Assembly (NCBI GenBank): GCA_043748345.1 | Contig: JAYTNJ010000086.1 | Location: 7,259 to 71,258 of the forward strand | DNA from: Saprospiraceae bacterium | Lineage (GTDB): Bacteria; Bacteroidota; Bacteroidia; Chitinophagales; Saprospiraceae | DNA length: 64,000 bases | Direction: 5' to 3' | Shown: positions 1 to 64,000 of the stretch, in pieces | Numbering within the stretch: position 1 is the first letter of the stretch | Layout of the letters: every line of letters starts with the position of its first letter | Notes under the pieces: generated by a model | Databases searched by the model: none | What the model saw: only the letters and a program-made list of their open reading frames with translations | Told to the model about the DNA's origin: nothing | Program-made: the position numbers and the translations under genes

Positions 1-267
1 TTAATTTAGATTTGTATTTGTGAAATATCCAAAGAAATGTTTAGAAATATAAACGATAGTGGCAACTCTTGATAGTGCAAACAATGAACACAGAGACTAT
101 TAGATAAGAACAAATAACCAATAAAGAAACAATTTTGACGCAAATTTAATATTAGTTTGTTTTAATTTTACCCACTTTTTTTGCCTTCTGAATCTAACGA
201 AAAAATCCTGTAAATGCGGTTATCACATAATTTTATAATTTGATAAATTAGAACTAAATAATCCGGT

Positions 268-3198
268 TTAGTTTGCAGGAATATAAATATCAAATGATGC
301 TCCTTTTTTTAACTCACCCTTTGCAGTGATAAGACCATTGTGATTTTCAACTATTTTTTTAACTATGGCAAGTCCAATGCCAGTACCTGCATATATTTCT
401 TTACCGTGCAGTTTTTGAAATACACCAAAAATACGTTCACTGAAATGGGGTTCGAAACCGATACCATTGTCCTTAACTGTGATATGAAAATAATCTTTTC
501 CTTCTGTAAGTTTTTCATTATTGAGTTTGTTGCCTTTTACAATTCTGTTCGTTATTATTATATGTGATGGTATTTCTGGATTGGAAAACTTGAGTGCGTT
601 ACTTACTAGATTGTACATGAGTTGTCTAAACTGAAAAGCTATAAGGTTTTGAGAGCCAAGTTCGCCGATTTCAATGGTTGCGTTTTTTTCAAAGATAGTG
701 TCCTTTAGTTCGATTTTGACTTCTTCAATAATTTGATTGAGTTCTGTTTTTTCAAATTTTAGTTCTGTGGTAGCAACGCGTGAAAAAGCGAGTAAATCAT
801 CAATAAGTTGCTGCATTCTTCCTGCTGCTAACTGCATTCTTTCAAAATTATACTTTCCATTTTCAGAGAGGTTATTATTCTCGTTTTCGAGAATGATGCT
901 AACGAAAGTCTGTATTTTTCTTAATGGCTCCTGTAAATCATGGCTTGATATATAAGTAAATGCCATTAACTCCTTGTTAGCAATAATTAATTCTTCTGCA
1001 CGCATTTCCTTTTCATTATTTTGGAATTCAAGTTCTTTGTTGGCAATAACTAACTCGGCTGCCCGTTTTTCTTTTTCATTGTTTTGGAATGCAAGTTCTT
1101 TGTTGGCAATAACCAACTCGGCTGCCCGTTTTTCCTTTTCATCATTTTGGAATGCAAGTTCTTTATTAGCTACTCCTAACTCAGTTGCTCGTTTTTCTTT
1201 TTCATGATTTTGGAAAGCAAGTTCTTTATTGGCTACTCCTAACTCAGTTGCTCGTTTTTCTTTTTCATCATTTTGGAAGGCAAGTTCTTTGTTGGCAATA
1301 CCCAACTCGATTGCCCGTTTTTCCTTTTCATTATTTTGGAAAGCAAGCTCAATATTTGCTGCTGTTAATTGCTCTTCAGATTCTTTTCGTTTGGTAATAT
1401 CTACCCGTATTGCGAGATATTGATAAGGTTTCCCCTGTTCATTAATAAAGGGAACTATAGTAGTATCCACCCAATAAAAGGTGCCATCTTTAGCTTTGTT
1501 TTTTATTTCTCCTTTCCATATTTTTCCTTTGGCTATTGTTACCCATAAATCACGTATAAACTCTTTGGGATGATAACCAGAATTAAGTATTTGGTGGTCT
1601 TGACCGATCAGCTCGTCTTCGCTGTATTTTGATATTTTACAAAAATTGCTATTTGCTTTTCTGATAATCCCTTTTTGGTCTGTAAGTGCAATTATGGTTG
1701 TTTCATCCAAAGCATCTTTATAATCGGACACTTCCTTTAGACTATCCTTCAAGAGTCTTTCCGATTGATTAAGTTCCTGATTGGCAATACCTAATTCTGC
1801 CGCCCGTTTTTCTTTTTCGTCATTTTGGAATGCAAGTTCCTTATTTGCAATGCCTAACTCTGAGGCTCGTTTTTCTTTTTCGTCATTTTGAAATTCAAGT
1901 TCCTTATTTGCGATACCTAACTCTGCTGCACGTTTTTCTTTTTCGTCATTTTGAAATTCAAGTTCCTTATTTGCGATGCCTAATTCTGCGGCACGTTTTT
2001 CTTTTTCGTCATTTTGAAATTCAAGTTCCTTATTTGCGATGCCTAATTCAGCCGCACGCTTTTCCTTTTCATCATTTTGAAAAGCAAGCTCTTTGTTAGC
2101 AACGCCTAACTCTGTTGCTCTCTTTTCCTTCTCATCATTTTGAAATGCGAGTTCTTTGTTAGCAACGCCTAACTCTGTTGCTCTCTTTTCCTTCTCATCA
2201 TTTTGGAATGCGAGTTCTTTGTTGGCAATAGCTAATTCAGCCGCACGTTTTTCTTTTTCATCGTTTTGGAATGCAAGTTCTTTGTTGGCAATTGCTAATT
2301 CAGCTGCCCTTTTTTCTTTTTCATCGTTTTGGAATGCGAGTTCTTTGTTGGCAATCGCTAATTCGGCCGCCCGTTTTTCTTTTTCATCGTTTTGAAAAGC
2401 GAGCTCTTTGTTTGCAACTCGTGTATCTTTTGCCCATTTTTGCTCTGTAACATCTCTGGCTGCAGCAAAAACCCCAATGACATTCCCTTTGCTATCCTTA
2501 AACACGGATGCATTGTATAAGACATCCGTTAAATTACCATTTTTGTGTTTAATAGTTAAAGGATAATCAGATACGAAACCTTTCTCAAAAACTTGCTCAT
2601 AACCTTCTTGCGCTTTTTTGGGTTCTGTAAAATAATTTGAGAAATCGGTGTCGATAAGATTTTCGCGTGAAATGCCAGTAACTTTTATGGATGCCTCGTT
2701 GACGTCAGTTATCTTTCCTGAGGCGCTAATGGTCACAAGTGGGTCTAAGCTTGCCTCGATCAGACATCGGGCATACTGAGATGCTTGTTTTTGTGATGTA
2801 ACATCACGAATTGATGCGAAAACTCCCAGAATATTGCCCCTGTCGTCCTTATATCCTGAAGCATTGTATAAAACGTCTGTTAGCTTTCCAGTTTCATGTT
2901 TTACAGTAAGATGATAATTTACTATAAAGCCTTTTTGAAGGACTTCTAAATAGCCTTTATGAGCTTTTTGGGGCTCTGTAAAATAGGTTGCGAAGTCGGT
3001 ATTTAGGAGATTTTCTCTTTCGATGCCTGTAATACTTATCAATGCATCATTTACATCCATTACCTTCCCATCGCTATTTATTGTAACGAGTGGGTCCAAA
3101 CTTGCCTCAATTAAAGTTCTGGCATAATTGGTTTTCTGAATCTCCATTTCCATTTTATTTCTGAAGGAATTATAAAAATATTTAATATTAATGTTCAT
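268..3198 (-). CDS. Multi-PAS sensor histidine kinase (PAS-PAS-[repeat array]-PAS-[repeat array]-HisKA-HATPase)
   Basis: 976-aa ORF. Two near-duplicate PAS modules (LIEASLDPLVTI...DVLYNAS...GVFA..RDVT) and a third PAS (DELIGQDHQILNSGYHP...WVDTTIVP). H-box FTYISSHDLQEPL. HATPase_c boxes (NALKFS, DNGIGF, GTGIGLAIVKKIV). ATGA start/stop overlap with the upstream receiver gene. Confidence 0.92.
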   Translation of the reverse strand: MNINIKYFYNSFRNKMEMEIQKTNYARTLIEASLDPLVTINSDGKVMDVNDALISITGIERENLLNTDFATYFTEPQKAHKGYLEVLQKGFIVNYHLTVKHETGKLTDVLYNASGYKDDRGNILGVFASIRDVTSQKQASQYARCLIEASLDPLVTISASGKITDVNEASIKVTGISRENLIDTDFSNYFTEPKKAQEGYEQVFEKGFVSDYPLTIKHKNGNLTDVLYNASVFKDSKGNVIGVFAAARDVTEQKWAKDTRVANKELAFQNDEKEKRAAELAIANKELAFQNDEKEKRAAELAIANKELAFQNDEKEKRAAELAIANKELAFQNDEKEKRATELGVANKELAFQNDEKEKRATELGVANKELAFQNDEKEKRAAELGIANKELEFQNDEKEKRAAELGIANKELEFQNDEKEKRAAELGIANKELEFQNDEKEKRASELGIANKELAFQNDEKEKRAAELGIANQELNQSERLLKDSLKEVSDYKDALDETTIIALTDQKGIIRKANSNFCKISKYSEDELIGQDHQILNSGYHPKEFIRDLWVTIAKGKIWKGEIKNKAKDGTFYWVDTTIVPFINEQGKPYQYLAIRVDITKRKESEEQLTAANIELAFQNNEKEKRAIELGIANKELAFQNDEKEKRATELGVANKELAFQNHEKEKRATELGVANKELAFQNDEKEKRAAELVIANKELAFQNNEKEKRAAELVIANKELEFQNNEKEMRAEELIIANKELMAFTYISSHDLQEPLRKIQTFVSIILENENNNLSENGKYNFERMQLAAGRMQQLIDDLLAFSRVATTELKFEKTELNQIIEEVKIELKDTIFEKNATIEIGELGSQNLIAFQFRQLMYNLVSNALKFSNPEIPSHIIITNRIVKGNKLNNEKLTEGKDYFHITVKDNGIGFEPHFSERIFGVFQKLHGKEIYAGTGIGLAIVKKIVENHNGLITAKGELKKGASFDIYIPAN
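966..1365 (-). repeat. In-frame 60-bp tandem repeat array 2 (~6.7 units), same unit family
   Basis: Six full 20-aa units (ANIELAFQNNEKEKRAIELGI ... ANKELEFQNNEKEMRAEELII) plus a final ANKEL that runs straight into the HisKA H-box helix. Confidence 0.95.
1786..2415 (-). repeat. In-frame 60-bp tandem repeat array 1 (~10.5 units) encoding ANKELAFQNDEKEKRAAELGI
   Basis: A head-to-tail 60-bp periodicity is directly visible. It translates to 10 full 20-aa units plus a partial ANQELNQSE unit, lying between PAS2 and PAS3 of the kinase. Confidence 0.95.
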
Positions 3199-3668
3199 TT
3201 TTCTAATTTGATCACAAAATTTTCTTCTTTCGGTTGAGTAATATTTCCATTATTGTCAGTAGGAAGTGTTGTTGACATTAAACCAAGTGTTTGGTGAATT
3301 ATTTTTTTAAATTGTGCAAATTCAGAGGGTTTTCGAATGAAATATTGTGCTCCATGCTGATAAAGTTGGGACACCATCCCTTGTTCAAAGGAAGTGGAGT
3401 AAATGACTACAGGGAGTTGTTTTAATTTTTCATTACATTTTATTTCTGATAAACATTCAAAACCGTTTTTACGCGGCATATTTAAATCGAGAAATAGAAC
3501 GTGAGGCAGTTTATTGGTTTCATTAGTAAGGTATTGCATTAATTGTTCCCCGTCATGGACGGCTTTAAAATTTCCGGGTAGTAGCAATTCTTTCACTGCT
3601 TGATTAAAAAACACACAATCATCAATGTCGTCATCTGCAAGTAGGATATTGAGTTGATTTAAATTCAT
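3195..3668 (-). CDS. Stand-alone response regulator receiver protein (CheY-like, no output domain)
   Basis: LLADDDIDDC acidic pocket, phospho-acceptor Asp in FLDLNMPRKNG, conserved T/S (YSTS) and Lys (IRKP). 157 aa, so there is no room for an output domain. Confidence 0.9.
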   Translation of the reverse strand: MNLNQLNILLADDDIDDCVFFNQAVKELLLPGNFKAVHDGEQLMQYLTNETNKLPHVLFLDLNMPRKNGFECLSEIKCNEKLKQLPVVIYSTSFEQGMVSQLYQHGAQYFIRKPSEFAQFKKIIHQTLGLMSTTLPTDNNGNITQPKEENFVIKLEK

Positions 3669-3692
3669 GTGTAAAAATTTTATTATAATTCG

Positions 3693-4160
3693 CTAGTATG
3701 AAGACTGTTTAGTATTTTCTGCATTAAGGATATATTTTAATGGTTTGTTTGTAAATATTTTTTCTAAGGCTAATGGAATTGCATGATGGATGACCTGTTT
3801 GAGTTGTGCAAAATCACTTGGTTTGTGAATGTAAACATGTGCCCCACTCTTGAAAAGCATGTTTATAGTGTCCCACGAGTTGGATGTTGAAAACATTATT
3901 ACGGAAAGTTCTTTAAACAGGTTATTTTGTCTTATTTCTTTCAAACATTCTAAACCATTTTTACGCGGCATATTGATGTCAAGAAATAGAAAAGTAGGAA
4001 GATGCTCTGAATTTTCAAGCAGATAACTCATTAGTTGTTCCCCATCATTCACTATAGCAAGTTGCGATGATACTGCTACTTCTTTCAATGCTTCTTTGAA
4101 AAAATAACAGTCGTCAGCATCGTCATCAGCAAGTAATACATTAAGATTTTTATAAGTCAT
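3693..4160 (-). CDS. Stand-alone response regulator receiver protein (paralogue)
   Basis: LLADDDADDC, FLDINMPRKNG, FSTS, IHKP. Collinear with the neighbouring receiver. Confidence 0.9.
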   Translation of the reverse strand: MTYKNLNVLLADDDADDCYFFKEALKEVAVSSQLAIVNDGEQLMSYLLENSEHLPTFLFLDINMPRKNGLECLKEIRQNNLFKELSVIMFSTSNSWDTINMLFKSGAHVYIHKPSDFAQLKQVIHHAIPLALEKIFTNKPLKYILNAENTKQSSY

Positions 4161-4228
4161 AAATTCTAAGTTTTATTGATTAAAATATTAAAATATTTTA
4201 AGATGTTTTGATTGTCCGATGACAAATT

Positions 4229-4678
4229 TCATTCATCTCTTTTTAATGATTTATTTGCTATAACTGCGATAAGAGCCTGGTGAATGCTATCTTTAAACTG
4301 TTCAATATCAGCTAGTTTTCGAATGTATTTCTGTGCCCCGATATTTAATAGGGTATTAGTCAAACTTTGCTCATAATTGCTGTTTTGTCCAAAAGATATA
4401 GTAAATACAATTACATTAAGGCTTTTTAGTCTTTCATCTTCTTTTATTTCGTTTAAGCATTCAAATCCGGTTTTTTTTGGCATACTTAAATCAAGAAAGA
4501 GAATATCTGGAAGATTATTCAAATTTTTCTCCAAATAATTCATAAGTGCCTCTCCATCATAAACAGTTGTAAGATGTGTTGAAAGTGGTATTTCCTTTAA
4601 AGCTTTATTAAAGAAAAAACGGTCATCAGTATCATCTTCAGCAAGAAGGATTTGAAGCGGGGGTTGCAAATGATTCAT
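4229..4678 (-). CDS. Stand-alone response regulator receiver protein (more divergent paralogue)
   Basis: LLAEDDTDDR, FLDLSMPKKTG, IRKL. Same architecture but a diverged C-terminal half. Confidence 0.85.
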   Translation of the reverse strand: MNHLQPPLQILLAEDDTDDRFFFNKALKEIPLSTHLTTVYDGEALMNYLEKNLNNLPDILFLDLSMPKKTGFECLNEIKEDERLKSLNVIVFTISFGQNSNYEQSLTNTLLNIGAQKYIRKLADIEQFKDSIHQALIAVIANKSLKRDE

Positions 4679-5531
4679 AAAATCTAAAATTGATATTCTT
4701 AAAAACTATTTACAAAGTGGTTATGTAGCATAAAAGTGATTTATAATATTTTATTTTAATCATAGCGATCAATTTCTGCAATGAGAACTCATACGCCAAC
4801 GCCAGTTTGAACTAATAAATCAGGCGAAAGTACTAATCCTTATGCCTTATGAGATTGCACAACTATTGCAAAAAGTTACATTATTCACACTTTTAAGCGT
4901 TGCAACTTATGTTTTAAGAAGAAAGTATTGATTTTCCTCATTGGAAATTTAGTATTTGGTAGATAAAAATAAATTTAAACTTATAGTTTTTTTAAAGACT
5001 ATTTGAAAGAGATCAAAACTCTGGAACCGATAAACCAAGGGCGAGTGGTATTATCCTATCTTTTTTTGTTAACCATTTTGCGTTTACTCATGTATATATT
5101 AAGATTTACACACCGCAAGTTTATGTAAGCACATTTGTCGCATTGACATCGAGGTTAAGAATTTATTTTGCATCAAAATAGATTTCAAAATTTCCTGTCA
5201 AACCACTTTATGGTGCAAATATCGAAAGGCAATGGGGCTGAACAAAAAAGTAAAACGACAATTTAGATAGCTTTAGGTGAGTGTACAGGAGAGAAACGAG
5301 GGTGCACCAACTATGAAGCTTAGTAAATATGAAACCCCTTAAAAATGGTACACCAATTTTAGTTTTAGGTCTGAACTGAGAGACACATCTCGCAGAGTGG
5401 TGTAAAATTAATGGGATTAACTACTTTCATGGTTTACTCATTCAGCTATGAAGCCAAGATGACTTAATTAGCATGTTGCAGTTCATAGTCAGAAGCAATA
5501 AAATCGTAATAACAATTGAAGGGGAAAAGGT

Positions 5532-5596
5532 CTAGTGCTTTATCCAGATAAAGAACTTAATGAAATGTGGTTCTTTATCTGAACAGAGAGCACTAG
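5532..5596 (-). terminator. Long imperfect hairpin downstream of the TonB-dependent receptor gene
   Basis: ctagtgct..cagataaagaac (5532-5556) pairs with gttctttatctg..agcactag (5570-5596), giving 8-bp and 12-bp stems around an internal loop. It starts 20 nt after the stop codon. The trailing U-run on the minus strand is short (tttt). Confidence 0.4.
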
Positions 5597-5616
5597 TATT
5601 GTTTAAGTCCTACTCC

Positions 5617-7842
5617 TCAAAACAAATATGTCACCTTTCCCTTCACAAAAAAAGGAGCACCTGGTGTGAAATGAATCTCTTCTACTGGTGCAATTTCATT
5701 TTTTAATTTTGACTCTGTGGCAAATTGTGTTTCATTCCACTTAGTATTCAACAAGTTATTGATTTCAAGCCCTAGCATGATTTTTCTGAAGGTATAATTG
5801 ACATTAAAATCAATGACAGTATAACCATTTGCAACGATTGAATTGTCCTCATTGGCTGCTCGATCTCCTAGGTGCCTGTACCTTAATCCACCAGTAATAG
5901 ATTTTATCGGATGGAAAGAAAAGCCTCCGGTATTGGTAAATGTAGGTGCCAGAGGAATGTAATTTGCTCCTTCAGCATCGTCGATACTTCGAGGATTCGC
6001 CAGATTCAAATCTGAATAAATAAAAAGCCATTGGGTAGGTTGATATCTCATCCCAAGGTCAATGCCCTGACGTCGAGATCTGCCGCTGGGCTCCACTATA
6101 CCTGCATCACCAACATAGACAAACTCCTGATTCAAATGTAGAAACCACACAGCAGCGTTTATGATCAGACTTCTGTGCGGTTTGAAAATACCTCCAAGAT
6201 CCAGCCCATAAGCTCCTGGAAGAATAAGTTGTGCCTGATTTTCGGTCACTACCCTTGTATCATTGGAATGGAATCCTTTCCCAAATTTTGCATACAACTG
6301 GGTGCGAGTGTTAAAGGTATATTGAATATTGATTTTAGGGCTAATAGTTGAAGTAGCTTTGGATTTCTTGTCGTAGAGCGTACTCAAAATATTTTCATAG
6401 TTGAAACTAAAATAGTCAGCTCTGACACCGGCATTCAACCACCATCGGCCGGAAGTAAAACTAACATCTGCATATCCAAACATATTGGTTTCATCAATAT
6501 TACCTAAGGCCATACGCATCAACGTTGTTTTACGGTTGAGCGTATTTGATAATTCTACATCATTGACATCATCGTATCTCATGCCCGTCCCTACTTTAAA
6601 TAATAGGTCATAATCATGATGATTATTTATCTTAAAATTTAGTTCAGTATCAAAACCATAGATATTCCTTTTTTCCTTCTGTCTGATTTGATCACCATTA
6701 ATAGAGTCTGTGAGGAAGAATGTAAAATTGGAATACAAAAGAAAATCATATGTACTTACATAGGCATTGGTTTTTACAAAATGGTCATCATCGATATATT
6801 TTGTATAATTAAGTACTACATTTGAACGCGATGTATTGCCTCCTTCCGTATCATCAATAGATCCAAAACGTCCTATGGACCTATTGGCTATTGCCCGTTC
6901 CGGTACTTGTCCGGATGCATCCCAGCGACTGCTAAATCTGGATGCCCACAGAGACAGTTTATCATTGCTCGCCATCCTTTTTGTGTATTTGGCAAAAATA
7001 TTAAACCTATTGAAAGCTTGAGAAGATTCGAATGGGCCATCAGTCAGATTATACTCAGTAGCTATATAGGCTGATTCTGATGGAGTCGATAAAAGATTAA
7101 CCAAACCTGCAGTGCGACGGGTATTAAAACTACCATATTCTGTTGAAAAAAAAGAATTTTGGGGACTATCTTTTGTCTTAAACGATACGTATCCTGCAGT
7201 GGCCAGATTGCCTTTGTCAGTATCGTACGGGCCTTTGCCGTAAGTAATCTGATCTATAATTTCTGGCATTATGAAGTGCATATCTGCATATCCTTGTCCG
7301 TGAGCATGCGAAACCATGTTTACCGGTAACCCATCGATAGCAATGTTGATGTCTGTACCATGGTCTATGTCAAATCCACGCAATAATATTTGTTCTGCCT
7401 TGCCACCACCAGCATGTTGACCAATGATAAGGCCCGGTACTCTCCGGAGCAATTCCTGAGCATTGTTTACGGGATTGCTTTGGATATCAATTTTAGAAAG
7501 AATTTTTAGTGCCTGACTTTGAGGGCTAATAGTCACCTGATCCAAATCAATACTCTTATCGATCATCAATATAGAAAGTATTGATTCAACATTATCATTA
7601 TTTATGACCATAGAGACACTTTCAAAGGACATATGTGAAATAAGTAATGTATCGCCGTTTTGAATATTGTTAATTTCAAACCTTCCCCTGTCATCACTAT
7701 GTGTATGTACATTATATCTTGGGATGTTGATATTGGCGTTTTCTATCGTTTTTCCCTGTAGATCTCTGAGAATACCTTTGATGGGTTGTGCACTTACCCT
7801 GGTAGATAGCAAGGTGAACAGAAAGAAGTAAACATACTTCAT
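5617..7842 (-). CDS. TonB-dependent outer-membrane receptor with CarboxypepD_reg-like N-terminal domain
   Basis: Signal peptide, N-terminal carboxypeptidase-regulatory-like fold (GILRDLQGKTIENANI), plug motifs (LLRRVPGL, ILLRGFD, IDGLPVN), a long beta-barrel and a C-terminal aromatic residue (..VTYLF). Confidence 0.9.
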   Translation of the reverse strand: MKYVYFFLFTLLSTRVSAQPIKGILRDLQGKTIENANINIPRYNVHTHSDDRGRFEINNIQNGDTLLISHMSFESVSMVINNDNVESILSILMIDKSIDLDQVTISPQSQALKILSKIDIQSNPVNNAQELLRRVPGLIIGQHAGGGKAEQILLRGFDIDHGTDINIAIDGLPVNMVSHAHGQGYADMHFIMPEIIDQITYGKGPYDTDKGNLATAGYVSFKTKDSPQNSFFSTEYGSFNTRRTAGLVNLLSTPSESAYIATEYNLTDGPFESSQAFNRFNIFAKYTKRMASNDKLSLWASRFSSRWDASGQVPERAIANRSIGRFGSIDDTEGGNTSRSNVVLNYTKYIDDDHFVKTNAYVSTYDFLLYSNFTFFLTDSINGDQIRQKEKRNIYGFDTELNFKINNHHDYDLLFKVGTGMRYDDVNDVELSNTLNRKTTLMRMALGNIDETNMFGYADVSFTSGRWWLNAGVRADYFSFNYENILSTLYDKKSKATSTISPKINIQYTFNTRTQLYAKFGKGFHSNDTRVVTENQAQLILPGAYGLDLGGIFKPHRSLIINAAVWFLHLNQEFVYVGDAGIVEPSGRSRRQGIDLGMRYQPTQWLFIYSDLNLANPRSIDDAEGANYIPLAPTFTNTGGFSFHPIKSITGGLRYRHLGDRAANEDNSIVANGYTVIDFNVNYTFRKIMLGLEINNLLNTKWNETQFATESKLKNEIAPVEEIHFTPGAPFFVKGKVTYLF

Positions 7843-7924
7843 TGGATTCAGAATTTATATTGTAAATAAATAACCTAGTATACTATGGTGTATATACGAT
7901 GTATTAGGCTGAATTGGATTTAAA

Positions 7925-8144
7925 AAATTATACGAAAAAAAAGAGTACGCCTAAGCACAAGACAGTCTCTTCAAAATAAAACCCAAGAATATAAGGGACT
8001 CCCGGAACTTCTATATTGACTAGATTTTTACTATTTTTATAGATTTTTCATAAAATATATTTCCGGCTTTGATAAAGTAAATACGAAAAGCAAATGCCGT
8101 CATATCTATAGTCAATTCGGGCTCTGATACTTTTTTTGGATAGC
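7925..8144. repeat. Direct repeat copy A (terminator region plus 3' end of a T9SS C-terminal-domain coding sequence)
   Basis: Aligns by eye with 9063-9284, roughly nine of ten positions identical with one or two 1-nt indels. Confidence 0.85.
8020..8144 (-). pseudogene. Orphan 3' fragment of a T9SS C-terminal sorting domain gene
   Basis: The reverse strand reads ..SKKVSEPELTIDMTAFAFRIYFIKAGNIFYEKSIKIVKI*. This parallels the C-terminus of the 1168-aa protein (..SKKVSDAELTVDMTAFASGIYFIQAGNIFYKKSIKIVKI*). No upstream ORF body is present. Confidence 0.75.
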
Positions 8145-8375
8145 CTTAATAAAAATTTAGGGGCAACAAAGAATTTTTATTACAATTGTAGTCAAGAGTT
8201 CAAGCAGCACTTTGAAAACTCAATTGAATCAAGATACAATAATACTTCTGAAATATTTTTACAGACACCTCGAGTTGTTTGTGAGTAATCGATTTGATCT
8301 TCTTCATCTTTAGCGATTTTATATTTTGTTTTATCCGGTGCGTAAACATCATTATCAGCCAATAAAAATTATTCG

Positions 8376-8703
8376 TTACAAATAATCTTTTAACAGTTCT
8401 TTGATTTCCTTGTCTGAGAGACTGTCGATTTCTCCTTTATTATAAATTGATATTAAGAAAATCATTCTATCAATAATTTTTACAAATGTAATAACTCTTT
8501 CTCCTCCAGATTTACCTTTGTTTTTTTGAAGCAATAGAAAGTCGAATTTTATAAACATCATTCCCCAAATGCATACCCATGGTTGGGTTTTCAATTAGTT
8601 CTTTTCCAAGACCTTCAATCTCAAAAAGAAGAGAAGGGAATTTTTCAATTAACTTTTTAGCTTCCTTTTTGAAATTTTTAGTGATTTCAATTCTATAACT
8701 CAT
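8376..8703 (-). pseudogene. RelE/ParE-family toxin, split by a frameshift in a homopolymer run
   Basis: ORFs 8512-8703 (MSYRIEITKNF...IRLSIASKKQR) and 8376-8594 (..KNKGKSGGERVITFVK...IYNKGEIDSLSDKEI) are the N- and C-halves of one RelE/ParE-like toxin (KGKSGG.RVI motif). They join if the T7 run at 8521-8527 is one base shorter. Confidence 0.75.
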
Positions 8704-8916
8704 TTAGCTCATTTAGAAAATCACTTAAAGATGTGGTTTTGAGCTTACCTTTCTTAATCAATTGCATTTCTTTAAATCCTGCCTTGATATTTTCTATTAT
8801 CTCTTCTTTAGTAGGTTCTTCATCTGTTTCAATTTTTTAACATAATTCAAGTTCCTAGCCAATTCTACAAAGTGACTATATTCTTTATCGTTAGTATAGA
8901 TGGTTACTTGTCTCAT
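8693..8916 (-). pseudogene. Putative cognate antitoxin, also frameshifted in a homopolymer run
   Basis: The minus strand reads MRQVTIYTNDKEYSHFVELARNLNYVKK, then after the run at 8833-8838 a second frame reads (I)ETDEEPTKEEIIENIKAGFKEMQLIKKGKLKTTSLSDFLNELNEL*. One extra base in the run restores a ~74-aa ORF. Its stop overlaps the toxin ATG by 11 nt, which is typical TA coupling. Confidence 0.6.
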
Positions 8917-9062
8917 ATTTACTGAAAATTGTCTGTAGAAAGCTATTAAATACTTTAGTGCAAAGATAAAGGTTTTTTTATAAAGATATGGTCAATAAAA
9001 ACCCAAATCAAAAAACCATATTATTTCAATTTAACCAAAAGTAGAGCAGTGACTTGGATTTA

Positions 9063-9284
9063 TAAATTGTATGAAAAAAAAGAGACTCTCTAATCACAAG
9101 ACAGTCTCTTAAAAATAAAACCCAATAATATAAGGGACTCCCGGAACCTCTATACTGACTAGATTTTTACTATTTTTATTGATTTTTTATAAAATATATT
9201 TCCGGCTTGAATAAAATAAATACCAGAAGCAAATGCCGTCATATCTACAGTCAATTCAGCATCTGATACTTTTTTTGATAGCAT
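9063..9284. repeat. Direct repeat copy B (terminator plus 3' end of the DUF4331-CHRD gene)
   Basis: Partner of 7925-8144. Confidence 0.85.
9072..9110 (-). terminator. Intrinsic terminator of the DUF4331-CHRD gene
   Basis: Perfect 8-bp stem aagagact / agtctctt (9080-9087, 9103-9110), followed on the minus strand by a run of 8-9 U. Confidence 0.7.
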
Positions 9285-12200
9285 CAATCTTCCTGATATA
9301 TCTCTGATTTGGACGGTACTATTCTCAAACAAACTGTTTTTACCGTCATACTTTATTTTAACTAAATTAGAAACAGGATTTGGGAAAACATCTATTGTAA
9401 AAGTCTCTTTTCCTACTTCTACCACGGCACTTTGAAATGCGCAGTCAGGCTTCCTGGTTATTTGACCTCTGATCTCACCATTTGGATTTTTAGTAGTGTG
9501 TACATTTACATAAGCTGTGCCAGACTGAATTTGATTGGCAAGTGATTTAGTAAAAGCATCTGTATAATAGAAAAATGCACTGTTTTTTGACCATTTATCC
9601 GTAAAATCATAAACGACAGGTCCTGAAGTGCCTTTGGGCCCATTATGTATATGGGCACTTTGAAAAGGTGTACTTAATTCACTGGCGACAACCATCAAGT
9701 GCGCTTCATCAAAATCTCTGTTAAAAGCAAACATACCTGAACCACTGGCATTGCCGGCATTGGTGACAGGAGGTGTCTGCTGCTGTGGGCAAAGATCATA
9801 AGCATATCCGTCTCTTGCAACTCGATATATCTGACCTCTGACCTCACCAGACGGGAATGTGGGTGAATGAACATTAAAATAAAGACTTCCTGTCAAAAAA
9901 TCACTCAATAAATCTTTAGTAATCACAACTGAGTCTCCAGAGATGGTTTGACCATTTAAACTTTTGCCCAAGTCAACCACCACTCCACCAGCAATACCAA
10001 GCTTACTTTTATGAATATGGGCTGCCGTTATTGTCGAAACAGGATTATCTATCAGAATACGATAACTTAGTCTATCCAATGTGGATGTCACAAAACCCAT
10101 AGAGAGCGCTAGAGTGTTATTGTCCACTCGTGGTACTTCCTGATCATCAGTCATCCAGGCATCAAAATGCATGCCTTTTATGCTTGTCAATTGACCCCTG
10201 ATTTCTCCTCCCGGAAATGCGTCAGTGTGTATGTTTAAGTATATATTACCTGCTCTCAGGTCCGATATATAAGCACCAGGCTTAAATTTTGCAATTATTG
10301 TATTTCCAACTACAAATGTTTTAAGATCTTCGATTACAGCTCCATTTGCACCGGCGGCTCCTTTGTGAAAGTGTATTGATTTGATTGGTCCTGTGAGTTT
10401 TGTGGCAAGAAGATTTATCTCCATAATATTAGTATTGGCTGTATAAATCACGCTGACAAGCCCTTTGCCGGTTGTGTTTACCGCAGGTACCTCATTTCCT
10501 CCATTGAGTTCCGCACCAAATGATTCAGCCGCCTCAAGTAACAACTGACCACGCAACTCGCCTGCAGGAAAATTCGCCGTGTGAACGTTCAGATAGTAAT
10601 CCCCGTCAATGAATGTTGCCACATCTGCTTTTGTAACCGCAAAAGTACTAACTAATCTTCCTTGTTTGTATTTGCTTGTAAGGTCAAATTTTACAGGTCC
10701 ATTTACACCTGTTTTTCCTGAGTGAATATGTACTCCCTGAAATGCTGAAGAAAGATTAGCGACTGACATATTTATTGTTGCCTGTGTATAAGTGTCATTA
10801 AACGTAATAGTAGCTACACCAACTGCATCAGATGTTACTTCTGGAACTTCATTCCCACCATTCAACCTTGCTGAAATAAGAAAATTATCGCCAAAATTAG
10901 GATCAAAGATGGCTACTTCCGGCTGCTTTACGATGACCTGACCGCTACATGCTCCTGTGCCACTATGCGGCATGGCAAGATAAGGAAAAGCAGCACCAAA
11001 TGTTTTATCATTTTTTTCAACGCCAGTAGTATAAGTCAATACGTTTAATAATTGTTTTGTAACCGGGCTGGGAGATGAAGCAGGTATATAATCATCATAC
11101 CAGAGGCCTATGGCTGCAAGTACAACTCCAGCAACTGCTTGCAATTCTATTCTGGTGACGTCGTCTTCCAATCTCCTGCCATTCGGAAATCCATCCATAT
11201 TAGGAATGAACTCCAGGTTTTTAGTTGTGTTGAACGGGGCCACCGTAAGTCCAATCGCTGCGGCTTGTATCAATCCTAAACTACTAAAATTGGGGTCATT
11301 TCGCGGGGTAGGTGGCACAGCCATATTCAGTCTCAACATATCGCCTCCGTTCGGAAGAAAATTATTGACAAATGGTTTTCCTGCTGCGAGTGGATTTCCA
11401 GCTTTACCTGTTGCTAACTGATAAGGAATCACATTAGGAACACCAGTATGGAAGGCCGGCCATAAATCTACAGAACGTGGTTTGCCTGGTCCCGGCAATA
11501 ATAGTGTTCCAAAAACTGCATCGTCCAGGGCTGTACCAGCCAGTGCTACATTCCCTTTCAAACCATATAATCCATTGGCACCGTTTGTAAAATCAAAAGA
11601 TCCGAGCGACTTTTGTTGAATCCTAAGTGGAGCAAATCCTGGAACTGCACCTCCAAATAAATCATCATCCATGTATAAAGCTAATTCCGGATTGAAAAAG
11701 TATCTGTCAAGAGTAGTGTCTGCTATTTCATCATATGGAGTTATACTATTCCAATAATCTTTAGACCCGATAGGAATAACGGCTTCATTTGTCAGCGGCA
11801 TACCTAGTCTTGAAACCTGTATCCAGTTGCCTGAGTATGTTGGTTCACTAGTTTTGCTCAAAGTGGTTACAGCTTGTCGGCTTGCTGATGCCCATACTCC
11901 AATGACATAATCAGGGTCTAGTATGGATGTTGGAACAGTTGGAGCACTTGTTTTTTTCAATGTATTTATAGGCACTTGTATGACTATAGCACTGACATTA
12001 TAGCAAGCTAAACCATCTACTGAACTACCTCCTTGTCTGGGTGAATCACCGAGGTCGAAAATACCACCCAAATCCACAAAAAACGGATCATCTGTTGGTC
12101 CGGCGAATACTTTTTCACCAGAAGTGGCAGTTGCTATACCCCCTTGAAATAAAGCACTATATGTAGTATTCAAACCTGCGGCACCAGTTATAGACCTTTC

Positions 12201-12665
12201 ACCGATATTATTTGGAGGTACTATGCCATTCGCAATGATAGTCTGAAAAGAAACTCCTCTATCCATGCTTCGTTCAAGTTTATACGTAGTTTTTTGATTT
12301 TGTTTTCCTAACCTTATATTAAAAAAAGTAGTAGGGTCTTCATTGGTCACATTGAATGTAAACCTGTATGTAATCTCATCCCCTGGTTTGGATGCATCAT
12401 TATCCACATGAACTTCATATCTGATATTTTTTCCGAAAGTATAATAATTAGGCCCTCCTTGTGGCAGTTGCATCGGCACATACGTCGCTATCAATGTTAC
12501 CATATCAGGTTTGTCAGGACTTCTGAAAGCATATACATCGACATTATCAGCCAATGGGTCACTCGAAATCAACGGTGCTTCTCTATGGCTTGACGCCAGT
12601 AAATGGTTGCTTAGTATCAACAAAGAAACCAAAACGAGTAAATGAAGTATATTTTTATGTCTCAT
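9159..12665 (-). CDS. Secreted DUF4331 domain protein fused to four CHRD domains and a T9SS C-terminal sorting domain
   Basis: Signal peptide followed by SSHREAPLISSDPLADNVDVYAF (DUF4331 N-terminal signature). Four ~115-aa repeats each have ..NGGNEVP.., ..HIH.G..G..G.V.. and ..Y.NVHT..FP.GE(I/L)RGQ (CHRD). C-terminal FPNPVSN...GIYFIQ...KIVKI (T9SS CTD). Confidence 0.85.
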   Translation of the reverse strand: MRHKNILHLLVLVSLLILSNHLLASSHREAPLISSDPLADNVDVYAFRSPDKPDMVTLIATYVPMQLPQGGPNYYTFGKNIRYEVHVDNDASKPGDEITYRFTFNVTNEDPTTFFNIRLGKQNQKTTYKLERSMDRGVSFQTIIANGIVPPNNIGERSITGAAGLNTTYSALFQGGIATATSGEKVFAGPTDDPFFVDLGGIFDLGDSPRQGGSSVDGLACYNVSAIVIQVPINTLKKTSAPTVPTSILDPDYVIGVWASASRQAVTTLSKTSEPTYSGNWIQVSRLGMPLTNEAVIPIGSKDYWNSITPYDEIADTTLDRYFFNPELALYMDDDLFGGAVPGFAPLRIQQKSLGSFDFTNGANGLYGLKGNVALAGTALDDAVFGTLLLPGPGKPRSVDLWPAFHTGVPNVIPYQLATGKAGNPLAAGKPFVNNFLPNGGDMLRLNMAVPPTPRNDPNFSSLGLIQAAAIGLTVAPFNTTKNLEFIPNMDGFPNGRRLEDDVTRIELQAVAGVVLAAIGLWYDDYIPASSPSPVTKQLLNVLTYTTGVEKNDKTFGAAFPYLAMPHSGTGACSGQVIVKQPEVAIFDPNFGDNFLISARLNGGNEVPEVTSDAVGVATITFNDTYTQATINMSVANLSSAFQGVHIHSGKTGVNGPVKFDLTSKYKQGRLVSTFAVTKADVATFIDGDYYLNVHTANFPAGELRGQLLLEAAESFGAELNGGNEVPAVNTTGKGLVSVIYTANTNIMEINLLATKLTGPIKSIHFHKGAAGANGAVIEDLKTFVVGNTIIAKFKPGAYISDLRAGNIYLNIHTDAFPGGEIRGQLTSIKGMHFDAWMTDDQEVPRVDNNTLALSMGFVTSTLDRLSYRILIDNPVSTITAAHIHKSKLGIAGGVVVDLGKSLNGQTISGDSVVITKDLLSDFLTGSLYFNVHSPTFPSGEVRGQIYRVARDGYAYDLCPQQQTPPVTNAGNASGSGMFAFNRDFDEAHLMVVASELSTPFQSAHIHNGPKGTSGPVVYDFTDKWSKNSAFFYYTDAFTKSLANQIQSGTAYVNVHTTKNPNGEIRGQITRKPDCAFQSAVVEVGKETFTIDVFPNPVSNLVKIKYDGKNSLFENSTVQIRDISGRLMLSKKVSDAELTVDMTAFASGIYFIQAGNIFYKKSIKIVKI

Positions 12666-12687
12666 TATGTTTTTTTTTATAGATTTA

Positions 12688-14439
12688 TTATTGTCTTACT
12701 TCTGTTCCACTCCACGGCATAGCCATGTAAGGGAATGTTTTTTGAAAAGGTTTATCATTTTTATCAACCCCGGTTGTGTACGTGAGTACATTTAACAACT
12801 TAGGTGTCACGGGGCTTGGAGACGTTGCTGGTATGTAATCATCATACCAAAGACCTACTGCAGCTAAAACTACTCCTGCTACTGCTTGAAGTTCGATTCT
12901 TGTGACATCATCTTCGAGTCTTCTGCCGTTAGGAAAGCCATCCATATTTGGAATAAATTCAAGATTTTTAGTGGTATTAAATGGAGCTACCGTCAATCCA
13001 ATAGCTGCTGCCTGAATTAAACCCAATGGACTAAAATTTGGATCATCTCTTGGTGTAGGTGGCACAGCCATATTGAGTCTCAACATATCGCCACCGTTCG
13101 GAAGGAAATTATTAACAAATGGTTTTCCCGCAGCAAGTGGATTGCCCCCTTTACCTGTTGCTAATTGATAAGGAATAACATTAGGCACTCCGGTGTGAAA
13201 AGCAGGCCACAAATCAACAGATCTTGGTTTTCCTGGTCCGGGCAATAAAAGAGTTCCAAAAACTGCGTCATCCAGAGCTGTCCCCGCAAGTGCAGCATTT
13301 CCTTTGAGCATGAATAATCCATCGGCTCCATTAGTAAAATCAAATGATCCCAGTGATTTCTGCTGAATACGTAGGGGTGCAAACGCCGGGACTGCTCCTC
13401 CAAATAAGTCATCATCCATATATAATCCCAACTCAGGATTATAAAAATATTTATCAAGTGTTGTTTCAGAAATCTCATCATAAGGACTAAGACGGTTCCA
13501 ATAATCTTTATCTCCTACTGCTATCACAGCTTCATTGGTCAATGGCATTCCCAGTCTTGAAACCTGGATCCAGTCACCTGAATGGTTGGCAGTAGCGCCG
13601 TTGGTAAGCGTTTTGATGGCCGGTCTGCTTGCAGATGCCCACACTCCAATGACATAATTACCATCCAAAATATTTGCTGGTACAGGTGCTGCACCGGTTT
13701 TAAGTAATGTTGTGATAGGTACTTGTATAGCAATAGAATGTACATTATATTTTGATAAACCGTCCCTTGCTTGTTCGCCTCCTTGTCTTGGTGCGTTACC
13801 CAAATCAAAAATACCGCCTAAATCTACATAGAAAGGATCATCAACTGGCCCGGCAAAAACTTTTTCGCCCGTTGTTGATGTTGTGATAGCTGCATTAAAT
13901 AGGGTAGCATATTTTGTATTCATTCCCACACCTGATTCGATAGATCTTGGACCAATATTTGGAGGCGGAACGATACCATTAGATACAACGGTCTGAAAAG
14001 ATACACCTCTATCTATACTCCTTTCTAGTTTATAGGTTGTTTTCAGATTTTGTTTTCCAAGCCGAATGTTAAAAAAAGTGCTAGGATCTTCATTGACTTT
14101 GGTAAAAGTAAACCTATAAACGATCTCATCTCCTGGCTTTGAAGCATCATTATCAATGTGAATTTCATACCTGATGTTTTCGCCAAAACTATAATAATTT
14201 GGGCCTCCAAAAGGTAGCTCACCAGGAATATAATTCGCAATGATAGTGATCATATTTGGATTATCCGGTGAGCGGAATGCATACAGATCCGTATTGTCAG
14301 CCAGCGGATCACTGGCTATCAAGGGTGCTTCCCTGTGACTCGACCCAAAAGCCAGATGGGTCATAAGAAATAGATTGAGGAAAAGGCAAAGATTTCTCCA
14401 GCTTAGTCCTCCAAACTTTACGTGTGAAATTGACTTCAT
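12688..14439 (-). CDS. Secreted DUF4331 domain protein (paralogue without CHRD or CTD)
   Basis: Collinear with the first ~580 aa of the downstream gene. GSSHREAPLIASDPLADNTDLYAF follows the signal peptide. The start is placed at ATG 14439 (MKSISHVKFGG...), because the longer ORF to 14493 only adds a non-signal-like extension. Confidence 0.85.
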   Translation of the reverse strand: MKSISHVKFGGLSWRNLCLFLNLFLMTHLAFGSSHREAPLIASDPLADNTDLYAFRSPDNPNMITIIANYIPGELPFGGPNYYSFGENIRYEIHIDNDASKPGDEIVYRFTFTKVNEDPSTFFNIRLGKQNLKTTYKLERSIDRGVSFQTVVSNGIVPPPNIGPRSIESGVGMNTKYATLFNAAITTSTTGEKVFAGPVDDPFYVDLGGIFDLGNAPRQGGEQARDGLSKYNVHSIAIQVPITTLLKTGAAPVPANILDGNYVIGVWASASRPAIKTLTNGATANHSGDWIQVSRLGMPLTNEAVIAVGDKDYWNRLSPYDEISETTLDKYFYNPELGLYMDDDLFGGAVPAFAPLRIQQKSLGSFDFTNGADGLFMLKGNAALAGTALDDAVFGTLLLPGPGKPRSVDLWPAFHTGVPNVIPYQLATGKGGNPLAAGKPFVNNFLPNGGDMLRLNMAVPPTPRDDPNFSPLGLIQAAAIGLTVAPFNTTKNLEFIPNMDGFPNGRRLEDDVTRIELQAVAGVVLAAVGLWYDDYIPATSPSPVTPKLLNVLTYTTGVDKNDKPFQKTFPYMAMPWSGTEVRQ

Positions 14440-14576
14440 TTTTTTAAAAATTGTTAGAAAGTTAACCAATACCCATGCAGGTGCATAAGCCATTGGGTGC
14501 CCAATGAGGCTGATAGCATAATATTTATTCCTGTTTTTTTTATTGCCGTAGTGGCAAAATAAACCTTCACATAATT

Positions 14577-15797
14577 CTACATACTTAAAGCTTTTAACTC
14601 AGGATGTTTTGAATGTGTAGTTGCGGCAGCTGCAATATATTTTTTCGTCATAACTTTATTATTTTCTGATGCATATATTCTGGCAAGAATTCTATTGACG
14701 TCAATATTGTTGGGTCGCTTTTGGTATTCTTTTTGGGCATATTCAAGGGCTTTGTCAGTGTTATTTAACAGATCAAGATAAACATGAGCATACTCCAAAT
14801 TCATATTATGGCCTGTTTTTTCATCATCCTTCATCATTGTAAATATTTCATGTATCAGAGGGTCAATAGCTTGGGTGTTTCCTTGTTTTTTGTAGATCTC
14901 CGCCAGTTGGGTATAAAAACCTACTTCAGGAATAATAGCAATAGCATCTTTTGTCATCTTTTCAGCCAATGTCAGATCATTTTTTTGCATATACACTGAA
15001 CCAAGCGCAGCGACCGCAAACGGGTAATTTTGTCTCTGAGCAAGTATCTCTTTATAAAGTGCCTCAGCTTTGTCAAATTTACCAAACAATTTATACATAT
15101 CAGCGAGAGTCAGCATAGCCCACGCGGTATCTTCATACCCTGGAATTCCTGCTTCAACCGCCATTTTCATTGCATCTATCGCCTGATCTACTTCACCATG
15201 GATTTCTCTGATATAAGATATTCTTGCATAAGATCTTAGATCAGGTTTCATCGCTATCATAATATCAGCCATTTTGATAGCTTCGTCATAATTACCAAGT
15301 TCTACGTTAGCATCAACCAGAACCCCAAAAATCTGAGGGTTATTAGGATTGATAGCAACCGCTTTTTGGCCAGTTAATAACGCCCCATTAAAATCATGAT
15401 GTGAAAGCTGCACACCAGCTTTAGTTACCAAAGCCAAAAAGTCCATGTCTCTATCGGTCGATTTACTATTTAATATCTGATCAGTCATACTGAGAGCAGC
15501 ATTATAATAATGACCATGTTCGCCAGTAACACGTGCTTCTCTTATAAACAATTGGGCCATGCGGATTTTAGACTCTTGATCATTTTCATTTTTTTGAATC
15601 GCAAGTTTTAGTTTCTGGTAAGAATTCATGACATCATCCCATTCTTTACCATTACGTAGTTTTTCATTTCGATCCAGTAAAGAAGGAATATTAGATATTG
15701 TAGCTTTGTTTTCAGGTTGGTAGCTACAGCCAAAGAGTAAAATGACTAACAATACAGACAAAAAATTCATCTGATTTTTAAAGTAAGGGAGTCTCAT
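14577..15797 (-). CDS. TPR-repeat lipoprotein
   Basis: Lipobox-like LLFGCSY after a signal peptide, then multiple 34-aa TPR-like repeats (..A...Y..A...NP.N..). Same strand as, and 137 nt upstream of, the DUF4331 genes. Confidence 0.8.
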   Translation of the reverse strand: MRLPYFKNQMNFLSVLLVILLFGCSYQPENKATISNIPSLLDRNEKLRNGKEWDDVMNSYQKLKLAIQKNENDQESKIRMAQLFIREARVTGEHGHYYNAALSMTDQILNSKSTDRDMDFLALVTKAGVQLSHHDFNGALLTGQKAVAINPNNPQIFGVLVDANVELGNYDEAIKMADIMIAMKPDLRSYARISYIREIHGEVDQAIDAMKMAVEAGIPGYEDTAWAMLTLADMYKLFGKFDKAEALYKEILAQRQNYPFAVAALGSVYMQKNDLTLAEKMTKDAIAIIPEVGFYTQLAEIYKKQGNTQAIDPLIHEIFTMMKDDEKTGHNMNLEYAHVYLDLLNNTDKALEYAQKEYQKRPNNIDVNRILARIYASENNKVMTKKYIAAAATTHSKHPELKALSM

Positions 15798-16383
15798 AAG
15801 TAATGATTTTTAAAGAGTAATTCAATAATATGATTAATATCACTTACTTACGAGTAGATAGGGGAAGTTGGATTTACTTTTTATAATTTATTTTTAGCTA
15901 AGTGATCAATGCATGCTGAAAAGATCAATATCGGAAGATGGATAGACCTAAAATGTTATAAAAAATTGCTTAACTCAATCCTTAAAACGCAATGAGTTAC
16001 TCTTACAAGAGATAATTAATATAAAATAATATTTGCTGAAAATATGCCTCTAACAAGTTCTATCACTTGTTCAGAACATTTTGAACTTATGCCTAGGGCA
16101 TCTAAAAAAATATTTAGGTAATCTAACTTGCAAAGTTTATTTGTGCGTCTGTGTTTTTAAATGATAAAAATTTGGCATCTACCATCAATACTTTCAAAAT
16201 TACAAAATAAGGATAGATTGAGTCATAATATACTTAAAAACTCGCGATATCTTTATACAATTGCTGATGAATAAATCCGATAATCAATTTAACAACGTAT
16301 ATCGTCTTGTTAACAATACAAATCCAGAATAATTAAAAAACAAATGTTGTGAATAAATTAAAGATATTGAAATAAACCTATCT

Positions 16384-16962
16384 TTGTATGATATAAGAAA
16401 AAATTAAACCATAGAAATACAGTCGGTCATACTGTCCATCAGACAAGGCGATGAGTCCGGTCTTAAAACCTTGTATGAGCATTATGCTGATGCTTTATAT
16501 GGTATTGTCTTGCGAATACTGAATCGTCAGGATGACGCCGAGGAAGTACTTCAGGCTGTCTTCCTTAAAATATGGAACAATATAGAATCTTATAATGAAA
16601 ATAGAGCCACCCTCTTTACCTGGATGGCTCAGATAGCCCGAAACACAGCGATAGACAGAAAAAGATTGAAATCATTTGAAATGGTTTCTAAAACTGAATC
16701 ATTCGATATTTCGCAAAGCACCTTAAGAACGGATGGTAATAAAGCAGATATTGATATAGAACATTTGATCAAAGATATGCCTGAAAAATACAAGGTGTTG
16801 ATCGCCAAAATGTTTCTGGAAGGATATACCCAGCAAGAAATAGCGGATGAAATGGATATGCCTTTAGGAACAGTCAAAACAAGACTAAGAGATGCTATTA
16901 AAATGCTTCGGGACTCGCTAAAAGATGAAAAACATTTATTATATATGTTATTTTTAATGTAA
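16384..16962 (+). CDS. ECF-type RNA polymerase sigma-70 family factor (start codon uncertain)
   Basis: Region 2 (LYGIVLRIL..DAEEVLQAVFLKIW, FTWMAQIARN.AIDRKR) and region 4 (GYTQQEIADEMDMPLGTVKTRLR). The in-frame sequence upstream of the 16471 TTG encodes ..ILSIRQGDESGLKT, the usual ECF N-terminus. No ATG or GTG is available there. TTG 16384 is the only classical candidate. Confidence 0.85.
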
Positions 16963-16969
16963 CAGAAAT

Positions 16970-17755
16970 TTGGACATAAAACAATACATAGAATCAGGCA
17001 TTTTAGAGCTTTATGTGCTCGGGCAACTTTCACCGGAAGAGGAGAAGGGTGTTCAGGATATGCAGGCTAAACACATTGAAATTCAAAGAGAAATTTATGA
17101 GATCTCTTTGAGCCTAGAAAAATATGGTCAAATCAATTCCATCAAAGCTCCAGAATCTGTTTCAGATCAGCTTTTTCAAAATTTACCAGCGAAAAAATTT
17201 GAAAAAAACATTCATTCTAATGCAACTAAAAGTCCAAAATATGAATCAGGAATCAACTGGAATCTATTAAACACCCTATTGGCTTTGGTGTCAATATTGG
17301 GATTTACCTTATACTTTATTCAAAAATCTGAAAACACGGCTCAACTTCAAAAATATGAATCAGCCTTAAAAGATTGTGATTCCATTGCCACAATACAAAA
17401 GGAAGAATTTGCCATTATAAATCAAATTAACAAACCTGATAATAAAATCATCAATTTGCTTGCTACACCAGGATATGCAGGCATTTCTGTGTATTTACAT
17501 TATAATGCAGTAGAGAAGAAAAACTTTTTACAACTGGTCAATTTACCCGACATCACCAAAGAGCAGGTTTTCCAATTGTGGGCACTTAGGGACGGTGTTG
17601 ATCCAATGCCTTTAGATATTTTTGTTGATAAAAATAAAATTATACCTGTTACCTTCGTTGACAATACAGTTACTTATGCTATAACTATAGAACCAAATGG
17701 CGGCAGCAAAGCACCATCATTGGAAAAACTAATTGGAACTTTGGGAATTATTTAA
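16970..17755 (+). CDS. Anti-sigma factor, RskA-like (N-terminal zinc-finger-less ASD, one TM helix, extracytoplasmic RskA domain)
   Basis: Starts 7 nt after the sigma gene. YIESGILELYVLGQLSPEE N-terminal ASD-like helix, a central TM helix (LLNTLLALVSILGFTLYFI) and a C-terminal FQLWAL..G..P.PLDIF...ITIEPNGGSKAPS motif of the RskA family. Confidence 0.75.
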   Translation: MDIKQYIESGILELYVLGQLSPEEEKGVQDMQAKHIEIQREIYEISLSLEKYGQINSIKAPESVSDQLFQNLPAKKFEKNIHSNATKSPKYESGINWNLLNTLLALVSILGFTLYFIQKSENTAQLQKYESALKDCDSIATIQKEEFAIINQINKPDNKIINLLATPGYAGISVYLHYNAVEKKNFLQLVNLPDITKEQVFQLWALRDGVDPMPLDIFVDKNKIIPVTFVDNTVTYAITIEPNGGSKAPSLEKLIGTLGII

Positions 17756-17856
17756 ACAGTATCAGTTTTTGGTTTTCAATAGATAATCGATTTTATTGAA
17801 CCAAAATAGCCCATTTTGTATTTACCTTGTGGATTGAAAAAAGAAACCAATCAATT

Positions 17857-18381
17857 ATGGAATTTAAAAACCCACAATTAGATACTACTATGTTACCATC
17901 TTCACAACATGTAGTTTATGAAAAACTAGACCCAGCATATAGAAAGGTCAGTATCTATTTCACATCCTTTGTTTTTGCAGTATTAATTACTATATACCTC
18001 ATAGTGGGACTGTTCATAGATGACCTCTATCAGTTCCCTTGGATTCTTCTTTTTTGCATCATCTGGTCTGTCTTTACGGGAATATTTATGATACTGGCTA
18101 TAAAAGGTTATGAATATGAAGGATACGCCATACGCGAAAAAGATATTCTCTATAAGTCAGGTATTTTCTTCAGATCAACCCTCATCATTCCTTTCAACAG
18201 GGTGCAACACTGTGAAATAGAACAAGGGCCAATAGATAGATTTTTTAGACTGTCAGAATTATCTCTTTTTACAGCTGGTGGCAGCGGTAGTGATCTTTGT
18301 ATTCCAGGACTTGGAGAAGAAAAAGCTGCCGCTCTAAAAAATTTCATTACTAACAAAGTAGCGCAGGATGAAGAAGAATAA
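17857..18381 (+). CDS. YdbS-like membrane protein with bacterial PH (bPH_2) domain
   Basis: Two TM helices followed by YAIREKDILYKSGIFFRSTLIIPFNRVQHCEIEQGPIDRFFRLSELSLFTAG (bPH_2 signature). ATG 17857 is preferred over the upstream TTG. Confidence 0.75.
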   Translation: MEFKNPQLDTTMLPSSQHVVYEKLDPAYRKVSIYFTSFVFAVLITIYLIVGLFIDDLYQFPWILLFCIIWSVFTGIFMILAIKGYEYEGYAIREKDILYKSGIFFRSTLIIPFNRVQHCEIEQGPIDRFFRLSELSLFTAGGSGSDLCIPGLGEEKAAALKNFITNKVAQDEEE

Positions 18382-19852
18382 TTATGATTTTTCTGTTCCC
18401 AACAGACAATCATATGTTGCTATAATAATGATTCTCTTCAAGACTGTGAATGTGGTAGTGAGACAGCTTTTCCCTATCGTATTAGTTGTATTGGTGGGTG
18501 GATCAAAAAACAGAGGTGATTATCTAATATGGTTCGTGATAGTAGCGTCTTCATTATCAATGATTTATTCAATTGTCAATTTCTTCAGAACCCATTTTAT
18601 CGTACAGGGAAATGAACTTATCCTTCATACCGGAATATTTAACAGAAAAAAGCTCTCCATACCTTTTGAAAGAATCCAAACTATAAATTTTGAACAGAAC
18701 ATCATCCATCAGTTTTTTTCAGTACTGAGAATGAAAGTAGATACAGCAGGTTCAGAAAAAAATGAATTTGAATTTCATGCTCTAGAGGCAGAAAAAGCTT
18801 ATGCCTTAAGAGATGCAATTATGGAAGAAAAAAAATCTCTGAATACTATTTCCTCACACACTTCCGACGAAGAAAAACCACTAGAATTTAGCCCAATAAT
18901 GTCTCTCACTCAGACCCAGTTGCTGAAAGTCGGACTCACACAAAATCATATTAAATCTGGCGGGCTAATATTTTTATTCTTCTTTTGGATATATCAAAAC
19001 CTTAAAGAAGTCGGTGTCGATGTAGATGAATATTCAGAGGATATACCTCAATGGGAGATGGGATTTTATCTTATATTCAGTTTGACAGCTTTTTTCATAT
19101 TTATTTCTGTGCTCATCTCTCTGATTAGAACTTTAATCACAAATTATGACCTTAAATTCTTACGATCATCGAGAGGGTTTAAAGTGATCAGTGGTCTTCT
19201 CACAAAAAGAGAAGTCTCAGCCCTGGACCATAAAATACAGCATGTTTCATGGTCTGATAACCTCTTAAAAAGATGGATAGGCTTTAAAGATTTATCATTA
19301 AATCAGGCATCAAGCAATGAACTGACATCTAAACAAAATATTCGAATCCCCGGATGTACTATGGACCATATTCATCTGGTAACTTCTAGCGTGTTTGGTC
19401 AGATTGATTTTGATTCAATGAAGATGAACGGAATCGATAAAAAATATTTCATTAGATATACTTTCATTATAGTAGTACTTATAATTTTAACTATTATTAT
19501 CGCAGGTATCATCGACCAATATTCAAAAATCCCATACCTGCTAATTGCAGGATTATATCTTATTGGTACAAGGTATATTGGATTTAGAAAAATAACCTTC
19601 GGCTTCAATGATGAACTTATTTATATCACGGGTGGAATTTTTGGAGAAAAAGCTGAAGTGATGCCCATGTTTAAGATTCAGGCCTTGGAAATTTATCAAT
19701 CACCCTATCAAACAAAACACCATCTGGCCAGCATTACCCTATTTACAGCTTCAGGAAAACTCAAAATTCCATATATTGACCTATCAACTTGTATAAATCT
19801 CTCCGATTTATTCCTTTTTAAAACAGAATCAGACCGTAGAATGTGGATGTGA
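18368..19852 (+). CDS. YdbT-like membrane protein with three bPH_2 domains
   Basis: Three copies of the G.F.RK...IP..RIQ.I...Q....Q-type module separated by TM hairpins. Overlaps the YdbS-like gene by 14 nt. Confidence 0.75.
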   Translation: MKKNNYDFSVPNRQSYVAIIMILFKTVNVVVRQLFPIVLVVLVGGSKNRGDYLIWFVIVASSLSMIYSIVNFFRTHFIVQGNELILHTGIFNRKKLSIPFERIQTINFEQNIIHQFFSVLRMKVDTAGSEKNEFEFHALEAEKAYALRDAIMEEKKSLNTISSHTSDEEKPLEFSPIMSLTQTQLLKVGLTQNHIKSGGLIFLFFFWIYQNLKEVGVDVDEYSEDIPQWEMGFYLIFSLTAFFIFISVLISLIRTLITNYDLKFLRSSRGFKVISGLLTKREVSALDHKIQHVSWSDNLLKRWIGFKDLSLNQASSNELTSKQNIRIPGCTMDHIHLVTSSVFGQIDFDSMKMNGIDKKYFIRYTFIIVVLIILTIIIAGIIDQYSKIPYLLIAGLYLIGTRYIGFRKITFGFNDELIYITGGIFGEKAEVMPMFKIQALEIYQSPYQTKHHLASITLFTASGKLKIPYIDLSTCINLSDLFLFKTESDRRMWM

Positions 19853-19886
19853 TACGTTGTAAAAATTATACAGTGTGAATAGAAAG

Positions 19887-20357
19887 TCAAGAAATTTTGA
19901 ATTGTTTGATAATGTCAATCATCATCTCGGGATTTTTTGTCCCTATCAGTAACCTTTTATTATCCTTCTGTAAGAGCTGCAGACCTGATTTACCGCCGAT
20001 AGTACATGCCCATCCTGATTTGCCCCATCTCATACCCCAGCCCCCATATTCAGCCCAAGGGCTATATTGTCTGACTTCTTGCTTAGCAATATCTCTCCAG
20101 GCTATATATCGCCAACTGAAATGAAACGGAAAAAACCGATAGTGTACCCCATCTGAATCTATACGAGTGTACAACCGCAATGAAAAAAGAAAAGCAACTA
20201 AAAACCCTACGCTTGACATACTGACATAAAATAAATTTAAGTCGTTATATCCAAAATAAAAATAAATCAACCAATTGAATCCAACAGTAATTGTAAATAA
20301 CAAAAGGGGCCAAATATTATCCATTTTTTGTACTTCTTCATACAATGGTTTATTCAT
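19887..20357 (-). CDS. Small membrane protein, function unknown
   Basis: 156-aa ORF with two predicted N-terminal TM helices and a Trp/Gly-rich soluble tail. ATGA overlap with the upstream peptidase gene. Confidence 0.6.
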   Translation of the reverse strand: MNKPLYEEVQKMDNIWPLLLFTITVGFNWLIYFYFGYNDLNLFYVSMSSVGFLVAFLFSLRLYTRIDSDGVHYRFFPFHFSWRYIAWRDIAKQEVRQYSPWAEYGGWGMRWGKSGWACTIGGKSGLQLLQKDNKRLLIGTKNPEMMIDIIKQFKIS

Positions 20358-21610
20358 CAGAAAGTAACTTTTTTTAACATTTCTTTCCCATCGCGCAAAA
20401 CTACAACATCGACAGTTTGTCCAGGTTTAAATAACGTCAGACACTTCATATATGTTTGCATATCAGGTACACTAAGTTCGCCCATTTTGATGATAATATC
20501 ACCTTTTATTAAACCTGCTAGCTGTCCCGGTTTACCATCCTTTACGCCGTCAAGCTTCATGCCTGTACCGTCATACAGATAATCAGGCATTACACCCAAT
20601 GTTACTGTAAATGCCATTCTTGTTTGCGATTCGTCTTTGGTCTTGGTAAATGTAAGTTTTTCATTTTTATCCAATGAACTAACTACAGTGTAAATATACT
20701 CTACCACATCCGTTATACCTGTATAGTTGATATTTTGATGATCATCTGATGGTTTGTGATAGTCACTATGCTGGCCGGTAAAAAATGCCAGGACGGGTAT
20801 ATCAGAATTATAAAACGAAGCGTGGTCTGATGGGCCCATCCCTGATAACTCCTTTTTTATACTCAATTTTGTAGTTTTGATTCCATCAAGTACGGACTCA
20901 AAAACCGGGGAAGTACCCACTCCACTCACTGATATTTTTTTTTCGGCATTCAGTCTTCCGATCATATCCATATTGACCATATAGTTGAATTTCTTTTTAT
21001 CCATTTTTGTATTATTCACAAAATAATTAGATCCCCACAGTCCTTTTTCTTCTCCGGAAAAGCATATAAAGAGATAGTTGTTATTTTTCAAACCTGCTTT
21101 TTTAATACTTTCAGCCAAAAAAAATACCCCAGCCACTCCACTCGCATTATCATCAGCACCATTGTGGATTGCTCTTTCGCCAACATACAAAGACCCTTCG
21201 TGTCCATAACCCAAATGGTCATAATGTGCACCAATTATCACAGTATTGGATGCATTGTTATTGATGTATCCTAAAATGTTTTTCCCTGTGACAGACGTTG
21301 CAGTAACAGAAGTGTCATCGCCATGCGGGTTATTACTTTTTTTTCGCGTAAAAGACTGATAAAAAGTATTATTATCTCCAACCGGAGCAAGCCCTAAATC
21401 TTTAAATCTCCCTGATATATATTCAGCTGCTTTTCTTTCGCCTTCTGTCCCGACCTCTCTTCCTTCCATATCATCAGATGCAAGCGTGATAATATCTACA
21501 GCTATATTTTGTTTAGGAAATTCAATGGGAAAAGTAGTCTTTTTACTACATGAAACCAGAAAAAAAATAGCAAAAGTAATATAGAAAAGTAAATTAATAA
21601 ATGACTTCAT
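20357..21610 (-). CDS. M28 family aminopeptidase with C-terminal PDZ domain
   Basis: Lipoprotein-like signal (LVSCSKK). M28 metal ligand motifs (GAHYDHLG, GADDNASG, FSGEEKGLWGS, NMDMIG, SDH). C-terminal PDZ (GKPGQLAGLIKGDIIIKMG...GQTVDVVVLRDGKE). Confidence 0.85.
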   Translation of the reverse strand: MKSFINLLFYITFAIFFLVSCSKKTTFPIEFPKQNIAVDIITLASDDMEGREVGTEGERKAAEYISGRFKDLGLAPVGDNNTFYQSFTRKKSNNPHGDDTSVTATSVTGKNILGYINNNASNTVIIGAHYDHLGYGHEGSLYVGERAIHNGADDNASGVAGVFFLAESIKKAGLKNNNYLFICFSGEEKGLWGSNYFVNNTKMDKKKFNYMVNMDMIGRLNAEKKISVSGVGTSPVFESVLDGIKTTKLSIKKELSGMGPSDHASFYNSDIPVLAFFTGQHSDYHKPSDDHQNINYTGITDVVEYIYTVVSSLDKNEKLTFTKTKDESQTRMAFTVTLGVMPDYLYDGTGMKLDGVKDGKPGQLAGLIKGDIIIKMGELSVPDMQTYMKCLTLFKPGQTVDVVVLRDGKEMLKKVTF

Positions 21611-21635
21611 TGTATCAAATTTTATTTATGAATCA

Positions 21636-21643
21636 CAAAGTTA
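21636..21643 (-). promoter_or_regulatory. Candidate Bacteroidota -7 box (TAnnTTTG on minus strand) for the M28-PDZ gene
   Basis: The plus strand reads caaagtta, the reverse complement of TAacTTTG, 26 nt upstream of the start codon. Confidence 0.4.
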
Positions 21644-21750
21644 ATGATTTGAGGGAGCATTCAGAAAGAGTGATCTTGTTTTATTAACTCATAGTGACTT
21701 AAATCATTAATTATTTACGCTTTTGTGACAATAAAGCAGGTCTTTAATTC

Positions 21751-21758
21751 TACTTTTG
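21751..21758 (+). promoter_or_regulatory. Candidate Bacteroidota -7 box TActTTTG
   Basis: 28 nt upstream of ATG 21786. Confidence 0.45.
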
Positions 21759-21785
21759 CGTTTTTAGTGTATAAAATCATAAAAT

Positions 21786-22886
21786 ATGATAAGAATAGTA
21801 TGTTCAGCATTTTCGGTGTTTTTACTTTTCGCTTGTAGCAGCCCAAAAAGCGGTATTTTGAATACACCACTCAGTACTACAGAAGATACCTTAAAGTATG
21901 AAAAAGAAGTGCATCTCAAAAATGTCAGACAAATCACCTTCGGGGGTGACAATGCAGAAGCATACTGGAGTTTTGATAATAAAAAAGTAGTATTTCAAGC
22001 CACCAATAAAATGTGGGGTGCAGAATGCGACCAGATTTATTATTTCGATATTGGAAAATGGGAAAGAAAAGCTGGCCCTCCCTCACTATTAAGTACAGGA
22101 AAAGGTAGAACTACTTGCAGTTTTTTTATGCCTGGAAATAAAAATATTGTTTACGCATCTACTCATGAAACACTGGCTGCCTGTCCGCATGTACCGGAGC
22201 GACGAGAAGATGGAAAATATATTTGGCCCATTTATGAAACTTTTGATATTTACCACAGCGACTTAGATGGTAATATCATCAAAAAACTGACCAATACACC
22301 AGGATATGATGCTGAAGCAACGGTCTCTCCCAAAGGAGATAAAATAGTTTTTACTTCTTTACGTAGCGGAGATCTCGAACTTTACACAATGAATATAGAT
22401 GGATCTGATGTACGTCAGGTTACTAACTTACTCGGCTACGATGGTGGAGCTTTCTTTTCACCCGACGGTAAAAAACTTATTTTCAGGGCTTCAAGACCTA
22501 AAACTGATGAAGATATCAAAGTTTACAAAGAACTATTAGCCGTGGGTCAGGTGATGCCCACCAATATGGAATTGTTTGTTTGTAATGTAGATGGTTCTGA
22601 TTTGAGGCAGTTAACTAATTTGGGGAAAGCAAATTGGGCCCCCTTCTTCCATCATAAGGGTGATAAAGTAATTTTTTCTTCAAATCACGCGGCACCACGA
22701 GGGTATCAGTTTAATCTTTATATGATTAATCTGGACGGAACCGGTTTACAGCAAATAACCTATGACAAAGTATTTGATTCCTTTCCTATGTTCTCATACG
22801 ACGGTAAAAAAATAATTTTTTCGTCTAATAGAAACAATGGAGGCACAAGAGATACTAATTTATTTATTGCCGATTGGGTTGATTAA
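21786..22886 (+). CDS. PD40/TolB-like beta-propeller repeat lipoprotein
   Basis: Lipobox (LLFACSS). Repeated PD40 motifs (VSPKGDKIVFTSLRSG, FSPDGKKLIFRASR, FSYDGKKIIFSSNRN). Confidence 0.8.
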   Translation: MIRIVCSAFSVFLLFACSSPKSGILNTPLSTTEDTLKYEKEVHLKNVRQITFGGDNAEAYWSFDNKKVVFQATNKMWGAECDQIYYFDIGKWERKAGPPSLLSTGKGRTTCSFFMPGNKNIVYASTHETLAACPHVPERREDGKYIWPIYETFDIYHSDLDGNIIKKLTNTPGYDAEATVSPKGDKIVFTSLRSGDLELYTMNIDGSDVRQVTNLLGYDGGAFFSPDGKKLIFRASRPKTDEDIKVYKELLAVGQVMPTNMELFVCNVDGSDLRQLTNLGKANWAPFFHHKGDKVIFSSNHAAPRGYQFNLYMINLDGTGLQQITYDKVFDSFPMFSYDGKKIIFSSNRNNGGTRDTNLFIADWVD

Positions 22887-22894
22887 ATTATAAC

Positions 22895-23524
22895 ATGGTC
22901 CACATTACAAAAAAAAACATACTGGGCATGGATATGGTGCCGAGACTTACACTAGTCAATGGTATCACCGGATATAAACCCGCCAATCTGATAGGTACTG
23001 TAAGCTCTGACAAAAAAACAAATCTTGCAATAATCAGTTCTGTCGTTCACTTAGGTTCTGATCCTGCGCTAATAGGATTTATTATGCGCCCATTGGTAGG
23101 GGAGAGACATACCATGGAAAACATCCTTGCAACAGGAAAATACACAATCAACCACATTCATGAAGAAATTGCAGAAAGAGGGCACTTCACTTCAGCAGAT
23201 TTTCCAAGAGATACATCAGAATTTGAAAGGTGCAATCTCACACCAGAGTTTTTATTTGATTTCGAAGCGCCTTATGTTCTGGAAAGTAAGATAAAAATCG
23301 GTTTGAGTCTGGTTGAATCAGTATATCTAGGTATCAATAAAACGATAATGGTTATCGGACAGGTTGAACATATAATTATGAAAGAAAATTATATAGGTGA
23401 TAACGGTGGAATTGATCTTAACGCATCAGGTACTATATGTATTTCCGGGTTGGATACATATCATCATGTCAATAAAATTATAAGTTATCCCTATGCGCGA
23501 CCAGAAAACGTACCTAAGTTTTGA
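22895..23524 (+). CDS. Flavin reductase-like (FMN-binding split-barrel) domain protein
   Basis: 209-aa ORF resembling the flavin reductase-like family (..PANLIGT.S..G..NLA..SS..HLGS.P.L.GF..RP....H..). Recognition is moderate. Confidence 0.55.
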   Translation: MVHITKKNILGMDMVPRLTLVNGITGYKPANLIGTVSSDKKTNLAIISSVVHLGSDPALIGFIMRPLVGERHTMENILATGKYTINHIHEEIAERGHFTSADFPRDTSEFERCNLTPEFLFDFEAPYVLESKIKIGLSLVESVYLGINKTIMVIGQVEHIIMKENYIGDNGGIDLNASGTICISGLDTYHHVNKIISYPYARPENVPKF

Positions 23525-23554
23525 TTGTACTTTCTTCATATTGTCACATACTAA

Positions 23555-24796
23555 TTAAAGGATTCCATTTTTCCTGTCTTCCATAGCGTGATATGTGTTC
23601 CAAAGTTCAAAAAACTCGTGGACAGCTTTACCACTATAGCTACATATAGAGTTAAATAAAAAAACTACGCCTATATCCTGATTCTTGTCAAATGCGATCT
23701 CAGTTCTGAATCCATTAACCAATCCACCGTGATAAGCCAATTGATTATTTTTTGTATTGACTATCCTCCACCCAAGTCCGTAATGAGTGTCCTTTATTCC
23801 TGGCCAATTATTAAAATATTTATCATCAGATGATGTATTTATATAAGGTGTGAAGGCAATAATTCGGGCATTAGGAGAGATTACATCAGGTCTGTAACCC
23901 ATGACGGCCCCGAGCCATTTCTCCATATCGGTAAGTGGGGCGTTAATTCCACCTGCAGAAGCAACATTATAATAGTGTGGTTTCAATTCCAAAGGAACGT
24001 AACCTTTTTTAGAACCATGATACCTGTGTCCGGTGCAGTAATTATCTGAATATCTGAGTTCATTAAAAGTACAGCTGGTATTACACATAGATAATGGCGA
24101 AAAAATATAAAAGTCCAGCGCCTGAGCATATGTCATACTTGTAGATGACTCTATTACTTTTTCTATCAGCCCGTAAGCCGCATTCTGATACGCATAAGCT
24201 TTACCAGTTGAGTCCCGGGGAGTCAACCGATTGAGATAACTAATTATCGTTTCCATGTTGCGGTTATCGTCAACAAGATTGGAGTAAGCATGTTCTGTGA
24301 GTCCGGTCGAGTGGGTAAGAACATGTTTTACCCGCAATATCTTATCTAGGGATTTTGCTTTAATTTTCAACTCAGGAATGTACATAACAAGGGGATCATC
24401 CAGACTAAAATTTTTTTTGTCTATTAGGATTGCCGCCAGTATCCCGGCAAAGCCTTTAGAGACTGATCCCAGCCTGAAAACACTTGAAGTTGTAATGCTG
24501 TCTTTTGAATTTCTGGAACGTACTCCATATGTTTTTTCAAAAATTATTTGATCATTTTTCATGACCAACACAGCTACACCTGGGCATCCGATGGCATCCA
24601 TATTTCTCTGAATCTGCTGGTCAAGAAGCCTGTTAAAAGACGTATCTACCAATGATTTCTGAGAAGTGTACCCTACAGCCTGAAATGGAAAAGGATATCG
24701 TTTATAGCAAGTAGAAAATGTAATACTTAAAGCAAAAAGCAACATCGTCCATTTATTCTGACCAATTTTTAACATTTTCAATTCAGCTGACTTCAC
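23555..24796 (-). CDS. Serine hydrolase, beta-lactamase/PBP4* (class C-related) family
   Basis: SxxK active-site motif (LGSVSKGF), a YxN-like motif (YQNAAYG) and an HGG-type box (AYHGGLVNGF). Confidence 0.8.
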   Translation of the reverse strand: MKSAELKMLKIGQNKWTMLLFALSITFSTCYKRYPFPFQAVGYTSQKSLVDTSFNRLLDQQIQRNMDAIGCPGVAVLVMKNDQIIFEKTYGVRSRNSKDSITTSSVFRLGSVSKGFAGILAAILIDKKNFSLDDPLVMYIPELKIKAKSLDKILRVKHVLTHSTGLTEHAYSNLVDDNRNMETIISYLNRLTPRDSTGKAYAYQNAAYGLIEKVIESSTSMTYAQALDFYIFSPLSMCNTSCTFNELRYSDNYCTGHRYHGSKKGYVPLELKPHYYNVASAGGINAPLTDMEKWLGAVMGYRPDVISPNARIIAFTPYINTSSDDKYFNNWPGIKDTHYGLGWRIVNTKNNQLAYHGGLVNGFRTEIAFDKNQDIGVVFLFNSICSYSGKAVHEFFELWNTYHAMEDRKNGIL

Positions 24797-24824
24797 AAAA
24801 ACTAATTATATATAATAAAAAATG

Positions 24825-24832
24825 CAAATATA
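24825..24832 (-). promoter_or_regulatory. Candidate -7 box (reverse complement of TAtaTTTG)
   Basis: caaatata on the plus strand, 29 nt upstream of start 24796. Confidence 0.35.
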
Positions 24833-25092
24833 TTAAATATTGTTAATCTTGAAGATTATATAGCGACAAATATATATTTTAATATAACAACTAGTATGTA
24901 ACTAAAAATTTATTTTTCATTCTACCTGTGGTTAGATTTTGTGTATCGATAATCAGTTATATTTTAAAACCTGATAATTAGCCCTTTTAGCATTAAATAC
25001 CAACTATTTCTAATTCAGAATTTTATTGTAAAAATTTGTTTTACTTTTACTGTCGGGAAATAGTTGACATTGTACATTGTATCGTTAGTATT

Positions 25093-26013
25093 ATGCAAAA
25101 TTTAGATCATATCAGTATTAATTTTAATCAAGGGCAAGTTACACTTCTTAATATCTGCTTGGGTATACTTATGTTTGGTGTTGCTCTGGATCTGAAATTT
25201 TCGGATTTTTCATATATGATAAAAAAACCTAAACCGGTTTTGGGAGGACTTTTTTCTCAGTTGGTTCTACTTCCTCTTATTACTATTGCTTTGATATGGA
25301 TTATTCGACCTGAATTCAGTCTGGCTGTGGGTATGATGTTGATAGCAGCATGTCCCGGAGGCAACGTTTCCAATTATGCGGTTCATTTATCTGGTGCAAA
25401 TGTTGCATTATCAGTTATCCTTACTACTATCTCAACACTTTTTTGCGTTTTTACTACCCCATTGATTTTTTCTTTTTCGGCACCTTTTTTACCTGTGTCG
25501 ATAGACAACAATTTTAATTTTGATATCAGTTTTATGAGTATGGCTTATACTATTGGCCAGCTTATTATCATACCAATTTTTATAGGTCAGATTTTTCTTC
25601 GATTATTTCCCGAAACCACAGCCTTAATAAAAAAACCTGTGAAGCTTTTAAGTCTTTTAATATTTATTGGTTTTGTGATTTTTGCCATTGCAGGAAATCT
25701 GGATAATCTTCAAAAATATCTTGGAGTTGTTTTTTTTATCGTTTTGATACACAATGGACTTGCCTTGTGGGTAGGTTATGCTTGGTCTAAAAATATTTTA
25801 AATCTTCCTAATAAAGATGCACAAGCTATTTCGATTGAAACAGGCATTCAAAATTCAGGATTGGCCCTGATTCTGATATTTAATTTTTTTGATGGAAAAG
25901 GTGGCATGGCATTAATTGCTGCATGGTGGAGTGTCTGGCATCTACTTAGTGCATCATTCCTGGCTTTTATCTGGAGTCGCCAGTTAAAAAACACTAATGT
26001 TCATGACCAATGA
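25093..26013 (+). CDS. Bile acid:sodium symporter (BASS/SBF-like) family transporter
   Basis: Polytopic membrane protein with CPGGNVSN and IETGIQNSGLA motifs typical of SBF-like transporters. ATG 25093 is preferred over the upstream TTG. Confidence 0.8.
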   Translation: MQNLDHISINFNQGQVTLLNICLGILMFGVALDLKFSDFSYMIKKPKPVLGGLFSQLVLLPLITIALIWIIRPEFSLAVGMMLIAACPGGNVSNYAVHLSGANVALSVILTTISTLFCVFTTPLIFSFSAPFLPVSIDNNFNFDISFMSMAYTIGQLIIIPIFIGQIFLRLFPETTALIKKPVKLLSLLIFIGFVIFAIAGNLDNLQKYLGVVFFIVLIHNGLALWVGYAWSKNILNLPNKDAQAISIETGIQNSGLALILIFNFFDGKGGMALIAAWWSVWHLLSASFLAFIWSRQLKNTNVHDQ

Positions 26014-26335
26014 TCTGTTTTTGATCAGGTATCATAACTTCTATAAGTGCTTCATTATCAAGTACTATACATTGACATGCCAGTCTTGATTCTATCCTGG
26101 GATTTATAGCCCTATCTATAAAGTCTTCTTCCTTATCTGAAATCTCTTCCAGCTCATCTGAACCTTTCATAACGTAGATATGGCAAGTAGAACATGCACA
26201 TACACCCCCGCAATTGTGGCTAAGATGTACATCAAAATCTTCTGTTGCTTCCAGTATTGAATATCCTTCAGACACTCCTTCTGCAATTATTTCAGATATT
26301 GTATTGTCTTCAAATCTGAATTTAATAGTTGCCAT
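25994..26335 (-). CDS. 2Fe-2S ferredoxin (adrenodoxin/ISC Fdx type)
   Basis: Cys ligand pattern CGGVCACSTCH...C (C-x5-C-x2-C ... C), 113 aa. Confidence 0.85.
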   Translation of the reverse strand: MATIKFRFEDNTISEIIAEGVSEGYSILEATEDFDVHLSHNCGGVCACSTCHIYVMKGSDELEEISDKEEDFIDRAINPRIESRLACQCIVLDNEALIEVMIPDQKQIIGHEH

Positions 26336-26482
26336 CTTAAAGTAAGTTTGTAAAAAATGATGCGAAATTACTCTTCACATTCATAATAAAAAACATAAAT
26401 ACAAGATATTGGTTCAAAATATTTTTATTGTGCTGTTTTATTCATTTTTTTGCCCTCTTTTATTTCAAACAGAAATTCATTC

Positions 26483-29038
26483 ATGATGAGACCATTTATC
26501 ACACTTGCTATTTTGTTCCTGACATTTCATGTTCATTCTCAGGATTATTTTTATGCTAATTATGCTCCTTTTGATAAAAACATAACCACACCTTCAGAAT
26601 TTTTTGGATTCGGTATAGGAGAGTACCATGCCAGGCACGATCAGATCATTTCATATTTTAAGAAGCTGGATGAATTGTCAGATAATGCCACATATCTGGA
26701 ATATGGTAAAACATACGAAGGTCGTACGTTAGGAATGCTTATAATCTCAAGCACTGAAAATCTCAAAAATATCGATAATATAAGAAAACAGCATTTGGGT
26801 GTAATCGAAAAATATGATGAAAAGCAGGCCGCTGAGTTGCCCGTAATAGTAAATCTGGGCTATAGTGTTCATGGTAATGAGCCCTCAAGTACAGAATCAT
26901 CTATCCTTACAGCATATACCTTATTAGCTTCACAACAGGCTGAAATAAAAAAATATTTAAAGAATGCCATTATCTTTATAGACCCCGCCATCAACCCCGA
27001 TGGAAGAGAACGCCACACACAATGGGCAAATATGTATCGTGCAGAATCTTTGGTAGCTGATACCGATGATGCAGAACATAATGAGAACTGGCCTCGTGGA
27101 AGAGTAAATCATTATTGGTTTGATCTTAATAGAGATTGGTTACTCGCTATAAATCCTGAAAGCAGAAGCAAATTGAATTGGTACCATCAATGGTATCCAA
27201 ACGTAGTGGGAGATTTTCACGAGATGGGCACCAATAGTTCATTCTTTTTTGAACCTATGAAAAGTAATGGATCAAAAAATCCTATCATGCCGGCAGAAAA
27301 TTTCATTGAACTCAACAATCTTTTTGGAGAATATTTTGTCAAGGCTACAGATAGCATCGGATCATTATACTTTACTAAAGAAGTGTTTGATGGGACTTAT
27401 CCCGGATATGGATCGTCATACGGTGACCTTCAGGGAGGATTGGCATTGCTTTTTGAACAGGCCAGTTCACGGGGCCACGTACAAAGTACTCCATACGGGG
27501 ATTTAACCTTCGCTTTTACTATAAGAAACCAGTATGTATCATCTATGGCTACACTCCAGGCGGCTGTAGAGCATAAAATCAAGCTTAGAAAATATCAGAA
27601 TTTCTTTTTTAAATCTGCTTTGAGCAATGCAGACTCAGACAAAGTCAAAGCATATACTTTCAGCCACGATAGTGACCAAAACCGAATTAAGGCATTTATT
27701 GACAAGCTATTGATGCACAGGGTGAAAGTCTACACAAACAAGGATAAATCAGGCTATATAGTTCCCACCAAACAGCCACAATACAGGATGGTGCAGACTT
27801 TTTTTGAAACATATCAAGTGTACCATGATAGTGTATTTTATGATGCATCTGCCTGGTCGGTAGCTAATTTTTACAATATAAAATACCAGGGGGAAAAAGT
27901 TGTGCCGACATTGGGAGATGAGCTAAAAGATATAAGTACTGTGGTAAAAATAACACCTGTGATAAAAACCGATTATGCATATCTTATAGATTGGAATGAT
28001 ATCAACAGCTCGGCAGCACTATATCATCTTCAAAATAAAGGATTGGTGCTTGCTACGTCTTTCAGGCCATTTACAGCCAAAACGAGCGATGGTAAAAATT
28101 TTAAAGCAAATTATGGTACTTTGATGCTTCCAGTGGCAAAACAAAAAATGACTTCCAACGAGATATTTGGACTCCTTGCAGAAACACAAAATAAATTTGG
28201 TATAAACATCCATTCTTTATCGTCAGGATATAGCACCGATGGCATTGATATCGGAAGTGGAAATGTCAGGGCTCTACAAAAACCAGCTGCAGTATTGTTA
28301 ATAGGTGAAGGCACAAGCGCATATGAAGCAGGCGAAGTCTGGCATCATTTTGATCAACGTATAAAAATGCCGGTAAGTAAGGTTATGTTAAGCAGGTTCA
28401 GACAGCTGGATCTTAATAAATATAATACATTAATAATGGTATCCGGTAGCTATTCTTCTTTAGACTCAACAGATGTAAGAAAACTCGCAGGATGGGTATC
28501 TCAAGGAAATACATTAATTGCGTCAGGTAGTGCAGTCAGCTGGGCAATAAAAAATAAGTTGGTAAAGGAAAAACTGATAGAAGAGCCCAAAAAAGATAAA
28601 GTAGTCATACCGCGACTCGCTTTTGACCAGGCTGAAGAACTATTAGGCAAGGAAAGCCTGGGTGGTGCAATTTTTCGAGTGAGTATTGATCATACTCATC
28701 CTGTTGGTTTTGGATATACTAATGGTGAAATCCCTGTTTACAAAAATAATACTGTATGGCTTAGTCCCAGTGAAAATGAATACTCAACTATCAGCAAGTA
28801 TGTGGCAAATCCACACGTTGACGGATATATATCTGCTAAAAATATGACTGACTATATGAAGAATGCAGCTTCTACGGTTATCAGCCAGATAGGCCAGGGA
28901 AGAGCCATACTTTTTGCCGATAATCCGGTTTTCAGGGGTTCGTGGTACAGTACGGACAGGATGCTGACCAATGCTGTATTTTTCGGTAAACTGATCAGAG
29001 TACCTGCCAGAATGACTTTTGGCGAAGATGAAGAATAA
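26483..29038 (+). CDS. M14 family zinc carboxypeptidase-like protein (large, multi-domain)
   Basis: Signal peptide. HGNEPSS zinc-binding HxxE motif, NPDGRERH and DFHEM motifs of M14 peptidases. Long C-terminal extension. Confidence 0.8.
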   Translation: MMRPFITLAILFLTFHVHSQDYFYANYAPFDKNITTPSEFFGFGIGEYHARHDQIISYFKKLDELSDNATYLEYGKTYEGRTLGMLIISSTENLKNIDNIRKQHLGVIEKYDEKQAAELPVIVNLGYSVHGNEPSSTESSILTAYTLLASQQAEIKKYLKNAIIFIDPAINPDGRERHTQWANMYRAESLVADTDDAEHNENWPRGRVNHYWFDLNRDWLLAINPESRSKLNWYHQWYPNVVGDFHEMGTNSSFFFEPMKSNGSKNPIMPAENFIELNNLFGEYFVKATDSIGSLYFTKEVFDGTYPGYGSSYGDLQGGLALLFEQASSRGHVQSTPYGDLTFAFTIRNQYVSSMATLQAAVEHKIKLRKYQNFFFKSALSNADSDKVKAYTFSHDSDQNRIKAFIDKLLMHRVKVYTNKDKSGYIVPTKQPQYRMVQTFFETYQVYHDSVFYDASAWSVANFYNIKYQGEKVVPTLGDELKDISTVVKITPVIKTDYAYLIDWNDINSSAALYHLQNKGLVLATSFRPFTAKTSDGKNFKANYGTLMLPVAKQKMTSNEIFGLLAETQNKFGINIHSLSSGYSTDGIDIGSGNVRALQKPAAVLLIGEGTSAYEAGEVWHHFDQRIKMPVSKVMLSRFRQLDLNKYNTLIMVSGSYSSLDSTDVRKLAGWVSQGNTLIASGSAVSWAIKNKLVKEKLIEEPKKDKVVIPRLAFDQAEELLGKESLGGAIFRVSIDHTHPVGFGYTNGEIPVYKNNTVWLSPSENEYSTISKYVANPHVDGYISAKNMTDYMKNAASTVISQIGQGRAILFADNPVFRGSWYSTDRMLTNAVFFGKLIRVPARMTFGEDEE

Positions 29039-29168
29039 TACCAGAAAATATGAAAGGCATCTATTTTATAAAAATAAAAGAAAAATTGGCAGTTGAAGTA
29101 TATTAAGGATTAGAAATCTGTCATTAATTGTGGGGGATAAGTTTTAAATTAATGATTCGGAAACAAAA

Positions 29169-30191
29169 TCAATGAAGGTTGAATACTTCATTTAATTTGA
29201 GAATCTGTGATGTATTACCCAAAACAATAATCCTTCCTTCAGTACCAACTGGCATATCGTGTTCCGGATTTATAATATAATTTCCATTTTTTGTTTTATA
29301 ACCAATGATTGTACAACCTGTTTTTTCTTTTATTTTTAATGCATCAATGGTTTTTATATCTGGCAAGCTGCTGAGTAATATTTCCTGAATATTCATGTTA
29401 CCGTTTGTAGAAACTGAAAGGTTATCTAAAAATTCAATAAGGTCAGGTGCAATAATAAGTGAAGCCATTTGATCCCCACCAATTTTATCTGGCATGACTA
29501 TATTATCCGCCCCGGCAATTTTAAGCTTTTTAATACTTGATTCTTCACTTGCTCTGCTTATGACAAGTAATTTTTCATTCATTTGTTTTGAAGACAATGT
29601 AATAAACACATTATCAGTATCAGATGGCAGCGTTGTGATCAGAAAATGTGCCTTTTTAATCCCTGCATTAATGAGGGTTTCATCATCCGTTGCATTACCC
29701 TCGACAAATAAAATTGCTTCATCTGCCAGTTCCTTCAATGGAATCGAACTCTTTTCAATGACAACAAAATCACGATTAGAACTTTTTAATCTGGTAGCGG
29801 CCTGTTTCCCATTCCGACCATAACCGCATATAATGATATGTCCATTCAATTTTTTTATGCTATTTTCCATTTTCTTTTTGTTAAAGTTAAATACAGTATT
29901 AATACTTACCAAATGCGCAGATATAGTCGTAAAAGCATAAGCAAAAATAAAAATACTAAACAATATTAAAAATGATGTAAATACTTTGCCATCATTGGTC
30001 AAAGGTTCTACCTCTCCAAAGCCAACGGTCCCAATGGTAATTATGGTCATATAAAATGCATTGACAATATCAAAACCAAAAACATTGTGGTATACTGTTG
30101 ACCCCAATGTTATCAGGATGATCACCAAAGCTATAGATATCCATAAGTGGGTTGTTAAATAGTTCCTGCTACTAAATTGAGTCATTAACAT
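29169..30191 (-). CDS. Potassium channel protein with RCK/TrkA-N domain
   Basis: Two TM helices flanking a pore loop TIGTVGFGE. Rossmann motif ICGYGRNG. C-terminal TrkA-C-like domain. ATG 30191 (MLMTQFSS..) removes the overlap with pdxH. Confidence 0.85.
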   Translation of the reverse strand: MLMTQFSSRNYLTTHLWISIALVIILITLGSTVYHNVFGFDIVNAFYMTIITIGTVGFGEVEPLTNDGKVFTSFLILFSIFIFAYAFTTISAHLVSINTVFNFNKKKMENSIKKLNGHIIICGYGRNGKQAATRLKSSNRDFVVIEKSSIPLKELADEAILFVEGNATDDETLINAGIKKAHFLITTLPSDTDNVFITLSSKQMNEKLLVISRASEESSIKKLKIAGADNIVMPDKIGGDQMASLIIAPDLIEFLDNLSVSTNGNMNIQEILLSSLPDIKTIDALKIKEKTGCTIIGYKTKNGNYIINPEHDMPVGTEGRIIVLGNTSQILKLNEVFNLH

Positions 30192-30202
30192 AATACATGA
30201 AC

Positions 30203-30847
30203 TTATGGAGCGAGCCTTTGTACTAACCAACCAGCATGAGCATGCTCAGTATATAGAAGTCGATCATGAAGTCGATTTGGGCGACCTTGCCAAAATTCAA
30301 TTTCTACTGGTTGAAGTCTGTATCCGCCCCAGTTTACGGGAAGAGGAATTACTTCAGTATCCTTATACTTTTCCATCATTTCTCCTAGTCTTTGTTCAAT
30401 TTCATCTCTGGAACTGATTACCTGGCTCTGCGGTGACACCCAAGCTCCTATCTGACTTTCACGGGGGCGAGTATGGAAATAAGCTTCTGACTCTTCTCTG
30501 CTTATTTTGACTACAGGTCCTGAAATGCGCACCTGACGCTCCAACTCTAACCAAAGAAAACACATAGCCGCTACTGGAAATTCAGCCAGATTTCTTGCCT
30601 TATCACTATTATAGTTAGTGTAAAACACAAAACCTCCACTGTCTACGCCTTTTAGTAACAAGACTCTTGCTGATGGAATATTATTTTCTCCCACTGTGGC
30701 CAAGGTAAAAGCATTTGGCTCTACCACTCCTGAAGCCAAAGCTTCATGAAACCAAACATCAAACTGGGCTAACGGATCGCTTAGGACTTTATCTTCGGCT
30801 AATTGATGTTTTTTGTATTCCTTCCTTAAACCTTCAAATTTGTTCAT
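30203..30847 (-). CDS. pdxH: Pyridoxamine 5'-phosphate oxidase
   Basis: Full-length match to the PdxH pattern (..EPNAFTLATV...PSARVLLLKG...GFVFYTNY.S.K...IEFWQGRPNRLHDR..Y....W...RLAP). Confidence 0.92.
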   Translation of the reverse strand: MNKFEGLRKEYKKHQLAEDKVLSDPLAQFDVWFHEALASGVVEPNAFTLATVGENNIPSARVLLLKGVDSGGFVFYTNYNSDKARNLAEFPVAAMCFLWLELERQVRISGPVVKISREESEAYFHTRPRESQIGAWVSPQSQVISSRDEIEQRLGEMMEKYKDTEVIPLPVNWGGYRLQPVEIEFWQGRPNRLHDRLLYTEHAHAGWLVQRLAP

Positions 30848-30920
30848 GTCACAGGATTTTATGAGTTAATACAATCAAGAAGTTAAATACTTTTTTCCCT
30901 TCTCCAGAAATTATTAATAT

Positions 30921-33900
30921 TTATTTATACAATCCATTCCAAACTTTTTTACCTGAAATCCACCTCACAAAATACATAATACCTGCAAAAATAAAGAAAA
31001 ATGGTCCGGTAAATCCTAATAATGCAATGAATTTTGTTCCGTAGAAAGTTGACATTGGTCTTCTTAATCTCTCTGACATAATATACATACTTGGTATCAT
31101 GAGTAAAGTTAAAAAGAATGACAAAATCAAACCGAAAATGATTGTCCAAGCTAAAGGTCCCCAGAATACAACACTATCACCACCTAAGAAAATCTTTGGA
31201 TCTAAGTGTGTAAATAAAGACTCAAAGTTGATGTTGAATCCAACAGCCAATGGCAATAAACCTAAGATTGTTGCAATGGCTGTCAAAAGTACCGGTATAA
31301 TTCTTATTTTTCCTGCCTGAATAGTCGCTTCTCTGGTCTTTAAGCCTCTTGATCTCAACTCTTCAGTAAACTCAATAAGCAAAATACCATTTTTGATAAC
31401 AATACCAGCGAGCCCAATAACACCTACAAGAACCATGATGGTTGGCATGGTCATGCCAGTAATTGCAAAGCCCAGAAAAACACCAATGATAGAAAAGAAA
31501 ATTTCTGTAAGTACAATAAACGGTTTACTTAGAGAATTGAACTGCAAAACAAGAATCAAAAATATTAATCCTAAAGCTAGAATAAAAGCCATGCCTAGAA
31601 ATGAGTTTGTTTCTTCCTGTTGTTCGCTTTCTCCACTTTGCTTAATACTTACTCCATCAGGCATTTTATATTCATTCTGGAAGTCTACTATTTTACTTGC
31701 TAACTCAGTATTAATAGATGCCACGGCAGTAAGGTCGGTGACAGTCGATTGTAATTGAATTGTCCTTTTGAGATTCTTACGTTTGACTCCCCCTGAAGTG
31801 TTTGTAAAATCAAATTTTGCTACTGTGCTTATAGGTATTTGTTTAATTCTACCTGAATTAAAATCTCTAAAAGTGATCCTCATATTCATAAGGCTTTGGA
31901 GATTGTTTCTTTTTAGTTCATTGTATCTTAACTGTATTTTGTATTCGTCTTCACCGGACTTAAGTTTGCTCACTTCTCTTCCGAATAATGCCGTCCTTAT
32001 GGCAGAGCCTACCTGAGCAGTACTTATACCCTCTACTGCCGCTCTTTCTTTATTGACTTTAACTGTCACTTCGGGATTCATAAGGTCAACATCCATGGCC
32101 AGATTTTCTATACCCTGAACTCTGTGAACATCAAGATAATTATATAAATCAGTGGCCACTTTTGCATTGTCTTCAAAATTGTCTCCATAGATCTCAACAT
32201 TGACAGGAGGTTCTGTGGGTGGGCCACCAGATTCCTGTTCTACTGTGACTTGGGTTCCTGGTATGTTTTTTACAACTGAGCGAATAGAATCAAGGTATGG
32301 AAGTGTCGGAGAATCCGGTCGCTTTGCAAATTCAACAAACGAAACCTGAATCCTTCCAAGATTAGACTGTACACTTCGGTTATTGTCCATCGGATTATTT
32401 GCATTAACTGCCACATTGGAAAGGATACTTTCTACAATTGAGCCTTCTTCAGTAGGTTTAAGATTTTTTAAAGCCCCAAAAACTCTATTTTCCAATTGTT
32501 TTAATACTTTATCTGTTTCATCAGCTTTTGTTCCTACAGGCATTTTTAGATAAACATATATCATATTTGGCTGTCCCGTAGGGAAAAATGGAAAATCAGG
32601 TTTTCTAAGTATCAATAAATATAAAGAAACTCCAAACAAAACAAAAGTAGAGATAAAAGCTATGATAGGCTTTTTACCCTTCAGTAACCACCTTAGGAAT
32701 TCTTCATACTTATTCATCACATTGGGTAATATTTTTTCTTGAAACAAATAAATGATATCCCGTATCACATATGAATTCAAGATTGTCAGCATTGACATTA
32801 AAAAAAGAAAATTACCCTTGCCGGGACTGCCTGTCAAATGAAAAATAATTCCAACAGCGACACTTAGCCATAACCACCACTTACGAAAGATAGCCGATTT
32901 AGGGGGCTCAAATTCTTTGCCTTCAGGTTTCATAAAACTTACAGCAAAAACAGGGTTGACAATAAAGGCTATGATGAGCGATGCAAACAGCGTAAAAATC
33001 AGCATCACCGGCAAATAAATCATAAATTTACCAATGATTCCTTTCCAGAAAAGCAAGGGAAAAAAGGGAGCAATAATGGTAAGTGTTCCCGCCAAAACAG
33101 GAATAAATACTTCTCCGGCAGCAGCTTTTGCGGCTTTTACAATGGGGACTTTACCATTTTCATACAGCCTATGCGTATTTTCAACCACCACAATGGCATC
33201 GTCAACGATTATACCCAAACCGAATAACAGTGCAAAAAGAACAATAAAATTAAGGGTAACATCTGAACCAACAATAATATCTGCAATCGGAAGAAATAAG
33301 AATGCTACAAATACACTTAATGGCACACTCAATGCTACAAAGAATGCATTGGTAACACCCATAAAAAACATAAGAATCAGAAGTACAAGTAAAAAGCCAA
33401 TGATAATCGTATTGACCAATTCTTCAAATGAAGTAGCTGCCTGTTTGCTTTGATCGCCGGTAACTACTACGTTGAGGTCCTTGGGCAATTCAAATGACTT
33501 CATTTCTTCCACTATTTTTTTAATTTTAGTAGCGCAGTTGATCAAATTTTCTCCAGGTCTCTTTACAATATTGAGTGTCACCACATTTTTACCATTCAGT
33601 CTGGCATAGCTTTCGGCTTGTTTTATGGTATCTTTAATTTCAGCTATATCCTTAAGGTAGATGGATGATCCACTGGGGGTTTTGACAATGATGTTGTTTA
33701 ATGCGAGACTATTGGATATCTGTCCTTTTATTCGCAGGGTTCGGTCCATGGTCCCAACACTTATTTTTCCCCCACTGATGTCCATATTCTCAAAAGAAAT
33801 GGCATTTGAGATATCATCAAAACTAACCCTCGCCTGTTCCATCTTAAGTGGGTCCACATTCACCTGAATTTCTCTTTCAGGTGCTCCCACTATTTCTGCT

Positions 33901-34463
33901 CTGGTCACTTCCGAAAGAGTTTCAAACCTATCCTGCATTTTTTCTGCATAGTTTTTTAATGCCAAACCATCATAATCACCGCTGATATTTACAAACATGA
34001 TCGGCATATCAGAAAATGCAAATTCCTGCACATTTGGCAATTGGGTTAAGTCAGCGGGTAGATCAGTTTGGGCTTTATCTACGGCATCTTTGACTTTTTG
34101 TTTAGCTACTTCAGGCTTGATGTCTGTATCAAACTCAACTATTATCAGGCTAAAATCAGTTTGTGATGTAGAGTTAACTTTAATAATTTTGGCTCCTGAA
34201 ATTCCCTTGATTTGTTTTTCAATGGGCCTGGTGACAAGATTTTCTATATCATTTGGTGAGTTACCTACATACACTGTCGTCACTGAAATAGTAGGAACTA
34301 CGATGTCGGGAAATTGTTCTTTTGGTAATGTGAAGAAAATGTACATTCCGAAACCTGTTATCATCATTGTGATGACATACATGGTGGTAAGGTTATCGAT
34401 TGCCCAGCTTGAAGGAATAAATTCTTTAAATTTTTGTTGTATTTTGCTTATGCTATTCGCCAC
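30921..34463 (-). CDS. RND family efflux transporter, inner-membrane permease (AcrB-like)
   Basis: 1180 aa, 12-TM AcrB/HAE1 architecture with two large periplasmic loops. Conserved VDDAIVVVEN and GILLIEF motifs. Confidence 0.92.
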   Translation of the reverse strand: MANSISKIQQKFKEFIPSSWAIDNLTTMYVITMMITGFGMYIFFTLPKEQFPDIVVPTISVTTVYVGNSPNDIENLVTRPIEKQIKGISGAKIIKVNSTSQTDFSLIIVEFDTDIKPEVAKQKVKDAVDKAQTDLPADLTQLPNVQEFAFSDMPIMFVNISGDYDGLALKNYAEKMQDRFETLSEVTRAEIVGAPEREIQVNVDPLKMEQARVSFDDISNAISFENMDISGGKISVGTMDRTLRIKGQISNSLALNNIIVKTPSGSSIYLKDIAEIKDTIKQAESYARLNGKNVVTLNIVKRPGENLINCATKIKKIVEEMKSFELPKDLNVVVTGDQSKQAATSFEELVNTIIIGFLLVLLILMFFMGVTNAFFVALSVPLSVFVAFLFLPIADIIVGSDVTLNFIVLFALLFGLGIIVDDAIVVVENTHRLYENGKVPIVKAAKAAAGEVFIPVLAGTLTIIAPFFPLLFWKGIIGKFMIYLPVMLIFTLFASLIIAFIVNPVFAVSFMKPEGKEFEPPKSAIFRKWWLWLSVAVGIIFHLTGSPGKGNFLFLMSMLTILNSYVIRDIIYLFQEKILPNVMNKYEEFLRWLLKGKKPIIAFISTFVLFGVSLYLLILRKPDFPFFPTGQPNMIYVYLKMPVGTKADETDKVLKQLENRVFGALKNLKPTEEGSIVESILSNVAVNANNPMDNNRSVQSNLGRIQVSFVEFAKRPDSPTLPYLDSIRSVVKNIPGTQVTVEQESGGPPTEPPVNVEIYGDNFEDNAKVATDLYNYLDVHRVQGIENLAMDVDLMNPEVTVKVNKERAAVEGISTAQVGSAIRTALFGREVSKLKSGEDEYKIQLRYNELKRNNLQSLMNMRITFRDFNSGRIKQIPISTVAKFDFTNTSGGVKRKNLKRTIQLQSTVTDLTAVASINTELASKIVDFQNEYKMPDGVSIKQSGESEQQEETNSFLGMAFILALGLIFLILVLQFNSLSKPFIVLTEIFFSIIGVFLGFAITGMTMPTIMVLVGVIGLAGIVIKNGILLIEFTEELRSRGLKTREATIQAGKIRIIPVLLTAIATILGLLPLAVGFNINFESLFTHLDPKIFLGGDSVVFWGPLAWTIIFGLILSFFLTLLMIPSMYIMSERLRRPMSTFYGTKFIALLGFTGPFFFIFAGIMYFVRWISGKKVWNGLYK

Positions 34464-34500
34464 TTTTCAAATTTTTTAACTTAAATAAATTAAAACCTTA

Positions 34501-35649
34501 TTATTTGTTTTCTATCATTTGGCCTTCATACAGATTTTGATAGCCCTTTATGATGACTTGATCTCCTGAAGACAAACCAGTTAATATTTCAATATCATCG
34601 CCATATATTTGACCCAAAATCACAGGTTTTTTCGAAGCTGTTTTTTTGCCATTTTCATCTTTTAACACGTATATATATTTTGATTTCTCATCACTTTGGA
34701 CTATATTTACCGGGATCACCATGGCTTTGAGATTGGAGTGGTTCAATATTTTGACATAGGCTGACATATTGGGTTTTACCCCCGGGGTAGATGGTATTTT
34801 ACATTCTGCAGTAAATCCTCGTGATGATGGATTTATTGACTGACTCAATCTATCGATTTTTGTTTTAAAGGTTTTCGATATGGATGGTATTTCTATTTCA
34901 ACATTTGCACCTTGTTTGATTTTACCGGTATAGTTTTCAGGAATTTCTACATTTACTGACAATTGATTATTATTAACTATTTGGATTTGAGCTCCTGTAG
35001 TTCCCACGCCTGAAAATAATTCACCAACCTTTACATGTACGATGTCAGCAATTCCATTTTGATCAGCATATACAATATAAGTATTGAGTTGTTCCTGTTG
35101 GAGTTTTATCTGGTTTTCCAAAGTTTCAACATTGGCTTTGGCTGTCAACAGCTGCACTTCTGTACCTATATTTTGATCCCAAAGGTTTTTTGTACGATCA
35201 TAGATGCTTTTTGCTAATCCTAACTGGGTTTTTATCGATTCTATACTCTGACGTAATACTTGATCATCCAGTCTTAATATTATCTGACCTTTCTTAACTG
35301 CTTGACCTTCTTTGATATATAGCTGTTTTACGTATCCTCCCATACCATTGCGTGGTGCGATGTAAGATGAATTATTGCTACTCACGACTCCCTGAAGGTC
35401 TATATAATGATTAAATCCCTCTGGTGAGATCGTAACAGTGGATACTAATTTTGGCTTAATGCCCCGGCTTGGATCAAGAATAATAATTTCGGCTTCAGTA
35501 GCTACAATTTTTGAAGAAATATCAGAAAGCTGTTTTTTAAGATCGTCCAGTTCCTTAAGTTTAACTTCAACGCTTGATATTGGTTTATTTTCTGTTCCGC
35601 AACCAATAAAAAAGAGTATTATGAATAAAAAATTAAATTTAGTCTTCAT
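34501..35649 (-). CDS. RND efflux periplasmic adaptor (membrane fusion protein)
   Basis: Lipobox (FFIGCGT), a coiled-coil hairpin flanked by lipoyl-like and beta-barrel segments. Position between the TolC-like and RND genes. Confidence 0.88.
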   Translation of the reverse strand: MKTKFNFLFIILFFIGCGTENKPISSVEVKLKELDDLKKQLSDISSKIVATEAEIIILDPSRGIKPKLVSTVTISPEGFNHYIDLQGVVSSNNSSYIAPRNGMGGYVKQLYIKEGQAVKKGQIILRLDDQVLRQSIESIKTQLGLAKSIYDRTKNLWDQNIGTEVQLLTAKANVETLENQIKLQQEQLNTYIVYADQNGIADIVHVKVGELFSGVGTTGAQIQIVNNNQLSVNVEIPENYTGKIKQGANVEIEIPSISKTFKTKIDRLSQSINPSSRGFTAECKIPSTPGVKPNMSAYVKILNHSNLKAMVIPVNIVQSDEKSKYIYVLKDENGKKTASKKPVILGQIYGDDIEILTGLSSGDQVIIKGYQNLYEGQMIENK

Positions 35650-35677
35650 GATTTTAATGTTTATATATTTTTATGAT

Positions 35678-37075
35678 TTATAATTTTCCGATGGATTTTA
35701 CATAATTTACTTTTGCTATATATGCATCATACAAAGCTTGAAAATAACTTCCCAAAGCTCGTTGTAGTTCAGTGTCTGTCTGTATCAGTTCAAAACTTGA
35801 ACCTAAACCGGCCTGATATTTTTTAGTGGTGGTATTAAATACAGATTCTGCCAATTCCATATTATTTTTTTGTACTTCCAAGTTCAATACTGCATTTTTT
35901 AAGCTATTTTTGGATGTAACATTCTCGAAATCAATGAACTGTTTGAGTTGTAAAAGACTATTTTCCAGTTTCTGAACTTTAAGTTTTGACTGCTGAATTT
36001 TTTGCTTTTTTTGACCACTATCATATATCGTTTGATTGATAGAAAGACCCAATAAACCAGTCGTAAAAGCAAACCAAGGCCCTGAACCATTAATATCATA
36101 AATTTTATTTCTTTGGCCACTTCTTTGCAATTGATAAAATGCTGAAATAGTAGGCAGATATGACAATTTGAATCTTTGTACCTCTAGGTTCTGTAGCTTT
36201 TGTGTTGTTTGCAATAAATTAAATTCGCTTCGGTTTTCATAATTCAATTCTGTTTCGTTTTGCAAAATTTCAGCCTGCAGATTATTAATATCCAGTTGAT
36301 CTGTCAAAACTAAAGAATCATTTTGCGAAATACCTAAAGTACTTTTAAGCACTGCCATACTTATATTGATACCATTATTTGTCTGATTTTGCGCTGCTTT
36401 CGTATTATTTACCGTAACAGATAGTTTGTCTATATCAAGTTTTTCTGCAAAACCATTATTAAACATTTGGGTCATTTCCCCTTTCAACTTTTCTAACCTT
36501 TTCATTGTCTCATTAAGCACTGACTTTTGATTTTGAGCAATAAGAACAGAATAATAAGCTTTTTGCACAGATTCTTTGACTTTTTGTGTTGCTATAGCAG
36601 TATTATTTCTGGCAAATTCCAATACTTTTTCCCTTGCCTGCAATGCTATAAAAATGTCTGGTTGAAACAGCAATTGTTGAATTCCTATACCAAACTGGTA
36701 GTTTAACGGCGCTATAAATGCAACTGATTGTATACCAAATGTCGAATTTGACTCACTTATAAGATTACCACTTGCATCCTTTACTCCTTCTCTTGCTAAA
36801 ACTTTATACACTGAAAGGTCAGAAGTAGGAAAAGGAATTTTAGGTAAGTTGGTGTAGTATGTTAATTGTCCGGTACCACTCACTTGGGGCAGTGCTGTGG
36901 CTTTGATTTCCTGGTTTAGAGCCATTTGTATTTGCTCGTCCAGTTTAAGATTTTTTATTTCAACGGCGTTAGCTAACGCGGTTTCTACTGCATCACTTAA
37001 TGTAAGATATCTTATTTGCTGAGCATTTATTTCAACAAATAGTAAAACTAAAGCTATGATAAAAAAATGTCTCAT
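35678..37075 (-). CDS. TolC family outer-membrane efflux protein
   Basis: 465 aa, signal peptide, internally duplicated alpha-helical/beta-barrel OEP repeats (LTLSDAVE.AL..N..). Confidence 0.85.
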   Translation of the reverse strand: MRHFFIIALVLLFVEINAQQIRYLTLSDAVETALANAVEIKNLKLDEQIQMALNQEIKATALPQVSGTGQLTYYTNLPKIPFPTSDLSVYKVLAREGVKDASGNLISESNSTFGIQSVAFIAPLNYQFGIGIQQLLFQPDIFIALQAREKVLEFARNNTAIATQKVKESVQKAYYSVLIAQNQKSVLNETMKRLEKLKGEMTQMFNNGFAEKLDIDKLSVTVNNTKAAQNQTNNGINISMAVLKSTLGISQNDSLVLTDQLDINNLQAEILQNETELNYENRSEFNLLQTTQKLQNLEVQRFKLSYLPTISAFYQLQRSGQRNKIYDINGSGPWFAFTTGLLGLSINQTIYDSGQKKQKIQQSKLKVQKLENSLLQLKQFIDFENVTSKNSLKNAVLNLEVQKNNMELAESVFNTTTKKYQAGLGSSFELIQTDTELQRALGSYFQALYDAYIAKVNYVKSIGKL

Positions 37076-37689
37076 AAATTTAAAAAATTTTTATGTTGTT
37101 GTTCAATGAGTTTTAATCCTTTTTCTGATACAATACCTCGCAGATGATACCGTATCATTTCTTTAAATAATAACACCCTATCGAAGTCATCTATCTGAAA
37201 TTTGTCCTGATCAGCAATTGTTGTTGATGTATAAACATAAAGCTTAGAAATGATTTTTGGCTCAAAATCCTGTCTGTAATATCCTTCTACTTGACCTCTC
37301 TGGAGGTTGTTTAAGATTGTTTTTTCAATAAATGCAAAATGCAGTGTTTCGATTTTTTCCCACGATTGCGAATGATATTTTTTTAAATCATAAATAAGTG
37401 ATGGCGTCATTTGTCTTAGAAAAGTTAACGCATGTTTTGCGATATTTATCATTTCATCTATAGCGTCTTCTGATTTATCCAGAATATTATTGATGTCCTT
37501 CTCGTCTTTTTTTAGCTGTATATCAATGACATCCTGAATTAGGTCTTCTTTAGTGGATACAAAAAGGTAAATTGTTTTTTTGGATATACCCAGTTTTCTG
37601 GAAATATCATCCATACTAACACTTTTAATTCCATATTTAAGGAATAATTCAAAAGTGGTGGTCAACAGAGTATCTTTTAAATTCATCAT
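37072..37689 (-). CDS. TetR/AcrR family transcriptional regulator
   Basis: N-terminal HTH (FELFLKYGIKSVSMDDISRKLGISKKTIY). First gene of the efflux operon, with an ATGA overlap onto the TolC gene. Confidence 0.88.
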   Translation of the reverse strand: MMNLKDTLLTTTFELFLKYGIKSVSMDDISRKLGISKKTIYLFVSTKEDLIQDVIDIQLKKDEKDINNILDKSEDAIDEMINIAKHALTFLRQMTPSLIYDLKKYHSQSWEKIETLHFAFIEKTILNNLQRGQVEGYYRQDFEPKIISKLYVYTSTTIADQDKFQIDDFDRVLLFKEMIRYHLRGIVSEKGLKLIEQQHKNFLNL

Positions 37690-37971
37690 GACAATTATAA
37701 ACGATGGAAACTATTTATGGTTTAAAAGTTTCTTAAGTTTATTTATCATTAACTTTTTATTGAGAATTTACAGGATTTACATTAACACCTATAACAGAAA
37801 TATAGGCTCTATTTACATGTTAAAATGAGAGAAAACAAACCTAAATAGTATACATGTTACTATTTTTATAATTATGGAATGTAATAATAGCTAGAAAAAA
37901 ATATCATTACTACGTGCCATTAAATACTTCAAAAAAACATATAACTAAATATTGCAAATAATAATACGTAC

Positions 37972-38000
37972 AATTAATTAATATTAAATATTAATTAATT
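37972..38000. promoter_or_regulatory. Perfect 29-bp AT palindrome (14-bp arms, 1-nt centre) in the intergenic region
   Basis: aattaattaatatt a aatattaattaatt. It lies between the divergent efflux operon and the fibre-like gene cluster. Confidence 0.35.
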
Positions 38001-38036
38001 TTGTATATAATATTAACTACATATATTAAATTTTTT

Positions 38037-38044
38037 TACTTTTG
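38037..38044 (+). promoter_or_regulatory. Candidate -7 box TActTTTG upstream of the fibre-like gene cluster
   Basis: The only TAnnTTTG match I found in the 480-bp intergenic region on the plus strand. It is ~150 nt upstream of ATG 38192, so a long leader would be implied. Confidence 0.3.
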
Positions 38045-38191
38045 CTTTCAAATCATTTCAATTCTAATTTAGTCTTGATAATGAAGTTTTTTTCTTTACC
38101 CTTTTTGTGAGTAAAATAAAAACTGAAAACAAATCAATTGATTTATTGTTCGAGTGATTATTTTTTAGTTTTTTAAGTGCCCGTTGTAAGC

Positions 38192-38899
38192 ATGAGTTTT
38201 AAATTTTGCATTTTTTTTATACTGATGTGTTTATCAGCCAAGTTGGCTATTGCCCAAGTCAAAGTTGGTGACAACCCTACAGCCATTAACCCAAATGCTG
38301 TTTTGGAAATCGAAAGTACCAATCAAGGTGTTTTGATGCCAAGACTATCATTGCTTTCTACTATAAATCCTTCCCCACTGAATGCCCATATAGCCGGAAT
38401 GGCAGTGTACAATACTTCCACTATTGCTGATGTTTCACCTGGTTTTTATTATAATGATGGAGCTAAGTGGGTGAAATTTGCACAAAACTTTGTCGCAATA
38501 AGCGGCATAACCTTAACCCCAAATAATGAATTAAAACTAGGAGGGTCTCTAAATCAACCAACAGCTATCAACACAAATAATACCAACACACTTGCTTTAA
38601 CTGGACTAGGCGCTGGAAATGCTACTACCGATGAAGTAGTGACTATAGATCCATCGACAGGGGTATTAAAAAAATCTCCTATCTCTTCTTTGATTAAAGA
38701 AAAGCAGATGGTTATATTTTCTATAAATGGGCAAACCCAATTTCCCACCCCTTTCCCAATCACTGATATAGATAAAATAAATGTATACAGAAACGGTGCC
38801 AGAATAGGCGCAACGATTGTAAATGCCAATACTATTGTACTCGAAGCCGGAGTCATATGCGTAGCCGGTGATGAAATACGGATTGTTCAATTCAATTAA
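38192..38899 (+). CDS. Secreted fibre-like protein 1 (smallest paralogue)
   Basis: Signal peptide MSFKFCIFFILMCLSAKLAIAQ. N-terminal AVLEIESTNQGVLMPRLS...GMAVYNT...YYNDGAKWV domain. One LGG..GL.G..D.V module. C-terminal INVYRNGARIG...AGDEIRIVQFN mini-domain. Confidence 0.8.
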   Translation: MSFKFCIFFILMCLSAKLAIAQVKVGDNPTAINPNAVLEIESTNQGVLMPRLSLLSTINPSPLNAHIAGMAVYNTSTIADVSPGFYYNDGAKWVKFAQNFVAISGITLTPNNELKLGGSLNQPTAINTNNTNTLALTGLGAGNATTDEVVTIDPSTGVLKKSPISSLIKEKQMVIFSINGQTQFPTPFPITDIDKINVYRNGARIGATIVNANTIVLEAGVICVAGDEIRIVQFN

Positions 38900-38947
38900 A
38901 TATATTATTAATCTTACATTATTTTTTTTACAATTATCAAAATTCAA

Positions 38948-39826
38948 ATGAAAATGAAAAAGTATCTTTTACCTGTTTTTGCAATGGTCCTGATAGGATT
39001 TAGTGCCAATGCCCAGCTTGATTCTACCAAGGTTATTGATAACAAGGGTACCATTAAATACGTACTTAAAGCGGTTAATCCAAAAATTATCACTCAAAAT
39101 GATAGCCTTACACTGTATGTGACACCCAAACAACTGGGAGATAGCCTCAATAACTATGTCCAGTACGCAGATACTGCTGCAATGCTGATCAATTATCTGA
39201 ATAGCGTCTCGAATGGTTTAACTAAAACTGGCCAGAATGTAAAATTGGGTGGTACATTAACTGATGCTGCCACTACCATCACGACATCTGCCGGGAATCT
39301 ATTAAAAATTGCCGGTTTACAATCCGGATCAGCCACTTCCGATAGCGTCATGATGGTCGGAACCGATGGAACATTGAAAAGAATATCAGCATCTGCTCTG
39401 TTTAATGCTTTAACGTTTGAAAATGGTCTGACAAAAACAGGCAATACAATAACATTAGGAGGGGCACTAAACCAGCCAACCACAATCACCACTACAGGTA
39501 CGAATGTCTTAAAAATTGCAGGATTAGGAAGTGGCACTGCCGCTGACAGCCTTGTGGTTGTTGGTAGTGATGGTACACTGAAAAAAATTACCCAGGAGAG
39601 CCTGCTAAAAAGTGGTGAGCAAGTCTACACTGCTGCTGCACTTCAAACCATTTATAATGTTACGGATATGCCTGCAACTGTAAGTAAAGTTTGGGTATAT
39701 AGAAATGGGGCCAAACTTATTGGAGGAGAAGATTATCAAACATCCGCGGGTACAGTAACATTAACAGTTAATGTGGGACCTTTGGTTGCAGCTGGTGATA
39801 GAATCGAAGTGCAATGGGTCAAATAG
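38948..39826 (+). CDS. Secreted fibre-like protein 2
   Basis: Signal peptide ending ANAQ. Two tandem ~62-aa NGLTKTG..(I/V).LGG.L....TI.T...N.LKIAGL.SG.A.DS....G.DGTLK.I modules (about 39212-39403 and 39422-39607). C-terminal VWVYRNGAKL...AGDRIEVQWVK mini-domain homologous to protein 1. Confidence 0.8.
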   Translation: MKMKKYLLPVFAMVLIGFSANAQLDSTKVIDNKGTIKYVLKAVNPKIITQNDSLTLYVTPKQLGDSLNNYVQYADTAAMLINYLNSVSNGLTKTGQNVKLGGTLTDAATTITTSAGNLLKIAGLQSGSATSDSVMMVGTDGTLKRISASALFNALTFENGLTKTGNTITLGGALNQPTTITTTGTNVLKIAGLGSGTAADSLVVVGSDGTLKKITQESLLKSGEQVYTAAALQTIYNVTDMPATVSKVWVYRNGAKLIGGEDYQTSAGTVTLTVNVGPLVAAGDRIEVQWVK

Positions 39827-39873
39827 GTTTCTAATCTTTAAGAATTAAATTTTAATAAAGGATACTTTTTTAG

Positions 39874-41241
39874 ATGGAGTTGTTTGTAAAAATATTTCTG
39901 ACTTTGGTCTGTGTATGGTCTTTCGCTACGACTGGCTATACGCAGGTCAAGGTCATTGATCATAAGGGCAGCTTCAAATTAGTCGATTCGAGCAAATGGA
40001 CTCTGAGTGGTGTCAATATCTTCAATAAAAACAGCGGGAATGTCGGTATCGGCACCAACAATCCTCAGACAAAACTACATACTAACGGCACTATCAGATT
40101 TCAGGGATTGGGAACAAATACTTCTGATAATAGTATCCTCACCACTGATGCCAGTGGTAATGTAACGACCAGGACTTTGTCCAACTTACTCAGTGGCAAT
40201 GCTGTTACGTCACTGAACGGTTTGACAGGATCCCTCCAAACTTTGGTCATCGATTCATCGGGTACTAATTTTAATATTTTTTCGAGCGGCACTACTCATA
40301 CTTTTAATATTCCTACTGCAACTGCAACTAACAGGGGCTTATTGAAACCGTCAGACTGGACTATTTTTAATAATAAAGAAAATGCCATTTCTGCAGGTAC
40401 AACATCCCAATACTGGCGTGGAGATAAAACCTGGCAAACACTCAATACTGCAGCAGTGCCTGAACTGACCAATTTATATTTTTCTGATTCAAGGGCAAGA
40501 TCTGCGATATCTCTGACTACTACAGGTTCAAGCGGTGCAGCATCATATAACAATGTCTCCGGAGTATTAGATATTCCCATCTATAACAGAATAGACAGTA
40601 CTACAGCTTCAAACGGTATAACTCTGTCCGGAAAAGATATACGTCTCGGTGGCAACCTTACTCAAAATACCACAGTGACAAACAATGGTCAAAATCTGAC
40701 ATTTACAACCGGAGGTTCGTCTTTTAATATCACAGGATTGCCTGCAGGCACTACTACTGATAGTCTGATCACTGTAAATAATGGTCTTGTAAGGAAAATA
40801 GCAAATACATACAACCCGGCAGTTCTGGATATATATGATGCAGCAGGATCGCAAACACTTTCTACTACTCTTGCTGACTTAACTTTCGGTACCACTAATA
40901 TTGTAGATGCGGGGTACACTGTAGGGGGAAGTGGTTCACAGGTGACCATAACCAATACCGGTACATATAGGATAACCTACAGAGTTACTGTGAGAGTTAC
41001 CAATAATAACAGTTCCGGCGGAGAATTTCAGCTAACAAGAAATGGAACAGCAGTAGGAGGAAGCCTAGGTTATACATATCAGCACAATTCTGATAGATTG
41101 CAAGGTACCGTAACGGTGGTAAAACTACTGACCATAACTGCCAATGATATCATCAGAGTACAAGGTAGGAGGTATTCATCAGCCGGGAATCTGACTTTGA
41201 CCGCTGACGGTTCTTCTTTAGTTATCGAAAGAATAAAGTAA
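39874..41241 (+). CDS. Secreted tail-fibre-like protein 3 with jelly-roll-like C-terminal domain
   Basis: Signal peptide. GNVGIGTNNPQTKLHTNG, ATATNRGLLKPSDWTIFNNK and YWRGDKTWQ motifs, familiar from phage tail-fibre-like proteins. One LGG..GLPAG..DS module. C-terminal beta-rich domain (GTYRITYRVTVRV...LTRNGTAVGGS...ANDIIRVQG). Confidence 0.8.
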   Translation: MELFVKIFLTLVCVWSFATTGYTQVKVIDHKGSFKLVDSSKWTLSGVNIFNKNSGNVGIGTNNPQTKLHTNGTIRFQGLGTNTSDNSILTTDASGNVTTRTLSNLLSGNAVTSLNGLTGSLQTLVIDSSGTNFNIFSSGTTHTFNIPTATATNRGLLKPSDWTIFNNKENAISAGTTSQYWRGDKTWQTLNTAAVPELTNLYFSDSRARSAISLTTTGSSGAASYNNVSGVLDIPIYNRIDSTTASNGITLSGKDIRLGGNLTQNTTVTNNGQNLTFTTGGSSFNITGLPAGTTTDSLITVNNGLVRKIANTYNPAVLDIYDAAGSQTLSTTLADLTFGTTNIVDAGYTVGGSGSQVTITNTGTYRITYRVTVRVTNNNSSGGEFQLTRNGTAVGGSLGYTYQHNSDRLQGTVTVVKLLTITANDIIRVQGRRYSSAGNLTLTADGSSLVIERIK

Positions 41242-41246
41242 GTATC

Positions 41247-43103
41247 ATGGGACAAATATTAATTATCTCGATTTTCATATTTTTAAGAAATATCATTTAC
41301 TCGCAGACTACTGTTACGCCCGTTGAAATTTTAAATTTTCAGAATGGTACAGCTCAGGCGCGCGAAAATGATATTTATGTAGAAACTACCAATAATCAGT
41401 ATTATATAGGTCTGGCAAACGGAAAAGTTAAATTTTTGCAAGATACAGTCAGGATAAATTCTACATTGACAGGCAATGGCTCTGTTGGGAGTCCTATAGG
41501 AATAGCTCAACAAAGTGCTGCATCGGGACAAGTACTAAGCTGGAACGGATCAGCATGGGTACCTACCAATGCCGCACCTGCGACCACCACAGTCAGTAAT
41601 ACCGTGACAGCACCCAACAGTCTCAGGACTACGGTAAATGGCGTGGCAGGTGCCAACGTAAATATGATTACTAGTGTGTCAAACAGTTCTTCAGCAAACA
41701 ATCTCTCTACTTCTGTAAATGGGGTGACGGGAACCGGTGTACCCATAATAAATAGCAATACAGTATCAAGTGCATCAGGAAACATTACTAGTACAGTAAA
41801 TGGTATTAGTTCAGGAGCAATAGCCCTGGCCGGAATCACATCGACAAATTTATCAGCTACGGCAGGAATTGTTAATGCACAATTGGCCAATAGCAGTGTA
41901 ACAGTTAATGGAACTTCTATTGCTTTGGGAGGAAGTGGTACTGTTACAGCGGCACCATCCGGAACAGCTGGTGGTGATTTGACAGGAACCTACCCAAATC
42001 CGACTATAGGAACCGGAAAAGTTACTTCAACAAACATTTTGGATGGAACGGTTGCAAATGCAGATCTGTCCAATATGACCGCTCTTTCTGTAAAAGGTAA
42101 TGGTACAAACTCAGTTGCAGTGCCAATAGATATAGCAGCAGGAACTGATGGTCATATCCTAAGGAGAAGCGGTACCACACTTGGATTTGGTCAGGTAGCA
42201 ACTACAGGGATCGCAGACAATGCAATCACTTATACCAAAATTCAAAATGTAACAGCATCACGGCTTTTAGGAAATCCAACGGGAAGTTCGGCTGTTCCTT
42301 CAGAAATAACTTTAGGAACCGGATTAAGCTTTAGTGGCAGTGTACTTAATGCAGTAAATAGTGGCACAGTTACCAATGTAACTGGCACATCTCCCATATC
42401 TGTAGCCACCGGAACCACTACACCTGTTATCTCCATCACTAGAAATAACATTGTATCAGGCACCAGCTCCAATGTAGCCACCAACCCGCTTGTTCTTGAT
42501 GCAGGAGCTACTAACGCAGTGGTAGGTGGAGCCAATGCCACTTTGACAGTCAATAATACGGCACCACTCTGGAATGCTAATCAATTGCAGGGAAGGAATA
42601 TAGCTACAACCATTCCTTCAGATGGTCAAGCACTTGTTTGGAATGGTACTAATAGTAACTGGACACCATCATCAGGTATATCAAAAATATTGGTCGATGC
42701 AAATCGAATAACTACCTACAATCCTGGAGTAACCTACGCTACTATAATTTATGATAACGCTGTTATAAATGATGGGGCAGTTTATAATACTACTACTGGT
42801 ATTTTTACGGCACCTTCATCTGGTCTCTATCAAGTTATAGTTAGCAATATGTATGCCTGCGCAACCTCAGGAAATAATTCGCTAAGAGTAAGAATTATTT
42901 CAAATGGATCAACTAATATCGAAACTGCCGGTTTCATGAACTTCCAAGGGGGTGGTACATTTTCATTTAATATAAACAGCTCTACTTTTGTTATGTTAAC
43001 TGCCAACCAAACTATAAGTATCGAAGCTGGGGCAGAATCGGGTACAGTTAGTCCTGAAATCAGTACTGGTCAACATAATTTTAAAATAATCAGAATAAAC
43101 TAA
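41247..43103 (+). CDS. Secreted tail-fibre-like protein 4 with C1q/TNF-like C-terminal head
   Basis: Signal peptide. GQVLSWNGSAWVP / GQALVWNGTNSNWTP motifs. Three to four (S/T)TVNG(V/I)-type ~20-aa repeats. GDLTGTYPNPTIGTGKVTSTNILDGTVANADL-type repeats. C-terminal ..IIYDNAVINDGAVYNTTTGIFTAPSSGLYQV...RVRIISNGS...LTANQTISIE.. resembles gC1q heads. Confidence 0.8.
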   Translation: MGQILIISIFIFLRNIIYSQTTVTPVEILNFQNGTAQARENDIYVETTNNQYYIGLANGKVKFLQDTVRINSTLTGNGSVGSPIGIAQQSAASGQVLSWNGSAWVPTNAAPATTTVSNTVTAPNSLRTTVNGVAGANVNMITSVSNSSSANNLSTSVNGVTGTGVPIINSNTVSSASGNITSTVNGISSGAIALAGITSTNLSATAGIVNAQLANSSVTVNGTSIALGGSGTVTAAPSGTAGGDLTGTYPNPTIGTGKVTSTNILDGTVANADLSNMTALSVKGNGTNSVAVPIDIAAGTDGHILRRSGTTLGFGQVATTGIADNAITYTKIQNVTASRLLGNPTGSSAVPSEITLGTGLSFSGSVLNAVNSGTVTNVTGTSPISVATGTTTPVISITRNNIVSGTSSNVATNPLVLDAGATNAVVGGANATLTVNNTAPLWNANQLQGRNIATTIPSDGQALVWNGTNSNWTPSSGISKILVDANRITTYNPGVTYATIIYDNAVINDGAVYNTTTGIFTAPSSGLYQVIVSNMYACATSGNNSLRVRIISNGSTNIETAGFMNFQGGGTFSFNINSSTFVMLTANQTISIEAGAESGTVSPEISTGQHNFKIIRIN

Positions 43104-43223
43104 TATTGGAAACCATCATTATTTTACATTATAGAAAATAGTCTTAAGCCTATAGTCATTATCAAACATTTAATAAAAAAAAGTAAAGTTATTGGCACAA
43201 AAATTATCATTATAATTAACATA

Positions 43224-46200
43224 TTGATATTGTGTCACCAATTGTTCGGTCAATCCGCTACAAAAGGCATTACATTTGTCCACGGCACTAAGGAAATGAC
43301 TATTTTCAGAGCTCACAGTTTTATCAATGGTGGCTCTGGTCTTTTGCCCGGTATTGTGGGTACAAAACGAAATGGTCCCACATTCCTTTCATTTGCAGGC
43401 AACGCTTCAGTTGCCAATGTTTCAGATGGAGCCCACGTAGACGGTTATGTCAAAAACTACAATATCCCTAATTTTATCTTTCCTGTCGGAGATAATGGAG
43501 TTTATGGGCCTGTAGGAATTGACGCAACAACTTTATCTTCGCCTGTCACATCTGCGTATTTCAGAGCTAATCCTGATGTTGCTGTTACTTCTTCAGTGCT
43601 GGGGGGGAATGAGCTTCCTCTGCCTGCAGGGGCGCCTTTCTCCACATTATCAATGGGCATAGGGATTATTAAAGTAAGTAAAATCGAATATTGGGACTTA
43701 AATGGTACATCGCCAGTCAAAATAACTCTATACTGGAACTCTGGCTCTCAGATAAATACCCTGACCGGAAATATGCTTTCTTCACTGCGGTTATCAGGAT
43801 GGGACGGTTCAAAATGGGTCGAGATTCCAGCTGCCATTAATTTGGGTTCTTCGTTGGTATCAGGAAGTATTACCTCAAACACTGCTTTAGCACCGAATCA
43901 ATATAATGTTTACACTTTTGGGTCCACTGATTGTGTCAATAAATCTTTACTTACTATCTCTGATCTGAGTTGCAATGGAAGTACTTACAATATTTCTTTT
44001 TTAAGTAATGGAGCATTTGTAACAACAAGTGCAGGAACCATCAGCGGAAATAGTATCCTAAATATACCAATAGGCACCAATGTAACATTATCGGCAGATA
44101 ACGGACTGGGCTGTCTCAACAGGATAGTAGTTACAGGGCCTAAAAGCTGTACCGACAACTGTATTTTACCTATTTTTTCTGTGGGTCAGGCTATTTGCAA
44201 TGGCCCGGGAAGCACCACTTACAGGGTAAGTTTTTCTGAGCTTTCAGGGGCTACCATCAGTACAAATGCCGGAATAAGATCAGGAAATATTATTAATAAT
44301 ATACCCATTGGAACAAATCTAATGATTACTGCTTCAAATTCTTCATGCAATTTTTCATACACCATAACTAGTCCTGCAAGTTGTACCAATCCTTGTGAAA
44401 ATCCAAGAATCAGTATCAGCGGACCATTTTGTTCTCCAGATATCTCCAATTATTATGTCAATTACGTCTCAATACCTGGAGCTACTGTTAGTTCTGATTT
44501 TGGTGCAGTAAAACCTGGACAGATCACAGACATTCCATACAATATCAAATCTACCATCATAGTAAGATATCCTGGCTGCCCGGATCAAACTTTGGAAATA
44601 TTGCCACCTGTATGTAAAAACACATCTGCTTTAGGAGAATTTGTTTGGCATGATCTTAATGCAAATGGTCAGCAGGATCCTGGAGAACATGGATTTCCCG
44701 GACTTCAAATTAACTTATTTCGGGCCAGTGGAGCATATATAACTACAACTTTTACCAATCCCTTGGGTAAATATTTATTTGAAAATTTATACCCGGGGAG
44801 TTATTACTTGGAATTTAAGACCCCTGCCGGTTTTGAACGTACATTTTCCAATAGAGGAAATGACAATACTGATAATGATATCGACGGTATCAATGGCCCT
44901 GGTACCACATCTGCCACTCTGTTGACACTGGATGAAAAAGATTTTACTTTATCAGCCGGTTTTTATAAATGTGTGCCAGTAGGAGATCTTGTCTGGTATG
45001 ACATAAATAAAAATGACGTTTGGGATTCTAATGAAAATGGCATCAATGGATTAATAGTAAATCTTTGGCGAAATAATTCCGGCTCCTGGGATATTTACGA
45101 TTTTAAATATACGGGACAAAAGCCTGGAACACCTTCTGATGATGGATACTTTTTGTTTTGTGCACCCCCGGGAGAATATTATCTGGAAGTAATTATGCCT
45201 CCATTAGGTTTGGTCAGGGCAAGGCCAAATATAGGAAACAATGAGGAATTTGACAGCGATATCAAATCCAATGGTTCTTCTGATATTTTCCAGTTGATAT
45301 CCGGACAGACAAAAACTGATTTTGGCGCAGGATTTTACCCAATGGCATTAGCCGGAAACCTCGTGTGGAAAGACAATAATGTAAATGGGATACAAGATGC
45401 AAATGAACCAAGGGTACCTGGTATTAAAGTTGAAGCCATAGAATTAGGTACCGGAAAGGTCGTAAGGACTACTTTTACCAATGATGATGGTATTTATAAA
45501 ATTGAATATCTGGAAAAACAGCAATATTATATTCGTTTTGCCCCACCTTCAGGATTTGGAGCTACTGTTCCGAGAGCTACCAGTGATAATCTGGACAGCG
45601 ATGTTGACCATAGTTATGGCCCTTATACTACCCGTGGCTTTTTGTTTGAGCCTGGATTAGCAAATGACAACATTGATATGGGTCTGGCTTTTGGTGTACT
45701 ACCTGTTGATTGGTTGGACATCTACGCAAGGAGAGTTAATAATTCCCATATCATATCCTGGAGTGTTTCGGGTGAAGTAAATGTAAGCCATTACCTGGTA
45801 GAAAGGAGGAGAAATAATGAAAATGATTTCCGACCAATATCGGGTAAGGTAGATGCTAAAGGAAACTCAAATCAACTTCATAACTATGATTATACTGATA
45901 GCGATTCTGAAAGTCCGGGCACTTATTATTACAGGGTTAAACAGGTAGATTTTGATGGTCAGTTTACATACAGTAATGTGGTCAAACTGGATTTTTTAGA
46001 AGAAAATCAAGTTCGTTTATATCCAAATCCTGCCAGAAGCGAAACTAGTGTTCAGATTTCATTGGCTCATGACGCAGAGGTATTAATCGAAATGTATGAT
46101 GGGGCTTCAAAACTTGTGAAAGTATTTAAGTTTGCCGAAGTTCAGAAATCAGGTGAGAAAACTTATGTCTTAAATCTGGAGGATGTCCCTGTAGGAGCAT

Positions 46201-46262
46201 ACAATATCAGTATTTCAATCAATGGTGCCCAAGTCATCAGAAAACTTATAAGAATAGAATAG
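43224..46262 (+). CDS. Large T9SS-sorted adhesin-like protein: N-terminal domain, three Cys-bounded modules, three SdrD B-like (Cna-B type) repeats, T9SS C-terminal domain. True start probably upstream of 43224.
   Basis: SdrD-B-like repeats (GEFVWHDLNANGQQDPGE.G.PG, GDLVWYDINKNDVWDSNENGINGL, GNLVWKDNNVNGIQDANEPRVPG). C-terminal LYPNPARSETSVQI...GAYNISISINGAQVIRKLIRIE (T9SS CTD). The signal-peptide-like sequence (KKSKVIGTKIIIIINILILCHQLFGQS) lies mostly upstream of the TTG chosen by the ORF track. Confidence 0.85.
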   Translation: MILCHQLFGQSATKGITFVHGTKEMTIFRAHSFINGGSGLLPGIVGTKRNGPTFLSFAGNASVANVSDGAHVDGYVKNYNIPNFIFPVGDNGVYGPVGIDATTLSSPVTSAYFRANPDVAVTSSVLGGNELPLPAGAPFSTLSMGIGIIKVSKIEYWDLNGTSPVKITLYWNSGSQINTLTGNMLSSLRLSGWDGSKWVEIPAAINLGSSLVSGSITSNTALAPNQYNVYTFGSTDCVNKSLLTISDLSCNGSTYNISFLSNGAFVTTSAGTISGNSILNIPIGTNVTLSADNGLGCLNRIVVTGPKSCTDNCILPIFSVGQAICNGPGSTTYRVSFSELSGATISTNAGIRSGNIINNIPIGTNLMITASNSSCNFSYTITSPASCTNPCENPRISISGPFCSPDISNYYVNYVSIPGATVSSDFGAVKPGQITDIPYNIKSTIIVRYPGCPDQTLEILPPVCKNTSALGEFVWHDLNANGQQDPGEHGFPGLQINLFRASGAYITTTFTNPLGKYLFENLYPGSYYLEFKTPAGFERTFSNRGNDNTDNDIDGINGPGTTSATLLTLDEKDFTLSAGFYKCVPVGDLVWYDINKNDVWDSNENGINGLIVNLWRNNSGSWDIYDFKYTGQKPGTPSDDGYFLFCAPPGEYYLEVIMPPLGLVRARPNIGNNEEFDSDIKSNGSSDIFQLISGQTKTDFGAGFYPMALAGNLVWKDNNVNGIQDANEPRVPGIKVEAIELGTGKVVRTTFTNDDGIYKIEYLEKQQYYIRFAPPSGFGATVPRATSDNLDSDVDHSYGPYTTRGFLFEPGLANDNIDMGLAFGVLPVDWLDIYARRVNNSHIISWSVSGEVNVSHYLVERRRNNENDFRPISGKVDAKGNSNQLHNYDYTDSDSESPGTYYYRVKQVDFDGQFTYSNVVKLDFLEENQVRLYPNPARSETSVQISLAHDAEVLIEMYDGASKLVKVFKFAEVQKSGEKTYVLNLEDVPVGAYNISISINGAQVIRKLIRIE

Positions 46263-46340
46263 GCTGAATCTTTATTACGCTTTTTCAATCCAATAAATTA
46301 TAATTTCTTATTTTTATCGTTTACAAATACATGCCAAATA

Positions 46341-46997
46341 ATGAGTCTCTTAAAATCTAAAGATACACCTGAAAATATGCTCATATCGTATATGATACTC
46401 AGGAAACTAATCGGCGCTTTAGGAGTTTTACTTCCCGTTATTTTATTATTAGGTTGTTGTATTTATTGCGGAGAATGCCGGAAATCTTCGATAAGTGCCT
46501 ATTACAATACCAGTATGCGTGATATTTTTGTAGGAACATTATCTGCTATTGCCGTCTTTTTGTTTTGTTACAAAGGGTATGAATCTGAAGACCATATCGC
46601 AAGCAGTTGGGCGGGAGCATCAGCATTAGGTGTAGCTTTGTTTGGAACAGATCCTGAAGGGCAAGTGCTTTCAATTTCCGGTATCATCCATTATATTAGT
46701 GCCATTTCTTTTTTTGGTTCTTTGGCCTATTTTTGTTTAATCCTATTCACAAAGACATCACTGACTCACAAGCCAACTTCTATGAAGTTGTTGCGAAATA
46801 AAATATTTAAAACTTGTGGATACATCATGGTAATAAGTATGATTTTTATACTAACGTACATGCTTTGGTTATCTAAAATTTTACCAAACATTGCAAAATA
46901 TTCTCCAGTATTCTGGTTGGAAACAATTGCTTTGTGGGCATTTGGGGTCTCCTGGATGGCCAAAGGCGAAATCATGTTTGCTGATAAACCAGCATAA
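46341..46997 (+). CDS. Polytopic membrane protein, function unknown
   Basis: 218-aa ORF with about six hydrophobic helices. No motif recognised with confidence. Confidence 0.6.
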   Translation: MSLLKSKDTPENMLISYMILRKLIGALGVLLPVILLLGCCIYCGECRKSSISAYYNTSMRDIFVGTLSAIAVFLFCYKGYESEDHIASSWAGASALGVALFGTDPEGQVLSISGIIHYISAISFFGSLAYFCLILFTKTSLTHKPTSMKLLRNKIFKTCGYIMVISMIFILTYMLWLSKILPNIAKYSPVFWLETIALWAFGVSWMAKGEIMFADKPA

Positions 46998-47073
46998 AAA
47001 AGTCACATTAACAATCTTAGCTGCATAAGTATTGTCAGCTCATTATTTTTTAAAAAGGAAGAAAGATTTAAAT

Positions 47074-49896
47074 TTATCTTCGCTGACCTGTAAATAAAGT
47101 ATTGGCATTTCGTTGACCATAGTCGTATTTCAGAAAACTCAATGAGCTTGATTTTACCCCAATAAAAAAACTGTAAACACCGTTGGATGGCGCCCACGTA
47201 AAGTTCATTTGCCAGCAATGGAGGTCTCTGGCAAAACTGAAATAGGGATATACAAAAGCCTTGCTTTTAAAATCATACGCTATATTTCCAACGTTCATAT
47301 TCCAATTTTTGGTCAGAGGTATTGACCCTGAGACATTGATAGAATGGCTTTGTACAAAAAATGTATCCTTACCGTTATATTTTGAGAGTTCAAAATTGAA
47401 AGCATGGGAGATATTAAAATTTTCAAACCAATCAGCCAATGATGTCTCCGGCTTTACTGGTTTCTCACCAGTATTGGGGGCTTCATTCGTATTGGTTGTG
47501 ATGTCAGGTCGACCAGCTGGGACTTGAGGCTTGTTTTGTTGATTAGGGGTTTGAGCCAAAGGTTCTTCTTTTTTTCCTGCAAATATCTGCCTGATTCTGC
47601 CGAAAGAAATACTGGTTGAAAACTGACCGGAAAAATTCCTAAACTCCAGTGGTCTTTTGCGGTTGTCCCAAACAGTTTCTCTGGTCTTTTGGTTTTTAAT
47701 ATCGTGTGCGTAAGGACTGTAAAGTGCTCTGAAATTAAAACTAGTCAGTCCCCTGAGCACGGTTGTATTTCCACTAAGACTTACATCACTGAATTTAAAT
47801 GAATCTGCGATAAAATTGTAAGATCCATTGATACTGATATTGTCAAAAAGCCTGATGATTTTTTCTGTTGAATCCTTACGGGACCAATGTTTGGCTTCAA
47901 CTACATTTGTTATGCCGTAGCCAATACCCATCTGCTCATCAGAACCTTGTAAGGTACCAAATGGACTATTGGTAAAAATACTGTAAGTTCTCGGATTATT
48001 AAATTGTGATCTTGTATCCGTATTGACAACAGCTTCATATTTTTCTCTGGTACCTGGCTGGTAAAAAAAACTTACATTAGGCTTTACCACATGCCTGAAT
48101 CCTCTGATGAAACCTTTATTCCACTTTTTTGTAAAGAAACGCTGTGTATTGAGAGAAATAGCGGCATTAAAATTTCTGAATGCGTTAAATCCGGATACAA
48201 AAGATTCTTCAGCGGCCTTAAAACCTAATGTATCGCGAGTGATTTGATCCTTGTAAATGACACTGTCAGGATTAAATGTTAAATTATATTTTTTGAGGAG
48301 CCATGCTTCATCATAGTTAATACCTGGGGAAACATTGATGTAGTTAAACAATCTAAAATTAGTACTCAAAGATGCTCTGTGCTGTAGTCCTGTCTGTATA
48401 TCTTTAAGCGTTTGTTGTGTAAAAAGTGTAGTATCCGTAGTTTTTACAAAATTTCTGAATTCTGAACTGTAAGACAAGGCGATATTATCTGTCCAGATTT
48501 CTTTTGTACTGTTTTTCTTTTTAAATGGATAAATGGTATTCATACGCAAAGACACATTAGGAAGGGTAATGTCCATTGCTCTGGTTTGGGTATTCTGGCT
48601 ATGTCTGAATTCTGCACTTAGCCGAAAAGGTGTACCAGGCATATCATGGGAGAATGTAAAGTTGGAAGAGTAAGTATTGTTTAAAGCCGAGACGGGATTT
48701 TCATAAGTCCTCTGATCATATCTGTTGGTTTGTATATTGACAGACCCTCCCAGATTTCGATAAGGATGGGCCTTAGTATCCTGACGATGACTGATACTTA
48801 TATTAAATGATTTAGCAGAGATTTTAGAACCGTCAGCGTCACTATCCCTAATATTATTTGAATATCCCAATAAAATATTTCCTGAATATCCATACCTTTT
48901 TTTGTACGTAGTATTTACCCTTACACCATGCGAACCACGTGTGTAAATATCTCCGGTCATTCTCATGTCTACATAATCGTTTACAGGCCAGTAATATCCC
49001 ACTTCTCTGAATCCCAGACCAAGCTGCTCATTGTACTCATAGCTGGAAGGAAAAATAAGACCCGACGATTTTCCCTGAATCAAAGGAAAAAATCCAAATG
49101 GGAGAAACAAAGGTGTAGGTACTCTGGCTATTTCAACTTGAGCCACACTCATTACAGCCACTTTATTAGGTACAAATTTCAATTTGCCAGCCCTAATCCC
49201 AAAGTGAGGCGGATCATGATTACAAGTGGTAATGATTGCCCCTTTGTTATAAATTTCATCGTCAGCCTTGACTCCGAGCGAATCCGTCAGTCCTGAGACA
49301 AACTTGGTACGCGAGCCTACCAGATTAAACTCACCTTGCTGGGTTATAGCGTGGTCAACCAATCCCTTTTTTGATTTGAAATTATACTTTATTTCTCTAT
49401 AAGTAAATGTATTATCCCCCTCCGTAAATGTGGGTTTTTCTTTACCTGTTATGACACCTTCCTTATTAAGAAATCCTTCTACAGTATTATTGGCAAAATC
49501 GATGATCATGTAATTGGCTGTGAGTTTTATCTTCTGGTATTCCACCTGTGCCCCGCCGTAAAGATGTATTTTATCATTTTCAATATCTATCCATGATGAA
49601 TCACGTGCATTATAAATGACCTCTCCATCAAGAGCATCCTTTGATATTTTGTATTCAGGTACATTTGACTTTAAAGTATCGTTTTTGAGTAAGCTGGTAT
49701 CCTTCTCAAACCTTGCCTTAAAAAAATCTTTTGGGACAGACGTAGAAAAACTTGACTTCAATGTGTCAAATGGAACGATTATTGTATCTGATATATTAGA
49801 ATTTTTTTTTATAGGTATTACTGAAGTATTTTGCGCTTTTAAGGTATTTAAAAGACATATTAAATAAAATATAACTATGTAATTAATTCTTTTCAA
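47074..49896 (-). CDS. lptD: LPS-assembly outer-membrane protein LptD-like (Bacteroidota type)
   Basis: N-terminal OstA-like beta-jellyroll (IHLYGGAQVEYQKIKLTANYMIIDFANNTVEG) followed by a very large beta-barrel region. Start placed at TTG 49896 (MKRINYIVIFYLICLLNTLKAQ, a good signal peptide), because the ORF-track start at 49965 lies upstream of the candidate -7 box. Confidence 0.75.
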   Translation of the reverse strand: MKRINYIVIFYLICLLNTLKAQNTSVIPIKKNSNISDTIIVPFDTLKSSFSTSVPKDFFKARFEKDTSLLKNDTLKSNVPEYKISKDALDGEVIYNARDSSWIDIENDKIHLYGGAQVEYQKIKLTANYMIIDFANNTVEGFLNKEGVITGKEKPTFTEGDNTFTYREIKYNFKSKKGLVDHAITQQGEFNLVGSRTKFVSGLTDSLGVKADDEIYNKGAIITTCNHDPPHFGIRAGKLKFVPNKVAVMSVAQVEIARVPTPLFLPFGFFPLIQGKSSGLIFPSSYEYNEQLGLGFREVGYYWPVNDYVDMRMTGDIYTRGSHGVRVNTTYKKRYGYSGNILLGYSNNIRDSDADGSKISAKSFNISISHRQDTKAHPYRNLGGSVNIQTNRYDQRTYENPVSALNNTYSSNFTFSHDMPGTPFRLSAEFRHSQNTQTRAMDITLPNVSLRMNTIYPFKKKNSTKEIWTDNIALSYSSEFRNFVKTTDTTLFTQQTLKDIQTGLQHRASLSTNFRLFNYINVSPGINYDEAWLLKKYNLTFNPDSVIYKDQITRDTLGFKAAEESFVSGFNAFRNFNAAISLNTQRFFTKKWNKGFIRGFRHVVKPNVSFFYQPGTREKYEAVVNTDTRSQFNNPRTYSIFTNSPFGTLQGSDEQMGIGYGITNVVEAKHWSRKDSTEKIIRLFDNISINGSYNFIADSFKFSDVSLSGNTTVLRGLTSFNFRALYSPYAHDIKNQKTRETVWDNRKRPLEFRNFSGQFSTSISFGRIRQIFAGKKEEPLAQTPNQQNKPQVPAGRPDITTNTNEAPNTGEKPVKPETSLADWFENFNISHAFNFELSKYNGKDTFFVQSHSINVSGSIPLTKNWNMNVGNIAYDFKSKAFVYPYFSFARDLHCWQMNFTWAPSNGVYSFFIGVKSSSLSFLKYDYGQRNANTLFTGQRR

Positions 49897-49929
49897 GATG
49901 TTTACATCTAATATATTATAATAATTTAT

Positions 49930-49937
49930 TATATTTG
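49930..49937 (+). promoter_or_regulatory. Candidate -7 box TAtaTTTG for the amidase gene
   Basis: 28 nt upstream of ATG 49965. Confidence 0.45.
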
Positions 49938-49951
49938 CATTTCTAAAATCA

Positions 49952-49959
49952 CAAAAATA
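49952..49959 (-). promoter_or_regulatory. Candidate -7 box (reverse complement TAttTTTG) for lptD
   Basis: caaaaata on the plus strand, back-to-back with the amidase -7 box. Confidence 0.4.
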
Positions 49960-49964
49960 CGCCA

Positions 49965-51275
49965 ATGGTCTCAGATTTCATTCAAAAGAACACTACAATC
50001 TTACGTATTTTGATAATTATAACGTCATTGATTTATTATATGTCTTCAACACTTCAGGCTTCTGACGTTAAAGTTATCCTAAATAGCAAAGATTTATCCA
50101 TTCAGAATGGAGATGATAAAATAAAGATAAAATCACGTACCAATATCTTATATCCCACAAAAGGCCGTAAAAAAAATATACGTATTGTATTAGACGCCGG
50201 ACATGGGGGCCATGATAGTGGTGCCGTTGGTAAAAATTCACTAGAAAAAGATCTTGCATTGAAAATGGCTTTGAAGGCCGGAGAAATGATTGAAAAAAAA
50301 TATCCTGATGTCGAGGTATTTCAGACCAGAACGACCGATGTTTTTATTCCTTTGTTCAGAAGGATTCAGTACGCCAACGAGCAAAATGCAGATATTTTTA
50401 TTTCTATCCACTGTAATTTCATCAGCAACCCCAAAACACGAGGTACTGAAACTTTTGTAATGGGGCTTCATAGGGCAAGTGATAATCTTGAAGTGGCAAA
50501 ACGTGAGAATGCTTCCATACTTCTGGAGCCAAACTATGAATCTAATTATGATGGATTTGATCCAGGCTCTCCCGAGGGACATATAGTTGTCTCTATGTAT
50601 CAGAATAATTATATCGAAAAGAGTATAGAACTCGCAGCAAACATTGAAGAACAATTCGGAAAGAAACATATGAGTAAAAGTCGCGGGGTCAAGCAGGCTG
50701 GATTCGCAGTATTGCGAAGATCAAGCATGCCTGCTGTACTCGTAGAAGCAGGCTTCCTGAGCAATGAAGTAGAAGAAGCCTTCCTTATGACAGATGAAGG
50801 TCAATCCGCTATTGCTGAGTCTATTATCAAAGCTTTTGATAAGTACTATACCAATAATCTAGCAAAGAAGCAGCCTTCCGAAGCTCTTTCAGCTGTTAAT
50901 GAAGCATCGGACGATAAAACTTTTGCAAATAAATCAAAATCCACGATCATAAATCAAAGCCAAAAAGTCGATGGAAAAAATGAAATACATATTCTGCCGA
51001 AATCAAATGATGATTTGACTTCTTCAGGTAAAAATACTAGGGATGATAATCATTTACAGAAATTTAAAGTCCAGATTGCTGCTTTTAAAAATGAGCTCGC
51101 TGATCTCGATTCTGCCGAACTCCGCAAAATTGGAGCTTTATCTGTAAGAAAACAAAGTGATGTCAACAAATATCTTGTAGGCGATTTCGTAAGCCGTGAG
51201 TCAGCAGAAATAGCCAGGGAAAAACTAAAAAATCTTGGCTACAAAGGAGCATTTATTGTACCAGTTACAGAGTAA
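49965..51275 (+). CDS. N-acetylmuramoyl-L-alanine amidase (Amidase_3) with C-terminal SPOR domain
   Basis: IVLDAGHGGHDSGAVG, DIFISIHCN, GTETFV and VLVEAGFLSN motifs. C-terminal KFKVQIAAFKN...LGYKGAFIV (SPOR). Confidence 0.88.
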   Translation: MVSDFIQKNTTILRILIIITSLIYYMSSTLQASDVKVILNSKDLSIQNGDDKIKIKSRTNILYPTKGRKKNIRIVLDAGHGGHDSGAVGKNSLEKDLALKMALKAGEMIEKKYPDVEVFQTRTTDVFIPLFRRIQYANEQNADIFISIHCNFISNPKTRGTETFVMGLHRASDNLEVAKRENASILLEPNYESNYDGFDPGSPEGHIVVSMYQNNYIEKSIELAANIEEQFGKKHMSKSRGVKQAGFAVLRRSSMPAVLVEAGFLSNEVEEAFLMTDEGQSAIAESIIKAFDKYYTNNLAKKQPSEALSAVNEASDDKTFANKSKSTIINQSQKVDGKNEIHILPKSNDDLTSSGKNTRDDNHLQKFKVQIAAFKNELADLDSAELRKIGALSVRKQSDVNKYLVGDFVSRESAEIAREKLKNLGYKGAFIVPVTE

Positions 51276-51322
51276 AATTATTTCCAATAAAACATTTTAG
51301 CCACACGAATCGTTAATTTCTA

Positions 51323-51330
51323 TAACTTTG
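51323..51330 (+). promoter_or_regulatory. Candidate -7 box TAacTTTG
   Basis: 29 nt upstream of ATG 51359. Confidence 0.45.
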
Positions 51331-51358
51331 CACATTTAAAAGCCAAAGTTTATTTTTT

Positions 51359-52417
51359 ATGTCTCGTGAGCTCAAAATCGGTATCCTAACCTTTATAGTA
51401 TTAGTTACTATGATCTGGGGTTATACCTTCCTTAAAGGCAGGAACCTTCTTACTTCTTCCAACGAATTATTTACGACTTATTCCGATGTGTCGGGTTTGA
51501 ACGTATCTTCACCGATATTGGTCAATGGCTATAAGATAGGCACTGTAACAAAAATTCTCCTTAGTGAATCTAGTGTCAAACAAATGGAGGTGCGCTACCT
51601 GATCGATAGTGATTATAAAATACCAAAAAATGCTATCGCAAAACTTAAAACACTAGGAATTGTGGACGGCAAAGGTATTTTTCTTGAATTTAGTAAAGAA
51701 TGTACGGGGACTGATTGTGCAGTAAATGGAGATGAGCTCAAAGGAGAAACAGTCAGTTTGCTTGACGCCATGCTTGGGGATTCAGATGTGTCAGCCTATA
51801 GTACAGAACTTACAAAATCTGTCAGAGGCATAGTCAGCAACATAGGTAAAGAAGGAGAACCTGGCGCTATTAATGAGACAGTAAGACAGCTGGAAATAAT
51901 TTCAAAAAATATGGCTGTAATTTCTTCAACTGCCAACGCTTTGATGACCAACTCATCGGCAGGTCTTAAGAAAACGGTTGATAATATGGCTGCAATTACA
52001 ACTTCTCTGGCCAAAAGTAATCAGAAAATTGAAGGAATTTTAACTAATCTGGACAAGATAAGCGGCGATATTTCAAAGTCCAACCTTAATAACACCATCT
52101 CAAAAACCAACGAAACACTAGATGCATCAAAAGAAGCCGTTAAAGAGCTAAAGACTACACTTAACACTGCAAATACTTCTATGAAAGACTTGAGCGAAGT
52201 GCTCAATAAGGTACAAAAGGGAGAAGGCACTATGGCAAAACTGATGAATGATAAAAAATTGTATGATAATATAGAAGCATCCACTAAGAATTTAAATCTG
52301 CTTCTTCAAGATCTAAGACTCAACCCAAAACGTTATGCCCACTTTTCGGTATTCGGCAAAAAACAAAAAGAATTTACACTGCCTGAAAGTGATCCTGCTA
52401 TCAAAGAAGATAAATAA
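51359..52417 (+). CDS. MlaD/MCE family protein
   Basis: N-terminal TM anchor plus MCE domain (ELKIGILTF....GL...SPILVNGYKIGTV), followed by a long helical C-terminal region. Confidence 0.8.
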   Translation: MSRELKIGILTFIVLVTMIWGYTFLKGRNLLTSSNELFTTYSDVSGLNVSSPILVNGYKIGTVTKILLSESSVKQMEVRYLIDSDYKIPKNAIAKLKTLGIVDGKGIFLEFSKECTGTDCAVNGDELKGETVSLLDAMLGDSDVSAYSTELTKSVRGIVSNIGKEGEPGAINETVRQLEIISKNMAVISSTANALMTNSSAGLKKTVDNMAAITTSLAKSNQKIEGILTNLDKISGDISKSNLNNTISKTNETLDASKEAVKELKTTLNTANTSMKDLSEVLNKVQKGEGTMAKLMNDKKLYDNIEASTKNLNLLLQDLRLNPKRYAHFSVFGKKQKEFTLPESDPAIKEDK

Positions 52418-52502
52418 TTGAGTTTGTAATTTTTTTATCTTCAGTTTTGACATTAGAGGATCCCACCAAAACTATCGATGAGTCATAACCTTATTACAAA
52501 AT

Positions 52503-52538
52503 AAAACCCGAATAACAAATTCAGGCTATTCGGGTTTT
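52503..52538. terminator. Bidirectional intrinsic terminator between convergent genes
   Basis: Perfect 12-bp stem aaaacccgaata / tattcgggtttt (52503-52514, 52527-52538), with A/T runs on both sides. Confidence 0.7.
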
Positions 52539-52565
52539 ATTGAATATCAAAACTTCTTCGAAATA

Positions 52566-53156
52566 TTATTTCTTAACTTTTATAGAACAGCCAATAGCTT
52601 TTGTGGTAGATGGACTAGGTTCTGAACCTTTTTCCAAGGCAGCTATAGCATTCTCCAGATACTTTTCTTTTACTAATGACGGTTCATCAGCATTATCATC
52701 AACGGCACCGATATATTTAACTATTAGGTTTTTATCCAATAGAAAGACATGAGGAGTTTTAGTAGCTCCGTACTGAGGATAAATTTGTTGTCCTTCATCA
52801 AATAGATATGGAAAAATAAACCCTTTTTCAGTTGCTCTTTCCTTCATCATAGCATAGCTGTCAGCAGGCTGAACACTTGGGTCATTTGGATTTATTGCCA
52901 TAAGAATGTATCCCTTTGGAGTATATTTTTTTGATAATTCATTTACCCTATCTTCATATTTCACTGCAAAAGGGCAAGAATTGCAGGTAAAGACAACAAT
53001 AAACCCATTGGCATTTTTAAAATCTGCCATACTATACATTTTACCATCCACAGATTTTAGTTTAAAATCTGCTGCTTTGTCTCCTGGTTTATAGCCTACT
53101 GAAGGCGTTACAAAAAAAGAAGAAAAGATAAAAACAAACTGAAATAAAACACTCAT
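52566..53156 (-). CDS. Thioredoxin-fold redoxin (AhpC/TSA-TlpA-like) with CxxC
   Basis: Signal peptide. FTCNSCPF active-site motif. Redoxin-like fold pattern. Confidence 0.75.
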   Translation of the reverse strand: MSVLFQFVFIFSSFFVTPSVGYKPGDKAADFKLKSVDGKMYSMADFKNANGFIVVFTCNSCPFAVKYEDRVNELSKKYTPKGYILMAINPNDPSVQPADSYAMMKERATEKGFIFPYLFDEGQQIYPQYGATKTPHVFLLDKNLIVKYIGAVDDNADEPSLVKEKYLENAIAALEKGSEPSPSTTKAIGCSIKVKK

Positions 53157-53171
53157 ATTCTATTATGATTT

Positions 53172-53663
53172 TTATAGTGATGAAATAAATGAAAATACAA
53201 AACCAGACAAATCTTCTTTACTCTCAAACTCCCTTTCTGTAAATAGTTTTTTATTGCCTCTGATCAGAAGTGTAGCAGGAATTGATCCTGACCATTCCTC
53301 ATCCACAATCGACAGCCAGCTATTATAATCCTTATCAGTGAGCGCTAATGCTTTTGCAGTGTAATTGTTCTTTTTCAGAAATGGTAAAAGTTGACTCTCT
53401 ATCTTACTTTTAAAGTCTAAACTAACCAGAATGACTTTAATTTTTTTATCTGAAATATTTTGATGAAATGTCTCAAAATAGGGTAACTCCTTGACACAGG
53501 GACTGCACCAGGTAGCCCAGAAATTAATAACATATGTGGTATCGTTATTTTTGAAATTATCTTTTGCCAACTCAGCGTAGTCATTATAAACTTTTACATC
53601 CTGAGCACTTGCAAAAGAAGCTATAAACAGAGTAAAAAATAAAAATATAATCCTTTTAATCAT
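53172..53663 (-). CDS. TlpA-like thiol:disulfide oxidoreductase
   Basis: Signal peptide MIKRIIFLFFTLFIASFASAQ. FWATWCSPC thioredoxin motif. ATG 53663 preferred. Confidence 0.8.
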   Translation of the reverse strand: MIKRIIFLFFTLFIASFASAQDVKVYNDYAELAKDNFKNNDTTYVINFWATWCSPCVKELPYFETFHQNISDKKIKVILVSLDFKSKIESQLLPFLKKNNYTAKALALTDKDYNSWLSIVDEEWSGSIPATLLIRGNKKLFTEREFESKEDLSGFVFSFISSL

Positions 53664-53753
53664 GCGTAGTAAACGTAAATCTACAAATAATGTTTTGTCA
53701 GATATCAGAATCAATGGAGTTGATTATCATTTTGGATATTTGTGTTATTACGT

Positions 53754-53761
53754 TACCTTTG
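53754..53761 (+). promoter_or_regulatory. Candidate -7 box TAccTTTG for purF
   Basis: 34 nt upstream of ATG 53795. A TTG-containing stretch lies ~20 nt further upstream. Confidence 0.45.
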
Positions 53762-53794
53762 CGGTACCATCAGAAAATGATATAATCCTCTTGC

Positions 53795-55693
53795 ATGAGT
53801 GACGAAATAAAACATGAGTGTGGTCTGGCTTTAATCAGACTTTTAAAACCCCTGGAATATTACCATAAAAAATACGGAACTGCTCTTTACGGGTTGAACA
53901 AAATGAATATTTTGCTTCAAAAACAACGTAATCGCGGACAGGACGGTGCTGGCCTGGTAACCATAAAGCTTGACTCAATGCCTGGTACAAGATATATTAG
54001 CAGACGAAGGAGTAACAGCCCCCAATACCTAAAGGACCTATTTGAAGGAGTGTTTTCTCATTTTGCTGACATTACTACCGACCAACTTAATGATCCGGTC
54101 TGGCTAAAAGCTAATAAGCCTTACACGGGGGAGCTGTTACTGGGTCATCTGAGGTACGGCACACATGGAGCAAACACAATCGAAACCGTTCATCCTTTTC
54201 TGCGGCAAAATAATTGGATTACCCGAAATCTTGTTCTCGCCGGCAACTTTAATCTTACTAATGTTGACGAGCTATTTGCAGAATTACTTTCTTTCGGTCA
54301 ATATCCAAAAGAAAAATCAGATACTGTAACTGTCCTGGAAAAAATAGGGCACTTTCTTGATGATGAAGTCCAAAGGCTTTTTAACTGGTTTAAACCCGAA
54401 GGATACAGCAACCAACAGATCAATGGTTTGATAGCCGACCATTTGGACGTCCAACGACTTTTGCAAAGGGCAAGCAGAAAATTTGATGGTGGGTATGTAA
54501 TGGCAGGGTTGATCGGTCACGGTGATGCTTTTGTATTGAGAGATCCTGCTGGAATAAGGCCGGCTTTTTATTATTACGACGATGAAATAGTAGTAGTAGC
54601 TTCAGAAAGGCCAGCGATTCAAACAAGTTTGAATATCCGCTTTTTTCAGGTCAAAGAACTCAAACCAGGTCATGCACTGATTATCAAAAAGAACGGGGTT
54701 ATTTCAGAAGAATGTTGTAAGGATCCAGTCGCTCCCAGCCCATGTAGTTTTGAAAGAATTTATTTTAGCCGTGGCACAGATAGGGATATTTACCTGGAAC
54801 GTAAAAAACTCGGGGAACTTCTAGCCGATAAGATCCTTAAAGCAATAAATTATGACATTGAAAATACCATATTTTCATTCATACCCAATACTGCTGAAGT
54901 AGCTTATTTAGGTATGATAAAAGGGTTGGAGCAAAAGCTTAATGAAATAAAATCAAAGCAAATAAATGACCATATAACTGCCGGCACTCTTACTGATGAA
55001 GTCCTATCAAAAATTTTGAGTCAAACCATAAGATCAGAAAAACTTGCCGTAAAAGACGAAAAGTTGCGAACATTTATAGCAGATGATATATCGAGAGGGG
55101 AGATGATGGCCCATGTCTATGATGTCACATACGGTATAGTACAAAATGAGATTGACACAATAGTATTAATAGATGATTCCATAGTAAGAGGCACTACACT
55201 CAAAGATTCGATAGTTTATATTCTTTCCACCCTTAAACCTAAAAAAATAATCATTGTCTCATCAGCTCCACAAATAAGATATCCCGATTGTTACGGAATT
55301 GATATGAGTAAAATGAAAGAATTTGTGGCATTCAGAGCCCTTGTAGAATTACTGAATCAGGAAAAAAAGAGCCATCTGATGAAGGAAGTGTATGATAGGT
55401 GTCAGAACCAGGAGAATATACCTATCGAAGAAGTTACTAATCAGGTAAAATATTTGTATGACCTATTTACAGAAGAACAAATATCTTCAAAAATATCAGA
55501 ACTTGTCACTCCTGAAAATATAAAACCAGATGTTCAGGTTATTTATCAAAGTATAGAAGACCTTCATAAAGCTTGCCCAAATAATAAAGGGGATTGGTAT
55601 TTTTCAGGAAACTACCCAACTCCAGGTGGAATACGTGTTGTGAATCGTGCCTTTATGAACTATATGAATAATAGTGACGAGAGAGCATACTAA
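53795..55693 (+). CDS. purF: Amidophosphoribosyltransferase (long Bacteroidota-type PurF)
   Basis: Short propeptide then catalytic Cys (MSDEIKHECGL). Ntn glutamine amidotransferase class II motifs (RGQDGAG, LGHLRYGT.G). PRTase motif (VLIDDSIVRGTT). Confidence 0.88.
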   Translation: MSDEIKHECGLALIRLLKPLEYYHKKYGTALYGLNKMNILLQKQRNRGQDGAGLVTIKLDSMPGTRYISRRRSNSPQYLKDLFEGVFSHFADITTDQLNDPVWLKANKPYTGELLLGHLRYGTHGANTIETVHPFLRQNNWITRNLVLAGNFNLTNVDELFAELLSFGQYPKEKSDTVTVLEKIGHFLDDEVQRLFNWFKPEGYSNQQINGLIADHLDVQRLLQRASRKFDGGYVMAGLIGHGDAFVLRDPAGIRPAFYYYDDEIVVVASERPAIQTSLNIRFFQVKELKPGHALIIKKNGVISEECCKDPVAPSPCSFERIYFSRGTDRDIYLERKKLGELLADKILKAINYDIENTIFSFIPNTAEVAYLGMIKGLEQKLNEIKSKQINDHITAGTLTDEVLSKILSQTIRSEKLAVKDEKLRTFIADDISRGEMMAHVYDVTYGIVQNEIDTIVLIDDSIVRGTTLKDSIVYILSTLKPKKIIIVSSAPQIRYPDCYGIDMSKMKEFVAFRALVELLNQEKKSHLMKEVYDRCQNQENIPIEEVTNQVKYLYDLFTEEQISSKISELVTPENIKPDVQVIYQSIEDLHKACPNNKGDWYFSGNYPTPGGIRVVNRAFMNYMNNSDERAY

Positions 55694-55784
55694 TACATTA
55701 TTTGCTAAATAACAGCCATCTTTTTTATTGTAGTAGAAGGTTTCAAGAATTTACTAATGACAAAATTAAGATAATATTCGGTCG

Positions 55785-56279
55785 CTATTTTTCAGTTCCG
55801 ATTAATGATCTGCTGAAAATCGGAAAAGCCGCACTTCCATAATGAGAAAATTTCGAAGTGTGTTTTAAAGGAGATTGGTATGACTTGGCAAATGAAGAAA
55901 GCATGGATTTGACAAGCTCGTAGTTAATATTCTTTGAATTGGGCTTGGGATAAAAAACAATGTAATCTATTGTGCCATCCTTACCCCAGAAAACATTTAA
56001 CCAAACTTTTATACCTTTAAGATCAAGGTTGGACTTAGTCGAAAAATCCTCAATTTCCTTGAGAAGTATTGTCCAGGTATCAAAAGCTTTCTCCATATTA
56101 TTTTCACAAACTGTAAAGAGTAAAACGTTGTAATTCCGAACCAGTTTTTCATATTCCGTTTCATCTTCACCTATGTAAAATACTTTTGGGTTTACTTCAG
56201 CTTTATTGATGATCTGTTGAGAACAAACAGATAAAATACATACAGTAAGACAAATAATTATTAGGGAGAAACGCTTCAT
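55785..56279 (-). CDS. Secreted hypothetical protein
   Basis: 164-aa ORF with a signal peptide. No recognised motif. Confidence 0.55.
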   Translation of the reverse strand: MKRFSLIIICLTVCILSVCSQQIINKAEVNPKVFYIGEDETEYEKLVRNYNVLLFTVCENNMEKAFDTWTILLKEIEDFSTKSNLDLKGIKVWLNVFWGKDGTIDYIVFYPKPNSKNINYELVKSMLSSFAKSYQSPLKHTSKFSHYGSAAFPIFSRSLIGTEK

Positions 56280-56455
56280 TTATATTGCCAAAATATTTTA
56301 ACAAAACGAAGATAATCCATTTTTAATAAAGAAAAGGATTTTTTTAGTTTTTACCAAAGTATTCTGATTACCATTTAAATAAAATAAAACTCTTTATGAA
56401 GAATGAGAGTTAAATTTCACCAATGGAGCGCATGCAATTCTTTGTACTTATCCGG

Positions 56456-57010
56456 CTATTTTTCAGATTGTTTATCTTTATTTTCTCCATTGATACTATC
56501 CATAGCTTCTACTGTTTTATCCCAAAATCCCTTAAATAAAGGTTTTAGAGAAGTGTATATCGCTTTGCCTTTATCGGGTAATGGTTCCAGTAAAGGATAA
56601 GTGATCGAAGCAGCTTTTGTTTCAGGATTGAATACTTTCAAACTATTTACCAGCCATAAGGCAAGACTGAGCAGGTAAGCAAAAAATAAAGCCTGAAGTG
56701 CTCCACCCGCTATCTTATTAATAAAATTTATATTTACGGCTTCGAGCATATCTTCGAGTTTTTTCCCTAAAAATCTGATCAAAGCCATCACGCCGATAAA
56801 AGTAATGACCACTCCAAGAATAAAAGTAATGGCAGGACTGGTCTTTATAATCTCCTGAAGTAAACCTATCATGACCGGAGAAAGCTTTAATGCAGCTAAT
56901 ATTCCAATTACAAGAGATAAGCTATCAAAAACAGTCTTGATCAGTCCACGTGTATATCCTAAATAAAAACCCAGAGCTATAACTATTGCGACAAAAAGAT
57001 CAATGATCAT
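56456..57010 (-). CDS. cvpA: CvpA family membrane protein
   Basis: MIIDLFVAIVIALGFYLGYTRGLIK N-terminus and a four-TM layout typical of colicin V production protein family members. Confidence 0.75.
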   Translation of the reverse strand: MIIDLFVAIVIALGFYLGYTRGLIKTVFDSLSLVIGILAALKLSPVMIGLLQEIIKTSPAITFILGVVITFIGVMALIRFLGKKLEDMLEAVNINFINKIAGGALQALFFAYLLSLALWLVNSLKVFNPETKAASITYPLLEPLPDKGKAIYTSLKPLFKGFWDKTVEAMDSINGENKDKQSEK

Positions 57011-57075
57011 AAACAATTATATTTAATAAATTATTAAGCCAAAAAAGCGTTTTTAAGAAAATGAGAACACTTTTC

Positions 57076-57381
57076 TTACCTTCCGAAAACCCTTTGCCAC
57101 TCAAGAACACCACCTAACAAATTTCTCACATTAGTAAAACCAAGCTGAGACATAGTAATTTTGGCAGAACCGCTTCTTGCGCCTGACCGGCAATGAAGTA
57201 TGATCTCACTTTCTTTATGCGCCATCAAATCCGGAATAGCAGCAGGTAGATTTCCCAGTGGTATCAAAGTTGCCCCAAGATTAAATTCTTCATATTCGTA
57301 AGGCTCTCTTACATCAATAAAAATAAAATCAGCAACAGCATCCATTTTTTGCTTTAATTCTTCTACAGTAATATCATTCAT
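57076..57381 (-). CDS. Rhodanese-like domain protein
   Basis: Active-site loop HCRSGARS. ~100 aa single rhodanese domain. ATG 57381 (MNDITVEEL) preferred. Confidence 0.85.
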   Translation of the reverse strand: MNDITVEELKQKMDAVADFIFIDVREPYEYEEFNLGATLIPLGNLPAAIPDLMAHKESEIILHCRSGARSGSAKITMSQLGFTNVRNLLGGVLEWQRVFGR

Positions 57382-57403
57382 ACATCTATAAGTTTCAATT
57401 GGT

Positions 57404-58234
57404 TTAATTGCAATCAATAGGCTTAAAAGCACTTACAGTAACAATAATTTTTTCGCCCATTTTTATATTACTTATACCATCATAAGGAGGAGATTGTGAG
57501 ATTACATATAAGATAGCATCAGGTTCCGCAGAACTTTTCCTGATAATATCTCCTATCTCCAGTTTACTACTCTGAAGAAGAAATTTGGCCTCTTCTACAT
57601 CAAGGCATCGCAGATCAGGAATAACTACATCGCCTCCATCTTTTCTGGAAAGTATGCATTCAAGTTTACCGCCTTTTGATATTTCTACTTCATCTCTTCT
57701 CACATCTCTCGAAATAATTAACTCATTATTGTACCATACTTCGAGGATATGATTGGGCTCTCCCGGATCGTACGCATAATCTTTTATAACACAATCAATA
57801 TCTCTATAATTCAATTCAGTCTTTTTCTGATCAAAAGCATTTCCATACATTGTCGGCAGATCCACCACTTTTATAGTTTCGATAACGAATTTTGTAACCG
57901 TCACGTACACTTTTCTCCCTTGTTTGACATAAGACAGTGGTTTAGGATTCTGATCAGTGATTACACCCCCTTGTTTACCTACAATGAAGATGGAATCAGC
58001 CACAATAATTTCAAAATCGCCGGATTCTGCTTTGGATTGTGCTTCCTCTGTATTCATTCCAATAAACTTAGGTAATTGCAATTTTTGACCATGATTAGTG
58101 TAAAACCTGAGGCACAATTGCGTAAACAATAAAATCAAAATAAAAACTACAGCTATTAGTAAAACCTGCTTCAAAAACTCCCTGCTTTTAAGATAGTCGA
58201 CCAGTCTGCCGGGCTTGTTTGTGTTATTGCTCAT
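57404..58234 (-). CDS. PASTA domain-containing membrane-anchored protein (no kinase or transpeptidase domain)
   Basis: N-terminal TM anchor, then three PASTA-like repeats (LPKFIGMNTEEAQ...G.KVYVTV, VDLPTMYG..., IPDLRCLDVEEAK...GEKIIVTV). Confidence 0.75.
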   Translation of the reverse strand: MSNNTNKPGRLVDYLKSREFLKQVLLIAVVFILILLFTQLCLRFYTNHGQKLQLPKFIGMNTEEAQSKAESGDFEIIVADSIFIVGKQGGVITDQNPKPLSYVKQGRKVYVTVTKFVIETIKVVDLPTMYGNAFDQKKTELNYRDIDCVIKDYAYDPGEPNHILEVWYNNELIISRDVRRDEVEISKGGKLECILSRKDGGDVVIPDLRCLDVEEAKFLLQSSKLEIGDIIRKSSAEPDAILYVISQSPPYDGISNIKMGEKIIVTVSAFKPIDCN

Positions 58235-58274
58235 TTTTAATAAAAAAAGACAGAAATTTGCCTCTAATATTGTG

Positions 58275-58282
58275 CAAAGATA
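58275..58282 (-). promoter_or_regulatory. Candidate -7 box (reverse complement TAtcTTTG)
   Basis: caaagata on the plus strand, 41 nt upstream of start 58234. Confidence 0.35.
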
Positions 58283-58376
58283 AATTAATAATTGAAAATC
58301 TTAAATTCAAATGTTTAGATGAGAGAATTGAATGTTCCAGAATCAAGGACTTAGAGAAATTGCTACTCAAACAACA

Positions 58377-61300
58377 TTAAAATTTGATCACCTTTTTACT
58401 TGCTATCCTTATTCCGTCAGTCAATCTAATAAAATAAATACCAGCCGGAATACTTTCTAACGATATCCTTGTACTTTCAGTATTTACTTTACCTGATAGA
58501 ATAACCTTTCCGGATAAGTCATTCAATTCATAACTATGTAAGGAAGAAGCCTTTCCTAAGGTTAATATATTGATTTCTCCGTTGGTTGGATTAGGAGAAA
58601 TGAACACATCTTCGCCCACATCAGCATCTGATGTAGCATTTAAAATACTCTTAGTTCTTGATATCTCAAACTTTGAAATCGAAACCCATCCCCCTTGTCC
58701 ATCAGTCACTGTAAAAGTAAAAAAATCTAAACCTTCAGTGTCAGAAATATCATCAAAAAGGAGTTTGGATGCATTTATTTCTGCTTGAGAAAACTTTGCA
58801 CCTACTTCCACCTGTATCCCATTAATATACAATTTTCCTTGTGTCGGAGTGGATACCAATGTAAATATCAATTCATCAGCAGCATTATTGTTATCACTGG
58901 CTAACAGAAGTAAATTACTGATTACACTTTTATTGCCAGGATGAATTTTGAGCCCTTCATTTTTTACTATAAATGGACTTGATATAGAAATATTGGAACA
59001 TAATTCCAGATTAAACTCTTGTAGCCTTCCTCCTTCACCTGATTGTTTATCGTCAATCCTGAGCCTCCAGCTTCCTTTTATAGATTCATTGTGAAGCCCT
59101 GCCAGGGGAATATCGGGTCTATATATAAGCCCGGTATTTATAGGACATTGAAAAAAAGTCTCAGCCTGATCATCCAATCCCAAATTTAAATTTTTTTGAG
59201 TCCCGCATTTTCTACTCCACAGATTAATACTTTTCCCTGATGGTGCCAGAAGATATGCTTCAAGGTCTACCAGTCTGTTATGCTCTGCTCTAATGAGTTT
59301 TATATTAATATCACTGGCTATTCCATCATCTCCTACCAGAACGGGTATCTCAACTGACGGAGCTCCCGATGATGAAATGTTAATAGTTTGTGCACCTGAA
59401 TTATAGATTTTACATGAAAGTGCTTCTGTCATAAAAGCCTGAGTATCTGTCCATGGGCCCGGACCACAGCCATTTTTTGCCCTGACCCTCCAATAATGTA
59501 TAGTAGATTTATTCAGAATAGCACCTGACGTTGTGATCAAACCTGTCTGAGATTTACTGAAAATAGTATTGGAAGCAGTAAAATCAGGTCCTGTGGCAAC
59601 CTGAATTTCGTAAGAATAGGCATCTGTTTTTTTACCCCAGCTGAATTCAGGCAGAGCTGCGACACCAGAAGTCCCATTTACAGGAGTAAAAGTTGCAATG
59701 CCAGCCAAATCATTTGCTAAAATATTAATTTGTAAAACTCTCTCCAAAGTGTCCAACCCGCTTGCAAATGCCCGAATAACTATTTGTCCGTTAAAGTTAC
59801 CTTTTATATTTGTTGTATTAATGTTTAAGGCATTAGGGCTTCCTGCCTTCACAACATTTGAACCAAATACTGCCGTTACCCCTTCTGGTAGCGTTGAAGC
59901 TACTTCAAAAGAAATATTACCATCAAATCCGACCAAACCAAGCGTCGTAAAATTAACTATACCAACATTGGGCTGACAGATGTTGATTTCATTTTGAGCC
60001 GTCTCAAAATAAATTCCTGCTTTAGTAGGTTGTTCAATTTTTGATGGCAATATGGATGATGTAAGAAAAATATTATCTGCAGCTTTTATGACAATTCGAA
60101 AAAAATTTGAAATTTTGTTAGGAATTATTACATTATGGCTTCCGTCATTGGGCACATTCAAAGCGAGGGGAACTAGATTTGGATCACCTGTCTTCAATAT
60201 TCCATTGAATGACCCGTAGATGTTTACGGACTTACAATTAACAGGCGCTCGATCTGTATTTGCAACATCCCACGTAACAGTTGCTACCTGACCCACTTTA
60301 AATCTGGCATCAATTTCAGGAAAAGTAATCTTGAAAGGCCCAGCCAAGTCAGCAGAATTTATAGAGTAGTCTTCCCATGAGACACCACCACCTGCAATAT
60401 TATTGTCCCTTACAGTAATTCTGAAGGAAAGTTTTCTGCCTGTATTGGGGAGTACTTCTGTTTTGTCTGTAAAATTGCCTGAAGCAATATTGGATGCTCT
60501 AGGAAAAAAACGTACATCACCAGTGGATGAAGGCCTGAATGATCGGAAAAGTGGAGCCGTGGCAGAAGCAGTTCCAAGTGATGCAATCTCTCCAGTATCG
60601 TATTGCTCCCAACAGTAAGACAAAACATCTCCATCTTCGTCGGTTGCTTTTGCAGCTAGCTCAAATGGTGTAAGCACTGGAATAAAATGGCTTTTCACTG
60701 GCTTGGTGATCACTGGAAAGTGATTTCCTGTTAGTATTTTCTGAGCACAGGCATATGCGTTTCCTGAACTCAATGTTTTAGCATACATCTGATCCAATGA
60801 CCCTACATGGAAATAGTCATCATTATCACTTGCAACGTTATCAGTGCCACATAAACCTGCATAAGACATAATTGTGGAACCACTACCCGGTTCAAAAGCT
60901 GTATTTGGTGCTCTCTGATCTGCAGAAGATGTACAAACATTCCAGGAATGAGAAGCATTAAGTTGGTGACCCACTTCATGGGCTAATATCCTGGTAACCA
61001 AAACCGATAATGATTCACTTCCCTGACAAGTCACACCATTTCCTTTAACTGATTGACATAAAGAACCGAAACTTGCAACTCCGCCAATATTATCAGTACA
61101 TGCAATTGTCAATACATGACCGATATCATAAGATGTTGATGAAATAATGGAATTCAGTTTGCTAGTATTTACCTGCAATAATTTTCGACCTTCCGTAGGG
61201 GTGTCATAAGGATCGGTAGCTCCGTTCAGAAATATCAGTTTATCATTATCATTTATCAAGACGAATCTTACCGCCATTTCTTTTTCATAGATAAGATTCA

Positions 61301-62012
61301 TTCTATTGACCAAAGCAACCATATCTGCCAGGCAAGCAGCAACAGTACCTCTTCTGGCCCCCCACTCCCCAGTACATGCAATGGCTAACCTGTACACTCT
61401 TAGCTCAACTTCCGGTGCATTTCTTTGACCCGGTCTGAAATAAGTTTTTTCAGTCCTATAGGTCTCGTTTACTCCACAAAAACCCACATTATGTTCGTTT
61501 GAATCTTTGTAGTCTTTAGTATTGTAGACAATATATTCTGAAGTATTTTCAGATGAATACGGATCAATATATTTTTCTCCATCCGGAGTGTGTATGGCAG
61601 CGTGAAATCCTCGCTGGGAGACTGAAAACCTGATTTGTTTTAATTTATTGCTTGCTGAAAACCCTTTGTAGGATTTTATATCGGGATATCTTGCTGCCAG
61701 TTCGCTTTCCATGATAGGAGATTCATTTATTACAAATGATTCAAGGCTTCCATCTGGCATCGGTATGTCGATAGAAAAGTTTTTAGTGGCGCTCCTGGAA
61801 CCGCTAAATTCAATTGGAGCATTTTTAAGATAAGATTTTAAACCAGCCATATCCAAGCTGAAAGTTTCATATTTTTCAGGAATGATTTCTCTACTGGTAT
61901 TTGATCTTAATCCAAATCCAGATTCTTCTGTCTTTTTCCAAAAGGCTTGGGATTGTCCGCTTTGTGGGACAATTAAAATAAAAATTATTGGCAAAAGCAA
62001 AAATCTGATCAT
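58377..62012 (-). CDS. Large secreted zinc metalloprotease (reprolysin/M12B-like) with proprotein-convertase P-domain and T9SS C-terminal domain
   Basis: HEVGHQLNASHSW zincin motif. P-domain-like segment (..DLEAYLLAPSGKSINLW...GSWRLRIDDKQSGEGGRLQEFNLELC). C-terminal ISPNPTNGEINI...GIYFIRL...KKVIKF (T9SS CTD). Confidence 0.85.
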   Translation of the reverse strand: MIRFLLLPIIFILIVPQSGQSQAFWKKTEESGFGLRSNTSREIIPEKYETFSLDMAGLKSYLKNAPIEFSGSRSATKNFSIDIPMPDGSLESFVINESPIMESELAARYPDIKSYKGFSASNKLKQIRFSVSQRGFHAAIHTPDGEKYIDPYSSENTSEYIVYNTKDYKDSNEHNVGFCGVNETYRTEKTYFRPGQRNAPEVELRVYRLAIACTGEWGARRGTVAACLADMVALVNRMNLIYEKEMAVRFVLINDNDKLIFLNGATDPYDTPTEGRKLLQVNTSKLNSIISSTSYDIGHVLTIACTDNIGGVASFGSLCQSVKGNGVTCQGSESLSVLVTRILAHEVGHQLNASHSWNVCTSSADQRAPNTAFEPGSGSTIMSYAGLCGTDNVASDNDDYFHVGSLDQMYAKTLSSGNAYACAQKILTGNHFPVITKPVKSHFIPVLTPFELAAKATDEDGDVLSYCWEQYDTGEIASLGTASATAPLFRSFRPSSTGDVRFFPRASNIASGNFTDKTEVLPNTGRKLSFRITVRDNNIAGGGVSWEDYSINSADLAGPFKITFPEIDARFKVGQVATVTWDVANTDRAPVNCKSVNIYGSFNGILKTGDPNLVPLALNVPNDGSHNVIIPNKISNFFRIVIKAADNIFLTSSILPSKIEQPTKAGIYFETAQNEINICQPNVGIVNFTTLGLVGFDGNISFEVASTLPEGVTAVFGSNVVKAGSPNALNINTTNIKGNFNGQIVIRAFASGLDTLERVLQINILANDLAGIATFTPVNGTSGVAALPEFSWGKKTDAYSYEIQVATGPDFTASNTIFSKSQTGLITTSGAILNKSTIHYWRVRAKNGCGPGPWTDTQAFMTEALSCKIYNSGAQTINISSSGAPSVEIPVLVGDDGIASDINIKLIRAEHNRLVDLEAYLLAPSGKSINLWSRKCGTQKNLNLGLDDQAETFFQCPINTGLIYRPDIPLAGLHNESIKGSWRLRIDDKQSGEGGRLQEFNLELCSNISISSPFIVKNEGLKIHPGNKSVISNLLLLASDNNNAADELIFTLVSTPTQGKLYINGIQVEVGAKFSQAEINASKLLFDDISDTEGLDFFTFTVTDGQGGWVSISKFEISRTKSILNATSDADVGEDVFISPNPTNGEINILTLGKASSLHSYELNDLSGKVILSGKVNTESTRISLESIPAGIYFIRLTDGIRIASKKVIKF

Positions 62013-62137
62013 AAACACTTTAGTGAATCCTTTATTAAATAATATTGAATGATTGGAATGAGTTCCATATTAGAATAATTTGAGAATAAAATAGAAGATA
62101 AACGTATGAAAATTTGATTTTGTTCATTGTCAACTAT

Positions 62138-62581
62138 TCAATACATGCCCATTTCTCTGTAATATATAAGATGCCAACCCGATGATAACCTGCCGAAGCG
62201 CCGCTCCATCGTAAATTTACCTGAAACATCCCCTATTCTTTCGATGATAAGTCCATTGATATCTAAAAATTCACGAGAAAAAGTGCCATCAACATCATCA
62301 TATTCTTTTTGAAGAATCCACCCGTCTGTATTCCATCTGAAATCATCATCGTCCCTGTACAAACTGTCAACCGGTGCTTTTTTCCCTTCAAGCGGGAAAA
62401 CTATATGCTCCATCTGATATACACTATCCTTGCTGAATCGATCGTAAAATATTAAAAACTCTTCCGTATTATAAGCAGGGTTATCGGCTTTTGTACTTGC
62501 TTTTTTATTTTTACAGGAAAAAAAAACTAAAATTCCTATAAATAATATTGAAAATATAAATATCCTATTTTTCAGTGGCAT
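62138..62581 (-). CDS. Small lipoprotein, function unknown
   Basis: Lipobox VFFSCKN. 147 aa. Overlaps the upstream PPTase gene by 17 nt. Confidence 0.6.
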   Translation of the reverse strand: MPLKNRIFIFSILFIGILVFFSCKNKKASTKADNPAYNTEEFLIFYDRFSKDSVYQMEHIVFPLEGKKAPVDSLYRDDDDFRWNTDGWILQKEYDDVDGTFSREFLDINGLIIERIGDVSGKFTMERRFGRLSSGWHLIYYREMGMY

Positions 62582-63200
62582 ACACCAATATCATTTGATC
62601 AATTTGTTTACAAAAAAGCTTATATTTTGTTTTAAAAGAGCCTTTGATTATTTCGCCATTAAAATAAAATCCATCATGAAAATAATAAAAATCATGAATC
62701 ACTAATTGGTTCTTAAAGTCGAGCTCTTTTGTGCCATAACACTTATACATTGCTTCCTTTGCTCCCCATATGACGTGATAATAGTGAAGTTTATTGTTTT
62801 CAGGAATGAAAGTCATTTCCCTATCGCTTATGTAGCGCGGGCCAATAGTAAGAATTTTTGGCACCATAACCTGAAGATCTATCCCACACACTTTACGACT
62901 TACAATCACAGCTGTAAAATCAAAGGTATGACTTATGGAAATAAAATCCTGTGATCCATCAATGTAAGGCTTGCCAAAAGTGTCTTTAAGGCATGCGCCA
63001 CTTAATCGATGGTCTGTTACTTGGTCTAACAGATATCTGGAACACAACCATTCAGACTTTTTTCGTGCTTTAAGTGCTGCAACTTCTTGCTGCTCCAGAT
63101 TATACAATTTCAGATTATTCAGAAAAAAATCATCGCTCTCCACATTTTGCCAGACTCCATATCGCACATCATTATCGGTAATAATTTGGACTTCAGGCAT
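62565..63200 (-). CDS. 4'-phosphopantetheinyl transferase (Sfp-type)
   Basis: GKPY....FISISHT and W.AKEAMYK motifs of the PPTase superfamily. Confidence 0.75.
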   Translation of the reverse strand: MPEVQIITDNDVRYGVWQNVESDDFFLNNLKLYNLEQQEVAALKARKKSEWLCSRYLLDQVTDHRLSGACLKDTFGKPYIDGSQDFISISHTFDFTAVIVSRKVCGIDLQVMVPKILTIGPRYISDREMTFIPENNKLHYYHVIWGAKEAMYKCYGTKELDFKNQLVIHDFYYFHDGFYFNGEIIKGSFKTKYKLFCKQIDQMILVYATEK

Positions 63201-63261
63201 TTTTCTATTTAAACTTAAGGAATATAATATGTGTTAATTCTAGCGTAAATCTAATACTCCT

Positions 63262-64000
63262 TTGGCAGTTTCTTTTAGGATTGAAAAAATAAATGAATTT
63301 AAAGGCCATAAAGCTGCAATTTATGGATTGGCTTGCGATGTGAATAATAATGTATTCTATTCAGTAGCTGGCGATGGATGGATAGTCAGGTGGTCTATCA
63401 CCAGTGAATCATCTGATGGAATGTTAATAGGAGATTCAGGAAACAAGCTCTTCTCAGTGGCTTTTGAAAGTGCGAACCAATTACTGGTTGCAGGTGACAT
63501 AGAGGGCAATTTGTACTGGATCGATGCTAAAGAAAACAAAATACTAAGTAAATCAGCCTTTCACAAAGGCAGTATTTTTGACCTCAATTTTTTATCAACT
63601 GAAAAATTAATTTCAGTCAGTGCGGATGGATATGTTTGCTTGTGGAATACATTAAGCAGGATGCCGGAAATATCATCAAAAATTTCTTCACAAGGCCTTA
63701 GATGTATAAAGTATGATAAAGCCAGTCACAAAATTTACATTGGAGCAAGTGACAACCATATATATATACTAGATGGCAATACTCTCAATATAATCGAAAT
63801 AATCAAAAATGCCCATGCAAATAGTGTTTTTGCTATTGAAATCCTTGATAATGACTGTATCATCTCCGGAGGCAGGGACGCACATCTCAATATTTGGAAT
63901 ACAAAAACAAATGAACTAAAAGATTCATTTTCTGCTCATTGGTTTACCATTAATAAGATTATACATTTACCAGAATTTTCTGCATTTGCCACGGCATCGA
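63262..64000 (+). CDS. WD40-repeat protein (partial, runs off the window; start codon uncertain)
   Basis: Open frame from the stop at 63241-63243 to the window end, encoding ..KINEFKGHKAAIYGLACD...VAGDGWIVRWS...SVSADGYVCLWN...ISGGRDAHLNIWN (WD40 repeats). There is no in-frame ATG near the 5' end. TTG 63262 or ATT 63280 are candidates. Confidence 0.75.
   Translation, partial: MAVSFRIEKINEFKGHKAAIYGLACDVNNNVFYSVAGDGWIVRWSITSESSDGMLIGDSGNKLFSVAFESANQLLVAGDIEGNLYWIDAKENKILSKSAFHKGSIFDLNFLSTEKLISVSADGYVCLWNTLSRMPEISSKISSQGLRCIKYDKASHKIYIGASDNHIYILDGNTLNIIEIIKNAHANSVFAIEILDNDCIISGGRDAHLNIWNTKTNELKDSFSAHWFTINKIIHLPEFSAFATAS

What the first reader, a model, noticed from the sequence alone, without database searches (positions are those of the whole stretch)
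966..2415. Histidine kinase whose inter-domain signalling helices are built from about 17 copies of a 60-bp in-frame tandem repeat
**Seen in sequence**
- Two arrays of the same 20-aa unit (ANKELAFQNDEKEKRAAELGI) are present.
- About 10.5 units lie between PAS2 and PAS3. About 6.7 units lie between PAS3 and the H-box helix (the last ANKEL runs directly into MAFTYISSHDLQEPL).
- Neighbouring units share private variants (AAELAI x3, ATELGV x2, ELEF..AAELGI x3, AAELVI x2). This is the signature of stepwise local duplication.

**Established knowledge**
PAS-to-HisKA linkers are coiled-coil signalling helices, and their length and helical phase set kinase output.

**Inference**
- Each unit adds 20 residues, one short of three heptads. 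Copy-number change would therefore alter both the length (~3 nm per unit) and the phase of the rod.
- The high DNA identity makes the locus prone to slipped-strand or recombinational expansion and contraction, and also prone to assembly collapse.
- Single copies of this FQNEEKEKRAAEL-like motif are, to my recollection, common in Bacteroidota PAS kinases. The extreme amplification is the unusual part.
Basis: partly seen in the sequence, partly recalled or inferred. Interest (0 to 1): 0.6.

Follow-up and report, generated by a model that had tools for sequence, protein, structure and literature searches.

The report
Kinase with 21-residue repeat helical rods
A soluble bacterial sensor kinase has two very long predicted helical connectors built from 16 copies of a 21-residue (three-heptad) unit, so gaining or losing copies changes the connector's length but not its helical phase, and near-identical strains do differ by whole copies.

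Summary
The repeat is real, but the unit was miscounted. It is 63 bp / 21 aa, exactly three heptads, not 60 bp / 20 aa.

The gene (window 268-3198, minus strand, 976 aa) reads PAS-PAS-[10 units]-PAS-[6 units]-HisKA-HATPase. It sits in an uncultured Saprospiraceae genome, behind three stand-alone receiver genes.

- **Phase:** About 99% of motif spacings in relatives are multiples of 7. The last unit sits a fixed 28 residues from the phospho-acceptor His.
- **Rarity:** large arrays are normal for this motif (up to 32 units; about 1,550 protein clusters, mostly Bacteroidota). No Pfam, NCBIfam, PDB or literature description was found.
- **Earlier notes:** the scan already noted this repeat on other DNA (e1-3055919, e1-3222773, e1-4332712).
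- **Variability:** two other metagenome assemblies with almost identical flanks carry 9+5 and 11+6 units, each allele with unit sequence of its own. Orthologues carry 5+7, 5+10 and 5+9.
- **Selection:** units are about 80% identical in DNA, with synonymous sites near saturation (dN/dS about 0.05).

The two-stranded coiled-coil reading is inferred. Hydrophobicity lacks the usual 3.5-residue periodicity.

The parts
268..3198 (-). Whole gene: a soluble 976-aa sensor histidine kinase, PAS-PAS-[10x21 aa]-PAS-[6x21 aa]-HisKA-HATPase_c. No hydrophobic N-terminal segment is evident by eye.
   Evidence: ORF and translation. Pfam hits to PAS_9, PAS, PAS_4, HisKA and HATPase_c, all above their cut-offs.
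2800..3120 (-). PAS1 (aa 27-133).
   Evidence: Pfam PF00989 best stretch 27-133. 74 of 114 residues are identical to PAS2.
2437..2757 (-). PAS2 (aa 148-254). It ends in RDVTEQKWAKDTRV, which leads into array A.
   Evidence: Pfam PF08448 best stretch 148-254. The distance from the PAS end to the first repeat motif clusters at 19-21 residues in 40 of 60 cases among relatives.
1786..2415 (-). Array A: 10 full 63-bp / 21-aa units (aa 262-471).
   Evidence: TRF period 63, 10.1 copies. Unit table and DNA difference matrix.
1723..1785 (-). Degenerate eleventh unit (aa 472-492, ANQELNQSERLLKDSLKEVSD). Only its first five residues keep the repeat. It forms the helical lead-in to PAS3.
   Evidence: 38-43 of 63 nt differ from the other units. 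It lies inside model helix 251-494. It is conserved in orthologues.
1390..1695 (-). PAS3 (aa 502-603, PAS_9/PAS_3 type).
   Evidence: Pfam PF13426 best stretch 502-603 and PF08447 514-597.
982..1359 (-). Array B: 6 full 63-bp / 21-aa units (aa 614-739).
   Evidence: TRF period 63, 5.9 copies. Unit table.
967..981 (-). Partial seventh unit 'ANKEL' (aa 740-744), which runs straight into the H-box helix.
   Evidence: The distance from the last repeat Phe to the His is 28 residues in 78 of 85 relatives.
775..960 (-). HisKA / DHp (aa 747-808). The phospho-acceptor His753 is at window 940-942.
   Evidence: Pfam PF00512. H753 is invariant in the 28-sequence alignment.
274..633 (-). HATPase_c catalytic domain (aa 856-975).
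   Evidence: Pfam PF02518, 67.8 bits.
3195..4678 (-). Three tandem stand-alone receiver genes (3195-3668, 3693-4160, 4229-4678) directly upstream on the same strand. The last overlaps the kinase start by 4 nt.
   Evidence: ORFs. All three are called PF00072 Response_reg in the identical DNA of L001 and L002.

Best explanation
**What it is (shown).** The gene encodes a cytoplasmic multi-PAS sensor histidine kinase. Its two inter-domain connectors are made of tandem copies of a strongly conserved 21-residue unit, consensus A-N-K-E-L-A-F-Q-N-[DE]-E-K-E-K-R-A-A-E-L-x-I. That unit is three diverged heptads: ANKELAF / QNDEKEK / RAAELxI.

**What the arrays form (inferred).** Each array is one long continuous alpha-helix, about 36 nm for PAS2-to-PAS3 and about 22 nm for PAS3-to-DHp. 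Each runs in register out of a PAS C-terminal helix and into the next PAS N-cap helix or DHp helix 1. In the kinase dimer they most likely form parallel two-stranded rods with a weak polar core. One register that fits is Asn2/Asn9/Ala16 at 'a' and Leu5/Lys12/Leu19 at 'd'. Intra-helical Glu/Asp to Lys/Arg pairs would stiffen the helices.

**How it evolves (shown).** Units are gained and lost as whole 63-bp steps, presumably by slippage or unequal recombination between neighbouring units. Arrays therefore differ between almost identical strains and between orthologues.

**Why that is tolerated (inferred).** A unit is exactly 3 x 7 residues. Each step changes rod length by about 3.1 nm but leaves the heptad phase between sensor and kinase untouched. 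This would explain why copy-number drift survives while the amino-acid sequence stays under strong purifying selection. The change is in length, not an on/off switch.
For: **Unit and layout**
- Period 63 bp / 21 aa.
- Domain order from Pfam.

**Helix continuity**
- AlphaFold2 monomer model: uninterrupted helices 251-494 and 602-748.

**Heptad phase**
- Spacing between successive motifs is a multiple of 7 in 754 of 756 cases in 79 genome loci.
- It is a multiple of 7 in 988 of 991 cases in the 149 best library hits.
- The off-21 spacings are whole-heptad events: 28 is a duplicated EKEKRAA and 14 is a deleted heptad.
- The distance from the last repeat Phe to the H-box His is 28 residues in 78 of 85 cases.
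- The joint into the next PAS is precise: '...AELIIAN|YARSLIEAS'.

**Selection**
- Between-unit dN is 0.07 and dS 1.29.
- Over 728 distinct units, at least 90% identity holds at positions the search pattern did not constrain: A1, N2, E4, L5, K14, A16, E18 and L19.

**Whole-unit turnover**
- Contigs L001 and L002 match the window at all 3,000 nt compared upstream and all 714 nt of the 3' coding part. They carry 11+6 and 9+5 units against 10+6, and each allele has array sequence of its own.
- A second orthologue group keeps constant 247-aa and 237-aa flanks around 21, 18, 11, 8 and 8 units. P0009 and P0011 are identical at 481 of 484 flank residues yet carry 21 and 18 units.
- Adjacent units are more alike than distant ones.

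**Established knowledge**
- In PAS/LOV kinases, activity depends on linker length with a seven-residue period. Linkers of 7n and 7n+1 residues give opposite signal responses (Moglich review, PMC6798134, read).
Against: - The hydrophobic pattern is not that of a canonical coiled coil. Power at period 3.5 is 4.6 against a shuffle mean of 11.8.
- Hydrophobic residues sit in three consecutive heptad columns (L-A-F and L-x-I). This gives two seams about 200 degrees apart: L5/L19 and F7/I21. The conserved F7/I21 seam has no role in a simple two-stranded model.
- The AlphaFold2 model is a monomer with low confidence in the repeats (pLDDT 40-65, pTM 0.30). Oligomeric state and register are not shown.
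- All three alleles come from metagenome assemblies and reads could not be examined. Part of the copy-number difference could be assembler behaviour.
- No experiment links rod length to kinase output.
Confidence: 0.68

Rival explanations
1. The copy numbers, here and in the two other alleles, are assembly artefacts. The real gene has one fixed and possibly different number of units. The apparent polymorphism comes from collapse or mis-joining of a repeat in short-read metagenome assemblies.
For: - The own genome is fragmented into 428 contigs, so it is probably a short-read bin.
- L002 is a k141 MEGAHIT-style contig.
- The units missing from L002 (A7, B3) are those most like a neighbour, 3 nt apart.
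- The window's A2-A3 junction could be produced from an L001-like array by a path through a 45-nt identical stretch.
Against: - The longest exact inter-unit repeat is 59 nt. That is shorter than the final k-mers such assemblers usually use and shorter than reads, so the array should be resolvable.
- Each allele holds array sequence absent from the others: the window's A7 3' end, L001's two extra units with 8 differences from any window unit, and the window's B3 His codon. Collapse cannot create these.
- Whole-unit differences recur in an independent orthologue group.
- Arrays of 8-14 units occur in isolate genomes, in a chromosome-level record, and in contigs whose names suggest long-read assembly.
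Confidence: 0.15
2. The arrays are a selected tuning device, not merely tolerated. Rod length, or the marginal stability of its weak Asn/Lys-containing core, sets kinase gain, threshold or temperature response. Unit gain and loss would then give populations heritable, quickly reversible variation in signalling.
For: - Unit indels greatly outpace point changes. There are 2-3 indel events against 1 substitution between L001 and the window in the roughly 4.9 kb compared outside the arrays.
- Every position of the unit is conserved well beyond what a spacer needs.
- In BvgS the balance between stability and dynamics of the coiled-coil linker regulates kinase activity (title and abstract of PMC4810494, listed).
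- Several hits come from samples whose names suggest cold habitats: glacier-fed stream, palsa and bog contigs.
Against: - No functional data exist.
- The two array lengths vary independently, with no conserved total: 16, 14, 17, 12, 15 and 14 units. This looks like drift.
- Most units are old at synonymous sites, so the locus is not a fast switch overall.
- Habitat bias of the databases was not controlled.
Confidence: 0.15
3. The rods are not two-stranded coiled coils. Either they are stable single alpha-helices acting as passive spacers, or the second conserved hydrophobic seam (F7/I21) drives four-helix or higher-order bundling. Bundling could occur between dimers, or between arrays A and B of one chain.
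For: - There is no 3.5-residue hydrophobic periodicity, and there are two opposite hydrophobic seams.
- The central heptad QNDEKEK-R is fully polar, with i to i+4 acid-base pairs visible in the sequence.
- Repeat confidence in the monomer model is low.
Against: - A single helix with no partner would not need spacings in multiples of 7, yet about 99% of spacings are.
- Only 9 of 21 residues are charged and 4 conserved positions carry large hydrophobic residues. Stable single helices are, to my knowledge, usually more charged than this.
- Pairing of A with B is unlikely. Their lengths vary independently (10/6, 5/7, 5/10, 5/9), and many relatives have a single array.
Confidence: 0.17

Closest known systems
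Coiled-coil linkers between PAS/LOV sensor domains and the DHp of sensor histidine kinases (YF1/FixL-type; Moglich review PMC6798134)
   Same: - A helical connector runs from the PAS C-terminus into DHp helix 1.
- Lengths are constrained to multiples of seven residues.
   Different: - I recall known linkers as a few heptads of non-repetitive sequence.
- Here the connector is 6-10 tandem copies of one conserved 21-residue unit, and up to 32 copies in relatives.
- It spans 126-210 residues and varies by whole units between strains.
- Its hydrophobic pattern is non-canonical.
Signalling helix (S-helix) of Anantharaman, Balaji and Aravind 2006 (PMC1592074)
   Same: - A conserved helical module sits between sensor and output domains.
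- Both have polar residues (Asn, Arg) at or near core positions.
   Different: - The S-helix is a single segment of about 40 residues (five heptads) with an 'ERT' signature in the central heptad.
- This unit is 21 residues, has no ERT (it reads E-K-R-A), and occurs in tandem arrays.
Poly-HAMP arrays (Protein Sci 2026, PMC13446029, listed)
   Same: Both concatenate one helical signalling module into a long rod between input and output domains.
   Different: - HAMP is a helix-connector-helix unit (about 50 residues, from memory) that forms a four-helix bundle.
- No HAMP match was found here.
- This unit is a plain 21-residue stretch of helix.
The 21-residue Bacteroidota rod repeat noted earlier by this scan on other DNA (e1-3055919, e1-3222773, e1-4332712)
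   Same: - Same period (21 aa / 63 bp), same phylum and the same size of family. Those notes give about 1,500 clusters and I found 1,551.
- Those notes also found no published description.
   Different: - Those cases had a single array as the only input region, or kinase-less DHp proteins.
- This kinase has two arrays flanking an internal PAS domain.
- It also has near-identical alleles that differ by whole units.
- I could not compare sequences directly, because the notes withhold them.
Size-variable repeat blocks in coiled-coil surface proteins such as streptococcal M proteins (from memory)
   Same: In-frame repeat blocks within a coiled coil change in number by intragenic recombination and yield length variants between strains.
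   Different: - M proteins are surface fibrils under immune selection.
- This is a cytoplasmic signalling enzyme, and the rod lies on the signal path between sensor and catalytic domains.

Membership tests
Sensor histidine kinase (HisKA + HATPase_c) | HisKA/DHp domain with a phospho-acceptor His in an H-box | tested here: met
   PF00512 at 35.7 bits against a cut-off of 26.9. SSH753DLQEPL is present, and H753 is invariant in the 28-sequence alignment.
Sensor histidine kinase (HisKA + HATPase_c) | HATPase_c catalytic domain | tested here: met
   PF02518 at 67.8 bits against a cut-off of 26.4, aa 856-975. D910, N911 and the GxGxG-type glycines 912/914 and 938/940/942 are invariant in the alignment.
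PAS domain | Match to PAS family profiles above the curated cut-off | tested here: met
   Three stretches each for PF13426, PF00989 and PF08448. TIGR00229 gives 158.8 bits.
Canonical left-handed (7/2) two-stranded coiled coil | Lengths and insertions in whole heptads | tested here: met
   754 of 756 and 988 of 991 spacings are multiples of 7. Heptad duplications and deletions occur.
Canonical left-handed (7/2) two-stranded coiled coil | Hydrophobic residues at a/d, giving 3.5-residue periodicity | tested here: not met
   Power at period 3.5 is 4.6 against a shuffle mean of 11.8. Hydrophobic residues fall in heptad columns 5-7.
Canonical left-handed (7/2) two-stranded coiled coil | Parallel in-register dimer | not testable with these tools
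   Only monomer prediction is available. The model shows long helices with low confidence.
S-helix (PMC1592074) | A single segment of about 40 residues (five heptads) with an ERT signature in the central heptad | tested here: not met
   The unit is 21 residues, is tandemly repeated, and has no ERT in the consensus.
Poly-HAMP array | Tandem HAMP domains | tested here: not met
   No HAMP family appears among the Pfam hits at E up to 0.1.
Phase-variable contingency locus (simple-sequence-repeat on/off switch) | Repeat changes shift the reading frame or promoter spacing, in near-perfect DNA repeats | tested here: not met
   The unit is 63 bp, so every change is in-frame. Mean unit identity is 80%, and all alleles seen are intact ORFs.
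Undescribed 21-residue 'ANKELAFQNxEKEKRAAELxI' rod repeat of Bacteroidota signalling proteins | Period of 21 aa with the consensus motif, in tandem, next to PAS or DHp domains | tested here: met
   16 units match the consensus built from 728 distinct units. 1,551 library clusters match at E up to 0.001.

The most novel reading that the evidence does not exclude
The 21-residue arrays are an evolvable length and stability dial on the signal path of cytoplasmic kinases. Because each unit is phase-neutral, populations can change rod length (about 3 nm per step, up to about 100 nm in relatives) without breaking the kinase. Rod length, or melting of the weak Asn/Lys core, would then set signalling gain, threshold or temperature response. 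The conserved second hydrophobic seam (F7/I21) could mediate lateral bundling of kinase rods into higher-order assemblies.
Probability: 0.15. Interest if true: 0.75.

Novelty: new variant of a known kind. Interest (0 to 1): 0.5.

Why it matters
How a conformational signal travels along a helical linker from sensor to kinase is still debated. Engineered kinases show that one residue more or less can invert the response.

This family offers connectors of 100-670 residues built from one phase-neutral unit. Relatives form a ready-made copy-number series: 5 to 32 units, and 9+5, 10+6 and 11+6 in near-identical strains. That makes it possible to test directly whether, and how far, signals pass along very long helical rods.

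There are two practical points.
- The repeat is not modelled in Pfam or NCBIfam.
- It produces above-threshold false matches to PF24081 (PH_SLA1) and PF22165.

For this window taken alone, the result is a correction. The unit is three heptads, and large arrays are normal for the motif.

Tried and rejected
- **Literature by sequence:** text searches for the motif (FQNEEKEKRAAEL and five shorter forms) found no paper.
- **Literature by words:** '21-residue repeat' with 'histidine kinase' found nothing. Repeat number, in-frame, tandem repeats and sensor kinase gave nothing relevant.
- **Solved structures:** the only PDB sequence match to array A was a designed helical repeat protein at E = 0.0037, which I take to be a composition match.
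- **Family libraries:** Pfam and NCBIfam scans of the array alone gave only spurious hits.
- **Structure:** the AlphaFold2 monomer model shows only helix continuity, with low confidence in the repeats. I therefore ran no fold search on it. I left the second folding job unused, because a monomer cannot show oligomeric state.
- **Same-genus orthologues:** only 2 of 17 other species in the genus carry the repeat, and in different architectures. Orthologue comparisons therefore relied on metagenome proteins.
- **Arrays A and B pairing as an antiparallel hairpin:** rejected as the general model, because their lengths vary independently and many relatives have one array.
- **Plus-strand ORFs inside the arrays (64-89 aa):** dismissed as by-products of stop-free repeats, given the strong purifying selection on the minus-strand frame.
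- **Earlier notes by sequence:** the look-up returned nothing. The word search did find them.
Full report
**1. What is there**

Window 268-3198 on the minus strand is one 976-aa ORF. Pfam places three PAS domains (about aa 27-133, 148-254 and 502-603), HisKA (747-808) and HATPase_c (856-975), all above their curated cut-offs. I saw no membrane segment by eye, so I read it as a soluble kinase.

Tandem Repeats Finder reports two arrays, both with period 63 bp:
- 1784-2417: 10.1 copies, 88% matches.
- 974-1347: 5.9 copies, 86% matches.

In protein terms, 'AN[KQI]EL' recurs every 21 residues:
- Array A has ten full units, aa 262-471, then a degenerate ANQEL lead-in to PAS3.
- Array B has six full units, aa 614-739, then ANKEL running into MAFTYISSH753DLQEPL.

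The unit length is wrong. It is 21 aa / 63 bp, and the quoted unit itself has 21 letters.

**2. DNA of the units**

- Units differ at 2-18 of 63 positions, for a mean identity of 80.0%.
- Adjacent units are closer (87.2%) than non-adjacent units of the same array (79.5%) or units of different arrays (78.8%). None of 10,000 permutations reached the observed adjacency. This confirms local stepwise duplication.
- Most differences are synonymous: 929 synonymous against 326 non-synonymous codon differences. The Nei-Gojobori estimates are dN 0.07 and dS 1.29.
- The array as a whole is therefore old and its peptide strongly constrained. Only a few neighbour pairs (A4/A5, A7-A9, B2/B3) are recent copies.
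- The longest exact inter-unit match is 59 nt in array A and 37 nt in array B.

**3. Three heptads, in phase**

The unit splits into three diverged heptads: ANKELAF / QNDEKEK / RAAELxI. Several results show that heptad phase is kept.
- In 79 related genome loci, successive motifs are spaced by 21 (678 times), 42, 63, 28, 49, 56 or 70 residues. Only two spacings are not multiples of 7.
- In the 149 best hits from the 1.84-billion-protein library, 988 of 991 spacings are multiples of 7.
- The spacings off 21 are whole-heptad events. A spacing of 28 is a duplicated EKEKRAA, and 14 is a deleted heptad.
- The last repeat Phe lies 28 residues before the H-box His in 78 of 85 cases.
- Where an array leads into a PAS domain of the YARSLIEAS type, the joint is exact: '...AELIIAN|YARSLIEAS'.

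In PAS/LOV kinases, activity depends on linker length with a seven-residue period, and one extra residue can invert the response (PMC6798134). A 21-residue step is therefore the phase-neutral one.

**4. Structure**

An AlphaFold2 monomer model, built on a 28-sequence alignment, gives uninterrupted helices at 251-494 and 602-748. Confidence in the repeats is low, with pLDDT 40-65, and pTM is 0.30. At about 0.15 nm per residue these helices would be about 36 nm and 22 nm long.

The oligomeric state is not shown. The kinase context suggests a parallel dimer. One plausible register puts N2/N9/A16 at 'a' and L5/K12/L19 at 'd'.

The pattern is not canonical.
- Hydrophobic power at period 3.5 is below the shuffle mean, 4.6 against 11.8.
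- Hydrophobic residues occupy three consecutive heptad columns.
- A second conserved seam, F7/I21, lies roughly opposite the Leu seam and remains unexplained.
- Almost every position is conserved across 728 distinct units, including positions the search pattern did not constrain.

**5. How common it is**

- A three-unit query finds 1,551 clusters at E up to 0.001 and 457 at E up to 1e-30, among 1.84 billion 50%-identity representatives.
- The top 149 have a median of 7 units and up to 19 by the motif count.
- Among full-length relatives, uninterrupted arrays of 18, 20, 21 and 32 units occur.
- At least 578 stretches in species-representative genomes encode relatives. The 80 best are Chitinophagaceae, Saprospiraceae, Flavobacterium, Cytophagales, Sphingobacteriia, Bacteroidales and Prolixibacteraceae, plus Ignavibacteriota and Kapaibacterium.
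- Arrays are present in isolates: Flavobacterium xinjiangense 12 units, F. algoritolerans 9, F. xanthum 8.
- They are also present in a chromosome-level record (OY781961.1, 10 units) and in contigs whose names suggest long-read assembly.
- The distribution is patchy. The repeat was found in 13 of 400 other sampled genomes of the phylum (10 of 180 genera, the own genus included) and in 2 of 17 other species of the own genus.
- It occurs in only this one gene of the own genome.

Large arrays are therefore normal for this motif. This kinase lies in the upper part of the range but is not extreme.

No Pfam, NCBIfam or PDB entry and no paper in the searchable library describes the repeat. Earlier notes of this scan had already met what appears to be the same repeat on other DNA (e1-3055919, e1-3222773, e1-4332712). 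Their count of about 1,500 clusters agrees with mine.

**6. Copy-number variation**

The 90%-identity cluster of this protein holds a 934-aa member and a 997-aa member. Their contigs (L002 and L001, from two other metagenome samples) match the window at all 3,000 nt compared upstream and all 714 nt of the 3' coding part. The other non-repeat parts differ by 1 nt (L001) and 7 nt (L002). Beyond that they differ by whole units:
- L002 lacks units A7 and B3.
- L001 lacks A7 and has two extra units between A2 and A3. These extra units differ at 8 positions from any window unit.
- Each allele holds k-mers inside the arrays that the others lack. Collapse alone cannot explain the differences.
- The longest exact repeat (59 nt) is shorter than usual final assembly k-mers.

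More distant orthologues carry 5+7, 5+10 and 5+9 units.

An independent orthologue group (PAS-PAS-array-kinase) keeps flanks of exactly 247 and 237 aa around 21, 18, 11, 8 and 8 units. P0009 and P0011 are identical at 481 of 484 flank residues yet have 21 and 18 units.

**7. Context**

- Three stand-alone receiver genes lie directly upstream on the same strand. The last overlaps the kinase start by 4 nt.
- A TonB-dependent receptor gene lies further upstream.
- The rpoB gene of the genome is 95% identical to that of Saprospiraceae bacterium UBA7687. I therefore take the host to be an uncultured Saprospiraceae.
- The genome is 4.18 Mb in 428 contigs, with 36% G+C.

**8. Verdict**

The best reading is a phase-neutral, three-heptad helical rod repeat whose copy number drifts by whole units while its sequence is strongly conserved.

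It is a new variant of the known coiled-coil linker theme and is apparently undescribed in the literature. It is not unique to this gene and has already been seen by this scan.

Open points:
- the oligomeric state and register of the rods;
- the role of the F7/I21 seam;
- whether rod length matters for signalling;
- confirmation of the copy numbers from reads.

Noticed in passing
window 2437-3120 (PAS1 and PAS2); proteins P0007 and P0013: The PAS module also changes in copy number. PAS1 and PAS2 here share 74 of 114 residues. In orthologue P0007 the two N-terminal PAS modules are almost identical by eye. P0013, otherwise near-identical to P0007, has only one.
   Followed up: partly
window 982-2415 (both arrays): The repeat gives above-threshold false Pfam matches. 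PF24081 (PH_SLA1) scores 43.8 bits against a cut-off of 27, and PF22165 scores 28.2 against 26, on array A alone. PF24081 also appears in the precomputed Pfam lists of many repeat-bearing relatives. This is an annotation pitfall.
   Followed up: yes
window 3195-4678: Three paralogous receiver-only genes sit in tandem directly upstream of the kinase, and the last overlaps its start by 4 nt. The arrangement is identical in L001 and L002. Which receiver the kinase serves is unknown.
   Followed up: partly
window 974-2395, plus strand: Five plus-strand ORFs of 64-89 aa lie inside the arrays. They look like by-products of stop-free repeats on the antisense strand, not genes.
   Followed up: partly
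relatives P0048, P0053, P0056, P0098, P0130 and others: Within arrays of relatives, off-21 spacings are whole-heptad events. 28-residue units carry a duplicated EKEKRAA, and 14-residue units have lost the heptad between the two 'EL' pairs.
   Followed up: yes
L074 (Saprospiraceae MAG contig DASRXQ010000002.1): Three repeat-bearing ORFs lie within about 12 kb of one contig. Their arrays span about 19, 10 and 2 motif-defined units, flanked by many degenerate units. Some genomes in the phylum sample also hold three such loci, for example G411, G176 and G335.
   Followed up: no
window 4679-5616: No ORF of at least 60 aa (to 5000) or at least 100 aa (beyond) was listed between the receiver/kinase operon and the TonB-dependent receptor gene. 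I did not examine it.
   Followed up: no

Follow-up and report, generated by a model that had tools for sequence, protein, structure and literature searches.

A conserved gene cassette of Bacteroidota predicted to encode a fibre adhesin

We analyzed a 64,000-nt stretch of DNA (the window) from a metagenome-assembled genome (MAG) of Saprospiraceae (GCA_043748345.1, contig JAYTNJ010000086.1, positions 7,259 to 71,258). The window contains five co-oriented genes, designated P1 to P5, separated by spacers of exactly 48, 47, 5, and 120 nt and flanked by housekeeping genes. The features of the locus are summarized in Table 1. A regex scan detected a candidate Bacteroidota-type −7 promoter motif upstream of P1, whereas no such motif was found in the P1-P2, P2-P3, or P3-P4 spacers. 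This is weak evidence for a single transcription unit.

Table 1 Features of the P1–P5 locus, with positions in the window.
Feature	Position	Strand	Length	Description
Candidate promoter motif	38037–38044	+		TACTTTTG, about 150 nt upstream of P1
P1	38192–38899	+	235 aa	Adaptor-like protein; signal peptide aa 1-21 (cleaved between AIA and Q); N-domain aa 23-98; LGG module aa 105-168; C-terminal docking-type domain aa ~170-235
P2	38948–39826	+	292 aa	Most conserved member; signal peptide aa 1-22 (between ANA and Q); invariant N-terminal strand TKV(I/V)DNKGTIK aa 27-37; LGG modules aa 87-153 and 156-221; docking-type domain aa 225-292
P3	39874–41241	+	455 aa	Fibre; signal peptide aa 1-23 (between GYT and Q); conserved N-terminal half aa 24-235 with strand QVKVIDHKG and motif GNVGIGTNNPQTKLH; LGG module aa 244-310; TNF/C1q-like head aa ~315-455
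P4	41247–43103	+	618 aa	Second fibre with a different N-terminus; signal peptide aa 1-19 (between IYS and Q); DUF5907 repeat aa 321-371; C1q-type head aa ~480-618
P5	43173–46262 (from TTG 43224 if the first canonical start is used)	+	1012 aa from TTG 43224; about 1029 aa from ATA 43173	T9SS type A cargo; N-terminal P5N domain aa ~1-240; three Cys-rich repeats aa 237-464; three SdrD_B repeats aa ~469-810; pre-CTD domain aa ~817-930; Por_Secre_tail sorting domain aa 932-1009

The initial annotation had described five secreted, tail-fibre-like proteins with shared modules at this locus, and our analysis confirmed this observation, with several corrections. P1 and P2 shared 40% identity over 134 aa (E 1e-19), and P2 was similar to P3 (E 2e-11). 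Using an HMM, the ~65-aa LGG module was found twice in P2, once in P1 (E 1e-18), and once in P3 (E 1e-13), but not in P4 or P5. The C-terminal VYRNGA domain was present in P1 and P2 only. The post-signal strand was shared by P2 and P3 (E 2e-3), while P1 has a different one (QVKVGDNP). The absence of Cys from the mature parts of P1 to P4, as had been claimed, was incorrect for P1 (C223) and P4 (C538). The first four proteins had also been described as extremely rich in Thr, Gly, Asn, and Ser. The content of these residues was 47-48% in P3 and P4 and 37% in P2, but only 32% in P1, compared with 26.2 ± 3.9% (maximum 32.7%) in the other genes of the window.

The signal peptides of P1 to P4 were judged by eye. 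P5 has a complete signal peptide (KKSKVIGTKIIIIINILILCHQLFGQ, cleaved before S) only if translation starts at the non-canonical codons ATA 43173 or ATT 43191; from TTG 43224, only 10 residues precede the predicted cleavage site. All five proteins have Gln at +1 after the predicted cleavage site, as expected from the published Bacteroidetes Q-rule.

We next evaluated the C-terminal heads of P3 and P4. P4 matched Pfam C1q at 25.7 bits against a cut-off of 23.7, and DUF5907 at 34.7 bits, and it also matched the gC1q domains of EMILIN and CTRP5. The P3 head was modelled at pLDDT about 90, and the model matched TNF/C1q/BclA/ExsFA folds (E 4e-9, TM 0.70-0.78). The stalk regions were modelled with low confidence as monomers, and trimerisation is thus inferred from the fold family only. 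The P3 and P4 heads share no detectable sequence similarity. The phage-fibre motifs that had been recognized in these two proteins were also confirmed: P3 residues 160-195 were 58-78% identical to minor tail proteins of actinophages, and P4 residues 257-354 matched phage tail fibre proteins.

Profile and structure searches had been suggested beforehand as a way to check the identity of the proteins. The top four hits of the P3 family profile against solved structures were all mosaic adhesive trimer (MAT) fibres of Bdellovibrio, including 8ol4 (E 2.8e-4) and 8ond (E 1.1e-3), and the match to Bd2439 covered both the stalk motif and the tip. The AF2 model of P1 had a mean pLDDT of 86, with 97 in the C-domain. 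Using Foldseek, about 70 residues matched chains in podophage portal-tail and nozzle-fibre complexes at rmsd 2.5-2.7 Å. The identification of these chains as the fibre is our reading of the entry titles and chain lengths. In addition, residues 179-213 of the P1 profile matched residues 11-45 of LME-1 orf22 (E 0.008), and the whole P1 model matched phage fibres, tailspikes, and depolymerases. The C-terminal domain of P1 and P2 resembles the tail-attachment domain of T7-type phage fibres, although the match is weak by sequence and modest by fold (E about 1e-3), and the domain is located at the N-terminus in phages. Homologues of P1 carry the precomputed family PF26696 (PTL_trimer).

P5 contained three SdrD_B repeats and a T9SS sorting domain detected by both Por_Secre_tail (35.3 bits, cut-off 27) and TIGR04183 (32.2 bits, cut-off 23). 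P1 to P4 showed no match to the Por_Secre_tail or CHU_C models, and P5 shared no module with them. The N-domain family of P5 comprised 889 representative clusters and was nearly always N-terminal in proteins with CHU_C or Por_Secre_tail, many of them large adhesins of up to 6910 aa that need not be linked to cassettes.

Whether the genes are inherited together in this order in other Bacteroidota had been raised in advance as a test, and scattered, unrelated homologues would have counted against a common system. P2 had 852 homologous clusters, which were 60-81% identical over the full length among the non-identical hits listed. The new finding is that the order P1, P2, fibre recurs in 54 cassettes from about 50 species genomes of Saprospiraceae and Chitinophagaceae, and in cultured Flavobacteriaceae. 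Among the 54 cassettes, a P1-like gene was upstream in 54 and a fibre with a P3-type N-terminus was downstream in 47; most of the remaining seven were cut by a contig end. The same parts occurred in the same order as in the window in Tenacibaculum singaporense and Winogradskyella litorisediminis, and they also occurred in Polaribacter butkevichii and Flavobacterium succinicans.

A protein with the P5N domain and a T9SS sorting domain was also a recurrent member, in a short form of 383-442 aa. A ~424-aa protein of this type, which matches both residues 46-220 and residues 817-1010 of P5 and carries Por_Secre_tail, was immediately upstream of P1 in 22 cassettes. A P5N protein with a T9SS sorting domain (type A or B) was located on the same strand near at least 28 of 49 cassettes. 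In Tenacibaculum and Winogradskyella, proteins of 383-390 aa with the type B sorting domain CHU_C were in the same position as P5. The Flavobacteriaceae versions matched P5 residues 32-250 (E 5e-18 and 8e-15) and carried CHU_C at 85 and 103 bits. However, about 40% of cassettes with enough flanking sequence had no P5N protein within 12 kb on the same strand, although some of those had another CTD-bearing neighbour. The T9SS partner is therefore frequent but not obligatory.

The fibre genes showed evidence of tip swapping. The N-terminal half of P3 was 50-70% identical to proteins with different C-termini, and chimeras with the P3 N-terminus and the P4 C-terminus were found. Tip and stalk of P4 were swapped between close relatives, and the P4 head was replaced in a relative whose P1 to P3 were 75-83% identical to those of the window. 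F. succinicans has a 184-aa mini-fibre consisting only of the N-terminal strand and a head 39% identical to the P3 head.

Phage structural genes adjacent to the cassette in related genomes had been named beforehand as the result that would indicate a decayed prophage. No phage, tail, sheath, baseplate, or integrase gene was found among the window ORFs scanned with Pfam. Clustering of 53 loci showed no other gene family, phage-derived or otherwise, conserved around the cassette, which sits in varied housekeeping contexts in about 50 species genomes. P1 and P2 had no relatives in 50,697 phage genomes, and P2 had none in 2.9 million IMG/VR viral contigs. The locus was syntenic on both sides with a related genome.

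Taken together, the interpretation in the initial annotation was partly supported. A chromosomal fibre or adhesin system rather than a prophage remnant was supported, as was a functional link between the fibres lacking a sorting domain and the T9SS-sorted fifth protein. In contrast, the description of five paralogues of increasing size needs revision. The unit is a conserved core of two small adaptor-like proteins (P1 and P2) plus one or more variable-tip fibres (P3 and P4), with an unrelated T9SS partner (P5), and the size ladder is incidental, as homologous fibres range from 184 to 1316 aa.

We consider, with moderate confidence, that the locus is one copy of a conserved Bacteroidota cassette encoding a multi-component, extracytoplasmic fibre built from phage-receptor-binding-protein-like modules, most likely a surface adhesin linked to T9SS. 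How the fibres cross the outer membrane is still open. The data show that all members carry Sec-type signal peptides, within the limits given above; that P3 and P4 are fibres with a conserved N-terminal part, a stalk of variable length, and exchangeable heads of a fold that forms obligate trimers; that P1 and P2 are of near-constant length without a variable tip and each end in a docking-like domain of ~70 residues; and that P5 is a T9SS cargo whose N-terminal domain plus a sorting domain recurs in cassettes. The remainder of the model is inferred. P3 and P4 would form homotrimeric fibres whose heads bind glycans or other surface ligands on prey, hosts, or substrates, as Bdellovibrio MAT fibres with TNF-like tips do, and P1 and P2 would act as adaptors or connectors. 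No experiment or complex prediction shows that any of these proteins touch each other or reach the cell surface, and assembly on P5 or co-export with it was not tested. In this view, P5 is exported by T9SS and attached to the outer membrane through its C-terminus, with its N-terminal domain pointing outward as the anchor or hub for the fibres, or possibly as their carrier through the wide T9SS translocon. The Cys-rich and SdrD_B repeats of P5 in this clade would be a stalk that lifts the hub off the surface.

Other explanations were considered. It is possible, but less likely, that the genes are an array of independent adhesins that reach the surface without T9SS, and that the T9SS protein is simply another co-regulated adhesin. 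MAT fibres are surface-displayed with only a Sec signal (PMC10769870) in a genus in which T9SS is not known, so T9SS need not be the export route, and the cassettes without a nearby P5N protein and the P5N adhesins not necessarily linked to cassettes are in agreement with this reading. However, the gene order is kept across three families, and the high conservation of P1 and P2, their lack of a variable tip, and their docking-type domain argue for assembly rather than independent action. Moreover, the cassette-linked T9SS protein is usually a minimal form without adhesin repeats. It is doubtful that the proteins act only in the periplasm or on the inner face of the outer membrane. They have only Sec signal peptides, with no lipobox, no T9SS sorting domain, and no β-barrel, and no route by which the fibres would cross the outer membrane, a question already posed in the initial annotation, is known. 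Nevertheless, the hypervariable and swappable TNF/C1q, BclA_C, and lectin-like heads are typical of proteins that recognise foreign surfaces, the closest solved relatives are surface fibres, and the cassette is linked to a secreted T9SS protein.

It is also unlikely that P1 to P4 are themselves T9SS substrates with an unrecognised C-terminal signal, either the ~70-residue β-domain of P1 and P2 or the jelly-roll heads. The cassette appears confined to Bacteroidota lineages that also encode T9SS cargo, and the C-terminal domains of P1 and P2 are small β-domains of CTD-like size with very conserved last strands. Besides the lack of matches to sorting-domain models, these domains match a phage fibre docking domain instead, and P3 and P4 end in a different fold. 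Fibre C-termini vary freely among homologues, which is the opposite of a conserved sorting signal. A decayed prophage, tailocin, or contractile-injection-system remnant is very unlikely. Short modules are shared with phage tail fibres and minor tail proteins, and the P1 model matches phage fibres and tailspikes, but, in addition to the negative searches of the window ORFs scanned with Pfam, of the 53 clustered loci, and of the phage (P1 and P2) and IMG/VR (P2) collections, all members have signal peptides, whereas phage and injection-system fibres assemble in the cytoplasm. The synteny on both sides with a related genome also speaks against this reading.

We compared the cassette with the closest systems. 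The MAT fibres of Bdellovibrio bacteriovorus (Bd2133, Bd2439, Bd1334, and Bd2734; PMC10769870) are chromosomal, carry a Sec signal only, and have a conserved N-terminal part whose anchor is unknown, exchangeable tips including TNF-like lectin domains, and a stalk motif of the GNVGIGT..P..KL type. Similarity of the N-terminal domains was not tested. MAT proteins are about 1000 aa, belong to a different phylum, and are described as single genes; the fibres of the cassette are shorter (184-1316 aa), always follow P1 and P2, and are often accompanied by a T9SS-sorted protein. T7-type podophage tail fibres (the gp17 N-terminal tail-attachment domain) and the anchor modules of branched tailspike systems (CBA120 TSP4, K64-1, and RaK2) resemble P1 and P2 in the docking-type domain with marginal sequence similarity, but the proteins of the cassette have signal peptides and there is no virion. 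In the exosporium nap of Bacillus, BclA, a collagen-like fibre with a TNF-like head, is anchored on ExsFA/BxpB. ExsFA, BxpB, and BclA-C were among the best structural matches of the P3 head, homologues hit Pfam BclA_C, and the BclA fibre is held on a dedicated anchor through an N-terminal peptide according to the title of PDB 9h3d. This system belongs to Gram-positive spores, with a collagen stalk and neither Sec export nor T9SS. T9SS type A and type B cargo adhesins, which carry SdrD_B, Ig, or cadherin repeats with Por_Secre_tail or CHU_C, resemble P5 in its sorting domain and its N-domain family.

We listed the open reading frames (ORFs) of the window and confirmed five co-oriented genes, P1 to P5, separated by spacers of 48, 47, 5, and 120 nt. 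The coordinates are summarized in the table, together with those of the other features treated here. The modules reported to be shared among these proteins are real. P1 and P2 were 40% identical over 134 aa (E 1e-19), and P2 and P3 shared a module (E 2e-11), whereas P5 shared nothing with the others. HMMs built from the P2 family placed the ~65-aa 'LGG' module twice in P2, once in P1, and once in P3, the VYRNGA C-terminal domain in P1 and P2, and the post-signal strand in P2 and P3. Thus, the observation made in the initial annotation held, although some of its details required correction. The mature parts of the first four proteins were said to lack Cys, but P1 has Cys223 and P4 has Cys538. 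The same four proteins were described as extremely rich in Thr, Gly, Asn, and Ser; the summed content was 47-48% in P3 and P4 and 37% in P2, but only 32% in P1, against a window background of 26.2 ± 3.9%.

Coordinates of the cassette genes and of the other features described in the text
Feature	Sequence	Coordinates	Strand	Length
P1	window	38192-38899	+	235 aa
P2	window	38948-39826	+	292 aa
P3	window	39874-41241	+	455 aa
P4	window	41247-43103	+	618 aa
P5	window	43224-46262	+	1012 aa from the first canonical start
Open P5 reading frame from the P4 stop codon	window	43104-43226		
Region compared for upstream synteny	window; L002	30921-37689; 1-8000		
Other T9SS cargo	window	9159-14493 and 58377-62018		
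Family with weak ArabFuran-catal match	L058	12593-13492		
Family with weak ArabFuran-catal match	L023	14043-15918		
Family with weak ArabFuran-catal match	L048	14059-17811		
Family with weak ArabFuran-catal match	L052	12910-13881		
Family with weak ArabFuran-catal match	L054	9842-10876		
Mini-fibre (Flavobacterium succinicans)	L061	4597-5151		184 aa
Two proteins upstream of the P1-like gene (Polaribacter butkevichii)	L059	8763-9997		172 aa and 236 aa
Protein with PATR repeats	L009	12706-14307		~530 aa
Protein with PATR repeats	L012	12326-13918		~530 aa
Multiple cassettes	L015	9149-18915		
Multiple cassettes	L024	9166-18605		
Multiple cassettes (one genome)	L036, L044, and L047			

Judged by eye, P1 to P4 have standard signal peptides without a lipobox, in agreement with the initial annotation. 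All five proteins have Gln at +1, which fits the published Bacteroidetes Q-rule. The initial annotation also assigned an N-terminal signal peptide to P5. The P5 reading frame stays open all the way from the P4 stop codon and encodes KKSKVIGTKIIIIINILILCHQLFGQ|S, but no ATG, GTG, or TTG precedes TTG 43224. A full signal peptide is obtained only if translation starts at ATA 43173 or ATT 43191. The start is probably one of these rare codons, or else there is a sequence error; these observations leave the signal peptide of P5 neither established nor excluded. An identical sequence occurs on an independent contig (locus L001), and the orthologue in L002, the corresponding locus of the related genome GCA_016722285.1, has a normal TTG start and a full signal peptide.

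The closest homologues come from Saprospiraceae MAGs. A divergent efflux operon (TetR, OEP, HlyD, and AcrB) lies upstream of the cassette, and an unknown membrane protein, LptD_2, Amidase_3+SPOR, and MlaD lie downstream. Elsewhere the window contains ordinary chromosomal genes, including two further T9SS cargo proteins. One is a 1168-aa protein with DUF4331, CHRD, and Por_Secre_tail, located next to a 601-aa DUF4331 paralogue, and the other is a 1213-aa reprolysin-like metalloprotease with a cadherin-like domain and Por_Secre_tail. GCA_016722285.1 has the same five genes with the same downstream neighbours, and its upstream neighbours (Peptidase_M14 and others) lie further upstream in the window. 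The locus is therefore chromosomal and syntenic on both sides. The efflux operon sits directly upstream of the cassette in the window only; in L002 the gene just upstream of P1 is a pyridoxamine oxidase, indicating an insertion or deletion. tblastn searches with all cassette proteins found no further copy of any module elsewhere in the window.

We next searched the proteins against family models. P5 carries three SdrD_B repeats and a C-terminal type A T9SS sorting domain, with PF18962 (Por_Secre_tail) at 35.3 bits against a cut-off of 27 (residues 932-1009) and TIGR04183 at 32.2 bits against 23. No type A (Por_Secre_tail) or type B (CHU_C) sorting domain was found in P1 to P4 at E ≤ 1 in Pfam or NCBIfam. 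P4 matched Pfam DUF5907 and, only just above the gathering score, C1q (25.7 bits against 23.7, residues 497-561), which was supported by weak matches to the gC1q domains of EMILIN-1 and CTRP5. Pfam and NCBIfam gave nothing for P1, P2, and P3; sub-threshold matches to LptE, DUF5979, and hotdog were disregarded. A PHROGs scan gave only weak matches of unknown function. PF26696 'PTL_trimer' is listed as a precomputed family for P1 homologues, showing that at least one of its domains has been catalogued, but our Pfam scan returned no match to it and no paper naming it was found; neither the part of P1 it covers nor the meaning of 'PTL' was established. Sequence searches against solved structures found nothing credible for the P5 N-domain family (FlgL, E 0.005, low-complexity-like) or for the P2 family. 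A scan for sigma-70 promoters and terminators, which is uninformative for Bacteroidota, found 44 promoter-like sites against 33 expected and 2 terminator-like sites against 5.3 expected.

The C-terminal part of P3 (residues ~315-455, about 140 residues) was predicted by AF2 with a pLDDT of about 90. As expected for a ten-strand jelly-roll head of the C1q/TNF superfamily, Foldseek matched this part of the model to TNF/C1q-type trimers, namely 4-1BBL, ExsFA/BxpB, BclA-C, EDA, and C1q-like 3 (E 4e-9 to 1e-7, target TM 0.70-0.78). BLAST found no similarity between the P3 and P4 heads. Homotrimer formation was not examined for either head, as structure prediction covered monomers only and no pseudo-multimer with linked chains was attempted. 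The top four hits of the P3 family profile against all solved structures were the Bdellovibrio MAT fibres 8ol4 (E 2.8e-4), 8ond (E 1.1e-3), 8on4, and 8oml, and the next three were ExsFA, BxpB, and ExsF. MAT fibres are Sec-exported, surface-displayed trimeric fibres with a conserved N-terminus, an unidentified anchor, and swappable tips that include TNF-like lectins (PMC10769870). P3 and P4 share with them a variable C-terminal tip, which in MAT fibres is an S74 chaperone or another fold, including TNF-like ones: both have TNF-like heads, and homologues carry C1q, BclA_C, and other C-termini on the same N-terminal half. The GNVGIGT-type stalk motif is present once in P3 (aa 55-70), but the stalk was modelled at low confidence as a monomer, so these data do not settle whether P3 has the trimeric β-helix or β-prism stalk of MAT fibres. 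The conserved MAT-type N-terminal domain was not compared, as the PDB entries cover only the tips, and surface display was not assayed.

The AF2 model of P1 was confident (pLDDT 86, and 97 in the last 65 residues). Against solved structures, about 70 residues superposed at 2.5-2.7 Å on chains in podophage tail complexes of LME-1, HRP29, PhiM1 ('nozzle and fibre'), P-SCSP1u, and A4 (9efk_AE, 8es4_F, 8vbx_S, 8i4m_M, and 9k09_U; E 1.6e-3 to 1e-1, probability 1.00, 68-78 columns). The P1 family profile aligned residues 179-213 with residues 11-45 of LME-1 orf22 (E 0.008). Against predicted viral structures, the named hits were mostly tail fibres, tailspikes, and depolymerases. We read the C-terminal domain of P1 and P2 as the counterpart of the tail-attachment domain at the N-terminus of T7-type fibres; the evidence for this is modest, and with no Pfam match the comparison does not decide the assignment either way.

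Comparative genomics gave the main new result. The P2 family is strongly conserved, with 60-81% identity over the full length among the listed non-identical hits. A profile scan of one genome per species returned 53 loci from about 50 genomes of Saprospiraceae and Chitinophagaceae (Ferruginibacter and Agriterribacter), all of which are MAGs. Co-inheritance of the genes in a fixed order had been proposed in advance as a test of the initial annotation, and comparison of the ORFs of these loci with the window proteins gave 54 cassettes. A P1-like gene lies immediately upstream of P2 in 54 of 54, and a fibre with the P3-type N-terminal half lies immediately downstream in 47 of 54; most of the rest are cut by a contig end. 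The fibre length ranges from about 320 to 1316 aa.

Clustering of all ORFs of these loci found no other conserved family except proteins related to P5. These are mostly about 424 aa, match both the N-terminal domain of P5 (aa 46-220) and its pre-CTD plus sorting-domain region (aa 817-1010), and carry Por_Secre_tail. P5 is therefore this cassette protein with about 600 residues of Cys-rich and SdrD_B repeats inserted. Such a protein starts immediately upstream of P1 in 22 cassettes, and lies on the same strand within 12 kb in at least 28 of the 49 cassettes that have enough flanking sequence. The latter count adds two loci with full-length P5 orthologues to the 26 detected automatically. In Saprospiraceae cassettes without a protein bearing the P5 N-domain (P5N protein), a protein with PATR (passenger-associated transport) repeats directly follows the fibre gene (L009 and L012).

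The P1 family extends to cultured Flavobacteriaceae. The locus lies at JBGFGJ010000128.1:106355-127302 (GCA_041224515.1) in Tenacibaculum singaporense, at JBHTJL010000009.1:1250384-1267292 (GCA_042675765.1) in Winogradskyella, and on JMTM01000025.1 in Flavobacterium succinicans. In Tenacibaculum singaporense, a P1-like protein of 315 aa, a P2-like protein of 235 aa, a fibre of 293 aa, an unknown protein of 299 aa, and a fibre of 516 aa are followed by a 390-aa protein with the P5 N-domain (31% identity, E 5e-18) and a type B sorting domain (CHU_C, 85 bits). Winogradskyella litorisediminis has a minimal four-gene version (302, 235, 251, and 383 aa, the last with CHU_C at 103 bits) in the same order as the window. 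In Polaribacter butkevichii, a 172-aa protein that is little more than a Por_Secre_tail domain lies upstream of P1-like, P2-like, and two fibre genes. A second protein, of 236 aa, upstream of the P1-like gene in this locus (L059) ends in an aromatic residue and looks like a small outer-membrane β-barrel, but has no Pfam match. Flavobacterium succinicans has P1-like and P2-like genes and a mini-fibre (L061) that consists only of a signal peptide, the VVDNKGT strand, and a TNF-like head 39% identical to the P3 head, suggesting that the N-terminal strand plus the head may be the minimal functional unit. The motif (K/R)VIDNKGT directly after the signal peptide is shared by P2 and the fibres in all these lineages.

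The fibres are modular. The N-terminal half of P3 is 50-70% identical to many proteins with unrelated C-termini, including C1q and BclA_C, and chimeras with the P3 N-terminus and the P4 C-terminus exist. Between close relatives, P1 to P3 are colinear at 68-83% identity, whereas P4 behaves differently. In L005, the locus of one such relative, P4 aligns only to residue 492, so the head is replaced, and in L002 it aligns only from residue 243.

The discovery of adjacent phage structural genes in related genomes had been named as an observation that would overturn the initial annotation, which regarded the locus as a chromosomal, domesticated system rather than a prophage remnant. No capsid, terminase, tail, sheath, baseplate, or integrase gene was found among the window ORFs scanned with Pfam, which are efflux, LptD, amidase, MlaD, peptidases, and sensors, and no gene family other than the cassette was conserved across the 53 loci. 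Only short motifs of P3 (aa 160-195) and P4 (aa 257-354) matched phage tail proteins. P1 and P2 had no match in 50,697 phage genomes, and P2 had no relative in IMG/VR. With the signal peptides and the housekeeping contexts, this rules out a prophage, tailocin, or injection-system remnant for practical purposes.

The interpretation in the initial annotation was thus supported in part. What our analysis demonstrates is a conserved cassette of two tip-less small proteins, one or more variable-tip fibres and, often, a T9SS-sorted protein with a specific N-terminal domain. The mechanism, in contrast, is inferred: the fibres would trimerise through their TNF-type heads and bind external ligands, as MAT fibres do, and P1 and P2 would be connectors that use the phage-type docking domain. 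The T9SS protein would be attached by its C-terminal end so that its N-domain points outward, serving as anchor or hub and possibly as carrier through the T9SS pore. However, about 40% of cassettes lack a nearby P5N protein, and the P5 N-domain also heads many unrelated large adhesins (889 representative clusters, in proteins of 158-6910 aa). In addition, MAT fibres reach the surface of Bdellovibrio, a genus in which T9SS is not known. Neither contacts between the proteins nor their location were demonstrated, and, as in the initial annotation, no route across the outer membrane was identified. The function and the role of T9SS therefore rest on inference.

A more far-reaching possibility, which we consider doubtful, is that the cassette encodes a previously undescribed Bacteroidota surface organelle. 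In this view, phage-derived trimeric fibres that lack any T9SS sorting signal would be recruited, through their conserved N-terminal strand ((K/R)VIDNKGT) and the P1/P2 adaptors, to a dedicated T9SS cargo protein. That protein would carry them through the T9SS translocon as a folded complex ('piggy-back' secretion) and then hold them on the cell surface. This would be the first case of hitch-hiking export through T9SS, and would also name candidates for the so far unidentified anchor of MAT-like fibres.

Exported, phage-fibre-like adhesins have been characterised only in Bdellovibrio, where neither their anchor nor their route across the outer membrane is known. The cassette shows a comparable system to be widespread in Bacteroidota, including Saprospiraceae, Chitinophagaceae, and Flavobacteriaceae, the last of which includes fish-associated Tenacibaculum. 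Literature searches for T9SS with tail-fibre or C1q proteins, and for MAT-like fibres in Bacteroidota, found no description of this cassette, although absence from the literature searched does not prove that it is undescribed. We regard the system as belonging to a known kind, MAT-like, phage-derived surface fibres, within which it is set apart by its fixed multi-gene architecture and its T9SS linkage. The cassette always comes with two conserved small partners, and often with a T9SS-sorted partner, which are concrete candidates for the anchoring and export machinery. Cultured carriers exist, so the question is directly testable. The swappable TNF/C1q-type tips suggest a fast-evolving recognition system for prey, hosts, particles, or other cells, which bears on attachment, predation, and colonisation in activated sludge and in freshwater and marine habitats.

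A further family of about 290-345 aa recurs just downstream of the fibre genes, sometimes in tandem, in several Chitinophagaceae-type cassettes and in Tenacibaculum, and is absent from the window. It has a weak, mostly sub-threshold Pfam match to ArabFuran-catal and may be an accessory component. One of the loci with this family, L052, is on a contig labelled Phycisphaerales bacterium and assigned to Planctomycetota; its cassette has a 586-aa P2-like protein, and the contig is probably a mis-binned Bacteroidota contig, although this was not checked. Some genomes carry two tandem cassettes, or three dispersed ones, with different fibre lengths, suggesting a repertoire of tips within one cell.
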